This document shows positions 1 through 64,000 of a DNA stretch of 64,000 bases, piece by piece. Both the position numbers and the translations under genes were made by a program. The stretch is from the NCBI GenBank assembly GCA_950097015.1, contig CATNEN010000039.1:14074001-14138000 (forward strand), given 5' to 3'. The notes below the pieces were generated by a model. The model searched no databases. It was not told the DNA's origin and saw only the letters and a list, made by a program, of their open reading frames with translations. How positions within the stretch are numbered: the stretch's first letter is position 1; each line of letters opens with the position of its first letter. The stretch comes from Macrostomum hystrix (taxonomy: Eukaryota; Animalia; Platyhelminthes).

Positions 1-581
1 TTTTCGTACGAGCTGCTTTAAAAAAGATTTCTTTTTTTTAGTAAATACAGCTCCGCACTATAGTGTCATTACCATTTATACTAAATTGTCCTTAATATAG
101 CGATAAGTATTAGAATTTTAATGGGAATAGCCTTTTTGTATTTATAATTCGATTAATTCTAAATTAGTGAGGAGTGCTATTTTGAATGCAAAATCGAAAA
201 TCTGAAGTATACTCAAAACCATTCAGAGGCTAAGACTTGTACTAAGAATAATGCTCAAAACTATGCTCAGAAAAGCAAGTGATATAAAGAATAATTATCA
301 GAAAATACATTAAATGGGACAAATAATCAACAGGAACTGGAATATTGTTATATTCCGAGTTACCATAGTGACCACTCGCGCAACATGTCATACATATATA
401 GCTGCCATTAAGTTAAGAATAAAGTTAAAATAGTTTAGACCTATGGTACAAGTTTGGTGACTGTTTGAGATGACACTCTACACTAGTACACAATATTCAT
501 AAACTGGAAACAATTTTTTTATCGATTGACCGATGAAATCTAAGGTCAGCGGACAAAGGTGTCCTCTAGCAAGACACTTAA

Positions 582-954
582 TAGCATAATAATAAATAAT
601 TGCAGTAGGGCTGCAGACAATGACACATCCTCTGGTGACTTCTGAGGAGGCAATTCTGCCCATTTCGCTGACTCCTGAGCACACACGCACACACACAGAT
701 ACTGTACACAGGCACACGTTCACATAGGTTTGTATACATCTGCCCTGACTTTTTCGTCGTCAGGCAGTGTACTGCACTTTCACTGTAGGGCCTTAGTAGG
801 TTGGCCCTTCAAATAGCGTAAATTGCACGACAAGCCCCCAAGCCTTCTCTCCGTGGCTGCGCCCCGCAACGTATAAATATGGCCTCGCAACGGAATCGAA
901 CTTAGGGACCTTGGTGCGAGAGGCAAATGCGTTGACCGCTCTGCCAGGGACCCC
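582..954 (-). mobile_element. tRNA-derived SINE with 16-bp target-site duplication
   Basis: The minus strand begins GGGGTCCCTGGCAGAGCGGTCAACGC (A-box-like), has AAGTTCGATTCC (B-box-like) and ends in an (ATT)n-like tail. It is flanked by the direct repeat CTAGCAAGACACTTAA at 566-581 and 955-970. The body resembles 49690-49910. Confidence 0.8.
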
Positions 955-1055
955 CTAGCAAGACACTTAACTTGGCTCCCGACTGCTTTGTTTAACTAGC
1001 TGAAAAATGCGTGGAAATTCTGCTAAATGTGGCGACCTACCCCAGTCCACGGACA

Positions 1056-1559
1056 CTAAAGCTTTGCATCTGGTCCAAATAGGTAAAGCCCTGTAATTTT
1101 ATCCATTGAACGAAATCTCACCAGACTCCTGCCGAACTCAACGTCTACGAGTCCCAAGTCAACGCCGGCGGCCCAGCTGCGCTGCCACAATGTCCGCCCG
1201 TTGGAGTCCGCTAGCAATAGGTGGCAGCTGCCGCGGCCAACCCGCTGTACCAGGAGGCAGCCGTCAGGGCAGCAGATTGCCTGGTCTAGTGCCGGCGACT
1301 TCGATGCGTCCTCGTTGCGAAACTGTAGCTCCAGCGCCATTGGCGACTGTGTCCAGCGCTGTGCGTCCTCCAGGAACACGACGCTTGACAACTCGAGGCG
1401 GCTGCCGTCTCGACTAACATTTGTGGCCACCAGGCACCGAGTCAGGCGGTTGTTGGCTTCAGGATCGAAGTAAAGCGATTGCAGTGTTGGCCACAACTTT
1501 TGACCCGGAAAAAGCAGCGCGGCAGACATTCTTTCTACTGAAGCTTCTCTGAATGACAA
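1056..1559 (-). CDS. Uncharacterised ORF or exon (about 157-167 aa; first ATG gives MSAALL...), divergent from DNAJC7
   Basis: GC-rich, non-repetitive open frame in an AT-rich context. No domain recognised. Confidence 0.4.
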   Translation of the reverse strand: MSFREASVERMSAALLFPGQKLWPTLQSLYFDPEANNRLTRCLVATNVSRDGSRLELSSVVFLEDAQRWTQSPMALELQFRNEDASKSPALDQAICCPDGCLLVQRVGRGSCHLLLADSNGRTLWQRSWAAGVDLGLVDVEFGRSLVRFRSMDKITGLYLFGPDAKL

Positions 1560-3865
1560 TTGACTGCAGCTTTGAATAGATTCAATTCACTGCCTTCCTT
1601 TTTCGTCTTTACAATCTCTTAGTATTTCTGACTTTGCCGTTGCCTATAGCTCCTTAGCTCGGTGTTCGCGCGGTTGTATAGAGAAAGAAATGCAGCTTTG
1701 TGTAAATCTGGGAGCTGTTAAGAATGTCAAACAATGTACTCAGGCGCAAACACTCGCAATGTGTTGCTACTGACCCACTGGGTGAGACTAGATAAGTTTT
1801 TCTAAGCCGTTGTGAGGAGGCTGTGGTTTTGCTTTTGTGCAGTCGCGCAGCTCCGTTTCACGACTCTGTCTGTATCTCTCTCCATATTTACTTCTTAACT
1901 TCTCAAGCTCATTTGTAAAGCGCAGCACATTGCCAAGGAGAAATCGTCCACTTCTGAAGTATTTATTATTTGTGTGCAGCACCAAGCGTTAAGGCACTCA
2001 GTGTGGAAGCCATCACGATTTATTCTGCATTAATTAATATTAAATAGAAAATTTTTGGATAGACTAACTTTCTTAAAGGTAACGCGGAGGCGATAATAGC
2101 AACCAGCAGTGATGGCTTAGTTTGGGTGTAGTTTGTTTGAGTACATCGATCCTATTGTGCATAAGTCAGACGATGACACAATTTAAATTCCTTTCTTATG
2201 CCTACTCGTATTTCCAATATGCCTGTCAAGTCACTGTAGTCTCTGTCTGTCAGCCAAAAAAACAAGCAATGGAAGTGGCCAGGCGTTCCCGTTGCACGTC
2301 TGGACTTGCCGTCACCGAATTAATTCCGAGAGTCTAGCTCGTATATTCCACAATTCCACGGAACACTAACTTTTTTAGATTTGCTTATCGTCGGAAAATC
2401 TAAAAACTAAAAATTTTACTCGCCACAAGGCAATCCATGCATATAAAGCTCAAAGATTGTGATCAGTAAAATATGAATTTATAAGAAAATTGCAGGTCAA
2501 TTTGCCCAATTTAACGCATAAAATTATCCTAGAAACAGGCGAATTAAGAAAAATATCAGATAATATGCTATTTATAGTCCTCCTATAAGTAACAATCTTG
2601 ACGTCTTGACAGGAAAAAGTTGTTTTCCTGAAGAGAATTTTAATAAAAATTCTCTATAATAAAATAAATATAAAAATAAAAATTCTTAATAAAAATAAGT
2701 ACCGTAGCGCTTAGCAGTGCACTTAATTGAACTTTAAAAGTATAGTACGCATTAAATAAGATTTTGGACTCTTAATAAATTCAATTCACTCTCATTAAAG
2801 CATGTAATTTTATTTTGTTAAAGTTGACTGCAGTCTCTGAACCTAAAATGTGCAGCGAAATAAATCAAGACAAGATAAAAAAACGCCCGAGTCCCGTCCC
2901 CACTCCCACGAATTCAGCACTCAGGAGTAATAAAAAATCTGCGAGAACATCAATCGAGTTGAATCTAGATCAACGCGCCAACAATAAACGTACTTTGTGT
3001 TATAATCATATGCATTTTAATAATAAGCGCTTTGTTTTTTTCTGCTAAGCGCTAGGCTTATACGTAATATAAAATGTATTTTTATATAAGGTAGGCCTAA
3101 GCCAAACTTTAATTAAAATTTTTATTTTGTACTTTTTCCGATTTTTTTGCTTTGGCAATTTAAGTAGAACTATACTTCTTATATGTTGTAGGTGTCTACT
3201 GTAAAAGTGGGTGACCTAACTGATCTGAATAAAATGTTTGGCTTTGTGGTATCGGTGTTGGTTGTTAAGGTGGCTGATTGCTTTACCAAGAAACTTTTCT
3301 TTCTAAGCAAACAAAGGAATAGCGATTAAGCCCATAATAACCCATATGCAATATTTTAGTTTCCTGTTTTAAGACTTTATGAATAAGATGATTTTGATTC
3401 TTGCCCTAAGCTGATAATAGTAATTTTTACTTTTTAGCTTTAGTTAGGCAGTTGGGTTATAACTTTTAATATATTTGGAGCAGTCTTAGATAATAATTAA
3501 TTTAGGCCTATATTAAGAAAAAAAGCAAAAGTTAACTAAAAGGCATTTTTAGCGAAAAGTAATTAAAATATTATGAGGATCTGTGTAAATCAATGGCATA
3601 GCACTTTAGTCAATAAATAATGAAGTACAGCTGTATTAAAAAGTTATTTTTTGTAGAAAGATATTCACAAAATGTTATCAAGTTATAATTAGCTAGTGCA
3701 AAAAAAATTGTCTATAATACAAATGAAGCCAATTTAAACAAAAATTATTAAAGAAGTCAAATAATGTTATCATTACATAATTTTTTAAAAAGCAACTATG
3801 ATGTAGTTACTGAGCATATTTCATGTGCTCAAAAACTATTTGATACTGTGCTATTTACATATGAT

Positions 3866-3957
3866 CTAGATAATTATAATTAGATATAGATAATTATAAT
3901 TAGATATAGATAATCATAATTAGATATAGATAAATATAATTAGATATAGATAATTAA
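3866..3957. repeat. AT-rich 20-bp tandem repeat (TAGATATAGATAATTATAAT), about 4-5 copies
   Basis: Direct inspection. Confidence 0.85.
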
Positions 3958-4090
3958 AATATCTTGCTATTGTGACAAAGCATTGAATTTTCAACCAATT
4001 TCAGCTGCCAACGACTGCCACCCCCACCACTTGACTTACTTCACAACTTTTAAGTTAATCAGCATTTAGAAGCCATAAACCAATCAACAG

Positions 4091-7000
4091 ATGTCTGAAG
4101 GTGATACAGATCTAGCTGAGAAAGTAAAAACCGAAGGCAATGGCCTGTTTTCTCAGAAGAAATATGCCGATGCTATTCGTTGCTATGACAAAGCGATCGA
4201 GTTGAGTCCTAAGGTGGCTAGTTACTATGGCAACAGGGCGGCAGCCTACATGATGCTCAGCCGGTTCCATGCAAGTTGTGTTTTTATTATTTTCTAGTTA
4301 GGCCCGAAGATAGTTAATAGAGACAGCCCCAGCTATTGCGCATCACTTTGAAATGCTAATGTTAAACGGGAGTTTCATTGTCTGAGAATAAATCGCTGGA
4401 AAATAATATAGTAATTTAGTGAAATCTATCAACCTTAATGTGTTTATTGCGCACATCTCATTCTCATATAGGACGCATTGAAAGACTGCCGCACCAGCAT
4501 TTCAATTGATCCGGACTTCCTCAAAGGCTACCTGCGGCTAGGCAAGACTCTGCTCAATCTGGGTGAGTTCTCAGAGTCTGTCATCGCTTTCCAGAAGGCC
4601 CTGGTGCTGGACCCGTCTTGTCAGGAGGCTGAGCAGCAGCTGCTAGTGCTGAAGGATATCGAGGATCAACTGTCAAGCGTGGAGAAGCGACTCAGTGGCG
4701 GTGATCCTAGGACTGCCCTGTATCACCTAGATAGGTGAATTTATTAATAATTTGTCAGCGTCATAAATTTCTAAAGTCATTGTCTCTTTAGCCATGAAAT
4801 TCGCAGGCTTTTCGACCCGACATCAGTTTTATACTAGTCCTGTAATCCGTAGACTATAAGCCCCTGAAATCAGTAGGTTATAAGCCCTGAAACCCGTAGG
4901 TTATTAGCCCTGAAATTCGTAGTTTTTTAGCCCTGAAATTCGTAGGTTATAAGCCCTGAAATCCGTAGGTTATTAGCCCTGAAATCCGTAGGTTATTAGC
5001 CCTGAAATCCGTAGGTTATTTGCTCTAAAACCCGTAGGTTATAAGCCCTGAAACCCGTAGGTTATAAGCCCTGAAATTCGTAGGTTATTAGCCCTGAAAT
5101 CCGTAGGTTATTAGCCCTGAAATCCGTAGGTTATTTGCTCTGAAACCCGTAGGTTATAAGCCCTGAAACCCGTAGGTTATTAGCCCTGAAATTCGTAGGT
5201 TATTAGCCCTGAAATTCGTTGGTTATTAGCCCTGAAATCCGTAGGTTATTAGCCCTGAAATCCGTAGGTTATTTGCTCTGAAACCCGTAGGTTATAAGCC
5301 CTGAAACCCGTAGGTTATTAGCCCTGAAATTCGTAGGTTATTAGCCCTGAAATTCGTTGGTTATTAGCCCTGAAATCCGTAGGTTATTTGCTCTGAAACC
5401 CGTAGGTTATAAGCCCTGAAACCCGTAGGTTATAAGCCCTGAAATTCGTTGGTTATTAGCCCTGAAATCCGTAGGTTATTAGCCCTGAAATCCGTAGGTT
5501 ATTTGCTCTGAAACCGTAGGTTATAAGCCCTGAAACCCGTAGGTTATAAGCCCTGAAACCCGTAGGTTATAAGCCCTGAAATTCGTTGGTTATAAGCCCT
5601 GAAATTCGTTGGTTATTAGCCCTGAAATTCGCAGGTTATAAGCCCTGAAATCCGTAGGTTATAAGCCCTAAAATCCGTAGGTTATAAGCCCTGAAATCCG
5701 TAGGTTATTTGCTCTGAAATCCGTAGGTTATTAGCCCTGAAATTTGCAGGCTTATTGACCTGAAACTGTTGATTTTCAGCCCTGAAATTCGTAGGCCAAT
5801 CAATCAAACATCCTCGTCTTTGATATTGTCTCAATTCGCAGGTGTCTGCAGAGCGCGCCGCACAGCACCCGTCTTAGACTTCGCCGAGCAGAACTGCTCA
5901 TTGAATTGGGCCGACACGACGAGGCCGCCATGCTGACCACCGACTTGGTCCGGCTGGACTCTAGCGGCCCTGAAGTAGCCTCCGAGCTGCTTCTCCTTCG
6001 TGGCCTGTCCCTGTATTATCAGGAGATGCACGACAAGGCCCAGCAGCATTTCGCGCAGGCCTTGAAAATGAATCCGGATTGCGAGAAGGCTAAGGCTGCT
6101 TTCAAACGCAGCAAGCGACTAGCGGTCGCTAAAGACGAGGCTAATGCTCTCATCAAGGACAAGAACTACGAGGCCGCCTGCACCGCCTACACGGATGCGC
6201 TGCTCATCGACCCGAAACACGACGCTTACAATGCAAAGGTTGTAAACTGGGAGATGGGCCATTTTTTATTTAGGTGAATCTTTAGTCTGAAAAATAAATG
6301 CAATTACGAGAAAAAATCATTCAGAGAATCTACATAAACATGTATCTCACCCCTAAATAGCGTAGACTGCTAGAATCTCACCCCTAAATAGCGTAGACTG
6401 CTAGAATCTCACACCTAAATAGCGTAGACTGCTAGAGTCTCACCCCTAAATAGCGTAGACTGCTAGAGTCTCACCCCTAAATAGCGTAGACTGCTAGAAT
6501 CTCACCCCTAAATAGCGTAGACTGCTAGAATCTCACACCTAAATAGCGTAGAATGCTAGAATCTCACCCCTAAATAGCGTAGACTGCTAGAGTCTCACCC
6601 CTAAATAGCGTAGACTGCTAGAATCTCACCCCTAAATAGCGTAGACTGCTAGAATCTCACCCCTAAATAGCGTAGACTGCTAGAATCTCACACCTAAATA
6701 GCGTAGAATGCTAGAATCTCACCCCTAAATAGCGTAGACTGCTAGAGTCTCACCCCTAAATAGCGTAGACTGCTAGAATCTCACCCCTAAATAGCGTAGA
6801 CTGCTAGAATCTCACCCCTAAATAGCGTAGACAGCTAGAATCTCACCCCTAAATAGCGTAGACTGCTAGAATCTCACCCCTAAATAGCGTAGACAGCTAG
6901 AATCTCACCCCCAAATAGCCTAGACTGCTAGAATCTCACCCCCAAATAGCCTAGACTGCTAGAATCTCACCACCAAATAGCCTACACTGCTAGAATCTCA

Positions 7001-8782
7001 CCCGCAAATAGCCTAGACTGCTAGATTACATGAATCTCACTTAAGGGTAGATTCAGCCCTGATGAGAATCTAAACCCCACGTAAGGTAGATAATTAGAAT
7101 CTCAACGCTTTTGTGATGTAGCTCGTACATGAAAACAATATTATGATACTCGTATAGTTATATGCTACTATAAGTAGGCAATCGTTATATTGTATTTGCA
7201 TTCATGATTGATTTATCTAATCTCCTGACTAATTTGCCTTTATTTATCCAATTAATCTGATGCCAGGTGCACTGCAATCGGGCCCTGAGTCTGATGCACC
7301 TTAACCGGCTGCCGGAGGCACTATCCGACTGTCAGGCCGCACTGGTTCTACAGCCGGACTATGCCAACGCTATGAAACGCCTAGCCCAGGTGCAGCAACG
7401 CATGGAACAATTCGATGACGCTGTGCGCACCTGCGAAGATTTGCAGAAGCGGCATCCGAGCAGTGAGCATCGAGCGCTGCTGAAGGTCCGTCCGCTTGTT
7501 CCAAGCTCTTTTGTTACAGCTTCACCTTCCTTGACTGACCCCTCATTGTAGGACTGCTAGTCCAGCTTAGATTAGTTTAGATTTTCACGGTAGGAGTCTA
7601 GGCTCTCATGGGTGAAATTCTAAAAGTCAGGATTCTCAAGGGTGAGATTCTGAAAGTCTGGATTCTCAGAGGTGAGATTCTAACAGTCTAGATTTTCAAG
7701 GGTGAGATTCTGAAAGTCAGGATTCTCAAGGGTGAGTTTCTAACAGTCTAGTTTCTCAGGGATGAGATTCTGAAAGTTTGGATTCTCAGGGGTAAGATTC
7801 TAAAAGTCAGGATTATTAGGGGTGAGATTCTGAAAGTCAGGATTATTAGGGGTGAGATTCTGAAAGTCAGGATTATTAGGGGTGAGATTTTAAAAGTCTG
7901 GATTCTGAAGAGTGAGATTCTAAAATTCTAATCTTCTTAAGGGTGAGATTCTAAAAGTCAAATTTTCTCAAGGGTGAGATTCTAAAAGTCAAATTTTCTC
8001 AAGGGTGAGATTCTAAAAGTCAAATTTTCTCAAGGGTGAGATTCTAAAAGTCTGGATTATTATGGGTGAGATTCTAACTGTCTAGATTCTCAGGGTGAGA
8101 TTCTGAAAGTCTGGATTTTCAATGGTGAAATTCTAAAATCTGGATTCTCAGGGGTGAGATTCTGAAAGTCTGGATTATCAAGGGTGAGATTCTAAAGCCA
8201 GCATGCTGAGGGGTGAGATTCTAAAGCCAGCATGCTGAGGGGTGAGATTCTAAAGCCAGCATGCTGAGGGGTGAGATTCTAAAATGTTAAGAGTGAATTT
8301 ATCATGGCTAAATCCTCTGATGTCCTACCCAACCTGCACTTCAGGAGGCCCAGCTGGCCCTGAAGAAATCGAAGCGCAAGTGCTATTATAAGATCTTGGG
8401 CGTCAGTCAGACGGCAAATGACGATGAAATTAAACGGGCCTACAAGAAGAAGGCCCTGCTGCATCACCCGGACAGGCATTCCAATGCCACAGAGGAGCAG
8501 AAGCGAGCTGAGGAGACTGCTTTTAAAGACGTCGGCGAGGCTTATTCAGTGCTGACTGATCCGCAGAAGCGTCGGCGATACGACGCCGGCGAAGATCTTG
8601 AAGACATGCAACAGGGCGGACCAGGCGGCTTCCACGGCATGGACCCCAATCTGATCTTTGCCCAGTTCTTTGGCGGCGGCGGAGGCGGCGGTGGTTTTCC
8701 ATTTCATCAGCAGCATCATCATCACGGAGGTCGGGGTGGCGGTGGCGGCGGCATGCCGGGCTTCAATTTCTCATTCGGCTAA
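4091..8782 (+). CDS. DNAJC7: DnaJ homolog subfamily C member 7 (TPR repeats plus C-terminal J domain), 5 exons, 498 aa
   Basis: Exons 4091-4270, 4472-4734, 5842-6238, 7267-7485 and 8345-8782 join in frame (1497 nt). TPR motifs (KTEGNGLF...[12 protein letters not shown]; [11 protein letters not shown]), J domain YYKILGV...[14 protein letters not shown]...[11 protein letters not shown], and a G/F-rich tail ending FNFSFG. Intron 1 is GC-AG; the others are GT-AG. Confidence 0.93.
4850..5795. repeat. 23-bp minisatellite (GCCCTGAAATCCGTAGGTTATTA) in DNAJC7 intron 2
   Basis: About 40 tandem copies with degenerate edges. Confidence 0.95.
6345..7040. repeat. 31-bp minisatellite (CTCACCCCTAAATAGCGTAGACTGCTAGAAT) in DNAJC7 intron 3
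   Basis: About 22 tandem copies. Confidence 0.95.
7595..8283. repeat. About 30-bp minisatellite (GGGTGAGATTCTAAAAGTCTGGATTCTCAA) in DNAJC7 intron 4; inverted homolog of the intron-3 array
   Basis: About 22 copies. The core GGTGAGATTCT is the reverse complement of AGAATCTCACC in the intron-3 unit. Confidence 0.92.
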
Positions 8783-8974
8783 TGTGAATCGTCAGCGCTG
8801 AATTCGTGTGTCTAGAAATGTTTCTCTTCTTTTCTGTTTAAGAATTATTTTAGATTAGTCAGACTAAATTCGGAAAGCTTTTCAACCTGCAGTTGCGTAT
8901 GAGAAAGATAAACCTAAAGAGACTGACAAGGCCGTATTAACTGGGTATTGTAAACAAAGATATCAGACGGGGTG

Positions 8975-9620
8975 GAGTCGTGGAGATAAGACAAAGGTGG
9001 GATGAGAGGGGAGAGATAAGACAAGGGAGAGATGAGACTGGGGAGAGGTGAGACTGGGGAGAGACAAGATGGGAGAGATAAGACTGGGAAGAGATGAGAC
9101 TTGGAAGAGAGAGACTGGGAAGAGATGAGACTGGGAAGAGATGAGACTAGGGAGAGATGAGACTGGGAAGAGATGAGACTAGGGAGAGATGAGACTGGGA
9201 AGAGATGAGACTAGGGAGAGATGAGACTGGGAAGAGATTAAGCAGAGGAGAGGTCAGACGGGAGGGGTGAGACAGGGAAGAGATGAGACTAGAGAGAGAT
9301 AAGACTGGGAAGAGATTAAGCAGAGGAGAGGTCAAACGGGAGGGGTGAGACAGGGAAGAGATGAGACTAGGGAGAGATAAGACTGGGAAGAGATTAAGCA
9401 GAGGAGAGGTCAGACGGGAGGGGTGAGACAGGGAAGAGATGAGACTAGGGAGAGATAAGACTGGGAAGAGATTAAGCAGAGGAGAGGTCAGACGGGAGGG
9501 GTGAGACAGGGAAGAGATGAGACATGGGAGACATAAGACTGGGAAGAAATAAGACAAAGTGGAGAGATAAGTCAGGTGAGATAAAGCGATAGAGAAAAGA
9601 CAGGTGAGATGAGACTGTAA
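8975..9620. repeat. Purine-rich 15-bp repeat (GGGAGAGATGAGACT) with an internal 78-bp higher-order unit
   Basis: Direct inspection. The 78-bp unit (about 4 copies) appears as a 26-aa repeat in spurious ORF 9147-9821. Confidence 0.9.
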
Positions 9621-10242
9621 AAAGTGACAAGACCAGGCAGTTCCAGATTCAACAGCCTTTCGTATCTGGTCTGCAGGCCTGACCTGACCTTGATGATGTT
9701 GTTCACTGTTAGCAATGCGATCAGGCGTGTCTCGTTGTCTTTTTTTTCTTTTAAATTTGCTGTGCAGACTGAAATATATTATGTTCGATGCATCAACACA
9801 CTCACACCCACCCGGACACAAAGTGCTTTTTAAAGATAGAGAAGCCTATGCTAATTTGTTGCTTGTGCACACTGTGTTAGTTATTGTTTGGTAATCTTTT
9901 AAATAAATTTCTGAAAACTGCAATGGGCGACAGAAAGTTTTTTTGTGTTTTGCCACCGTTTTGAAATTATTTCTTAAAAAACTACTTTTTGGCCTTGTGT
10001 TGGCATTTTCCCTCGACAGTAACTAACTACGTAGGACAGTTTTATGAATATAGAAACAGAATTACTTCTTGCTACTTTTGCTATGCTCTGTACTGTCTTA
10101 ACTGTCTAAGCCTAAACACAATTCTCAGATTTTGAGTCTGTTTCTGTTGTCTTAATTGTGTTTAAATAGGCTTGGTTTAAATTAACTTTTTTTATTTGGC
10201 GAGTGACGCTTCTTTTAATATCACTTAGCAACCTTTTCAACG

Positions 10243-10430
10243 ATCCCTTCAGATCCTAAGATTGGTGCGCCATCCCTTCAGATCCTCAGATTGGTCCACC
10301 ATCCCTTCAGATCCTCAGATTGGTCCACCATCCCTTCAGATCATCAGCTTGGCCCACCATCCCTTCAGATCATCAGCTTGGCCCACCATCCCTTCAGATC
10401 CTCCGATTGGCCCACCATCCCTTCAGACCC
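10243..10430. repeat. 30-bp minisatellite (CCACCATCCCTTCAGATCCTCAGATTGG..)
   Basis: About 6 copies. Confidence 0.9.
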
Positions 10431-11079
10431 TTAATTTTAGTTAATGCCAATTAATTTTTTTAAAAGCTTATACTTGCAGTAATTAATTGTGTCAGTATGT
10501 CAGTATATTCATCCCGGCCCTACATTATATATTCATTTTGTTCTCAACAGAGCAACTTGCCTAAGAACGAGCAGCAGCTAGCTGTGTTTCCAAATTTCTA
10601 TTTTACTGCAAGTTATTACTCTCTATTTCTCGTACATATATATTCGTATGCTACTTGAATTAACAGATTCAGTAGTGCATAGCGAGCATTAAGCATGCAA
10701 GAAAATCCTTATAATGTACTAGTTATAATGCCGAAAACTTCTCTTCTTACTCCAGAGACACGGTGTTGTTAATTAAAATGCACCCTTTAAGAACAGGCCT
10801 TTCTACATCAGTTTTGGCTTGAGTAAAAACTAATTTTGCCCTTGTACGAGAACTGCACAAGCTCTCGTGTTTGTCAATCTTGAATATTTCTTTATATTTT
10901 AATTACAATTTTGTGAAAGCAAAGACAAACATTTTTACTTGCTGGAGCGCAACTTAACTATTTTCACTACTGAGTGGTTCTTTGACCTAGTTTTTTAGAG
11001 TTGGCTTGCTTAAAGTTGCCAATTAGGGTTTCAGATGAGGTCTTTGTGTGTCAGGTGAGCTGTATTTTTCAGATCAGGT

Positions 11080-13070
11080 CTTTGGAGTTCAGATTCGGCA
11101 TTTTGGGTTCAGATTTACTATTTGAGGTTCAGATTCGGTATTTGGGGTTCAGATTCGGTATTTGGGGTTCAGATTCGGTATTTGGGGTTCAGATTCTGTA
11201 TTTGGGGTTCAGATTCGGTATTTGGGGTTCAGATTCGGTATTTGGGGTTCAGATTCGGTATTTGGGGTTCAGATTCGGTATTTTGGGTTCAGATTTACTA
11301 TTTGAGGTTCAGATTCGGTATTTGGAGTTCAGATTCGGTATTTGGAGTTCAGATTCGGTATTTGGAGTTCAGATTCGGTATTTGAGGTTCAGATTCGGTA
11401 TTTGGAGTTCAGATTCGGTATTTGGGGTTCAGATTCGGTATTTGGGGTTCAGATTCGGTATTTGGAGTTCAGATTCGGTATTTGAGGTTCAGATTCGGTA
11501 TTTGGAGTTCAGATTCGGTATTTGGGGTTCAGATTCGGCATTTGGGGTTCAGATTTACTATTTGAGGTTCAGATTCGGTATTTGGGGTTCAGATTCTGTA
11601 TTTGGGGTTCAGATTCGGTATTTGGGGTTCAGATTCGGTATTTGGGGTTCAGATTCGGTATTTGGGGTTCAGATTCGGTATTTGGGGTTCAGATTCGGTA
11701 TTTGGGGTTCAGATTCGGTATTTGGGGTTCGGATTCGGTATTTGGGGTTCAGATTCGGTATTTGGGGTTCAGATTCGGTATTTGGGGTTCAGATTCGGTA
11801 TTTGGGGTTCAGATTCGGTATTTGGGGTTCTGATTCTGTATTTGGGGTTCAGATTCGGTATTTGGGGTTCAGATTTGGTATTTGGGTTTCAGATTCGGTA
11901 TTTGGGGTTCAGATTCTGTATTTGGGGTTCAGATTCTGTATTTGGGGTTCTGATTCGGTATTTGGGTTTCAGATTCGGTATTTTGGGTTCAGATTTACTA
12001 TTTGAGGTTCAGATTCGGTATTTGGAGTTCAGATTCGGTATTTGGGGTTCGGATTCTGTATTTGGGGTTCAGATTCGGTATTTGGGGTTCAGATTCGGTA
12101 TTTGGGGTTCAGATTCGGTATTTGGGGTTCAGATTCGGTATTTGGGGTTCAGATTCGGTATTTGGGGTTCGGATTCGGTATTTGGGGTTCAGATTCGGTA
12201 TTTGGGGTTCAGATTCGGTATTTGGGGTTCAGATTCGGTATTTGGGGTTCAGATTCGGTATTTGGGGTTCAGATTCTGTATTTGGGGTTCAGATTCGGTA
12301 TTTGGGGTTCAGATTTGGTATTTGGGTTTCAGATTCGGTATTTGGGGTTCAGATTCTGTATTTGGGGTTCAGATTCTGTATTTGGGGTTCTGATTCGGTA
12401 TTTGGGTTTCAGATTCGGTATTTTGGGTTCAGATTTACTATTTGAGGTTCAGATTCGGTATTTGGAGTTCAGATTCGGTATTTGAGGTTCAGATTCGGTA
12501 TTTGGAGTTCAGATTCGGTATTTGGGGTTCGGATTCGGCATTTGGGGTTCAGATTTACTATTTGAGGTTCAGATTCGGTATTTGGGGTTCAGATTCGGTA
12601 TTTGGGGTTCAGATTCGGTATTTGGGGTTCAGATTCGGTATTTGGGGTTCAGATTCGGTATTTAGTGTTTAGATTCGGTATTTGGAGTTCAGATTCGGTA
12701 TTTGGAGTTCAGATTCGGTATTTGGAGTTCAGATTCGGTATTTGGAGTTCAGATTCGGTATTTGGGGTTCTGATTCGGTATTTGGGGTTCTGATTCGGTA
12801 TTTGGGGTTCAGATTTACTATTTGGGGTTCAGATTCGGTATTTGGAGTTCAGATTCGGTATTTGGGGTTTAGATTCGGTATTTGGGGTTCAGATTTACTA
12901 TTTGGGGTTCAGATTCGGTATTTGGGGTTTAGATTCGGTATTTGGGGTTCAGATTTACTATTTGGGGTTTAGATTCTGTATTTGGAGTTCAGATTCGGCA
13001 TTTGGGGTTCTGATTTGGTATTTGTGGTTAAGATTCGGTATTTGGGGTTCTGATTCGATATTTTTGGTTA
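11080..13070. repeat. 20-bp minisatellite (TTTGGGGTTCAGATTCGGTA), about 100 copies
   Basis: Highly homogeneous; variant blocks recur (the block near 11830-12020 is repeated about 440 bp later). Source of the spurious ORFs 11001-13078. Confidence 0.97.
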
Positions 13071-13311
13071 AGATATAGTATTAGGGGTTTTGGTTGGTCT
13101 CTTTATGTCAATATCTTTGTAGGTCAATATTTTCTTCAGTTTTCTGGTTAGAATGTTAGAGTTCCAGTTAAATTTCTATTTCGAGATTTAGTGTTTAGAG
13201 TTCGGGTTCGATTTTTAAGAGGCCTTTGGCATCAGATCTTACTTCCATCAAAGTTAACCATAGGTTCTGAAACGATGACTTTATACCACATCTCTGCCGC
13301 AGGACTACTGC

Positions 13312-16300
13312 ATGCCTTCCACCGCAACCGCCGTAGCGGCTGCCTTAACCGCCTACGGCCTGCTCTCCACCCTCCTGCTGCGCTACCCGACCCTCCTGCA
13401 TCGGCGCAAGACTCGCCGTTTCGCCGCCGCCCACATTAGTCATCGCGGCGGCGCGGCTGAGCTAGCCGAGAATACAATGGAAGCATTTCGGGTAGCGGTG
13501 AACCGCCATCGCACGCACATGCTGGAGCTGGACTGCCAGATCACGCGTGACGGACAGGTTTGTTGGCTATTTTGTGTCTGGTTTGGGCTCTGGACATGTT
13601 TTCAGTTTTAACTTTTTAAATCCAAATCTTATTACTTGATATGTTCGTTTTAGCTAGTAGTAAAATATAAGGAATTTGAAATAATTTTTTCTAGATATCT
13701 TTACTTGCCTACTTGTAGTATGAATTACAGTTTTTTATTTTAAATTTTCACGACACGATTCACAACCTTCTGATTGATCGCTTTGGTCGCCCGCAGGTGG
13801 TGGTAGCTCACGACAATGATCTTGATAGACTATGCGGCCAACCTGGCAGCATCGACCAGCTGAATTTCGATCAGCTGCCGCCGATTCGTCGCGACCTGGC
13901 TGTGACCTTCGAGCCCGGCCTCATTGTGTCCGGCGGCGACGACAGGCGAATTCCCCTGCTCAACGAGGTGCTGACAGAATTTCCCGCAGTGCCGTTGAAC
14001 ATCGACGTCAAGGAGGACAGGCGGGACCTGCTTGAGGCTGTTTGTCAATTGGTTGTCAAGCATGGCAGGTACGGGTCTGAACTGAGATTCGAGCTTCCGA
14101 CCTCTTGGTCACGTGACAAGTTGTGTCATCCCCCTTCTCTCTGCCCTCGCCCTCTTATTGTACCTTCACCTCTCACCTTCTAATCTGTTCAACTATTTTC
14201 ACGTGTTGTTTGATATCTCCTCCAAGAGTACCGGCAACTCAATGCTGAAACTTATATGGGAAATTCAGCATTGAAAATTCACAATTTTTTTACTGTGAAT
14301 GGTCCTTTTGTTTTCAAGATTGTTGGATAAAAAACTTTTATTGCTGGAATGAGTTTGAAGCGGTGATTACAGGGATGTAAATTACAGTTTTTTAACTCTG
14401 AAATTTGAGGATGCTAAAGCGGAAGAAAGTTGGTTACTTTTTAAATTGTTTTCAACCAAGTGTACAGTGCCTCGGCGAGACTGCCAATCAGATTTCGCAC
14501 ATTGCTACTGCCGGAGTGTATTGGGGGCGTAGGTTTTCTCTTTGCATCGTTTGATTATGATTGGTGGAATTCAACTGATTCAATTCAATTCTCTTTCCTT
14601 TGCTTCGTCACTGATTGGCTAGCTGCTCGTCTCTCTTTCCCCACCCCCTCCTTCTCTCACCCTCTGACCCGTCCTTATCTCTTGTTTGATATATTTGATT
14701 CTCTGCTGATTCTCGATATGTTCAGTGGCGTAAAAATTGCCTCTTACTAGCTGCAGTAAGTAGAAAAAAGAATAGAATTTTGCAAATGATGACACAAATG
14801 GGACGTAATGCTGATCAATTTATGTGATTGATCACCAAATCTAATGTCTGATGCTGTGCCCAAGCTGTTTACACTGCCACTGTGCATTAGGAGTAGCTGC
14901 TTATTGGCTATAAATTGTCCTTATGGTCCTTTTTTGATGGTTCTTATAAGATGTCATATAAGATGGTTCTTATATGACTGACAGTGGTCCATATCTGTTT
15001 GAAGATGGTCCTTATATGACTGAAAGTGGTCCGTATCTGTTTGAAGATGGTCCTTATATGACTGAAAGTGGTCCATATCTGTTTGAAGATGGTCCTTATA
15101 TGACTGAAAGTGGTCCATATCTGTTTGAAGATGGTCCTTATATGACTGAAAGTGGTCCGTTTGTGTCTGAAAGTGGTCTTCTTTTGCATGAAAGTGGTAC
15201 TTAGGTGTCGAATATTCGTCCGTTTTCTCTCGTAATTCACTAATCGCTTTTTAGTGTTCTTTAATAGTCCTAGGGCGGATAGCTCAGTCAGTAAGGTGTC
15301 GGACTCTGGATCAGATGGTCCTGGGTTCGATTCCCGACCTATTCTAGAACTATTCGTGCAGCCTTTGGCGTGCGGCTTTGCCCTGATGTGCTCACAGTCT
15401 ACTCAGCTGCAAATGAGTACCGAAATTTCGTCGGGTAATAATAATTCCGGCTGGCGTGGAATAATGCAGCAATGCTGTGCGGCAATTCAGTGGGGTTTGG
15501 ATGCTGCCGATATGTATCGAAAAATTAATTCCATTGCTGACACGCGGCTGTCAACCGGTGTCCGAGAGAGCCGGGGATTACATTAGGTGTGCAGTCCCCT
15601 CCTGCTAGTGTGCTTGACACACAACACCTGCACTGGCCCTTGGGTCTGGTGTCTAATTATTAATAGTCCTGGAGCCTTTCTAAAAAACGATTTAATAAAG
15701 CTGCATATTTACTACTTTGTTCCATACCATTGTTTAAACTTCTTTACTAGTTTTCAAAATGTGCAGCTTCTAAATTAAATGATGACACGAACGGGACGTA
15801 ATTCTGATCAATCAATTTGATCGATAATCAAATTTGATGTCTGATACGGCTATAATTATGCATTTCTTGTTCAATATTTACTATTATATTTGGTAGCCAT
15901 TTTGGGTAGATGATGACACAAACGGGACGTAATGCTGATCAATGTATGTGATTGATCATCAAATTTAATGTCTGATGTCTAATTTTTTTGTCAGTTTAAA
16001 TTGATAAAAATATACTAAGGTGTTTAATCAGATGTAGCATTTTGTTTGTAAAACATGTAAAAGGAATACCATTTTTAAGTCACTACATAATGTGTCATTT
16101 CCATAGTCAGTATACCATTTCCATAGTCAGTATACCATTTCCATAGTCAGTATGCCATTTCCATAGTCAGTATGCCATTTCCATAGTCAGTATGCCATTT
16201 CCATAGTCAGCATGCCATTTCCATCATGCATTTTCTCACCTGACAGGCAGGGCACGGTAGTCTGGGGCAACCGTTCGCAGCGGGTTGTTAATCAGCTAAG

Positions 16301-17365
16301 AGCTATGGAGCCCAGCGTCTCCACCCTGTTCTCTCTGCGCTCCATCCTGACTACCATGTTCCTCTATGTCACCGGCCTGCTGCCTTTTGTGCCAATCAAA
16401 GACGACTTCTTTGAGCCGCCGATGTTGTCAGCCCTGCTGGAGCTGGAGCCCATCGCTGCAGCCTATCCGACTCGACTCTCTCGCTGCTTGGTCCGTCTGT
16501 TCGATCGGATAATTATGTCGCCTAAACTGATTCATCATCTGCACGAACGGGGCATACCAACCTACGTTTGGGTGCTTAACCAGGAGAGACACTTTTTGCA
16601 AGCCTTCCAGGTGAGGGTCTTTGTAGGCTTTGGTGAACCTAGATAGGTGTTTATGGGACTCACTGGGCTGAGGTCTTTGTAGGGTCCGGTGAGCCTGGAT
16701 GGGTGTTTATGGGAGTTCACTAAACTGAGGTCTTTGTAGGCTCTGGTGAACCTAGATAGGTGTTTATTGGAGTTCACTAAACTGAGGTCTTTGTACAGTA
16801 TGGTGAACCTAGATTGGGGTTCAGACACTGAACTGGGCTGAGGTCTTTGTAGGGTCTAGTGAACCTAGATGGGTGTTTATGGGACTCACTGGGCTGAGGT
16901 CTTTGTAGGGTCTGGTGAGCCTGGATGGGTGTTTATGGGAGTTCACTAAACTGAGGTCTCTGTAGGCTCTGGTGAACCTAGATTGGTGTTTATGGGACTT
17001 CACTGGGCTGAGGTCTTTGTAGGGTCTAGTGAACCTAGATGGGTGTTTATGGGAGAGGTCTTTGTAGGGTCTGGTGAACCTAGATAGGTGTTTATGGGAA
17101 GTCACCTCCGAAGCACGGTGCGAGTATAAAGCACCTGACAATCAGCAAGTCCGGGCTATATATACACACACCAGTGTGAGTGTGTAACCTTTTTTCACAA
17201 TTACATCTGCAGGCCGGATGCGAGGGCATCATGACAGACAAGCCGAAGCTGCTTCGGCATTTCATTGACGCCAATCCCGACTGTCTGACCGCCTACCGTC
17301 GGGCGTGCGATTGGGTGCTCAAGGACTCCGCCGCTGAGACCGCTTCTCGCAGCAAAGCCGACTAG
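13312..17365 (+). CDS. GDPD1: Glycerophosphodiester phosphodiesterase domain protein, GDPD1/GDPD3 (GDE4/GDE7) lysophospholipase D-like, 4 exons, 344 aa
   Basis: Exons 13312-13557, 13797-14068, 16247-16610 and 17213-17365 join in frame with GT-AG introns. Motifs: N-terminal hydrophobic anchor, HISHRGG..ENTMEAF, MLELDCQITRDGQVVVAHD, PLNIDVK, YVWVLN, GIMTDKP. GDPD1 versus GDPD3 orthology cannot be resolved. Confidence 0.88.
14782..14854 (+). ncRNA. Box C/D snoRNA, SNORD82(U82)-like, copy 1
   Basis: C box ATGATGA 14786-92; guide GGGACGTAAT followed by D' CTGA 14811-14; C'-like GTGATTGA; D box CTGA 14848-51; short terminal stem GCA/TGC. The guide is complementary to conserved 18S AUUACGUCCC. Confidence 0.8.
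14945..15190. repeat. 42-bp (2x21) minisatellite (GATGGTCCTTATATGACTGAAAGTGGTCCATATCTGTTTGAA)
   Basis: About 5 copies, in GDPD intron 2. Confidence 0.9.
15272..15659 (+). mobile_element. tRNA-derived SINE with 11-bp target-site duplication
   Basis: A box TAGCTCAGTCAGT, B box GGGTTCGATTCCC, central motif CTACTCAGCTGCAAATGAGTACC, and TSD TTAATAGTCCT at 15261-15271 and 15660-15670. Confidence 0.85.
15776..15847 (+). ncRNA. Box C/D snoRNA, SNORD82-like, copy 2
   Basis: C box ATGATGA 15779-85; guide GGGACGTAAT with D' CTGA 15804-07; D box CTGA 15841-44. The C' box is more degenerate. Confidence 0.72.
15907..15981 (+). ncRNA. Box C/D snoRNA, SNORD82-like, copy 3
   Basis: C box ATGATGA 15910-16; guide GGGACGTAAT with D' CTGA 15935-38; GTGATTGA; D box CTGA 15972-75; terminal TAGA/TCTA stem. 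Confidence 0.8.
16095..16224. repeat. 20-bp minisatellite (CCATTTCCATAGTCAGTATG) abutting the 3' splice site
   Basis: About 6 copies ending about 20 nt before the acceptor at 16246. Confidence 0.9.
16613..17105. repeat. About 57-bp minisatellite filling GDPD intron 3, starting at the donor site
   Basis: Unit GAGGTCTTTGTAGGGTCTGGTGAACCTAGATGGGTGTTTATGGGA..CACT..., about 9 copies. Confidence 0.9.
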
Positions 17366-17514
17366 AGCCGATTGGAGACTGTCGGAATCGACTTTACTTT
17401 TGATGCTTAAGTAGATTCCATATAGTAACTGCGCCATTACTCTGAGTGAGTGGCATAGACAAAAACTTCTGCTTCTGAATGACACCCTGATTATTACCTA
17501 CTGATCTTCTCAGT

Positions 17515-20240
17515 ACTGATCCCCATCATCAGTCCCACACCGATCCCCATCATCAGTCCCACACTGAACCCCATCATCAGTCCCACACTGATCCCCATCA
17601 TCAGACCCACACTGAACCCCATCATCAGACCCACACTGAACCCCATCATCAGTCCCACACTGAACCCCATCATCAGTCCCACACTGAACCCCATCATCAG
17701 TCCCACACTGATCCCCATCATCAGTCCCAAACTGATCCCCATCATCAGTCCCACACTGAACCCCATCATCAGTCCCACACTGATCCCCATCATCAGTCCC
17801 ACACTGATCCCCATCATCAGTCCCACCTTGATCCCCATCATCAGTCCCACACTGAACCCCATCATCAGTCCCACACTGAACCCCATCATCAGTCCCACAC
17901 TGAACCCCATCATCAGTCCCACACTGATCCCCATCATCAGTCCCAAACTGATCCCCATCATCAGTCCCACACTGAACCCCATCATCAGTCCCACACTGAT
18001 CCCCATCATCAGTCCCACACTGATCCCCATCATCAGTCCCACCTTGATCCCCATCATCAGTCCCACACTGAACCCCATCATCAGACCCACACTGAACCCC
18101 ATCATCAGTCCCAAACTGATCCCCATCATCAGACCCACACTGATCCCCATCATCAGTCCCACACTGAACCCCATCATCAGTCCCACACTGAACCCCATCA
18201 TCAGACCCACACTGAACCCCATCATCAGACCCACACTGAACCCCATCATCAGTCCCACACTGAACCCCATCATCAGACCCACACTGAACCCCATCATCAG
18301 ACCCACACTGAACCCCATCATCAGACCCACACTGAACCCCATCATCAGTCCCACACTGAACCCCATCATCAGTCCCACACTGAACCCCATCATCAGTCCC
18401 ACACTGATCCCCATCATCAGTCCCAAACTGATCCCCATCATCAGTCCCACACTGAACCCCATCATCAGTCCCACACTGATCCCCATCATCAGTCCCACAC
18501 TGATCCCCATCATCAGTCCCACCTTGATCCCCATCATCAGTCCCACACTGAACCCCATCATCAGTCCCACACTGAACCCCATCATCAGTCCCACACTGAA
18601 CCCCATCATCAGTCCCACACTGATCCCCATCATCAGTCCCAAACTGATCCCCATCATCAGTCCCACACTGAACCCCATCATCAGTCCCACACTGATCCCC
18701 ATCATCAGTCCCACACTGATCCCCATCATCAGTCCCACCTTGATCCCCATCATCAGTCCCACACTGAACCCCATCATCAGTCCCACACTGAACCCCATCA
18801 TCAGTCCCACACTGAACCCCATCATCAGTCCCACACTGAACCCCATCATCAGTCCCACACTGAACCCCATCATCAGTCCCACACTGAACCCCATCATCAG
18901 TCCCACACTGAACCCCATCATCAGTCCCACACTGAACCCCATCATCAGTCCCACACTGAACCCCATCATCAGTCCCACACTGAACCCCATCATCAGTCCC
19001 ACACTGATCCCCATCATCAGTCCCACACTGAACCCCATCATCAGTCCCACACTGAACCCCATCATCAGTCCCACACTGAACCCCATCATCAGTCCCACAC
19101 TGAACCCCATCATCAGACCCACACTGATCCCCATCATCAGTCCCACACTGAACCCCATCATCAGTCCCACACTGATCCCCATCATCAGTCCCACACTGAA
19201 CCCCATCATCAGTCCCAAACTGATCCCCATCATCAGTCCCACACTGAACCCCATCATCAGTCCCAAACTGATCCCCATCATCAGTCCCACACTGAACCCC
19301 ATCATTAGTCCCAAACTGATCCCCATCATCAGTCCCACACTGAACCCCATCATCAGTCCCACACTGAACCCCATCATCAGTCCCAAACTGATCCCCATCA
19401 TCAGTCCCACACTGAACCCCATCATCAGTCCCACACTGATCCCCATCATCAGACCCACACTGAACCCCATCATCAGTCCCACACTGAACCCCATCATCAG
19501 TCCCACACTGATCCCCATCATCAGACCCACACTGAACCCCATCATCAGTCCCACACTGAACCCCATCATCAGTCCCACACTGAACCCCATCATCAGTCCC
19601 AAACTGATCCCCATCATCAGTCCCACACTGAACCCCATCATCAGTCCCACACTGAACCCCATCATCAGTCCCAAACTGATCCCCATCATCAGACCCACAC
19701 TGAACCCATCATCAGTCCCACACTGATCCCCATCATCAGACCCACACTGAACCCCATCATCAGTCCCAAACTGATCCCCATCATCAGACCCACACTGATC
19801 CCCATCATCAGTCCCACACTGAACCCCATCATCAGTCCCACACTGAACCCCATCATCAGACCCACACTGAACCCCATCATCAGACCCACACTGAACCCCA
19901 TCATCAGTCCCACACTGAACCCCATCATCAGACCCACACTGAACCCCATCATCAGACCCACACTGAACCCCATCATCAGACCCACACTGAACCCCATCAT
20001 CAGTCCCACACTGAACCCCATCATCAGACCCACACTGAACCCCATCATCAGACCCACACTGAACCCCATCATCAGTCCCACACTGAACCCCATCATCAGA
20101 CCCACACTGAACCCCATCATCAGACCCACACTGAACCCCATCATCAGACCCACACTGAACCCCATCATCAGACCCACACTGAACCCCATCATCAGACCCA
20201 CACTGAACCCCATCATCAGACCCACACTGATCCCCATCAT
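17515..20240. repeat. 24-bp minisatellite (CCCACACTGAACCCCATCATCAGT), about 113 copies
   Basis: Direct inspection. Source of the spurious 734-aa and 632-aa ORFs. Confidence 0.97.
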
Positions 20241-20611
20241 TGGTCCGATTTAGTCTATAACTAACAGAAACTTATAAAATACTATTTATAGCCTCAGTTA
20301 AAGTTGACAATAACTAAAAAAATGCTAGCAGTTTTTCTACCTTATAGGTATATGCTTTTTGCATCTTTTTCTCAACTTGCCCACTGTTACCTCCAATGAC
20401 AGTAGTTGATTATTTTATCGAACCTAAACACAGATTTACAGTATAGATTTTCCTCTTTCTTAATTGAAAAAATTGTAATTTGCCGCCTTATTTTGCTTAC
20501 CACAAGCTTTTCTTGTCATGGCCCGTAGACAGACTCATACTGACGACACCTTCCGTGACAACTGACGGCTGCGTTCGCCTAGCTGTTTGCGCACCCGTAA
20601 TTTAAAACACT

Positions 20612-21345
20612 TATCCACAGATCAGCCTGCTAGAGGGTGTCAGATACCACAGATCAGCCTGCTAGAGGGTGTCAGATACCACAGATCAGCCTGCTAGAGG
20701 GTGTCAGATCCCACAGATCAGCCTGCTAGAGGGTGTCAGATCCCACAGATCAGCCTGCTAGAGGGTGTCAGATCCTACTTATCAGCCTGCTAGAGGGTGT
20801 CAGATCCCACAGATCAGCCTGCTAGAGGGTGTCAGATCCCACTTATCAACCTGCTAGATGGTGTCAGATCCCACAGATCAGCCTGCTAGAGGGTGTCAGA
20901 TACCACTGATCAGCCTGCTAGAGGGTGTCAGATCCCACAGATCAGCCTGCTAGAGGATTCAGATCCCACTTATCAACCTGCTAGAGGGTGTCAGATCCCA
21001 CAGATCAGCCTGCTAGAGGGTGTCAGATCCTACTTATCAGCCTGCTAGAGGGTGTCAGATCCTACTTATCAGCCTGCTAGAGGGTGTCAGATCCTACTTA
21101 TCAGCCTGCTAGAGGGTGTCAGATACCACTGATCAGCCTGCTAGAGGGTGTCAGATCCCACTTATCAACCTGCTAGAGGGTGTCAGATCCTACTTATCAA
21201 CCTGCTAGAGGGTGTCAGATCCCACTTATCAACCTGCTAGAGGGTGTCAGATCCCACTTATCAACCTGCTAGAGGGTGTCAGATCCCACTTATCAACCTG
21301 CTAGAGGGTGTCAGATCCTACTTATCAACCTGCTAGAGGGTGTCA
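20612..21345. repeat. 32-bp minisatellite (ATCAGCCTGCTAGAGGGTGTCAGATCCCACAG)
   Basis: About 23 copies. Confidence 0.95.
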
Positions 21346-23106
21346 AGAGGCTATCAAATCCTCTATTTCAGCTTCCTGTGTCTCACTCTTTCAGACGGCA
21401 GTGCCCCACGTTTTCAATTCTTTGCATCCCTTAGCTCTGCGCAGTCAATACTATTCGGAAAACGAATGCTTCCACGTAAAATATTTGGTCTATTATCTAT
21501 ATTGGCTTTGTGTCTCATCTACAGTGGACTAGGCTGAGTTGTGCTTATTTAATTGCTTTTCTCGAACACCCCTACAACTTGCTCATTCATTTATCAAGTG
21601 CTAGTCAACTCTAATTTTTCACCTACAATTTTTCTGCAATCGAATAATAATTCTTTTTTATTTTTAACTTTTGATTTTATTATGCGCGCCACAACCTACT
21701 CACTGTAATCATACTAGTATCATAGTAGCTATATCATTTTTTAGGTTTTGAAATAACGTTCTGCTATGGCTATAGTAACTGGAGTTCGCAAATTGGCTCT
21801 TTAAAATTCCTATCAGATTTGTTTATTTGTTTCAATTTAGAAATCTGCATAACCTGTAGCCCAGAGCTATCCACTTTTTTACTGTTTTTCGTGCTCTTAG
21901 TAACTTAGCTCTATTGTCTTCTGTCAGACCGCGATAAAAATATAAAACAAATATAATTGAATTGAGATAGACAATGGTTTGTTTATAATTGCTTTTTGTT
22001 TGCAAGACACAATCGACCTTTAGTTTTAAGCTTTAAGCCAAATGTGGTCATTTTCGTGTACCAAGAAAATTATTTCTCTCTGGTGGCCAAGCCCACACGC
22101 AGCGCCGTCTGCGGTGCATTCGCTAGCCGAGAGGTGTTTGACTCACGCCACGCTCTCGCACCTCCCCGCGCTCAATTCAAAAAGAACTTTTAAAAATAAT
22201 GTTGTTTATGCATCTTTTCTCGCCGCATTTCATTTTGCGAGACGCTAAACCACTAGATTATGTTGTACTAGCAGCTTAAAAACTGTATATTTATATTCTT
22301 GATGCGAAAGATACTTACTGAAACTGGGACACACGACGTGAAAATGATGCCTGTTAAATCCATGTTAAAAACGCATGTCCTAAACTGTTTGAATTCCATG
22401 GACTATGTGACCAACATCAGCTACATAATTCGTATTCCGAGAGCCTCAATATTGCAGATGTAGTTTGCTAACTCAAGCCTATGCGAGGCAACGAATGGGA
22501 TAAATATGCATCGACTTGATCTACATACATCTACATGGAAATTTATGTTAGTGAAACGATCTACTGGGCTATTAACTATCCAGTTGATTGTTTTAATGTT
22601 TCTGTTGTTATACATATATACCAAGTATGGACGCATTTTTGTCGCCATGAATATATTACTTGGCTTAAAGTTCGTAAACCTAAGAGTAAAGAATAGTTTA
22701 AGCATAGTTACGTATTGAAGCCAAGGACCACTAGAAGAAGATCTTCTATGGTCCTTGATTGAAGCGACATTTCTTATTGAAACCGCCATGTTTGTATAAT
22801 GCAGCAAACAGGCTGTAAATTTAAATATCGCATAAGGAATTCGTATAAGGAATGTACGAGCAAGTTGGAGTGTACTTTTCTACTATTTGTGTAAATATAT
22901 TGTTATACTGTTCCAGCATATAAACCAATCAGAGAATGACATATCGCTATTACAATTTAATATACGTGCCACGACAATCCAGCGAAATCTACGTATTTTA
23001 TTATCGTGACCAGTTTAACCTAAAGCGTCCTTAATTAGAAGTCATAACTTACGTATTTGCTCAAGAAACACAGATCTTTAGTACTATTCAGTTTAAGCAG
23101 AACAAC

Positions 23107-26100
23107 ATGCATATTGTTTTTCACGTTACTGCTTTCCTTGTATTCGGCTTTGTGTCCAATATCGCTGCATCTGATGTGTTAGTTTTTACTGACGCCAATT
23201 TTGACTCAAACATAAAGCAGCATGAAGTGATTCTAGTAGAGTTTTATGCACCCTGGTAAGTATATTGATATAATCTGTGTTTACTGGTTTACATTTAAGT
23301 TTAAATATAAGTTCACAGCAAAATCATATAAGTTTTTCTACTGTATGTAAATTAACTTCAGAAAATCCATGAGCTGACAAATTACTTATCACATGCATCA
23401 CAGTACTATACAGAATATCTTTTATTATACAACACAATATAATATTGTATACATATTTACAATTTTCTTTACATTTTATAGAGGTAAAATATATTTCTAT
23501 GCACAAAAAGTATCTTAAAACATACACTTTCTTTTGAATTGGAATCCTAATGTTTTCACTATAATTATCTTAATTTTTGATATTTTAATTTGTTGTACAA
23601 CCACATATAATATTGTATAAATATTTACTATTCTGTATACATTTTATGGAAGAAAAAAGTATTTCTATGCCTAAAAATGTACCCTAAATCATACCTTTTC
23701 TTTTTATTTGGAATCCTAAAGTTTAAAATTTAATTATGTAATTTAAATTTATGTATTTTGATTTTTGCATAATAATTCTATCAGAAATTATTAAGCCATT
23801 TAATATTTTTCTTTATTTTTTATTTAAGAAAGTATTGCTGATAAACTAATTTTCTGTTTAAAATGATCAAAATGTCTAACTTGACATTTTCTTAAAATAT
23901 TTAAACTTTTCGAATCTGCAACAGAATTCTATTGCTGACAATATGATTCATAGACATTTTTATTTACAAATTTTTATGTTAATTATATCCTCTCTCTAAT
24001 AGGAAAAGCTTTATATATAAGTTTCTTGTCATAAAAAGGCACTTTATTTAAATTTTTAGAAACAATACAGTTTATTTTTATAAAATTACTTCATACTTGT
24101 TTATAAAAATACATACTTCATAGTACTAATTACTGAATGTTTCAGTAATTACATTATATTATTTTGTATTTAAATTGCTACTCTAGTATTTCGTGTTTCA
24201 AGCACTCGTCTTATCTTCATCTCCTTATTTATTAAATTCTTGCTATTTAGTTTTTTCTATTCAATTTTACAAAGTGAAAAGATTTATTTTTGTAACAAAA
24301 TGATTTTGTTTAAACAAATGAAAACAAACTAGAAGATCGGGTAACAGAAATCATAGTTTTGAATCGTCATATTCTCAGTGCATTATCAATTATTTTAACA
24401 GGTGTGGCCACTGTCAGCGACTGGCACCTGAGTATGAGACCGCAGCCACCAGGCTAAAGGACGTACCTGTGCCACTAGCCAAAGTGGACTGCACAGCTGA
24501 GACTGGAGTCTGCGGCAGATTCGGAGTCAGCGGCTATCCGACTCTGAAAATTTTCAAAGGAGGCGAGTTCAGCAGCGACTACCAGGTGAGTGGGACAATA
24601 TTTTGAATCTTGTTGTTATGTCTTTGATATCTCATTTAGTTTTAGTTTTCGTTTTAAAACCTTTAACTGTTACCTGTCTTTGAGATCCATTGATCTTTAC
24701 CTTGAGTATACCACATTGCCCAGATCATCTCATCTCAATAGCATACTCAATCCGCCAGGGACCCCGCGACGCTGATGGCATAGTGAAATACATGAAATCG
24801 AAAGCCGGCCCGACATCGCGCCAGCTAGCAACCGATGCTGACTATGAGCGACTGCTCGACGGAGTTGAGCCATTTGTTGCCGGCTTCTTTGCCGACGAAG
24901 CATCGACGGCTTACAGGGTCTTCAAGCAGGTGAGCGTGTCCTCGGCGGCATTGAATGCAGCCATCCGCGCTTCTCACGTCCACTAACTTAGCTGTCTCAT
25001 TTTATTTTGTGAAATTATTATTAAACTTTTGTTCTATAGATTAGCCATTCACTTTCATCCCATAGTAAAGATTAAGCCTCCACTTTTATCCATAGTCTAT
25101 TGAGATATCTGATAGCCTATATAGATATCCCATAGATTTCCCATAGATGGATATCTCATAGGATTGCATAGGATTCCAATTGCATAGATTAGCAATCCAC
25201 TTTGTCTCATAGCATAGATTAGCAATCCACTTTGTCTCATAGCATAGATTAGCAATCCACTTTGTCCCATAGCATAGATTAGCAATCCACTTTGTCCCAT
25301 AGCATAGATTAGCAATCCACTTTGTCCCATAGCATAGATTAGCAATCCACTGTTGTCCGATCTGATATTTTTCAACACATGCTGCCTTCAAAATCTTCCA
25401 AACACAGGCCTCCGGCTCTCTAATGGAGGACTTCACCTTCGCTCACAGCCTGTCCTCCGAGCTAAACGCCCGCCTCGGTTTTGACACGGACCGCATCCTA
25501 GTTGTCAGGCCGAACAAGCTGCGAAGCAAGTTCGAGCCGGACACTGAGGCCTACGCTGGATCCATGGATGCCGACACTCTGAAGCAGTGGATTGGCGCCA
25601 ATATGTGAGAGCTACATTTCTGATAGATGCCTTCAAATAGCACTCATTTCCATCCGTCCCCATTCTATACGATCCGCCCCCATTCGATTTCATCCGCCCC
25701 CATTCTATTCCATCCGCCCCCCCATTCTATAACATCTGCCCCCCATTCTATAACATCCGCCCCCCATTCTATAACATCCGCCCCCCTTCTATAACATCCG
25801 CCCCCCATTCTATAACATCCGCCCCCCTTCTATAACATCCGCCCCCCCATTCTATAACATCCGCCCCCCTTCTATAACATCCGCCCCCCATTCTATAACA
25901 CCCGCCCCCCATTCTATAACATCCGCCCCCCTTCTATAACATCCGCCCCCCTTCTATAACATCCACCCCCATTCGATTTCATCCGCCCCCATTCTATAAA
26001 ACCCACCCTCATTCGATTCCATCCGCCCCCATTCGATTCCTTCCGCCCCCATTCGATTCCATCCACCCCATTCTATAACATCCGCCCCCCATTCTATAAC

Positions 26101-28277
26101 ATCCGCCCCCCATTCTATAACATCCGCCCCCCATTCTATAACATCCGCCCCCCATTCTATAACATCCGCCCCCCATTCTATAACATCCATCCTCATTCTA
26201 TTTTAAACGCCCCCATTCGATTCCACCCGCCCCCCATTCTATAACATCCGCCCCCCATTCTATAACATCCGCCCCCCATTCTATAACATCCGCCCCCCAT
26301 TCTATAACATCCGCCCCCCATTCTATAACATCCGCCCCCCATTCTATAACATCCGCCCCCCATTCTATAACATCCGCCCCCCATTCTATAACATCCGCCC
26401 CCCATTCTATAACATCCGCCCCCCATTCTATAACATCCACCCCCCCATTCTATAACATCCATCCTCATTCTATTTTAAACGCCCCCATTCGATTCCACCC
26501 GCCCCCCATTCTATAACATCCGCCCCCCATTCTATAACATCCGCCCCCCATTCTATAACATCCGCCCCCCATTCTATAACATCCGCCCCCATTCGATTTC
26601 ATCCGCCCCCATTCTATTCCATCCGCCCCCCTTCTATAACATCCGCCCCCATTCTATAACATCCGCCCCATTCGATTCCATCCGCCCCCATTCGATTCCA
26701 CCCGCTCCCCATTCTATTACATACGCCCCCATTCTATAACATCCGCCCCCATTCGATTCCATCCGCCCCCAATGGATTTCACTTTCATTTTCCGTTTCTT
26801 TTTGACAGCTACGGCCTAGCCGGGCTTCGCACTGCCAACAACGGCAAGTACTTTGGCGGCAGCGGCCTCTCGCTAATCACCGCGTTTTTCTCCGTCGACT
26901 ACCAGCGCAATGCCAAGGGGACAAACTACTGGCGCAACCGGGTGATGAAGATTGCCAAAAAGCACTCAGCATTCGGCCTGAGATTCTGCATCGCCAACAC
27001 GGCCGCCCTGAAGCACGAGCTCAGCGAGTTCGGAGTACAGTCGCCTGACGAGCACAAGGTTGTGGTGACCGCCCTCGACGCCAAGGGACGGAAATTCGTC
27101 ATGGCCGACGATTTCAGGTTGAGTAGAGTTCTCCGCTTCCGTCAAGAATTTTAAGTTTTACGCCCCCTAACCTACTCTTAAATTACGAGATTTCCGCCCC
27201 CATAACCTAATCCCAAATTAAGAGATTTCCGACCCTAACCTATTCCCGAATATCGAGATTTCCGCCCCCCTAACCTACTCCCGAATATCGAGATTTCCGC
27301 CCCCCTAACCTACTCCCGAATATCGAGATTTCCGCCCCATAACCTACTCCCAAATTACCAGTTTTCTGCCCCCCCAAACCTAATCCCAAATTACGAGTTT
27401 TCCGCCCCCTAACATACTCCCGAATATCGAGATTTCCGCCCCCTAACCTACTCCGAAAATACCAGTTTTCTGCCTCCCTAACCTAATCCCAAATTACGAG
27501 ATTTCTGCCCTATATTCTACTCCAGAATATCGACATTTCCGCCCCTAACCTACTCCCAAATATATCGAGATTGCCGCCCCCTAACCTACTCCCAAATATA
27601 TCGAGATTGCCGCCCCCTAACCTACTCCCAAATATATCGAGATTTCCGCCCCCTAACCTACTCCCAAATATATCGAGATTTCCGCCCCCTAACCTACTCC
27701 CAAATATATCGAGATTTCCGCCCCCTAACCTACTCCCAAATTACCAGTTTTCTGCCCCTCTAAACGTTCCTACTTTATCTTTCCCATCAGCCCGGAGTCA
27801 TTCGACGCTTTCTTGACCGACCTAGTCGCCGACAAGCTGACCCCCTACCTGAAGTCGGAGCCGGTGCCGGAGTCCCAGCCGGACCCTGTCAAGGTTGTCG
27901 TTGCTAAAAGCTTCGACTCGATTGTCAACGACCCCACCAAGGACGTCCTTATCGAGTTCTACGCGCCCTGGTGCGGACATTGCAAGAGTCTGGCGCCAAA
28001 GTATGACGAATTGGCTCAGAAACTCGCCAATGAGCCTGATATTGTGATAGCCAAGATGGACGCCACCGCCAACGATGTACCTCAGCCCTACAATGTGCGC
28101 GGATTCCCAACAATCTACTTCGCTCCAAAAGGCGACAAATCCAATCCGAAAGCCTACGAGGGTGCCAGAGAGGTAGCGGATTTCGTCAACTACCTGGCTA
28201 GGGAGGCCACTGATGAGCTGCTCGGCTTCGACAGATCCGGCAACGCCAAGAAGACACCTGGCAAGCAGGAGCTGTAA
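23107..28277 (+). CDS. PDIA3: Protein disulfide-isomerase A3 (ERp57), 6 exons, 498 aa
   Basis: Exons 23107-23255, 24402-24585, 24759-24929, 25408-25604, 26809-27117 and 27791-28277 join in frame. Signal peptide [21 protein letters not shown], two [10 protein letters not shown] sites, ERp57-type [12 protein letters not shown] and YLKSEPVP, C-terminal KQEL. Exons 1-2 are missing from the ORF track. Confidence 0.93.
25180..25360. repeat. 30-bp minisatellite (CATAGCATAGATTAGCAATCCACTTTGTCC) in PDIA3 intron 3
   Basis: About 6 copies. Confidence 0.9.
25645..26772. repeat. About 21-bp minisatellite (CATCCGCCCCCCATTCTATAA) in PDIA3 intron 4
   Basis: About 50 copies. Confidence 0.95.
27160..27765. 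repeat. About 34-36-bp minisatellite (GATTTCCGCCCCCTAACCTACTCCCAAATATATCGA) in PDIA3 intron 5
   Basis: About 17 copies. Confidence 0.92.
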
Positions 28278-28982
28278 TTTCTGGCCTGTGTTATTGTCCT
28301 CACAATCGTTATAACTAAAATTCCAAGCGTTAATATCGATCAAAAACATTCTAATTTTGTGCCATCTTTGCAAAAAATACTACTACCCAAACAGCCTGGG
28401 CAGTAGGCTGTGTCGCTTATTTTGTCTGTTTATTGTGTTCATTCGATACTGAAATTCGACATAGACATTTCTTTACTCAAAATATTCTAGTCTGCTCTAC
28501 AAATATGTGTTTTTTTACTTTTGCAACAAACTCTGCTTTTTAACAAAACTCTTAATTTCTTTCACCTAATTTCCTAATTTTTAGCAAAATTGTCACATTT
28601 AAATCCAAGCAAATCAATTACCATAATGGAGAAACCTTTCATTTAGTCCTTTTTTTCATATTTTACAATTTCTTTCCTTACCTGCCTCATTTTAAATTAT
28701 GCTCTACTGTTGCTTTAGTTTTGTCTGTTATAATTCTTTTGCTGAAGCAGTTACTAACACGATTTTGATTGGGCTGAAGCTCCTTCTGTCTCTATCAAGT
28801 TCAAAATACCTTAAAAATTACGTTGATGACGTTGGCTCTTATTAAAATCTTCAATTTTTGCACCAAACAGGAGGTTTTTTTTCGAGACTACTAACGAGTA
28901 GTGTTTCTGATCGACTTGATATGAATATTAAATAAATGTTTGCTACGGAACCGCAAAAACATAATACAAAAAAAGAAAAAGG

Positions 28983-30252
28983 GGAGAGTAGTCAGAGATG
29001 AGAGTAGACGGAGGAGAGACTAGACAGAGGAGAGACTAGACAGAGGAGAGACTAGACAGAGGAGAGAGTACACAGAGGAGAGAGTAGACAGAGGAGAGAA
29101 TAGACAGAGGAGAGAGTAGACATAGGAGAGAGCAGACAGAGGAGAGAATAGACTGAGGAGAGAGTACACATGAGAGTGTACACAGAGGAGAGTAGACAGG
29201 AGAGAGCAGACAGAAGAGAGAGTAGACAGAGGAGAGAGTAGACAGAGGAGAGAATAGACAGAGGAATGAGTAGACAGAGGAGAGACTAGACAGAGGAGAG
29301 AGTAGACATAGGAGAGAGCAGACAGAGGAGAGAATAGACAGAGGAGAGACTAGACTGAGGAGAGAGTACACATGAGAGTGTACACAGAGGAGAGTAGACA
29401 GGAGAGAGCAGACAGAGGAGAGAGTAGACAGAGGAGAGACTAGACGGAGGAGAGACTAGACAGAGGAGAGAGTACACAGAGGAGAGAGTACACAGAGGAG
29501 AGAGCAGACAGAGGAGAGAGCAGACAGAGGAGAGAGCAGACAGAGGAGAGAGCAGACAGAGGAGAGAGCAGACAGAGGAGAGAGCAGACAGGAGAGAGCA
29601 GACAGAGGAGAGAGCAGACAGAGGAGAGAGCAGACAGAGGAGAGAGTAGACAGAGGAGAGAGTAGACAGAGGAGAGACTAGACAGAGGAGAGAGTAGACA
29701 GAGGAGAGACTAGACAGAGGAGAGAGTACACATGAGAGTGTACACAGAGGAGAGTAGACAGGAGAGAGCAGACAGTGGAGAGAGCAGACAGAGGAGAGAG
29801 TAGACAGAGGAGAGAGTAGACAGTGGAGAGAGCAGACAGAGGAGAGAGTAGACAGAGGAGAGAGCAGACAGAGGAGAGAGTACACAGAGGAGAGAGTAGA
29901 CAGAGGAGAGACTAGACAGAGGAGAGAGTAGACAGAGGAGAGAGTAGACAGAGGAGAGACTAGACAGAGGAGAGAGTAGACAGAGGAGAGAGTAGACAGA
30001 GGAGAGACTAGACAGAGGAGAGAGTAGACAGAGGAGAGAGCAGACAGAGGAGAGAGTAGACAGAGGAGAGAGTAGACAGGAGAGAGCAGACAGAGGAGAG
30101 AGTAGACAGAGGAGAGATTAGACAGAGGAGAGAGCAGACAGTGGAGAGAGCAGACAGAGGAGAGAGCAGACAGAGGAGAGAGTAGACATAGGAGAGAGTA
30201 GACAGAGGAGAGACTAGACAGAGGAGAGAGCAGACAGAGGAGAGAGCAGACA
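28983..30252. repeat. Polypurine about 18-bp minisatellite (GACAGAGGAGAGAGTA..)
   Basis: Begins just after the putative PDIA3 polyA signal (AATAAA near 28931). Confidence 0.95.
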
Positions 30253-31118
30253 GAAGGACGGAAGGAAGGCATTGAATCGAAAATATCTATTCGCATATCT
30301 AAATTAGTTCCTTGCCTTGTCCCATCCCTATGAGGTTATTCGGGAGAATTGCAAATCAAGTTGAAAGTGTTTAGCCAACAGGTGTGTCATCATGAAGCTG
30401 CTTGAGTGTCTTGTTTTTCATATTTCTGTGACATTGCATACGTGCCTACCTGGGATTCTTCAGTTGGGATTGCGCAATCAATCAGAGAAGATGCTACCGC
30501 AGATGTCAATCAGGACTGTGGATATTGTGGCTATATCTGATTATTTGACTGTCCACAATGCGTGCACTCATCCGTAGGCCTCTGCATAGCATGCGTGCCA
30601 CATTGGATATTTTCTGAAATTTTGTTCTGGAATTCCAAGCTTCGAATAAACAAAAATCAAAGCCGGAACTTTGCCTCGGCCACCTGCGGCTGCTGAACAG
30701 TAAAAAATTCAAGGGTGATAGATCAGGGACTTCTGTATCCTAGCATCTGTATTTTACTTGATACAGAAGTCCCTGAATAAATGAATCTAATTCTCAGCAT
30801 GTTCAGGATTGAGATGAATTTTGAGCTCAGTTAAACTTCCCACCTGCTGAGTCCGAATCCCAATTGGTCCTCCCACTTGTCTGTGAGGCCGCTAAGCTTC
30901 AGACTGTACCAGATTGTCTATGGCCTAGACCCCCCTGTTGCTGTAATTAGCTTTCTAAGAATGACAAGCCGTTAATCCGCTTTTAATAGTTTTCTGTCTG
31001 AGGGATTGTGAGCCTCTGTTAATGCTCGATTTCTGAGTGCGGTGGGTTGCAATGGCCGCTACATCTGAGTAGGGAGTCGCGAAGAGGGACTTATCTCGAT
31101 TGGAGGAAAATTGGAGAT

Positions 31119-32010
31119 TTAATAATAGAACGGTGATTTCTTTTATCACTCAGAATCGACAGGAGTATGCTGTAACCAAATGAAATCTTACATTTTGTGT
31201 TTGACCTCCGTTGTCTCATGCTGTTTAACAAACGCTTTAAAAAATCATATTTGACAATAATGATGCCACCTCTATTTTTGAATATTGTCAGTTCGCACCG
31301 ATTCTTGTCATTTCGCTGATTCTTGTCCATTCTATTAATAATAGAACGGTGATTTCTTTTATCACTCAGAATCGACAGGAGTATGCTGTAACCAAATGAA
31401 ATCTTACATTTTGTGTTTGACCTCCGTTGTCTCATGCTGTTTAACAAACGCTTTAAAAAATCATATTTGACAATAATGATGCCACCTCTATTTTTGAATA
31501 TTGTCAGTTCGCTGATTCTTGTCAGTTCGCACCGATTCTTGTCAGTTCGCACCGATTCTTGTCAGTTTACACCGATTCTTGTCAGTTCGCTGATTCTTGT
31601 CAGTTCGCTGATTCTTGTCATTTCGCTGATTCTTGTCAGTTCGCTGATTCTTGTCAGTTCGCTGATTCTTGTCAGTTTGCTGATTCTTGTCAGTTCGCTG
31701 ATTCTTGTCAGTTTGCTGATTCTTATCAGTTTGCTGATTCTTGTCATTTCGCTGATTCTTGTCAGTTCGCTGATTCTTGTCAGTTCGCTGATTCTTGTCA
31801 GTTTGCTGATTCTTGTCAGTTTGCTGATTCTTGTCAGTTTGCTGATTCTTGTCAGTTTGCTGATTCTTGTCAGTTCGCTGATTCTTGTCAGTTCGCTGAT
31901 TCTTGTCAGTTCGCTGATTCTTGTCAGTTCGCTGATTCTTGTCAGTTCGCTGATTCTTGTCAGTTCGCTGATTCTTGTCAGTTCGCTGATTCTTGTCAGT
32001 TCGCTGATTC
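31119..32010. repeat. 216-bp tandem duplication (31119-31334, 31335-about 31550) whose second copy expands into an 18-bp array (GATTCTTGTCAGTTCGCT)
   Basis: Both copies start TTAATAATAGAACGGTGATTTC. Copy 1 carries about 2.5 units of the 18-mer; copy 2 carries about 28. Confidence 0.92.
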
Positions 32011-32689
32011 CTATTAAATTATCTAAGCAGTGCTCTGAGTCGCAGAGTACAGGTCTATGGCTTAACTACCTCCCAAGAATTATCCCACAGTACACGTACC
32101 ATGGTGATGCAACATTGCCGACAATTTTCAATCAATTCTGTTTTACCAGACTCATAAATTGCAGAGCAGGAGATGAACAATGACCCGAGCGATTCGGTTT
32201 GGACATCCTGGCAAATATTGCGTTGAGGCAGAAAATTTCCCACAACTTCTTTTAGCAGAGAAGCTCATTAGCACCCTTGACTACCTGCCTGCCTGAGAAT
32301 CAATAGAAAATGACCATATTTTGGGGAGTGGGTTCCATAACAATAGCCTGGCAACGAGACTTTTTTGACACCTCGTGGCTCTCGCGTGTCAATGATAACA
32401 ATACTATTGTTATTTTTATTATTATTGATTGCATCTGAAACACATTTTCAGGTTCTGGCAATTAATAACAATTGAAGGCAAATTATAGCTCAATAATGCA
32501 GCCCTCAATTTTCTGTGATCAATGAAAATTCATTGCTTCTGTCACTTTTGTAGCTTTTTTGCTTTAGGACAAAGGAATATAATTGACGTGAACTCTGCAG
32601 TACAGCGAATTCATTAGGCATTGAAAATTCGGGATAATTATTGTTCTCGCTCAGTTTTTTGCTCAAATGCCTTTGAGACCATAATTGGT

Positions 32690-33598
32690 GGATATCAAGT
32701 CCACACCTGTTAGATATCAAGCCCACATCTGTTAGATATCAAGCCCACACCTGTTAGATATCAAGCCCACACCTGTTAGATATCAAGCCCACATCTGTTA
32801 GATATCAAGCCCACACCTGTTAGATATCAAGCCCACATCTGTTAGATATCAAGCTTAAACCTGTTAGATATCAAGCCCACACCTGTTAGATATTAAGTCC
32901 ACATCTGTTAGATATCAAGCCCACATCTGTTAGATATCAAGCTTAAACCTGTTAGATATCAAGCCCACACCTGTTAGATATCAAGCCCACACCTGTTAGA
33001 TATCAAGCCCACACCTGTTAGATATCAAGCCCACATCTGTTAGATATCAAGCTTAAACCTGTTAGATATCATGCCCACACCTGTTAGATATCATGCCCAC
33101 ATCTGTTAGATATCAAGCCCACACCTGTTAGATATCATGCCCACACCTGTTAGATATCATGCCCACACCTGTTAGATATCAAGCCCACATCTGTTAGATA
33201 TCAAGCCTACATCTGTTAGATATCAAGCTTAAACCTGTTAGATATCAAGCCCACACCTGTTAGACGTCAAGCCCGTATCTGTTAGATATCGATCCTACCT
33301 GTTAGATATTGATCCTACCTGTTAGATATTGATCCTACCTGTTAGATATTGATCCTACCTGTTAGATATTGATCCTACCTGTTAGATATTGATCCTACCT
33401 GTTAGATATTGATCCTACCTGTTAGATATTGATCCTACCTGTTAGATATTGATCCTACCTGTTAGATATTGATCCTACCTGTTAGATATTGATCCTACCT
33501 GATAGATATTGATCCTACCTGTTAGATATTGATCCTACCTGTTAGATATTGATCCTACCTGTTAGATATTGATCCTACATGTCAGATATTGATCCTAT
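32690..33598. repeat. Compound minisatellite: 22-bp (CCCACACCTGTTAGATATCAAG) switching near 33290 to 20-bp (ACCTGTTAGATATTGATCCT)
   Basis: Direct inspection. Confidence 0.95.
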
Positions 33599-34009
33599 AT
33601 TTATAACCTAAAATGCATTAAATGTTTTGTCATTTAGAACTTCTGACACAAATATTCACGGTTGAAATTGTCTTTAAATGGCGAATGATAATAACTTTTG
33701 TTATTCCAAATTAGTTTCAATGCCTTGACCGTTTTTCACAAGTTGAGAATGCAAAACAAAGAATTAAAAAACTGTCGAGTTTAGAGGTCAGAAAAGACGA
33801 CTGAAAAACTAGTTAAAGAGATTTGCCCCAGCAACAACATAAATTGGGGATTCTGAAGGCAGAAAGCGGGAAATAAATTAAGAATGTGATTTATAATCCC
33901 TGATTTCAATTCGCGTTGTTAAAGCTGATTGTGTAACAATTTACTGAACTGAAAACTGCTCGCTTGAAAGCGACAAATAGTGTGTGAAGACTGGACTGGC
34001 AAATAGCCA

Positions 34010-34765
34010 GTGGAGAGGAGAGGAGAGTGGAGAGCAGAGGGTAGAGAGCGGAGAGGGTACATAGCGTAGAGATTAGAGAGCGGTGAGAGTAGAGAGTGTA
34101 GAGAGTAGAGAGTAGAGAGTGTAGAGAGTAGAGAGTAGTGAGCGGAGAGAGTAGAGAGTAGAGAGCGGAAAGAGTAGAGAGTGGAAAGAGTAGAGAACGA
34201 AGAGAGTAGAGAGTGAAGAGAGTAGAGAGTGGAGAGAGTAGAGAGTGGAGAGAGTAGAGAGCGGAGAGAGTAGAGAGAGGAGAGAGTAGAGAGCGGTGAG
34301 AGTAGAGAGAGTAGAGAGCTGAGAGAGTAGAGAGAGGAGAGAGTAGAGAGCTGAGAGAGTAGAGAGAGGAGAGAGTAGAGAGTAGAGAGCGGAGAGAGTA
34401 GAGAGCGGAGAGAGTAGAGAGTAGAGAGAGTAGAGAGTAGAGAGTAGAGAGTAGAGAGTAGAGAGAGTAGAGAGTAGAAAGTAGAGAGTAGAGAGAGTAG
34501 AGAGTAGAGAGTAGAGAGTAGAGAGCAGAGAGAGCGGAGAGAGTAGAGAGCGGAGAGAGCGGAGAGAGGAGAGAGTAGAGAGCGGAGAGAGTAGAGAGCG
34601 GAGAGAGTAGAGAGCGGAGAGAGCAGAGAGAGGAGAGAGTAGAGAGCGGAGAGAGTAGAGAGCGGAGAGAGTAGAGAGCGGAGAGAGTAGAGAGAGGAGA
34701 TAGTAGAGAGCGGAGAGAGTAGAGAGCGGAGAGAGTAGAGAGCGGAGAGAGTGCAGAGCGGAGAA
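34010..34765. repeat. Polypurine 9/18-bp repeat (GAGAGTAGAGAGCGGA)
   Basis: Direct inspection. Confidence 0.92.
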
Positions 34766-35699
34766 TTCGAGAGAAAGTAGGTGTATTGTCTCAGCCCATC
34801 CAATCATGGTGAGAGGGTCTCCTCTGGTTTTACCTGACTCCAATATGGCAAACAGTTCAACGCAATGTTTCTTGAAACTGCAGCTGCCTATGGCAAGCAA
34901 CCATAAGAGGATACATTAAGATCCAATTTATCCCATATTACTCCCTTATCCACTTCCCAATTTAGTATTGTGTGCGATGCAAATATTGGGACAAAACTGA
35001 CTGGCGCGGCTAAACAAACAGATAAAAAACGAAGAAAACGAAACAAGACTAGAAAAAGATTCGATATGTGATTGGTGCCGGTTCAGTATCCATGTCTGTG
35101 GCATCCTGTGATTTGGCTTAGATTTCTTAGAAACCAAACACAGTCGGGGAGATCTAGGCACATAGTTTGAGTTTGAGTTCATAAACCTTTGAGTATATTT
35201 CTAATTGAATAAAATCTGTGCTATCTTCTCCAAAGGCCTAAATTCTGGTAAAATAATTTTTCTAAATAAGCAACATCAAAATTGCGAAATCTCAAAATTT
35301 CCAAGATTAATTGCAGTTCACACTACAAGCACTAGCACAGTTGAGGATCTGTGCCGCAGTCACAGAGCTGTCACAGTGAATTCCCAATTGCCTAAAACTT
35401 CACACCTGTTCTATCCAGCTCATTGTGCTACCATTTTGTTTCTAGGGGCCTCGGGTCAGACGACCTGAGTCACCGTTCAGGTGTCAGCAAGCATTTAGTG
35501 AATTCGATGCGTTTAGAAATTAGTCAGTGAAAAGTGAAATCTACCAGAATAATAACAAAGTGAAGGACCATCTTGATCACATTGACTCTTGAATTGATCA
35601 TGTTGACACTTTGAGTTGAGTTCAGCTAAAACAAGAAGTCAGAGTGTGGTCAACCTGGACTCAAAATCAGAGCCAGAAGTTTAACAAGTTCTTACTCAC

Positions 35700-35948
35700 A
35701 GATATTACAGACAGTAGCAGATTTACAGGCAGTAACAGATGCACAGACAGTAACAGATTTACAGACAGTAACAGACTTACAGACAGTAACAGATTTACAG
35801 ACAGTAGCAGATTTACAGGCAGTAGCAGACTTACAGACAGTAACAGACTTACAGACAGTAGCAGATTTACAGACAGAAACAGATTTACAGACAGTAACAG
35901 ATTTACAGACAGTAACAGACTTACAGACAGTAACAGACTTACAGACTG
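35700..35948. repeat. 18-bp minisatellite (ACAGACAGTAACAGATTT)
   Basis: About 13 copies. Confidence 0.92.
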
Positions 35949-36392
35949 CTGTGGGAAAATTAATTCAGCAATATTGTACTCGTAATAACTAAGAAAATGG
36001 GGCTCTGTTGTAAAAAATGCGTTGCCTTAGATTCTTGCATTTTCGACTGACGAAATTGCAATTTATAATCTTAATTTGTTCAGGCCAGGATCGCAATTAA
36101 GCTAGAGAACTCCAATAGATAACAGTTTTAGGTGATTTATTGCTGCCTTTGATTTTAACCGCCTTGTCGTTTTATTATTTTCGGACGGAAGCGGCCTCTA
36201 AATGAAGTCACCCTACAGGTAAGGCTCAGGTAAAATTATTATACCTCACACTTACTGTGTGAAACCCAACCTCTCAGATAATTAGATAACTGCTTGCGGT
36301 CGTAAAAATATTGTTGCTATGATAGCTGCACAATAGCTATGCTGTTAATAGGTTCGATTTTTATCTAAGTTATGAATCACTGTGTCCATTAA

Positions 36393-37473
36393 TGTGTCCT
36401 CCGCTCCCTTCAGTGTGTCCTCCGCTCTCTTCAGTGTGTCCTCCGCTCCCTTCAGTGTGTCCTCCGCTCTCTTCAGTGTGTCCTCCGCTCCCTTCAGTGT
36501 GTCCTCCGCTCCCTTCAGTGTGTCCTCCGCTCCCTTCAGTGTGTTCTCCGCTCCCTTCAGTGTGTCCTCCGCTCTCTTCAGTGTGTCCTCCGCTCCCTTC
36601 AGTGAGTCCTCCGCTCCCTTCAGTGTGTCCTCCGCTCCCTTCAGTGTGTCCTCCGCTCTCTTCAGTGTGTCCTCCGCTCCCTTCAGTGTGTCCTCCGCTC
36701 CCTTCAGTGAGTCCTCCGCTCCCTTCAGTGTGTCCTCCGCTCCCTTCAGTGTGTCCTCCGCTCCCTTCAGTGTGTCCTCCGCTCCCTTCAGTGAGTCCTC
36801 CGCTCCCTTCAGTGAGTCCTCCGCTCCCTTCAGTGTGTCCTCCGCTCTCTTCAGTGTGTCCTCCGCTCCTTTCAGTGTGTCCTCCGCTCTCTTCAGTGTG
36901 TCCTCCGCTCCCTTCAGTGAGTCCTCCGCTCTCTTCAGTGTGTCCTCCGCTCCCTTCAGTGTGTCCTCCGCTCCCTTCAGTGTGTCCTCCGCTCTCTTCA
37001 GTGAATCCTCCGCTCCCTTCAGTGTGTCCTCCGCTCCCTTCAGTGAGTCCTCCGCTCCCTTCAGTGTGTCCTCCGCTCCCTTCAGTGTGTCCTCCGCTCC
37101 CTTCAGTGTGTCCTCCGCTCCCTTCAGTGTGTCCTCCGCTCTCTTCAGTGTGTCCTCCGCTCCCTTCAGTGTGTCCTCCGCTCTCTTCAGTGTGTCCTCC
37201 GCTCCCTTCAGTGTTTCCTCCGCTCCCTTCAGTGTGTCCTCCGCTCTCTTCAGTGAGTCCTCCGCTCTCTTCAGTGTGTCCTCCGCTCTCTTCAGTCTGT
37301 CCTCCGCTCCCTTCAGTGAGTCCTCCGCTCCCTTCAGTGTGTCCTCCGCTCCCTTCAGTGTGTCCTCCGCTCCCTTCAGTGTGTCCTCCGCTCCCTTCAG
37401 TGTGTCCTCCGCTCCCTTCAGTGTGTCCACCGCTCCCTTCAGTGAGTTCTCCGCTCCCTTCAGTGAGTCCTCC
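36393..37473. repeat. 21-bp minisatellite (TGTGTCCTCCGCTCCCTTCAG), about 51 copies
   Basis: Direct inspection. Gives spurious repeat ORFs in several frames. Confidence 0.95.
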
Positions 37474-38249
37474 ATTTAGGCAATGGCAAAAATGGTAAGC
37501 CAGGATGTCGCACAAAAATTGGCCCAAGCGCAACACTGACAGCTCACAATGATCTCACTGATTGCTCAGCAGTGGTTGCTCAGCATTGTCAGATTCACAA
37601 TGAGTTTGGAAATCAGTCTGTAAATATTTATTATTGTTTCGCAAGGGATATTTTGATTACATTTTATTATTGAGTATGGTGAGATTTCATATCAACATCT
37701 CCATATTTTCGATTGAATCTGGAGTTTTAAACAAAATAACAACAATAACAACAATGGCTGTCATTGTTTAACTATGCAGTCGTGTTCAGCAATGGCTGCT
37801 AGCTCCATAAAAACCGTGAATTTTATGAAAAAGTTGGTGTTTATAGAATTCTGTCACCTCACTCTGAGGATGTCAAGGAGCTTGTGAAATTCAAGACTCG
37901 AACCCATAACATGGGATTTGAATTATTATTCCAGTTGGCTATAGTTTACAAATGCACATGTGTCATCTCCATTTACAGTCTCGAAGATGCTTTGACAATA
38001 CTTGGTGCAATAAACACGATAGGGAATGACACTTTTTCTTTTGTGTCATGTTTCTGTGGGATCTGGGCTCTCACTCCATGGGTCTTTGAGAATGGGAATT
38101 GAATGAGAGATGTTTGATCTAAACTAATGCATCACCACGTGTGAGGGTTGCGTGCCTGAGGAATTGATGGGACACTGAGCAGCCTGAGCAGTTTGAAGAT
38201 TTCTAAGAATGCGAAAACCTGAGATTTGTGGGACAGAGACGGAGAGAGT

Positions 38250-38940
38250 GGCAGGGTGAGAGGGAGAGTCACGGGTGAGAGGGGGAGTCACAGGTGAGAG
38301 GGAGAGTCACAGGTGAGAGGGAGAGTCACAGGTGAGAGGGAGAGTCACGGGGTGAGAGGGAGAGTCACGGGGTGAGAGGGAGAGTCACAGGGTGAGAGGG
38401 AGAGTCACAGAGTGAGAGTCACAGGGTGAGAGGGAGAGTCACGGGGTGAGAGGGAGAGTCACGGGGTGAGAGGGAGAGTTACGGGGTGAGAGGGAGAGTC
38501 ACAGGGTGAGAGGGAGAGTCACAGAGTGAGAGTCACAGGGTGAGAGTCATAGGTGAGAGTCACAGGGTGAGAGGGAGAGTCACAGGGTGAGAGGGAGAGT
38601 CACAGGGTGTGAGGGAGAGTCACAGGATGAGAGGGAGAGTCACGGGGTGACGAGGACGGTCACAGGGTGAGAGTGAGAGTCATAGGGTGAGAGGGAGAGT
38701 TACGGGGTGTGAGGGAGAGTCACGGGGTGAGAGGGAGAGTCACGGGGTGAGAGGGAGAGTCACGGGGTGAGAGAGAGAGTCACAGGGTGAGAGGGAGAGT
38801 CACAGGGTGAGAGGGAGAGTCACAGGGTGAGAGGGAGAGTCACAGGGTGAGAGGGAGAGTCACAGGGTGAGAGGGAGAGTCACAGGTGAGAGGGAGAGTC
38901 ACATGTGAGAGGGAGAGTCACAGGGTGAGAGGGAGAGATG
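38250..38940. repeat. About 20-bp G-rich minisatellite (GGGTGAGAGGGAGAGTCACA)
   Basis: About 35 copies. Confidence 0.93.
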
Positions 38941-39054
38941 AAGAATCTACAACTGCAAGCTAATTTTCTGAAGCGATTTTCAGTGTCACAGAAATTCCTC
39001 AAAATGATTTTCATTGGCTCACCCAGAGTGTGCGCAAGTTCGTGTGCCGGACAT

Positions 39055-39190
39055 ACGGAGGGGCGGAGGGTCAGGGCTGAGGTTGACTCTCCCTCCGAGG
39101 TGTGAAAATCGCTCTCCAGCCAATGAAAAGGCGTCAACGAGCCCCTAAGGCCCAACCCCCATGGGGCCACTGCGGCTATATTATTGTGAT
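39055..39190 (+). promoter_or_regulatory. Candidate core promoter of zinc-finger gene A
   Basis: GC box GGGCGG at 39061, CCAAT at 39120 and TATATT at 39177, upstream of the ATG at 39261. Confidence 0.4.
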
Positions 39191-39260
39191 CTGGGAGTCA
39201 CGAAATATCCAAATTGTGTGCTAAGCAACCAAAACTTATTTGAAGCCAAGAAGACCTGCC

Positions 39261-39401
39261 ATGTTTCCGAAATTCGGCAACAGCTCTGACTACTACCTGG
39301 CACAGTACTACCTTGGTGCTGCGGCTTCTGGCGGTCTTGAAGGTGCGCCTTTGCTCACTTCTCCATTGGACTATCGTGCTCAGTACTTTCAGCCTGCTGC
39401 A

Positions 39402-39439
<38 letters not shown>

Positions 39440-41125
39440 CAGAGTGCACCATGCAGGTGAGATTTGACTGCAATAAGTTTTTTCTGTTTTGCGACTTAAT
39501 CCGCCCTCCTTCCGCTCCCATCAGCTACTTGATCCGCCCTCCTTCCGCTCCCATCAGCTACTAGATCCGCCCTCCTTCCGCTCCCATCAGCTACTAGATC
39601 CGCCCTCCTTCCGCTCCCATCAGCTACTAGATCCGCCCTCCTTCCACTCCCATCAGCTTCTAGATCCGCCCTCCTTCCGCTCCCATCAGCTACTAGATCC
39701 GCCCTCCTTCCGCTCCCATCAGCTACTAGATCCGCCCTCCTTCCGCTCCCATCAGCTACTAGATCCGCCCTCCTTCCGCTCCCATCAGCTACTAGATCCG
39801 CCCTCCTTCCGCTCCCATCAGCTACTAGATCCGCCCTCCTTCCACTCCCATCAGCTTCTAGATCCGCCCTCCTTCCGCTCCCATCAGCTACTAGATCCGC
39901 CCTCCTTCCGCTCCCATCAGCTACTAGATCCGCCCTCCTTCCGCTCCCATCAGCTACTAGATCCGCCCTTCTCCACTATCATTAGCTTTTTGATTCGCCT
40001 CAAGTTCTGTCAACTGAAAATGACTAAGTCAGTAGTTTAGTAAATCCTAAGTCATCCTAAAAATGACTTAGGATGATTAGGATGACATTTAAAAAATGAC
40101 ATCCTAAAATTCTTATTCTTAAAAGTCTTATTCCTAATTTTCCGTATCAAAACTCACCACAAACAGTCCAGCATCAGCAGCTGCCGCAGTCTGCTGAGCA
40201 TCGACAGTCGAGTCTGTTGCGCAAGCCGACACCACTGCGACCAATGACACTGCAGCATCAGCAGCATCAGCAGCATCAGCAACATCAGCAGCATCAGCAG
40301 CATCAGCAGCATCAGCAGCATCAGCAGCATCAGCAGCATCAGCAGCATCAGCAGCATCAGCAGCAGCAGCAGCAGCAAACATCATCCTGGCAGTTTCAAC
40401 TTCCATCAACTGCAGCCAGCGGCACAGAGAACCAGCCGCCTCCACCAGGCCACCCGAGGTCAGAGCCCATCGGCTTTCGTCCAGTTCAAGGAGCTGCTGT
40501 CAAACGTCCGTCGACCTGGCTGACGGACGATGGCCGAGCTTCAAAGCTTGCGGCACTGTACGCTCCTGTGACAGACGCTCCGCTTGACCTGCGGGTCGTC
40601 CGACCAAAGAGACACTCAGCTGACACCCTTGTCGACACCGCCTCTCAGGCCACTTTCCCTGAAGAAGACGGTGTCGACGATGCCGACGATGGGAGACGGG
40701 CCTTCAGTGCCGGCGGTCAGCCAGCAATGTGCCACCAGTGCCGCCAGACCTTCCTCTGTCTGCGGGACCTCAACGGCCACTTCGAGAAGTCTCACCTCTC
40801 CTCTCTCATGTCCGAGTTCGACAACACCAAATCCTGGAAGTCGTCGGCAGTCGACAATAAGGAGCTGAACGTCGAGGCGACGATGGTGCGGCTGGAGAAC
40901 GGCGACACGATCGGGTTCAAGTGCCCGGAGTGCGACTACTTCGCCAAGTGGCCGACGGAGCTGCAGAAGCACATCATGGTGCACTCGAATGCCAGGCCGC
41001 ACGTGTGCGTTGTCTGCGGCTGCACCTACAAGTGGAAGTGGGACCTCGGCCGGCACTTCGACAAGTCGCACGAGTCTGGCGAGATGCCCAATCCGTACAA
41101 GAAGAACACGGTCAAGCCGGCTCTT

Positions 41126-41184
<59 letters not shown>

Positions 41185-42513
41185 GAGACTCAGTGACTTC
41201 TGCGGCATGAGTCACTTGATGCAACAGCCAACTGTCTATGGCCAGTTTGAACTAGCTGCTAAAGTTGAGGTGAGTTTCAAAATCACAAATGACCTTAAGC
41301 TAACTGTATTAACAATTGACAAATGGCTATGATTTGATTTTCAATTGTTAGACCTACCTTGCCAATAGTCCTACAATTCTCATCTGTTAGACACAATCCT
41401 CACCTGTTAGACACAATCCTCACCTGTTAGACACAATCCTCACCTGTTAGACACAATCCTCACCTTTTAGACACAATCCTCACCTGTTAGACACAATCCT
41501 CACCTGTTAGACACAATCCTCACCTGTTAGACACAATCCTCACCTGTTAGACACAATCCTCACCTGTTAGACACAATCCTCACCTGTTAGACACAATCCT
41601 CACCTGTTAGACACAATCCTCACCTGTTAGACACAATCCTCACCTGTCCCTATTAATGCTTTAAGCAGAGACAGCCGCAGCCGCAGCCGCAGCCAGCTCT
41701 GTCGGCTCCTGCTGAACATGATAGGCAGACAGTCTCTCAGCTTCATCGTCAAGGCCAGGTGTTCCAGACTCCCGAAGCTTCCACTCCTGTTGACGCATCA
41801 TCGGGCACATCAACAGCCAGCTGGCCATTTGCCTGCCCGATCTGCGGCGCCAAAGCTCGCTGGAAGTCCGAGCTGAAGTCACACCTTGTCAATCACAGCA
41901 ACTTTAAGCCCTACAGGTGCAGATTCTGTGACTACCGCAGCAAATGGCGTTGGGACGTTGTTAAGCACCTGAAACGGTGTCCGGCAAGTCGAGACACGCC
42001 AGCCGACAGCGCGGACAGAAGCGGAGTTGTCTATGACCAGCCTGATCCGGAGCTGTTTAGCAACGAAGCCGAGGTACTGCTCTACTCTGGTGGCAGCGGC
42101 TGCGGCAGCGACGCATCCAGAAGGTCTACTTCGGCTCTGACCGCATCCGGGTCTGGCTCTGGCGGGCAGGTGAGTTTTTCTATTTGTGATTCCTAACTGT
42201 TACAGACTATATTCCCACCTGTTACAGACTATATCCTCGCCTGTTACAGACTAGATTCTCACCTGTTACAGACTAGATTCTCACCTGTAATGCCTATCAT
42301 TCACTGGCAAGCAACTAAGCAACCATAACAATGTCCTTTGCTCAGGTACTCAGTGGATCGTCAGGCTGTTCAGCCACTTCGCAATCGTCCAGCCGTCGAC
42401 GCCGAGCAGCCGATGCGGGCAGGTCGAGGCCTTCGCCGCCAGTCCAGGCGTCGCCGACTCAGCTGCCCGCTGCCAACGCCGTCTCAGACGAAATTGAAAC
42501 AAAAGATGTCTGA
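39261..42513 (+). CDS. C2H2 zinc-finger transcription factor A (5 fingers in two clusters, PLDL CtBP-type motif, polyA/polyQH/polyQ tracts), about 655 aa
   Basis: Exons 39261-39456, 40167-41269, 41669(or 41666)-42169 and 42346-42513 have matching phases and GT-AG ends. Fingers: CHQC..H..H, CPEC..H..H, CVVC..H..H, CPIC..H..H, CRFC..H..C. Confidence 0.82.
39497..39970. repeat. 33-bp minisatellite (GATCCGCCCTCCTTCCGCTCCCATCAGCTACTA) in intron 1 of ZF gene A
   Basis: About 14 copies. Confidence 0.95.
41375..41647. repeat. 20-bp minisatellite (CACCTGTTAGACACAATCCT) in intron 2 of ZF gene A
   Basis: About 13 near-perfect copies. A related 22-bp repeat lies at 42195-42290. Confidence 0.95.
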
Positions 42514-43589
42514 GCAGATCACTGGATTATGCAGTCACTGAGCTTTACATGCGATGAGAAAATAGTGTTATGAATTCAGCATCTGATTACCTGTTCAAAT
42601 CACCTGTTCGTTTTTGCACTGTGCTGGCATTCTTTGTCTAAATATTTTCCGGCGATAATGTTACAATCTGTCTACTGTTTTGCGGTGTTCAGTAGTCCGT
42701 ATGGAGTCTTTTTCGCAGTCTTTTTGTCCATTTAGATTTATCTTCGTTCTGTTTTTCTATCGTCTACTTCTTATATTAAAAACTTTGAAATCAATTATTT
42801 TGTCGCATAGCTACAAATAGCTACATCTGTTAGACTCAAAATTTTTTATAGATCTTAAATTGTAAGCCTTTTTACTTAATAAATATAATTCTTGTAATAA
42901 CATCGTGTTTTTATCTTTGCTTTCTAAGAAAATCAATAAAAATGGTAAGCTATATGTCAGTTTAGTGTTTTCTGCATTCATTTATTGATCAAGTGATCCA
43001 GTAGATTGCAAATATTTACTGTCGCCGCTTAGCAGTGAACTTATTGCTTCGTACAGTTAAACAACTTTTATTTTACTGATTCATATCGAACTTGTGCATT
43101 GAGAAAGAAGTATTGCTTAACAAATGGGTAATATTTAGATAATATAGTTAATAATCTGAAAAGCATTCGCTCGTATTGTAATTTCGCGGTGCAAAAATAC
43201 GAAAGTTAACAAATCAGAAAGTTGAATTATGTGAATTTGTGAATCTGTGAATTATGAATTCGCCAATTGTGTTGCAACTAGACTAGTAACAACTTCGCAT
43301 TGTGCGTTAAAAAACTAATAGTGTACAACCGCATGGTCCTACTGTTAGTAAGAGAAAAATTATTCTAAAAAATGTGATCCATGATCATTATCAAGGTAAT
43401 TCGAAAAGCAAGTAAATCAAGAAAAGTCAGGAAACGTTAAAAACTTCACTCTGAAATTTCTGTTCATTTTATGTGTTTCTCAGATAAATAATTCAAATTT
43501 GTAATTTCAAAAGCTAGTAAATAAAGTGAAGACATGTTTTTAATAGAAAATTTCTCGAGCGATGTTAGAACTAAGGGACTTGGGGATTT

Positions 43590-44260
43590 TGAGATGGAAT
43601 TTTGGGATACGGGATTTTGCGATACGGGATTTTGGGATACGGGATGTTGGCAAATCAGACTTTGGGATATGGGACTTTAGGATATGGGACTTTTGGGATA
43701 TGGGATTTTGGGATATGGGATTTTGGGATATGGGATTTTGGGATATGGGATTTTGGGATATGGGATTTTGGGATATGGGATTTTGGGATATGGGATTTTG
43801 GGATATGGGATTTTGGGATATGGGATTTTGGGATATGGGATTTTGGGATATGGGATTTTGGGATATGGGATTTTGGGATATGGGATTTTGGGATATGGGA
43901 TTTTGGGATATGGGATTTTGGGATATGGGATTTTGGGATATGGGATTTTGGGATATGGGATTTTGGGATATGGGATTTTGGGATATGGGATTTTGGGATA
44001 TGGGATTTTGGGATATGGGATTTTGGGATATGGGATTTTGGGATATGGGATTTTGGGATATGGGATTTTGGGATATGGGATTTTGGGATATGGGATTTTG
44101 GGATATGGGATTTTGGGATATGGGATTTTGGGATATGGGATTTTGGGATATGGGATTTTGGGATATGGGATTTTGGGATATGGGATTTTGGGATATGGGA
44201 TTTTGGGATATGGGATTTTGGGATATGGGATTTTGGGATATGGGATTTTGGGATATGGGA
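43590..44260. repeat. 15-bp G-run repeat (GGGATTTTGGGATAT) between the convergent ZF genes
   Basis: About 38 perfect copies plus a degenerate left edge. Confidence 0.96.
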
Positions 44261-44343
44261 AATAGAACAAAGCATGAAGAAAAAATGATTCTACCACTGC
44301 ACACGAGTAAAAGAGATTAAGCTTGTACCAGGTTGATTCCGGG

Positions 44344-44484
44344 TTAAGCAAATCCCTCATTAAACTGGCCCAATGGCCGGCTCTGCAGGTGCGCCGTTCG
44401 CACGTGATTAGCTAGGTCGGCGCCGCTCTTGGCGATGTGGCCGCACTGGCCGCAAGGCAATAGCCGCAGCTTCGTGCCACCGCT

Positions 44485-44549
<65 letters not shown>

Positions 44550-47500
44550 TGCTGTTGTTGTTTGAGATCGACTCGACGGGCGTTGATGATGGTCGGCACT
44601 GGAGTTTTTGGGGCGTGGACATTGTGCTGGTTTGGCTGATCTCAGCATTGTGATAATTGGATGGCGATCGTTGGATTGGGATCGAAAGATAGGGATCATT
44701 GGAAAGGGATCATAGGATGTGGGTAATAGGATGGGGATCATAGGATGGGGATCAAAGGATGGGGATCATAGGATGGGGATCAAAGGATGGAGATCAAAGG
44801 ATGGGGATCATAGAATGGGGATCATAGGATAGGGATTATAGGATGGGGATAATATAATGGGGATCGTATAATGGTGATCATTGGATGGGGATCATAGGAT
44901 GGGGATCAAAGGATGGAGATCATATGATGTGGGTCATAGGATGGGGATTATAGGATGGGGATCATTGGATGGGGATCATATAATGGGGATCATTGGATGG
45001 GGATCATAGAATGGGGATCATTGGATGGGGATCATAGAATGGGGATCATAGGATAGGGATTATAGGATGGGGATCATATCATGGGGATCATATAATGGTG
45101 ATCATTGGATGGGGATCATAGGATGGGGATCATAGAATGGGGATCATAGAATGGGGATCATAAGATAGGGATCATAGGATGGGGATCATAGAATGGGGAT
45201 CATAGGATGCGGACCATAGGATGGGAAGAGGAATTGAGATCTTGATGGAGATCTTAAATGTATTTAACAGTCAGAAGACAGAACTAACCTCATCTAAGTC
45301 GTCGGGGTCTTCGCTGGAGCAACGCAGTAGCGGCTGCTGCTTCTGCTGTTGCTGCTGCTGCCTAATTACTGCGGTGTCGTCCGCGTACAAAATAGCCTCA
45401 GCTTCGTTGCTATAGAGCTCGGGATCCGGCGGATCGTAGAGAACAAAGGCCTGTATCTCCTTGTTACTGCCGCACGAGCCAGAGGACTCGATGTCGCCGA
45501 TGTCGCTGCAATCGCCAGCAGCGGAGCAGCCGAGAGCGGCTCGCTTGCCCGTGCACCGCTTCAGGTGTTTAACAACGTCCCACTTCCATTTGCTTCTGTA
45601 GCTGCAGAATTTGCAGCGGAATGGCTTAAAATTGCTGTGATTTATCAGGTGAGACTTCAGCTCCGACTTCCACCTGGCCTTTGCTCCGCAAATCGGGCAA
45701 GCGTATGGCAGGGACTCGGCGCTGTCCTCCTTGGCTGCAGCGCTGCCACTAGATCCTCCGACCGCAACAGCGGCCCTCCGACCCGAGGATTTGACAGAGT
45801 CCTGATGGCCAGTAGAAGGCGCTGACAGGTTGCCAGCTCTAGAAACTGTCTGTTGTGGAACTTGCGACGATGAAGGCGGTGGCGGTGGCGGCGGCGGCGG
45901 CGGCGGCGGCGGTGGTGGTGGTGGTGGTGGCGGAGGCGGAGGCGGCTGCAGGGCTGATGCGCGCATACGCATTAGAAGTTCTTCAACCCGTGGAGACTGA
46001 TGCAGCTGATGAAGCTGATGGTGATGCTGATGATGGTGGCCGAATCCTGAGCTACCGGCGAAAATCGGGTGCCTGCCATAAGCCAGCTGATGAGCGACTT
46101 GACCGAAGCTGCTGTTATAGTAGGACATCAGTTCCCGGCCTGCGGCGACGGCTGCCGCAGCGGCTGCAGCGGCGGCTGCTGCTGCCGCGGTCGAAGACGT
46201 GGACGAAGCCGCTCCATTTGCCTGAGGACGCATTGGCAGCGGTGGTGGAGTCGGACGCGGCAGTTGCGGCGGCGCCGGTGGCGGTGGCAGCGTCGGTCTT
46301 GGGATGAATGGCGGAGGAAATAGCATTCCCGTGTGACGACGAATCGACTCGAATGCGAATTGCTGCTGCTGTTGCTGCTGCTGCTGTTGCTGCTTCTGCT
46401 GTTGTTGCTGTGATTGCGATTGCTGCATCGTTGGAGACGGCTGCTGCTGCTGCTGCACAGTGCCGCAAGCCCCAGCCGGCTTGACTGTGTTCTTCTTGTA
46501 CGGATTGGGCATCTCGCCAGACTCGTGCGACTTGTCGAAGTGCCGGCCGAGGTCCCACTTCCACTTGTAGGTGCAGCCGCAGACAACGCACACGTGCGGC
46601 CTGGCATTCGAGTGCACCATGATGTGCTTCTGCAGCTCCGTCGGCCACTTGGCGAAGTAGTCGCACTCCGGGCACTTGAACCCGATCGTGTCGCCGTTCT
46701 CCAGCCGCACCATCGTCGCCTCGACGTTCAGCTCCTTGTTGTCGACTGCCGACGACTTCCAGGACTTGGTGTTGTCGAACTCGGACATGAGAGAGGAGAG
46801 GTGAGACTTCTCGAAGTGGCCGTTGAGGTCCCGCAGACAGAGGAAGGTTTGGCGGCACTGGTGGCACGACGTCACGGGCTGCCGGCCGCCGCCGCCGCTG
46901 CCGCCGCCAGCGCCACCGTTCTTACATCCGCTGCCGTCGCGACCATCGTCAGAGTCGACGTCCTCAACGTCCGTGGCCTCGGCACCCGCGACGGCGGTGG
47001 CGGAGGGACTCTGGAAGATCTCAGACGCCCTCGACGTTCCCTGGCGGCTGCGCACAATGGCTGACAGCATCGTCGGACTCACCAGGCCGCTCTCATCGCT
47101 ACCGCCACCGCCAGAGAATTGACCTGCGCGTTCCTCAGCTTCCTGTTCGTCTTCGTCATCGTCATCGTGAACCTCGGCGTCGAAATCGACCTCGGCTGTT
47201 GACAGATCCAGCGGAGTCACCTCTGCCGAGGTATCCCGATGCCCGACACTCAAATCCAGCGGCGTCTCCGGCTGCGGGGACGACGGGGTTGTAACCACCG
47301 GCTGCGACCGGTGATGCGATGGCACGGCTGTCGAAGTCGGTGGGGGCGTGAAGCCCCAGAAGGGCATCATGAGCGGCAGGAACTGCTGCGCCAACTCCGT
47401 CCTGGCCCGCTTCAGCTGCGCTTCGCCGAGCGTCTCGGCAGGACTCCGCTGCGGCCGCGACGGCTTCCTGCGGGAGCTGCTGGAATGAGCCGATGCGTTG

Positions 47501-47571
47501 CCATAGCAACCGATGTCAAGGCCAGGGCAGCCGGGACCAGACTCGAGTCGTGGCTCAGGGGATTCTGACAT
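44344..47571 (-). CDS. C2H2 zinc-finger transcription factor B, paralog of A (6 fingers, two PLDLS motifs, polyP/Q/A/G tracts), about 859 aa
   Basis: Large exon 47571-45289 (donor GAG|GTTAGT) plus terminal exon 44640-44344 encoding CGQCGHIAKSGADLANHVRTAH. The acceptor is an inferred GAG. An upstream acceptor CCCACAG at 47606 implies additional 5' exon(s). Confidence 0.8.
44690..45225. repeat. 14-bp G-rich minisatellite (GGATGGGGATCATA) in the intron of ZF gene B
   Basis: About 38 copies. Confidence 0.93.
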
Positions 47572-49629
47572 GCTCGCTCGCAGGCTCAGAAACACTTGGT
47601 CGATTCTGTGGGAGATTTAAAAAATGTCATCAGATTGGCCCCACAAAATATTCCACTCTCCCCTCTGCTTCAAGTTACTCAATTTCCATTCCCCAGAGGT
47701 AGAGGCGGAAGAGCACAAAGAGAGCAAGGCGGCGGATAAATGAAGTGGGATCTGAAAGCAGACTAAAGGTTTTGCAGGTGAAACTTCGTTAGCCTCCCCG
47801 CGTCTGCTCCACAATAGCCCGAATTAACTATCCGATCAGGAGAGGCCGAAAGCCCTTTTTTGAAAAAAAGAATCCTCGGCTAACAAATTGAAGTAATCTT
47901 GCTTGACTGCAAACGGACTCAACTGACTGGCGTGTGGCAGACCGCGCGGGTTACTCAGCTCACTGATGAAGCAAAGAATTTAGGCGAGGCACAGAGACAG
48001 GGGAGGTCTTGTTTGATCGAGTGGACTCAAGTTGAAACACTTCTTCTTCCTCTTCTTCTTCTCATTTTCCTGTGTCTCTTGTTACCCTTTGCCTGTTGCC
48101 TGTCGCCGCGCGGAGTCTTTCAAACTCACAGCAGGAGACGCAGTTGATGAGGCGTGGGAGAACGATTCAGTCCTTTGTTTTGTATAAGAAAATGAGACCT
48201 AGGAAGAGAGAGTATTAATTGGCTGTCAGTGTCTCCGCTTCCCAAATCCTTGAAAAAAAATCCCTGAGTCCGACAGAACTGCCGCGAGTTCGCTTAGCAT
48301 TTTCATGCCTTCTGCTCTCCTGTGTTTTTTCGCCTCCCAAACTTTTCTTTTCCACTTGGCTACGCGCGCCATTCTGACCGCAGGCCTGAAATAATGATGC
48401 CGCGGGTATTGATGGGGCTGATCTGGCCGGGAGCCTTGGTGAGAGCTGAAACAATAGCCGCGGGAACACCCCATACTTAATGAGACCGTCAGATTTTGCC
48501 ACTGTAACTTCTTGTCTAGCTTCTCTAGAAGAGAAAAAAAATTGAATAGCTGCTCAAAGCACGACATTCCTCTAATCAAGCCCCCCAAAATGGAAGACAA
48601 TAGAATAGAAATCGTGACAGAATGAGAGAAGCCCAGGTATTTTGATATCTTCTTCTCGAGATTGCTGCAAAGACAGTTGCGAATTTTGGAGTCTGTGGAA
48701 TTTTTGTCTATACAGTCGTTTGACATGTGACACGTTCTAGCCAACCGGTACAGCTCTGCCGCTCTGAGTAGGGGGGGGGCAGATTTTGTCAAAGACCCAA
48801 CAAGAAGCACAGAGAGGTAATCCGATATATTGGGCCCTCCAAACCTGCCCCTAGAAGAAGAAGCTGTTTGCAGTTTGTTTCAATCCGCTCATTATATGAT
48901 GATGGAAGGCACGGACCCAGCCGTCTGGCCAACAACAGAAGCAACGGCAAATAACTCAAACTGCAGTTGGTGCAATCCCTGTAACAGGACACTGCGCGGG
49001 AGCATTGTTTAAAGGAAAGACTTGCTGGAAGAGTTGAAGCACGTGTCTTTTGGGAATGCAACATCAGGAGTGTCTTATCCGTGTGCTCAACTGCCCTGCC
49101 CGGAGCTGAGTAATGCAGCTCTTCGAATTAATAGTCGAGTTTGAATTGAGTAGCTGCACTATAGGGTGCTGTAGCGATTTCAGATGTTGCTTGTGCTGCT
49201 ACACGCACAGACAATTTAAAAGAAACATTTTTGCTTCAAGACACTAAAGCAAACCACTTCTCTCCACCCCTCTTCCTGTATTTCTCCCCTAAAATCTCAT
49301 AAGTCCTATAGAATCACCTGCTATTTAGTTAGAAATCCCATTTTGGGATTATTCAAAGTTTTACTTACGAAAAGAAATATTTTAAAGCTCGAATTGGGAA
49401 TGTAATATTTGCAGGCATTCCAAATTAGTTAATAATCCCAATTCTGGGACAGAATGCTCATTCCAGATGTTGCTCGCTTCAGAGAAGAGACCGATATAGT
49501 TTCTTTGTAGCACCTGCTTGCCTTGTGGAAACAGCTTCTGCCTAATCGCTGCTGAGTTGTCACCGACCCAGAATCTAGACTCTAGTACGCCTGCCCAACT
49601 GCTCACAATGTTCCAGCCAATAACTAAAA

Positions 49630-49915
49630 TCACAACTTGCAGGGATTGAAGAATAATTTTAGTGCCACATTCAATATGCTGCCAGCGATTGATTGCAATT
49701 TTACTCATTCCGCTGACCCCTGAGCACACACTCCAACAGGTGTGTACATCTGTCCTGCAAACTCATCGTCAGGTAGTTAGATGTACACTTTCACTGTGCC
49801 TTGCAGGTTGGACCAAAGTAAGGTAACGCTAGTTATTTTAAGAGAGATGTCACTCACCTTCGGAAAGTGACATTCCATGACCGGGAGTCGAACCCAGGGC
49901 TGCATGTAGGGCGAG
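49630..49915 (-). mobile_element. Degenerate tRNA-derived SINE, same family as 582-954
   Basis: Shares CGCTGACyCCTGAGCACACA, TACATCTGyCCTG, TCGTCAGGyAG and CACTTTCACTGT with 660-800. B box GGGTTCGACTCCC on the minus strand near 49885-49897. The head runs into the GAGAGGGCGGATT array. Confidence 0.65.
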
Positions 49916-50382
49916 AGGGCGGATTTGGAGAGAGGGCGGATTCGGAGAGGTAACGGATTCGGAGAGGTGGCGGATTTGGAGAGAGGGCGGATTCGGAGAG
50001 AGGGCGGATTCGGAGAGAGGGCGGATTTGGAGAGGTGGCGGATTTGGAGAGAGGGCGGATTCGGAGAGAGGGCGGATTCGGAGAGGTGGCGGATTCGGAG
50101 AGAGGGCGGATTCGGAGAGAGGGCGGATTCGGAGAGGTGGCGGATTCGGAGAGAGGGCGGATTCGGAGAGGTGGCGGATTCGGAGAGAGGGCGGATTCGG
50201 AGAGAGGGCGGATTCGGAGAGGTGGCGGATTCGGAGAGAGGGCGGATTCGGAGAGAGGGCGGATTCGGAGAGGTGGCGGATTCGGAGAGAGGGCGGATTC
50301 GGAGAGAGGGCGGATTCGGAGAGGTGGCGGATTCGGAGAGAGGGTGGATTTGGAGAGAGGGCGGATTCGGCGAGGGCGGGTT
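49913..50382. repeat. 16-17-bp minisatellite (GGAGAGAGGGCGGATTC)
   Basis: About 28 copies. Confidence 0.95.
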
Positions 50383-51629
50383 CTAAGAAATGATAGAGAG
50401 GTAGAAAAAAGCGAAAAGGATTTTTTGACAATGATGACAAAAAAACGGAAACACGAAGCAAAGTTTGGATTCGGTTCGGGGGCGGCTGAGCGGGGCTGGT
50501 CGTGTGCGGCTGTCGAATGAAGCAGATTAGAAAATTGGAGATTAATCTGCCGCCTCTCCAAGCGCTATAGAACAAACTGAGTTGAAGAATTTCTTTGGCG
50601 TGTGCCGTGTCTGGTCTGGTTTGTTTGCTCCAGTGAGGAGGCCTAGGACGAGTTGCTGATCTTGAACACGACCGCTCAACTGGCCAATCCACTTTCGCAT
50701 GCGACGCCGGTTATCGGGGTGAGGGGTGGAACATCGGAGAGACGTGATTCTCTGAAAGGTGAGGACAGACAGGGGCAGGGCAGGGGAAAAAGAGAGAGAG
50801 CAAGCTGAGCAGCAATCACCTGCCGATGCTCTCAGACCAATTTCACCATGCGGCCTGAGAATAAGAGGCTGCAGTTGGGTGAGTCCCCGCGCCCAGCCAC
50901 TCCTTTCACCGAGTCCGATTCCGTTCGCCGCCCACTTAATTTTACCGATGCCCTCCGAGTGTGGGTGTGCCGGCCTCTCTATAAAAAAATTCTCTTTCAT
51001 TTAAGCTAGCCATGTAACTCACTCTCCGTCTTTTGCTTTCTCCCGGCCCCTCTTCCTTTTTTTAAGGGATTCGAAGGCCGAGCCAGGAGCAGCAGCGAAA
51101 TCGATTATCGCAGACGATATAGGCTGCCTCTAATCCCATTTCTCCCCTCAACCAACCGCCACCACTCACCTTTGAGGATCACGGAAACTTTTGCCTTCCA
51201 CAGCCGCGACAGATGCCACGGTGCAGAGACTCTGAGGTTAACAGTGGGGCCGCCTCCTCCTGGCGGCTCTCCTCTTTCACCCACTTGGTTTTCCTGCCCT
51301 GCTTCGGTGGGGGTCTAGCAGGCGGGATTAAAAGCTGCTTTCAGGCGGGATCTTCGTTTCCTCAAGTTTAAAAAAAAAGTAAAAATATAAGAAGGAGAAG
51401 AGAGAAAAACACGAGAAATTTCCTGCTCAATCAGCGGCGACCGCCGTCCGTCTGTACTGAAATTCCAAGGACTGAAGGAGCGACTCGGCGAAGCGTAGTG
51501 ACTCCGCCCACTCGCCCTCAGCGCGTCATTCTTGGCTGATTTTCCATTTTCGAAAACGCTAAAACATCAGTTGCAACACTGACTGGACCGGGTGCCAGAT
51601 ATCTTGCGAGACTGAATCAATTCTAACCA

Positions 51630-54072
51630 CAGGGCGGATTTGGAGAGGGGGCGGATTTGGAGAAGGAGGGTTTGGAGAAGGCGGGTTTGGAGAGGGCGGA
51701 TTTGGAGAGAGGGCGGATTTGGAGAGGGGGCGGATTTGGAGAGAGGGCGGATTTGGAGAAGGCGGGTTTGGAGAGGGCGGATTTGGAGACAGGGCGGATT
51801 TGGAGAGGGCAGATTTGAAGAGGGCGGATTTTGAGCGGGCGGATTTAGGGAGGGCGGATTTGGAGAGGTGGCGGATTCGGTGAGAGGGCGGATTTGGAGA
51901 GGGTGGATTTGGAGAGCGCGGATTTGGAGAGGGTGGATTCGGAGAGAGGGCGGATTTGGAGAGGGCGGATTTGGAGAGGGCGGATTCGGAGAGAGGGCGG
52001 ATTTGGAGAGGGCGGATTTGGAGAGATGGCGGATTCGGTGAGAGGGCGGATTTGGAGAGGGCGGATTCGGTGCGAGGGCGGATTTGGAGAGGGCGGATTT
52101 GGAGAGGGCGGATTTGGAGAGGGCGGATTTGGAGAGGGCGGATTTGGAGAGGGCGGATTCGGAGAGAGGGCGGATTTGGAGAGGGCGGATTCGGTCAGAG
52201 GGTGGATTCTGAGAGAGGGCGGATTTGGAGAGGGCGGATTCGGAGAGAGGGCGGATTTGGAGAGGGCGGATTTGGAGAGAGGGCGGATTTGGAGAGGGCG
52301 GATTTGGAGAGGGCGGATTTGGAGAGGGCGGATTTGGAGAGGGCGGATTTGGAGAGGGCGGATTCGGAGAGAGGGCGGATTTGGAGAGGGCGGATTCGGT
52401 CAGAGGGTGGATTCTGAGAGAGGGCGGATTTGGAGAGGGCGGATTCGGAGAGAGGGCGGATTTGGAGAGGGCGGATTTGGAGAGAGGGCGGATTCGGATA
52501 AGGCGGATTTGGAGAGAGGGCGGATTCGGAGAGAGGGTGGATTCGGAGAGAGGGCGGATTTGGAGAAGGGGCGGATTTTGAGAGGTGCGGATTCGGTGCG
52601 AGTGCTGATTTGGAGAGGGCGGATTTGGAGAGAGGGCGGATTTGGAGAGAGTGCGGATTCGGAGAGGTGGCGGATTCGGAGAGGTGGCGGATTTGGAGAG
52701 GTGGCGGATTCGGTGCGAGGGCGGATTCGGAGAGAGGGCGGATTTGGAGAGGGCGGATTTGGAGAGAGGGCGGATTCGGATAAGGCGGATTTGGAGAGAG
52801 GGCGGATTCGGAGAGAGGGTGGATTTGGAGAGAGGGCGGATTCGGAGAGAGGGTGGATTTGGAGAGAGGGCGGATTCGGAGAGAGGGCGGATTTGGAGAG
52901 AGGCGGATTCGGAGAGAGGGCGGATTTGGAGAAGGGGCGGATTTTGAGAGGTGCGGATTCGGTGCGAGGGCTGATTTGGAGAGGGCGGATTTGGAGAGAG
53001 TGCGGATTCGGAGAGAGGGCGGATTTGGAGAAGGGGCGGATTTTGAGAGGTGCGGATTCGGTGCGAGGGCTGATTTGGAGAGGGCGGATTTGGAGAGAGT
53101 GCGGATTCGGAGAGGTGGCGGATTTGGAGAGAGGGCGGATTTGGAGAGGGTGGATTCGGAGAGAGGGCGGATTCGGAGAGGTGGCGGATTTGGAGAGGGT
53201 GGATTCTGAGAGAGGGCGGATTTGGAGAGAGAGCGGATTTCGGAGAGAGGGTGGATTTGGAGAGAGGCGGATTTGGAGAAGGGGCGGATTTGGAGAGGTG
53301 GCGGATTCGGTGCGAGGGCGGATTCGGAGAGAGGGCGGATTCGGAGAGGTGGCGGATTTGGAGAGGGCGGATTCGGTCAGAGGGTGGATTCTGAGAGAGG
53401 GCGGATTTGGAGAGAGAGCGGATTTCGGAGAGAGGGTGGATTTGGAGTGAGGCGGATTTGGAGAGCGGGCGGATTTGGAGAAGGGGCGGATTTGGAGAGG
53501 TGGCGGATTCGGTGCGAGGGCGGATTTGGAGAGCGGGCGGATTTGGAGAGCGGGCGGATTTGGAGAAGGGGCGGATTTGGAGAAGGGGCGGATTTGGAGA
53601 GGTGGCGGATTTGGAGAGGGCGGATTCGGAGAGGTGGCGGATTTGGAGAGGGCGGATTCGGTCAGAGGGTGGATTCTGAGAGAGGGCGGATTTGGAGAGA
53701 GGGCGGATTCGGAGAGAGGGCGGATTTGGAGAGCGGGCGGATTTGGAGAGCGGGCGGATTTGGAGAAGGGGCGGATTTGGAGAGGTGGCGGATTTGGAGA
53801 GGTGGCGGATTCGGTGCGAGGGCGGATTTGGAGAGGGCGGATTCGGAGAGGTGGCGGATTTGGAGAGGGCGGATTCGGTCAGAGGGTGGATTCTGAGAGA
53901 GGGCGGATTTGGAGAGAGGGCGGATTCGGAGAGAGGGCGGATTTGGAGAGCGGGCGGATTTGGAGAAGGGGCGGATTTGGAGAGGTGGCGGATTCGGTGC
54001 GAGGGCGGATTTGGAGAGGGCGGATTCGGAGAGAGGGTGGGTTCGGAGAGAGGGCGGATTGGGGCGGATTCA
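51630..54072. repeat. 15-17-bp minisatellite (GGAGAGGGCGGATTT), same family as 49913-50382
   Basis: About 150 copies with variant blocks. Source of the spurious 852-aa ORF. Confidence 0.96.
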
Positions 54073-54346
54073 GGGGCCATCAACCGAAAGGGGCTGATTT
54101 TACAACACTGAATCGAACCCTGCATTGCATTGGCCCCATCCGGTGTATCTTCAATTGCGAGAATTAATGACTGACAGTGTCAAGAATCAGTGACCTACAG
54201 AAGCAGCTTCAGTGCGCAACTGTTAAAAGTGTTTCAGCAAACAAGCAACAAAAGAATTAATTAGACACCCGTTTAGCCCACTCAGCTAATTGAGACAATT
54301 GAAGAGTAAAGTTAAACTTACAGTCGCTAAACACAGAGGAGAGACA

Positions 54347-54389
<43 letters not shown>

Positions 54390-55124
54390 AAGAACTGATT
54401 CTAGAAAACAGAAGAATTTGAGCGAAGTTAGCGCTGATCCTAAACTCTCGCTGTGAGCTCATACTGCTCAGGCGGAGGTGGGGTGGCTGCGTGTCTGCCG
54501 ATCTGGCCCCCCCAAATCCCAATCCCAGGGATTCTTCGCTCCCAAGCTCCACAAATCCCAGTCTAGCCCTGCTCCCCTCTGCCCACCTCTGCCGCCGCTG
54601 CCGCTGCCGCCGCCGCAAAAGCAGCAGGAAAGACTGCAGCAACAGGGGCAGGTGGAGGGGGTTGCGCTCTGTCTGCCGCGGTGGACCAACCAACAACCCA
54701 CCCTCCGCTTTGAGACCCTCATCCCGGAGAGGCCACAGCCAATGGCAGCTGAGAATCCGACTCCCATGCGCCTCAATTTTCCACCTACCCGAGAACTCTC
54801 CGGCTAAGAACACTGGATTAATTCTTTGATTCCTCGGAAGATTTTCTGAGATTGTCTCAAAGTCTCCGAGGCAATGGCAGATGGAATTACAGTTTTCCTG
54901 TTTTTAACAAACAATCTCCCAAGCGAATGTCGCCTTGCCACGTGAGAGCTTAGTGGGGTCGGCGGTTAAGCCTCTTAAATCAATGACGGCTACTGACTGA
55001 TGAGTTTTTTCACCTGTATAAATGTGACGTATTCCAGCTCCGATGTTTTTCAAAAAGCTTTTAGAATTTTTTCTCTGATTTAAAATTTATTTTACTATGC
55101 ATGCCTTATGGGTGACATTTTAAG

Positions 55125-55695
55125 AGGTGAGAGAGATGAGACAGGGGAGAGATGAGACACAGGGAGAGATGAGATACAGGGAGAGATGAGATACAGGGAG
55201 AGATGAGACACAGGGAGAGATGAGATACAGGGAGAGATGAGACAGGGGAGAGATGAGGCAGGGGAGAGATGAGACACAGGAGAGATGAGACACAGGAGAG
55301 ATGAGATACAGGGAGAGATGAGATACAGGGAGAGATGAGATACAGGGAGAGATGAGACAGGGGAGAGATGAGGCAGGGGAGAGATGAGGCAGGGGAGAGA
55401 TGAGACAGGGAGAGATGAGACACAGGAGAGATGAGATACAGGGAGAGATGAGATACAGGGAGAGATAAGACAGGGAGAGATGAGGCAGGGGAGAGATGAG
55501 GCAGGGGAGAGATGAGACAGGGGAGAGATGAGACAGGGGAGAGATGAGACAGGGGAGAGATGAGACAGGGGAGAGATGAGGCAGGGGAGAGATGAGACAG
55601 GGGAGAGATGAGACAGGGGAGAGATGAGACAGGGGAGAGATGAGACAGGGGAGAGATGAGACACGGGAGAGATGAGACAGGGTAGAGATGAGTCG
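55125..55695. repeat. 17-bp polypurine minisatellite (GGGGAGAGATGAGACAG)
   Basis: About 33 copies; core similar to the 8975-9620 array. Confidence 0.94.
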
Positions 55696-56799
55696 GGGTG
55701 TTAAGTAATCGTGAAGGGAATCGAGATCTTCAATTATGAGTTACGTGGGCCTGATGTTGCTGGGCTTCTGTTATAAGCCGTCAACTTCAGGCCAGCAGCC
55801 ACATGTGTTCAATTGTAGTAAATGTAATGCGTCTTTGACATAATATAATTAATTAATCCACCTGAATATCTATAGGAATTCTCAGATTTAAGGTCCATTA
55901 GTAGACAGACACACAGCAGCAGAAAAGGCGGGTACCTACACACGGTCTGAAAGAATCATATATAATATTGTATAGAAGACACAAAGTGACCATTGGCAAG
56001 ACAGCAGTATCGAATTGCATTTTTGCATTATTGAAGCCACACGCAATAATAGATGAGCATTCCTGATCTGCTTAATAAAAGATGATGCTGCGATGCATGA
56101 AGTACACTTTGGTGAGTGGCGCCGTCTCATTAGCCTCTAAAAGAAGATGAGATAATTTTGTTGCGAAGTAATCATTGCTTGGCATATTTGCTAATTTGAA
56201 GAATGAATTTTTGGCCATTTTGCGCTAATCAACTATTTGGGATTAAATATAGAATGCGGCAGGCCTCCTGCCGTGTCGGATATCTCCCTCCGCCTCTAAT
56301 GAGAAGCCTCATTGGCAGTGGAGATTTGTTATCCGTGCCGTGCTTGCTGGGGTGTAGCGACCAGCGGAGCTGGGGTGTACCCAGCACCGGATATTCCGCT
56401 GCCAAAAACTCTGTGTCTCTCACCCACTCTCTCCCGATGACTGACGCCTGCCTATGACTGACAAAAGAAAACCAAAGTATGAGATAGCAATCCGACACCC
56501 GGTTAGTCCGGTCAGGTTTATCCCTATAGATCGGGAAGGGGGGGATTTGATACCTTTCCATCAGTTTTCTTTGGTAGTTAGGGACGAAACATGCTTCGCT
56601 TGGCTGGATTTTGTAGAGTTGTTGTGTTAAAAAAGTTTTATCTACGTCTAATTCAGATTTGGTTTGCGTTTCCATGAGTAGCATGAGCTACTCATTGCAG
56701 TCTCTCGAATATTATTGCGCAACAAATCCAACTGTTTAATTATGTTTTTAATCACATAAATAATGTCTGTTCACTGTGCTTGTTGCAGTGAAATCTTAT

Positions 56800-57862
56800 C
56801 TCCCCTCCTATCTACTCTACTCTTATCTCCTCTACTCTCCTCTCTTATCATCTACTGACATTTACTCTCTTGTCCGGTCCTGTCCTCTCTTGTCCTCTCT
56901 TCTCTTGTCCTGTCCACTCTTGTCCTGCCCTCTCCTGTCCTCTCTTGTCCTGTCCTCTCCTGTCCTGTCCTCTCTTGTCCTATCCTCTCTTGTCCTATCC
57001 TCTCTTGTCCTATCCTCTCTTGTCCTATCCTCTCTTGTCCTATCCTCTCTTGTCCTATCCTCTCTTGTCCTATCCTCTCTTGTCCTTTCCTCTCTTGTCC
57101 TATCCTCTCTTGTCCTATCCTCTCTTGTCCTTTCCTCTCTTGTCCTATCCTTTCTTGTCCTATCCTCTCTTGTCCTTTCCTCTCTTGTCCTATCCTCTCT
57201 TGTCCTATCCTCTCTTGTCCTTTCCTCTCTTGTCCTATCCTTTCTTGTCCTATCCTCTCTTGTCCTATCCTCTCTTGTCCTATCCTCTCTTGTCCTTTCC
57301 TCTCTTGTCCTATCCTCTCTTGTCCTATCCTCTCTTGTCCTATCCTCTCTTGTCCTATCCTCTCTTGTCCTATCCTCTCTTGTCCTATCCTCTCTTGTCC
57401 TATCCTCTCTTGTCCTATCCTCTCTTGTCCTATCCTCTCTTGTCCTATCCTCTCTTGTCCTATCCTCTCTTGTCCTATCCTCTCTTGTCCTATCCTCTCT
57501 TGTCCTATCCTCTCTTGTCCTATCCTTTCTTGTCCTCTCTTGTCCTATCCTCTCTTGTCCTATCCTCTCTTGTCCTATCCTCTCTTGTCCTATCCTCTCT
57601 TGTCCTATCCTCTCTTGTCCTATCCTCTCTTGTCCTATCCTCTCTTGTCCTTTCCTCTCTTGTCCTATCCTCTCTTGTCCTATCCTCTCTTGTCCTATCC
57701 TCTCTTGTCCTATCCTCTCTTGTCCTTTCCTTTCTTGTCCTATCCTCTCTTGTCCTATCCTCTCTTGTCCTTTCCTCTCTTGTCCTATCCTCTCTTGTCC
57801 TCTCTTGTCATGTCCTCTCCACTCTTGTCATGTCCTCTCCACTCTTGTCATGTCCTCTCTTG
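56800..57862. repeat. 15-bp polypyrimidine minisatellite (TCTCTTGTCCTATCC)
   Basis: About 65 copies. Confidence 0.95.
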
Positions 57863-58461
57863 CTCTGAACTGATCTTAAAAACGTTCAGAATAAAAAAAC
57901 TTTTAACCCCGTATGCCATAACTTCTGTAACAATGCCACCAGATCATAATCTTCAAGTCTTGGTGCAATAGGATCTTTGAAAATGAAATTATTTATCGAG
58001 TGCCGCCGTATTTTTCTTAATCAACACCATTAGGCGTCACTCCATTAGTGTGGCAGCTTCTTGTGAGTTAGAATCACATGTTTTTTCTTGCATGCTTTTA
58101 GAAGAAGATGAAAGCTAATCGTGATGGGGGTACGTCATTTCTCTCATTCCTTCGCTCTTTGCTATAGTGATTGAGAAAAAGCTGCTCCAGTCGATGAGCA
58201 CAGATCACAGAGATAGATTAACAACAGCCATTTTTGCTGCTTTTCAAAGAGATGCCCGCAAAGGCGTGAGAGATACTGACTGTGTGCGGCTCTCAAAGCC
58301 TTCTGGTCACGGAAGCAGCGAGCCAGCGGCCTTTGACCCCAAAATCTCGACTGTCAGCCCATCATCACCTGCGCCTGTTCTTGTCTGCTACCGTCTGTGA
58401 TTAGACTTGCATTTTTGCAAAGACGGAATCACGATGCGCTGGGCTGAGGAGACAGACGTGT

Positions 58462-58998
58462 AACCTATCCGCTCCCTACCCATCCGCTCCCTACCCATCC
58501 GCTCCCTACCCATCCGCTCCCTACCGATCCGCTCCCTACCCATCCTCTTCCTACCCATCCGGACACTACCCATCCGCTCCATACCGATCCGTTCCCTACC
58601 AATCCGCTCCCTACCCATCCGCTCCCTACACATCCGCTCGCTACACATCCGCTCCCTACACATCCGCTCCCTACACATCCGCTCCCTACACATCCGCTCC
58701 CTACCCATCCGCTCCCTACCCATCCGCACACTAACGATCCGCTGCCTACCCATCCGCTCCTTACCCATCCACTCCCTAACCGATCCGCTCCCTACCAATC
58801 CGCTCCCTACCGATCCGTTCCCTACCAATCCGCTCCCTACCCATCCGCTCCCTACACATCCGCTCGCTACACATCCGCTCCCTACACATCCGCTCCCTAC
58901 ACATCCGCTCCCTACACATCCGCTCCCTACACATCCGCTCCCTACCCATCCGCTCCCTACCCATCCGCACACTAACGATCCGCTGCCTACCCATCCGC
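58462..58998. repeat. 15-bp minisatellite (CCATCCGCTCCCTAC)
   Basis: About 35 copies with a duplicated variant block. Confidence 0.94.
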
Positions 58999-59692
58999 TT
59001 GAGCAGCCGAGCTCATTAAAGACGTCAATTCCGAAATGAAGAGGCCGCTCACTTCCATCTCCCCAGCCTCACAAATCGCGGTATATTGTTATCGAAAGTC
59101 AGAAACGCATTTCCCCGCTAGTTTCTGCAGCAAGGGATTTCACCACACTCTTTCAGTCTCGGAGAAGTTTTCCAAGAATAAATGAAAGAAAACAAATGTC
59201 CATTAAGGAAAAAAAGTGGACGAGAGCCACTTGTTTAACAACTTGATCCCCCGTGTTGAATAATAATGAGCTCTTCAATTTTTTCTGCGTTGCTTTTAAG
59301 CGTTGCGAATTCTTGATTTAGAGGAACAAAAAACGACAAATCCCTGATTTGAGCTGGGGAATCGGTGGTCTATTAGGAGAGGAACAAGCAAAAAATTACT
59401 CGCATTCATCTAATGATTCTCTGCTAGGAGAAGATGAGTTCATTAAATCTTGGAGGAGCTAGGGGAAAGAATGGAATGTTGAGCACACGAGCACGAAAGG
59501 CGGCAGTGAAACAATGCACCACAAGTGGCGTAGGAGGCACAGGCTCTTGGTGGGAGCAGAGAATTAATTGGAGATTTGAGAAGTGGCATAACTGATTACT
59601 CCAGCCACCAATGCCCAAACTGCTTCTCAAATGGGGATCATTATTTTCTCGAGACTTGTTGCAATATTGGATTCCTTCATTCCGCAACAATG

Positions 59693-62020
59693 CTCTATTC
59701 TCTGACACAATCCTCAATTCCCTGACACAAATCCTCTATTCTCTGACACAAATCCTCTATTCTCTGACACAATCCTCAATTCCCTGACACAAATCCTCTA
59801 TTCTCTGACACAATCCTCAATTCCCTGACACAAATCCTCTATTCTCTGACACAAATCCTCTATTCTCTGACACAAATCCTCTATTCTCTGACACAAATCC
59901 TCTATTCTCTGACACAAATCCTCAATTCCCTGACAGACAATCCTCTATTCCCAGACACACAATCCTCTGTTCCCTGACACAATCCTCTATTCTCTGACAC
60001 AAATCCTCTATTCTCTGATACAATCCTCCATTCCCTGACACACAATCCTTAATTCCCTGACAGACAATCCTCTATTCTCTGACACACAATCCTCTATTCT
60101 CTGACACACAATCCTCTATTCCCTGACACACAATCCTCTATTCTCTGACACACAATCCTCTATTCTCTGACACAAATCCTCTATTCTCTGACACAATCCT
60201 CAATTCCCTGACACAAATCCTCTATTCTCTGACACAAATCCTCTATTCTCTGACACAATCCTCAATTCCCTGACACAAATCCTCTATTCTCTGACACAAT
60301 CCTCAATTCCCTGACACAAATCCTCTATTCTCTGACACAAATCCTCTATTCTCTGACACAATCCTCTATTCTCTGACACAAATCCTCTATTCTCTGACAC
60401 AATCCTCAATTCCCTGACACAAATCCTCTATTCTCTGACACACAATCCTCAATTCCCTGACAGACAATCCTCTATTCCCAGACACACAATCCTCTATTCC
60501 CTGACACACAATCCTCTATTCTCTGACACACAATCCTCTATTCCCAGACACACAATCCTCTATTTCCTGGCACACAATCCTCTATTCCCAAACAAAATTC
60601 GCTATTCCCTGACACAATCCTCTATTCCCAGACACACAATCCTCTATTTCCTGGCACACAATCCTCTATTCCCAAACAAAATTCGCTATTCCCTGACACA
60701 ATCCTCTATTATCTGACACAATCCTCTATTCTCTGACACACAATCCTCTATTCCCAGACACACAATCCCCTATTTCCTGACACACAATCCTCTATTCTCT
60801 GACACACAATCCTCTATTCCCTGACACACAATCCTCTATTCTCTGACACACAATCCTCTATTCTCTGACACAAATCCTCTATTCTCTGACACAAATACTC
60901 TATTCTCTGACACAAATCCTCTATTCTCTGACACAAATCCTCAATTCCCTGACAGACAATCCTCTATTCCCAGACACACAATCCTCTGTTCCCTGACACA
61001 ATCCTCTATTTTCTGACACAAATCCTCTATTCTCTGATACAATCCTCCATTCCCTGACACACAATCCTTAATTCCCTGACAGACAATCCTCTATTCTCTG
61101 ACACACAATCCTCTATTCTCTGACACACAATCCTCTATTCCCTGACACACAATCCTCTATTCTCTGACACACAATCCTCTATTCTCTGACACAAATCCTC
61201 TATTCTCTGACACAATCCTCAATTCCCTGACACAAATCCTCTATTCTCTGACACAATCCTCAATTCCCTGACACAAATCCTCTATTCTCTGACACAATCC
61301 TCAATTCCCTGACACAAATCCTCTATTCTCTGACACAAATCCTCTATTCTCTGACACAATCCTCTATTCTCTGACACAAATCCTCTATTCTCTGACACAA
61401 TCCTCAATTCCCTGACACAAATCCTCTATTCTCTGACACACAATCCTCAATTCCCTGACAGACAATCCTCTATTCCCTGACACACAATCCTCTATTCCCT
61501 GACACACAATCCTCTATTCTCTGACACACAATCCTCTATTCCCAGACACACAATCCTCTATTTCCTGGCACACAATCCTCTATTCCCAAACAAAATTCGC
61601 TATTCCCTGACACAATCCTCAATTCCCAGACACACAATCCTCTATTTCCTGACACACAATCCTCTCTTCTCTGACACACAATCCTCTATTTCCTGACACA
61701 CAATCCTCTATTCTCTGACACACAATCCTCTATTTCCTGACACACAATCCTCTATTCTCTGACACACAATCCTCTATTTCCTGACACACAATCCTCTATT
61801 CCCTGACACACAATCCTCTATTCCCTGACACACAATCCTCTATTCTCTGACACACAATCCTCTATTCCCTGACACACAATCCTCTATTCTCTGACACACA
61901 ATCCTCTATTTCCTGGCACACAATCCTCTATTCCCAAACAAAATTCGCTATTCCCTGACACAATCCTCTATTATCTGACACAATCCTCTATTCTCTGACA
62001 CAATCCTCTATTATCAGACC
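59693..62020. repeat. 21-23-bp minisatellite (CTGACACAAATCCTCTATTCT) with an about 1.02-kb higher-order duplication
   Basis: The variant block at about 59920 recurs at about 60940. Confidence 0.94.
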
Positions 62021-62734
62021 ACACGTGAGAATCGTTTCCCATTTTACCATGAGAAATATCTTGATGAGAAAATACTGACGTCAATGCTAAATCAAACAGG
62101 CTTGCAAACGGGCTTAGCAACTAGGAATTAGAATCTGCTCAGTGTTGGCGACTATCCATTTTTCCTTTGTCCCGGGATGTTGAATTTATTATGTTTTTCA
62201 TTGGCATTCTCCCTTTGATCCTGCTATGCTCTCTGCACCTCTGTCACTCTCCCACTGAAATGGACAAATGACATCTAGTAGTAACCGAGAAGGATTGTCT
62301 ACTCGCCCAACCGTTATCCCATTTCCCATTTCCCAATCGCTTAAGCCAGTTTTCACCAACATTTATCCCACAGATATTTCATCTCTGTCAGTCAGGTCTT
62401 TGTTCTCGTTTGAGTTGGCTCACAGAAGCAGATAAATTGCTCTAATGCTTTGATATTTATCTCCCTTTTTTAGTGGAGCACGCGATGTGTTTCCGTTCCG
62501 GTTAGCAACTAGCTAAATGACAGGTAGAACTGCAACCAATAATTCCAGACACTCTTTTGATTTAAAACACTGATTTTTCTGAGGTCAACAATACTTAAAG
62601 CGCTTTTTATTTTGCTTTCTTGCAATTTCAACGTCGAAAAAATAGACACTGCCGCTGTTAGTAGCATGTAGTGCAAGCGGATGCATTATGTTGACAATTA
62701 TATTAACCTTCCGTATCCAAAACGAATGCCCGCA

Positions 62735-63940
62735 TAAGTTCAACGCACTGCTCAATAAGTTCAACGCACTGCTCAATAAGTTCAACGCACTGCTCAATAA
62801 GTTCAACGCACTGCTCAATAAGTTCAACGCACTGCTCAATAAGTTCAATGACACTGCTCAATAAGTTCAACGCACTGCTCAATAAGTTCAACGCACTGCT
62901 CAATAAGTTCAACGCACTGCTCAATAAGTTCAACGCACTGCTCAATAAGTTCAACGCACTGCTCAATAAGTTCAACGCACTGCTCAATAAGTTCAATGAC
63001 ACTGCTCAATAAATTCAACGCACTGCTCAATAAGTTCAACGCACTGCTCAATAAGTTCAACGCACTGCTCAATAAGTTCAACGCACTGCTCAATAAGTTC
63101 AACGCACTGCTCAATAAGTTCAACGCACTGCTCAATAAGTTCAACGCACTGCTCAATAAGTTCAACGCACTGTTCAATAAGTTCAATGACACTGCTCAAT
63201 AAGTTCAACGCACTGCTCAATAAGTTCAACGCACTGCTCAATAAGTTCAATGACACTGCTCAATAAGTTCAACGCACTGCTCAATAAGTTCAATGACACT
63301 GCTCAATAAGTTCAACGCACTGCTCAATAAGTTCAACGCACTGCTCAATAAGTTCAACGCACTGCTCAATAAGTTCAATGACACTGCTCAATAAGTTCAA
63401 CGCACTGCTCAATAAGTTCAATGACACTGCTCAATAAGTTCAACGCACTGCTCAATAAGTTCAACGCACTGCTCAATAAGTTCAACGCACTGCTCAATAA
63501 GTTCAACGCACTGCTCAATAAGTTCAACGCACTGCTCAATAAGTTCAACGCACTGCTCAATAAGTTCAACGCACTGCTCAATAAGTTCAACGCACTGCTC
63601 AATAAGTTCAACGCACTGCTCAATAAGTTCAATGACACTGCTCAATAAGTTCAACGCACTGCTCAATAAGTTCAACGCACTGCTCAATAAGTTCAACGCA
63701 CTGCTCAATAAGTTCAACACACTGCTCAATAAGTTCAATGACACTGCTCAATAAGTTCAACGCACTGCTCAATAAGTTCAACGCACTGCTCAATAAGTTC
63801 AACGCACTGCTCAATAAGTTCAACACACTGCTCAATAAGTTCAATGACACTGCTCAATAAGTTCAATGACACTGCTCAATAAGTTCAACACACTGCTCAA
63901 TAAGTTCAATGACACTGCTCAATAAGTTCAATGACACTGC
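62735..63940. repeat. 21/22-bp minisatellite (CTGCTCAATAAGTTCAACGCA / ...TTCAATGACA)
   Basis: About 56 copies with two interspersed variants. Confidence 0.96.
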
Positions 63941-64000
63941 TTCTCTTAAAGCGGGCATACAGTTTCGAACTGTATCTAAGAGATTTCAAATCGTGGCTTC

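What the first reader, a model, noticed from the sequence alone, without database searches (positions are those of the whole stretch)
40729..46867. Convergent ZF paralogs share a 394-bp near-identical inverted tract: domain-restricted gene conversion and a potential long hairpin
Seen: 40729-41122 (+) and 46867-46474 (-) are both 394 bp and differ at only 4 sites by my reading, all synonymous (CAG/CAA, AAA/AAG, AAT/AAC, ACG/ACA). The tract covers exactly the first three-finger cluster. The second cluster keeps similar protein but has many synonymous differences (GGC GCC AAA GCT CGC versus GGA GCA AAG GCC AGG). The linkers are unalignable and intron positions differ (A has an intron between the clusters, B does not). 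Inference: an old inverted duplication in which arm-to-arm conversion keeps one DNA-binding module identical while the rest diverges. Read-through across the abutting 3' ends would fold into about 394 bp of dsRNA able to yield siRNAs against both genes. Recombination between the tracts would invert the 5.3-kb spacer and swap the C-terminal halves in frame, giving chimeric A/B factors.
Basis: partly seen in the sequence, partly recalled or inferred. Interest (0 to 1): 0.82.

Follow-up and report, generated by a model that had tools for sequence, protein, structure and literature searches.

The report
Gene conversion between flatworm zinc-finger paralogs
Two old, tail-to-tail copies of a flatworm zinc-finger regulator gene have recently copied a 394-base stretch, encoding their first DNA-binding module, from one to the other; this is a clean example of an ordinary, well-known process.

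Summary
Window 40729-41122 (+) and 46474-46867 (-) are 394-nt inverted arms that differ at 4 sites, all third-codon-position synonymous transitions.

They lie in two convergent C2H2 zinc-finger genes, A and B, of a Macrostomum flatworm. By size and contig count the assembly matches M. hystrix. It is not human.

In the tract dS = 0.05. In the second finger cluster of the same two genes dS = 1.5, and against a third paralogue on another contig the same codons give dS of about 1. The boundaries are abrupt. Recent interlocus gene conversion between old inverted paralogues is the best explanation (confidence 0.85).

Raised GC3 in the tract (120 of 131 codons, against 101 of 131 in paralogue C) hints at repeated, GC-biased conversion but does not prove it.

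New here: a third copy, A', lies 207 kb away in a 13.5-kb inverted segmental duplication. It carries an in-frame 576-nt deletion that removes exactly this module.

The hairpin-RNA, siRNA and inversion ideas are geometrically possible but untested. The cross-species test could not be run.

The scan noted the same process before, for ovo paralogues elsewhere in this genome (s1-355513).

This is a new member of a known kind, of low to moderate interest.

The parts
40729..41122 (+). Converted tract, arm in gene A. It encodes fingers 1-3 (C-x2-C-x12-H-x3/4-H) plus an 18-codon conserved tail.
46474..46867 (-). Converted tract, arm in gene B. The protein is identical to A's and the DNA differs at 4 synonymous sites.
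40217..41269 (+). Gene A, first coding exon as read here. The frame opens at 40217, the first ATG is at 40244, and the donor GAG|GTGAGT follows 41269. It has a His/Gln-rich N-terminus, one PLDLR motif, finger cluster 1 and (CAG)19.
41270..41665 (+). Gene A, inferred intron 1, holding a 20-nt minisatellite (41373-41647). The acceptor is at 41665/41666 or 41668/41669.
   Evidence: no RNA evidence
41666..42169 (+). Gene A, inferred exon 2, with finger cluster 2 (fingers 4-5, 41824-41993) and the DPPDPEL...NEAE tail. The donor GGGCAG|GTGAGT follows 42169.
42346..42513 (+). Gene A, inferred last exon (55 codons plus stop). It coincides with the diverged right edge of the A/A' duplication.
45271..47595 (-). 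Gene B, a single open frame of 774 codons. It has two PLDLS motifs, cluster 1 (the tract), a long low-complexity linker, cluster 2 (45540-45709) and a C-terminal tail.
41126..41183 (+). (CAG)19 immediately 3' of the tract in A. B has an interrupted CAG/CAA run at 46361-46410. The tract ends where the simple repeat begins.
41123..46473 (.). The 5351-nt spacer between the arms. It holds the 3' halves of both genes and 2.8 kb of intergenic minisatellites (15-nt array 43583-44260, 14-nt array 44659-45225).
40685..41260 (+). The 576 nt (192 codons, codon-precise) present in A but absent from the third copy A' at G000:C39:13.907 Mb. It contains the whole tract.
28974..42522 (.). Arm of a 13.5-kb inverted segmental duplication. 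The partner is G000:C39:13906526-13917907, about 190 kb away. Interior mismatch is 0.4-2.7%; the edges show 10.6% and 15.6%.

Best explanation
Genes A (+) and B (-) are old, tail-to-tail paralogues of a flatworm C2H2 zinc-finger transcription-factor family. The family has 3 + 2 fingers and an N-terminal PLDLS-type motif.

A double-strand break in one copy was repaired using the other copy, 5.35 kb away in inverted orientation, as template. This is non-allelic, or interlocus, gene conversion. It replaced about 394 bp.

The copied stretch coincides with the first finger cluster for a simple reason. This is the only part of the two genes that still had enough nucleotide similarity (about 80%, judged from paralogue C) for strand invasion and heteroduplex extension. 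It stops at unalignable sequence on the 5' side and at a CAG repeat on the 3' side.

Since the event, 4 synonymous changes have accumulated under purifying selection on both copies.

What is shown: the identity step, the silent-site contrast, the boundaries, and the family context. What is inferred: the repair mechanism, the direction (unknown), and recurrence (GC3 only suggests it).
For: Tract size and differences: 394 nt with 4 differences.

Silent sites: dS 0.051 and dN 0 over 131 codons in the tract, against dS 1.49 and dN 0.21 over 89 codons of cluster 2 in the same gene pair.

No general nucleotide constraint: the same 131 codons compared with paralogue C (G000:C30) give dS 0.90-1.04 at dN 0.10, so this domain is not held at the nucleotide level.

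Statistics: Fisher p = 7e-28 and binomial p = 2e-30.

Boundaries: both are abrupt, inside continuous open frames whose flanks are homologous but strongly diverged.

Selection since the event: all 4 differences are synonymous, where only about 81 of 393 sites are synonymous. This points to real mutations filtered by selection, not sequencing error.

Copy number: only two copies at 99% or more exist in the 220-Mb assembly.

GC3: 120 of 131 in both arms, against 101 of 131 in C (p = 0.0019), 108 of 129 in D, and 0.43-0.73 in the flanks of A and B.

Same region: the neighbouring 13.5-kb A/A' inverted duplication shows the same kind of mosaic, with a homogenised interior and diverged edges.

Literature: conversion between adjacent inverted paralogues is documented, for example C. 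elegans hsp16 and hsp70 pairs (passages read in PMC3966223).
Against: No DNA of a related species could be obtained (look-up of encoding contigs closed). No A- or B-type protein of another Macrostomum turned up in 3 of 3 protein searches. The classical test, tract grouping by species and flanks by paralogue, was therefore not run.

The tract is wholly coding, so there are no non-coding sites to separate conversion from constraint.

GC3 is raised in this domain in all four paralogues. Part of the GC3 signal is therefore intrinsic to the domain, and codon bias lowers all the dS values.

Only one assembly was available (PacBio CLR, canu, Arrow and Pilon polishing), and no reads could be inspected.
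Confidence: 0.85

Rival explanations
1. Assembly or polishing artefact: the two arms are really more different, and short-read polishing (Pilon) or mis-mapped reads homogenised them.
For: The assembly was built from PacBio reads with canu and polished with Arrow and Pilon. Haplotigs had to be purged (section 7 of PMC10468722). Some other zinc-finger hits occur as identical-scoring pairs on C10 and C41, so some redundancy remains in the assembly.
Against: Arms about 80% identical would not cross-map, and 80% is the level seen in cluster 2 and against paralogue C. So polishing cannot turn 20% divergence into 1%.

The tract has sharp borders inside unique sequence. The whole 6.1-kb structure is short enough to be spanned by single long reads.

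The 4 remaining differences are all synonymous transitions, which fits real mutations under selection.
Confidence: 0.04
2. Selection at the nucleotide level, with no DNA transfer. Extreme codon bias or an overlapping functional RNA or DNA element would hold the silent sites of this module constant in both genes.
For: GC3 is very high in the tract (0.92). It is raised in the same domain of paralogues C (0.77) and D (0.84). The protein is invariant.
Against: Paralogue C encodes a nearly identical protein core yet differs at 42-45 of about 80 synonymous sites. There is no Rfam family in 39000-48500. The identity ends abruptly at both borders instead of decaying. Constraint of this strength on 127 of 131 third positions would be unprecedented for a coding exon; that last point rests on general knowledge, not on a tool result.
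Confidence: 0.04
3. Functional inverted repeat: the identity is maintained because the arms work as a unit. They could be a hairpin-RNA source of siRNAs against the family, or recombination sites for an invertible 5.35-kb segment that swaps the C-terminal halves. Conversion would then be the means, not the whole story.
For: The two arms in one transcript would pair over 393 (+ strand) or 391 (- strand) positions, at -906 and -898 kcal/mol. Both arms are in the same codon phase, so a crossover would give in-frame chimeras; this follows directly from the coordinates. hpRNA loci made of inverted gene fragments are known in Drosophila (titles and abstracts only).
Against: There are no transcript, small-RNA or structural-variant data.

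A hairpin transcript would have to run more than 6 kb, past polyA-like hexamers at 42775, 42878 and 42935 (+) or at 43544, 43072 and 42986 (-).

Copy A' carries the A-type N-terminus and the A-type cluster 2 in cis, as A does. So no exchange of halves has happened since A and A' were last homogenised.

Conversion alone explains the data.
Confidence: 0.05

Closest known systems
Interlocus (non-allelic) gene conversion between adjacent inverted paralogues, e.g. C. elegans hsp16 and hsp70 pairs (passages read in PMC3966223). Recalled, not from any call: Drosophila Hsp70 pairs, and human gamma-globin genes, whose tract is bounded by a simple repeat.
   Same: Old duplicates lie on one chromosome a few kb apart in opposite orientation. 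A short, sharply bounded stretch is near-identical amid diverged sequence. One border sits at a simple-sequence repeat, here (CAG)n.
   Different: The host is a flatworm and the genes encode a transcription factor. The tract is limited to one of two finger clusters. A third copy lacks the converted module altogether.
Large inverted repeats or palindromes homogenised by arm-to-arm conversion (human Y-chromosome palindromes; recalled, not from any call)
   Same: The 13.5-kb A/A' inverted duplication has a 97-99.6% identical interior and edges only 81-87% identical. That is the pattern expected from ongoing conversion inside an older duplication.
   Different: The spacer is about 190 kb. The arms are mostly minisatellite-rich upstream DNA plus one gene. 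Identity is far lower than in Y palindromes.
Hairpin-RNA (hpRNA) endo-siRNA loci of Drosophila (titles and abstracts seen)
   Same: Inverted copies of a gene fragment could fold into long dsRNA that targets the parent genes.
   Different: Here both arms are parts of intact, selected coding genes. The loop would be 5.35 kb with polyA-like signals inside. No small-RNA evidence exists.
Flatworm C2H2 zinc-finger family, labelled by automatic annotation 'zinc finger protein 40' or 'HIV1 enhancer-binding protein 2' in cestodes, and A0A1I8IPN4 in M. lignano
   Same: The first finger cluster shows 47-84% identity. The KWPTELQKH core occurs in 28 of 30 homologues checked, and a PLDL[S/R] motif upstream of the fingers in 22 of 30. 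The 3 + 2 finger layout is shared with P0002 and P0003.
   Different: No member has a tested function. A link to Drosophila charlatan or to REST is only a recollection plus a sub-threshold Pfam hit (zf-C2H2_REST, 25.8 bits against a cut-off of 27).

Membership tests
Interlocus gene conversion tract | A segment far more similar than the flanking homologous sequence of the same gene pair | tested here: met
   99.0% over 394 nt against 72% over 89 aligned codons of cluster 2, with unalignable linkers
Interlocus gene conversion tract | The drop is at silent sites and is not explained by protein constraint | tested here: met
   dS 0.051 in the tract against 1.49 in cluster 2. The same codons against paralogue C give dS 0.90-1.04.
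Interlocus gene conversion tract | Significant clustering of identity (GENECONV-type test) | tested here: met
   Fisher p = 7e-28; binomial p = 9e-50 and 2e-30. GENECONV itself was not run.
Interlocus gene conversion tract | Phylogenetic incongruence: the tract groups by species and the flanks by paralogue | not testable with these tools
No A- or B-type protein of another Macrostomum appeared.
GC-biased, recurrent conversion (concerted evolution) | Excess GC at silent sites confined to the converted stretch | tested here: inconclusive
   GC3 is 0.92 in the tract against 0.43-0.73 in the flanks and 0.77 in paralogue C (p = 0.0019). But the domain is GC3-rich in all four paralogues, and the polarised counts are 2 W-to-S against 2 S-to-W on the A/B branch.
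hpRNA / endo-siRNA locus | Inverted arms able to form long dsRNA | tested here: met
   393 pairs, -906 kcal/mol
hpRNA / endo-siRNA locus | One transcript spanning both arms, and small RNAs mapping to them | not testable with these tools
   No RNA data. PolyA-like hexamers lie between the genes.
C2H2 zinc-finger transcription factor | C2H2 fingers above Pfam threshold | tested here: met
   PF13909 zf-H2C2_5 scores 57 bits in B and 41.6 bits in A exon 1 (cut-off 27). PDB sequence hits are generic, ZNF568 and CTCF.
CtBP-recruiting repressor (PxDLS motif; the motif's meaning is recalled) | A conserved PLDLS-type motif | tested here: met
   A has PLDLR, B has two PLDLS, C has PLDLT and PLDLS. 22 of 30 flatworm homologues carry it. 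Binding to CtBP was not tested.
REST / charlatan family | REST-type finger above threshold | tested here: not met
   PF24540 scores 25.8 bits (cut-off 27) in B and 15.8 bits in A exon 2.

The most novel reading that the evidence does not exclude
The identity of the first DNA-binding module is actively maintained and serves a purpose. Recurrent, GC-biased conversion would keep A and B reading the same DNA sites while their other halves diverge. The inverted arms would also feed a hairpin or convergent-transcript siRNA loop that balances the dosage of the family. Copy A', which lacks exactly this module, would escape that loop. Occasional crossover in the tract would toggle the 5.35-kb segment and produce A/B chimeric factors.
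Probability: 0.05. Interest if true: 0.6.

Novelty: new member of a known kind. Interest (0 to 1): 0.25.

Why it matters
The locus is a clean, well-bounded case of domain-restricted conversion between old paralogues in a flatworm model genus. Together with the A/A' duplication and the ovo case noted earlier in the same genome, it suggests that non-allelic conversion between inverted copies is common in this genome.

This matters in practice. Trees or dS values from the finger domain will misdate these duplicates. Orthology calls and short-read mapping, RNAi or in situ probes aimed at this 394-bp stretch will hit both genes. It opens no long-standing question.

Tried and rejected
Cross-species test.
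- Three protein searches gave only the M. lignano orthologue of paralogue C and proteins of other flatworms: cluster 1 within B (18 hits of 729 candidates), cluster 2 within B (4 of 829), and cluster 1 within a 244-residue piece of A exon 1 (17 of 19).
- The representative search (17169 hits at E up to 0.001, 150 listed) carries no names and showed no closer relative than P0002 (56%).

Naming the family more precisely. Pfam gave only generic finger models, with REST-type below threshold. PDB sequences gave ZNF568 and CTCF. The ESM Atlas gave generic C2H2 clusters. A literature search for charlatan/REST/CtBP gave no paper describing this family (listing only). So the charlatan idea stays a recollection.

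Rejected: A acquired cluster 1 by insertion and A' shows the ancestral state. The 44 nt and 138 nt that flank the tract inside the 576-nt indel are homologous to B's flanks but old and diverged. A therefore had the region long before the conversion, and A' has a deletion.

Rejected: a separate, more recent A/A' conversion limited to the gene body. The gene body shows 0.4-1.1% mismatch, not clearly below the interior of the duplication at 0.9-2.7%. Only the edges stand out.

Older conversion between C and A/B. The centre of the tract is 89-96% identical in most 45-nt windows starting between 151 and 301. High GC3 in both genes makes that expected, so I do not claim it.

Other negatives. Rfam found no RNA family in 39000-48500. 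A search for Macrostomum plus 'gene conversion' found 9 papers, 8 listed, none about this by title or abstract start.

Not done. Supplementary files and the published M. hystrix gene models were not consulted because supplements are closed. They could confirm or change the exon structures given here.
Full report
OBSERVATION

The repeat finder reports one outstanding inverted pair in 38-50 kb: 40729-41122 and 46474-46867, 394 nt, 99% complementary, 5351 nt apart. A base-by-base comparison finds four differences, at 40747, 40831, 40858 and 41110 on the A arm. All four are third-codon-position transitions: CAG/CAA, AAA/AAG, AAT/AAC and ACG/ACA.

The reading frame gives 131 codons with three C2H2 fingers and an 18-codon tail. 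The second-best inverted pair is the second finger cluster, 41824-41993 / 45540-45709, 170 nt at 78%. Everything between and around these blocks fails to align or is low-complexity sequence. The one correction is that the tract is the finger cluster plus a short conserved tail.

WHOSE GENOME

The window is G000:C39:14074001-14138000 of an assembly of 220,453,370 bases in 42 contigs. The best protein match of the finger module is a Macrostomum lignano protein (A0A1I8IPN4, 84%), followed by trematode, cestode and monogenean proteins.

The abstract of Wiberg et al. 2023 gives about 220 Mb in 42 contigs for Macrostomum hystrix (PMC10468722). I infer that this is that assembly. It was built with PacBio reads, canu, Purge Haplotigs, Arrow and Pilon (section 7 read). 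It is not human.

THE GENES

Gene A runs on the + strand. As read here it has:
- a first coding exon to 41269;
- an intron holding a 20-nt minisatellite;
- an exon with fingers 4-5 ending at 42169;
- a second intron with a 22-nt minisatellite;
- a last exon at 42346-42513.

Gene B runs on the - strand as one open frame of 774 codons, 45271-47595. The two genes are convergent, and their stop codons are 2.8 kb apart.

Pfam finds zf-H2C2_5 fingers above threshold in both genes. The REST-type finger model stays just below threshold. PDB sequence matches and ESM Atlas matches are generic C2H2 proteins.

A, B and paralogue C carry PLDL[S/R/T] motifs upstream of the fingers. Of 30 flatworm homologues checked, 22 do as well. 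From memory, PxDLS is the CtBP-binding motif, so the family probably acts as a repressor. That is an inference.

I handled A exon by exon.

FAMILY IN THE GENOME

The tract DNA has four matches in the assembly: the two arms, paralogue C on C30 (82% over 2-378) and paralogue D on C38 (81% over 183-331). The protein search gives the same four as the only close members: 100, 100, 85 and 51% identity. The other 20 of 24 matches are at 48% or below, on shorter stretches. C is the orthologue of the M. lignano protein.

TEST OF CONVERSION

All values here are Nei-Gojobori estimates.

| Comparison | Codons | dS | dN |
|---|---|---|---|
| A vs B, tract | 131 | 0.051 (4 of 81 silent sites) | 0 |
| A vs B, cluster 2 | 89 | 1.49 | 0.21 |
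| A or B vs C, tract codons | 131 | 0.90-1.04 | 0.10 |

The duplication is therefore old, both copies are under purifying selection, and the finger module is free to change at silent sites in this family. Yet A and B are almost identical there.

With 4 of 394 differences against 75 of 267, Fisher p = 7e-28. At the A-C rate, P(4 or fewer differences) = 2e-30.

The 5' border lies inside a diverged but recognisably homologous stretch: GGQPAM in A against GGRQPVTS in B. The 3' border lies at the start of a CAG repeat.

That all four differences are synonymous, when only about a fifth of sites are, argues that they are real post-conversion mutations and that both genes are functional. At the three sites where paralogue C is informative, B keeps the C state, so A carries the new changes. 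Three against zero is not significant, and it says nothing about which gene was the donor.

RECURRENCE

GC3 is 120 of 131 in both arms. In the same codons it is 101 of 131 in C (p = 0.0019) and 108 of 129 in D. In 30-codon windows it steps from 0.43-0.73 in the flanks of A and B up to 0.87-1.0 inside the tract.

This is what GC-biased conversion would produce. But the domain is GC3-rich in all four paralogues. Polarised counts show loss of GC in C (16 S-to-W against 1) and in D (14 against 2), not gain on the A/B branch (2 against 2). I call this suggestive only.

A THIRD COPY

The search with B's cluster 2 found a further A-type copy at C39:13907142-13907324 (-), scoring exactly as A does. 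It belongs to a 13.5-kb inverted segmental duplication: window 28974-42522 against C39:13906526-13917907, about 190 kb away.

In unique stretches the mismatch rates are:
- interior: 0.4-2.7%;
- left edge (28974-29750): 10.6%;
- right edge (42289-42525, the last exon of A): 15.6%.

That pattern fits an older duplication whose interior has been homogenised.

Copy A' has the A-type N-terminus, with 2 amino-acid differences. Its cluster-2 frame reads identically to A's over the 145 residues, by eye. It lacks window 40685-41260, which is 576 nt or 192 codons, cut at codon boundaries, and it keeps the splice donor.

The deleted block contains the whole tract plus 44 nt and 138 nt of A-specific flank. 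Those flanks are old homologues of B's flanks. So A' has lost the module, and A did not gain it. Whether A' is expressed is unknown. No B-like copy lies next to A'.

THE FUNCTIONAL EXTENSIONS

If one RNA contained both arms, they would pair over 393 positions on the + strand (three G-U, one A-C) or 391 positions on the - strand, at -906 and -898 kcal/mol. This is trivially true of any such repeat.

Read-through would have to pass polyA-like hexamers at 42775, 42878 and 42935 (+) or at 43544, 43072 and 42986 (-). The hexamer positions do suggest that the 3' ends of the two genes meet, or even overlap, near 42.9-43.1 kb. That is a much shorter possible sense-antisense overlap, and it does not involve the tract.

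A crossover in the tract would invert 41123-46473 and join the halves in frame. This follows from the coordinates. But A and A' share the same linkage of halves, so no such exchange is recorded.

No Rfam family lies in 39000-48500.

KNOWN OR NEW

Conversion between adjacent inverted paralogues, and its dependence on distance and similarity, are textbook matters. I read passages on the C. elegans hsp16 and hsp70 pairs and on tract lengths in PMC3966223. Other titles were seen in the listing.

The library holds no paper on gene conversion in Macrostomum, judged by title or abstract start (9 papers hold both terms, 8 listed).

I did not test that note. The two notes near this finding in the window concern other things.

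VERDICT

The conversion reading is supported (0.85). Recurrence is suggestive. The hairpin, siRNA and inversion roles are untested and unlikely to be needed. It is a new member of a known kind, with interest 0.25.

Noticed in passing
window 28974-42522 and G000:C39:13906526-13917907: A 13.5-kb inverted segmental duplication about 190 kb apart. The interior shows 0.4-2.7% mismatch, but the edges show 10.6% and 15.6%, as if an older duplication were being homogenised. It consists of gene A plus about 10 kb of minisatellite-rich upstream DNA.
   Followed up: partly
L016 (G000:C39:13905642-13908824), equivalent of window 40685-41260: Copy A' of gene A has a codon-precise, in-frame 576-nt deletion. 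It removes finger cluster 1 and the polyQ run while keeping the splice donor. The result would be a protein with the N-terminus and cluster 2 only.
   Followed up: partly
window 44344-44709 (-): An open frame downstream of B's stop. It encodes a poly-Gly run and one C2H2-like finger (LPCGQCGHIAKSGADLANHVRTAH). B has a GTTAGT just before its stop codon, so this frame could be a further B exon reached across the 14-nt minisatellite. It could also be a separate small gene.
   Followed up: no
window 37006-50374: The region is unusually dense in minisatellites with periods of 14-33 nt and 14-45 copies. Examples are 38244-38937, 39499-39969, 41373-47 (that is, 41373-41647), 43583-44260, 44659-45225 and 49913-50374. 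Both inferred introns of gene A are built around such arrays, and array copy number differs between A and A'.
   Followed up: no
window 42775-43544: PolyA-like hexamers of the two convergent genes interleave: + strand at 42775, 42878 and 42935, - strand at 43544, 43072 and 42986. The 3' UTRs of A and B may therefore overlap as natural antisense transcripts.
   Followed up: no
G000:C10:491831-492328 and G000:C41:177314-177811: Other zinc-finger hits occur as identical-scoring pairs on contigs C10 and C41 in opposite orientation. This points to a retained haplotig or a recent duplication in the assembly.
   Followed up: no
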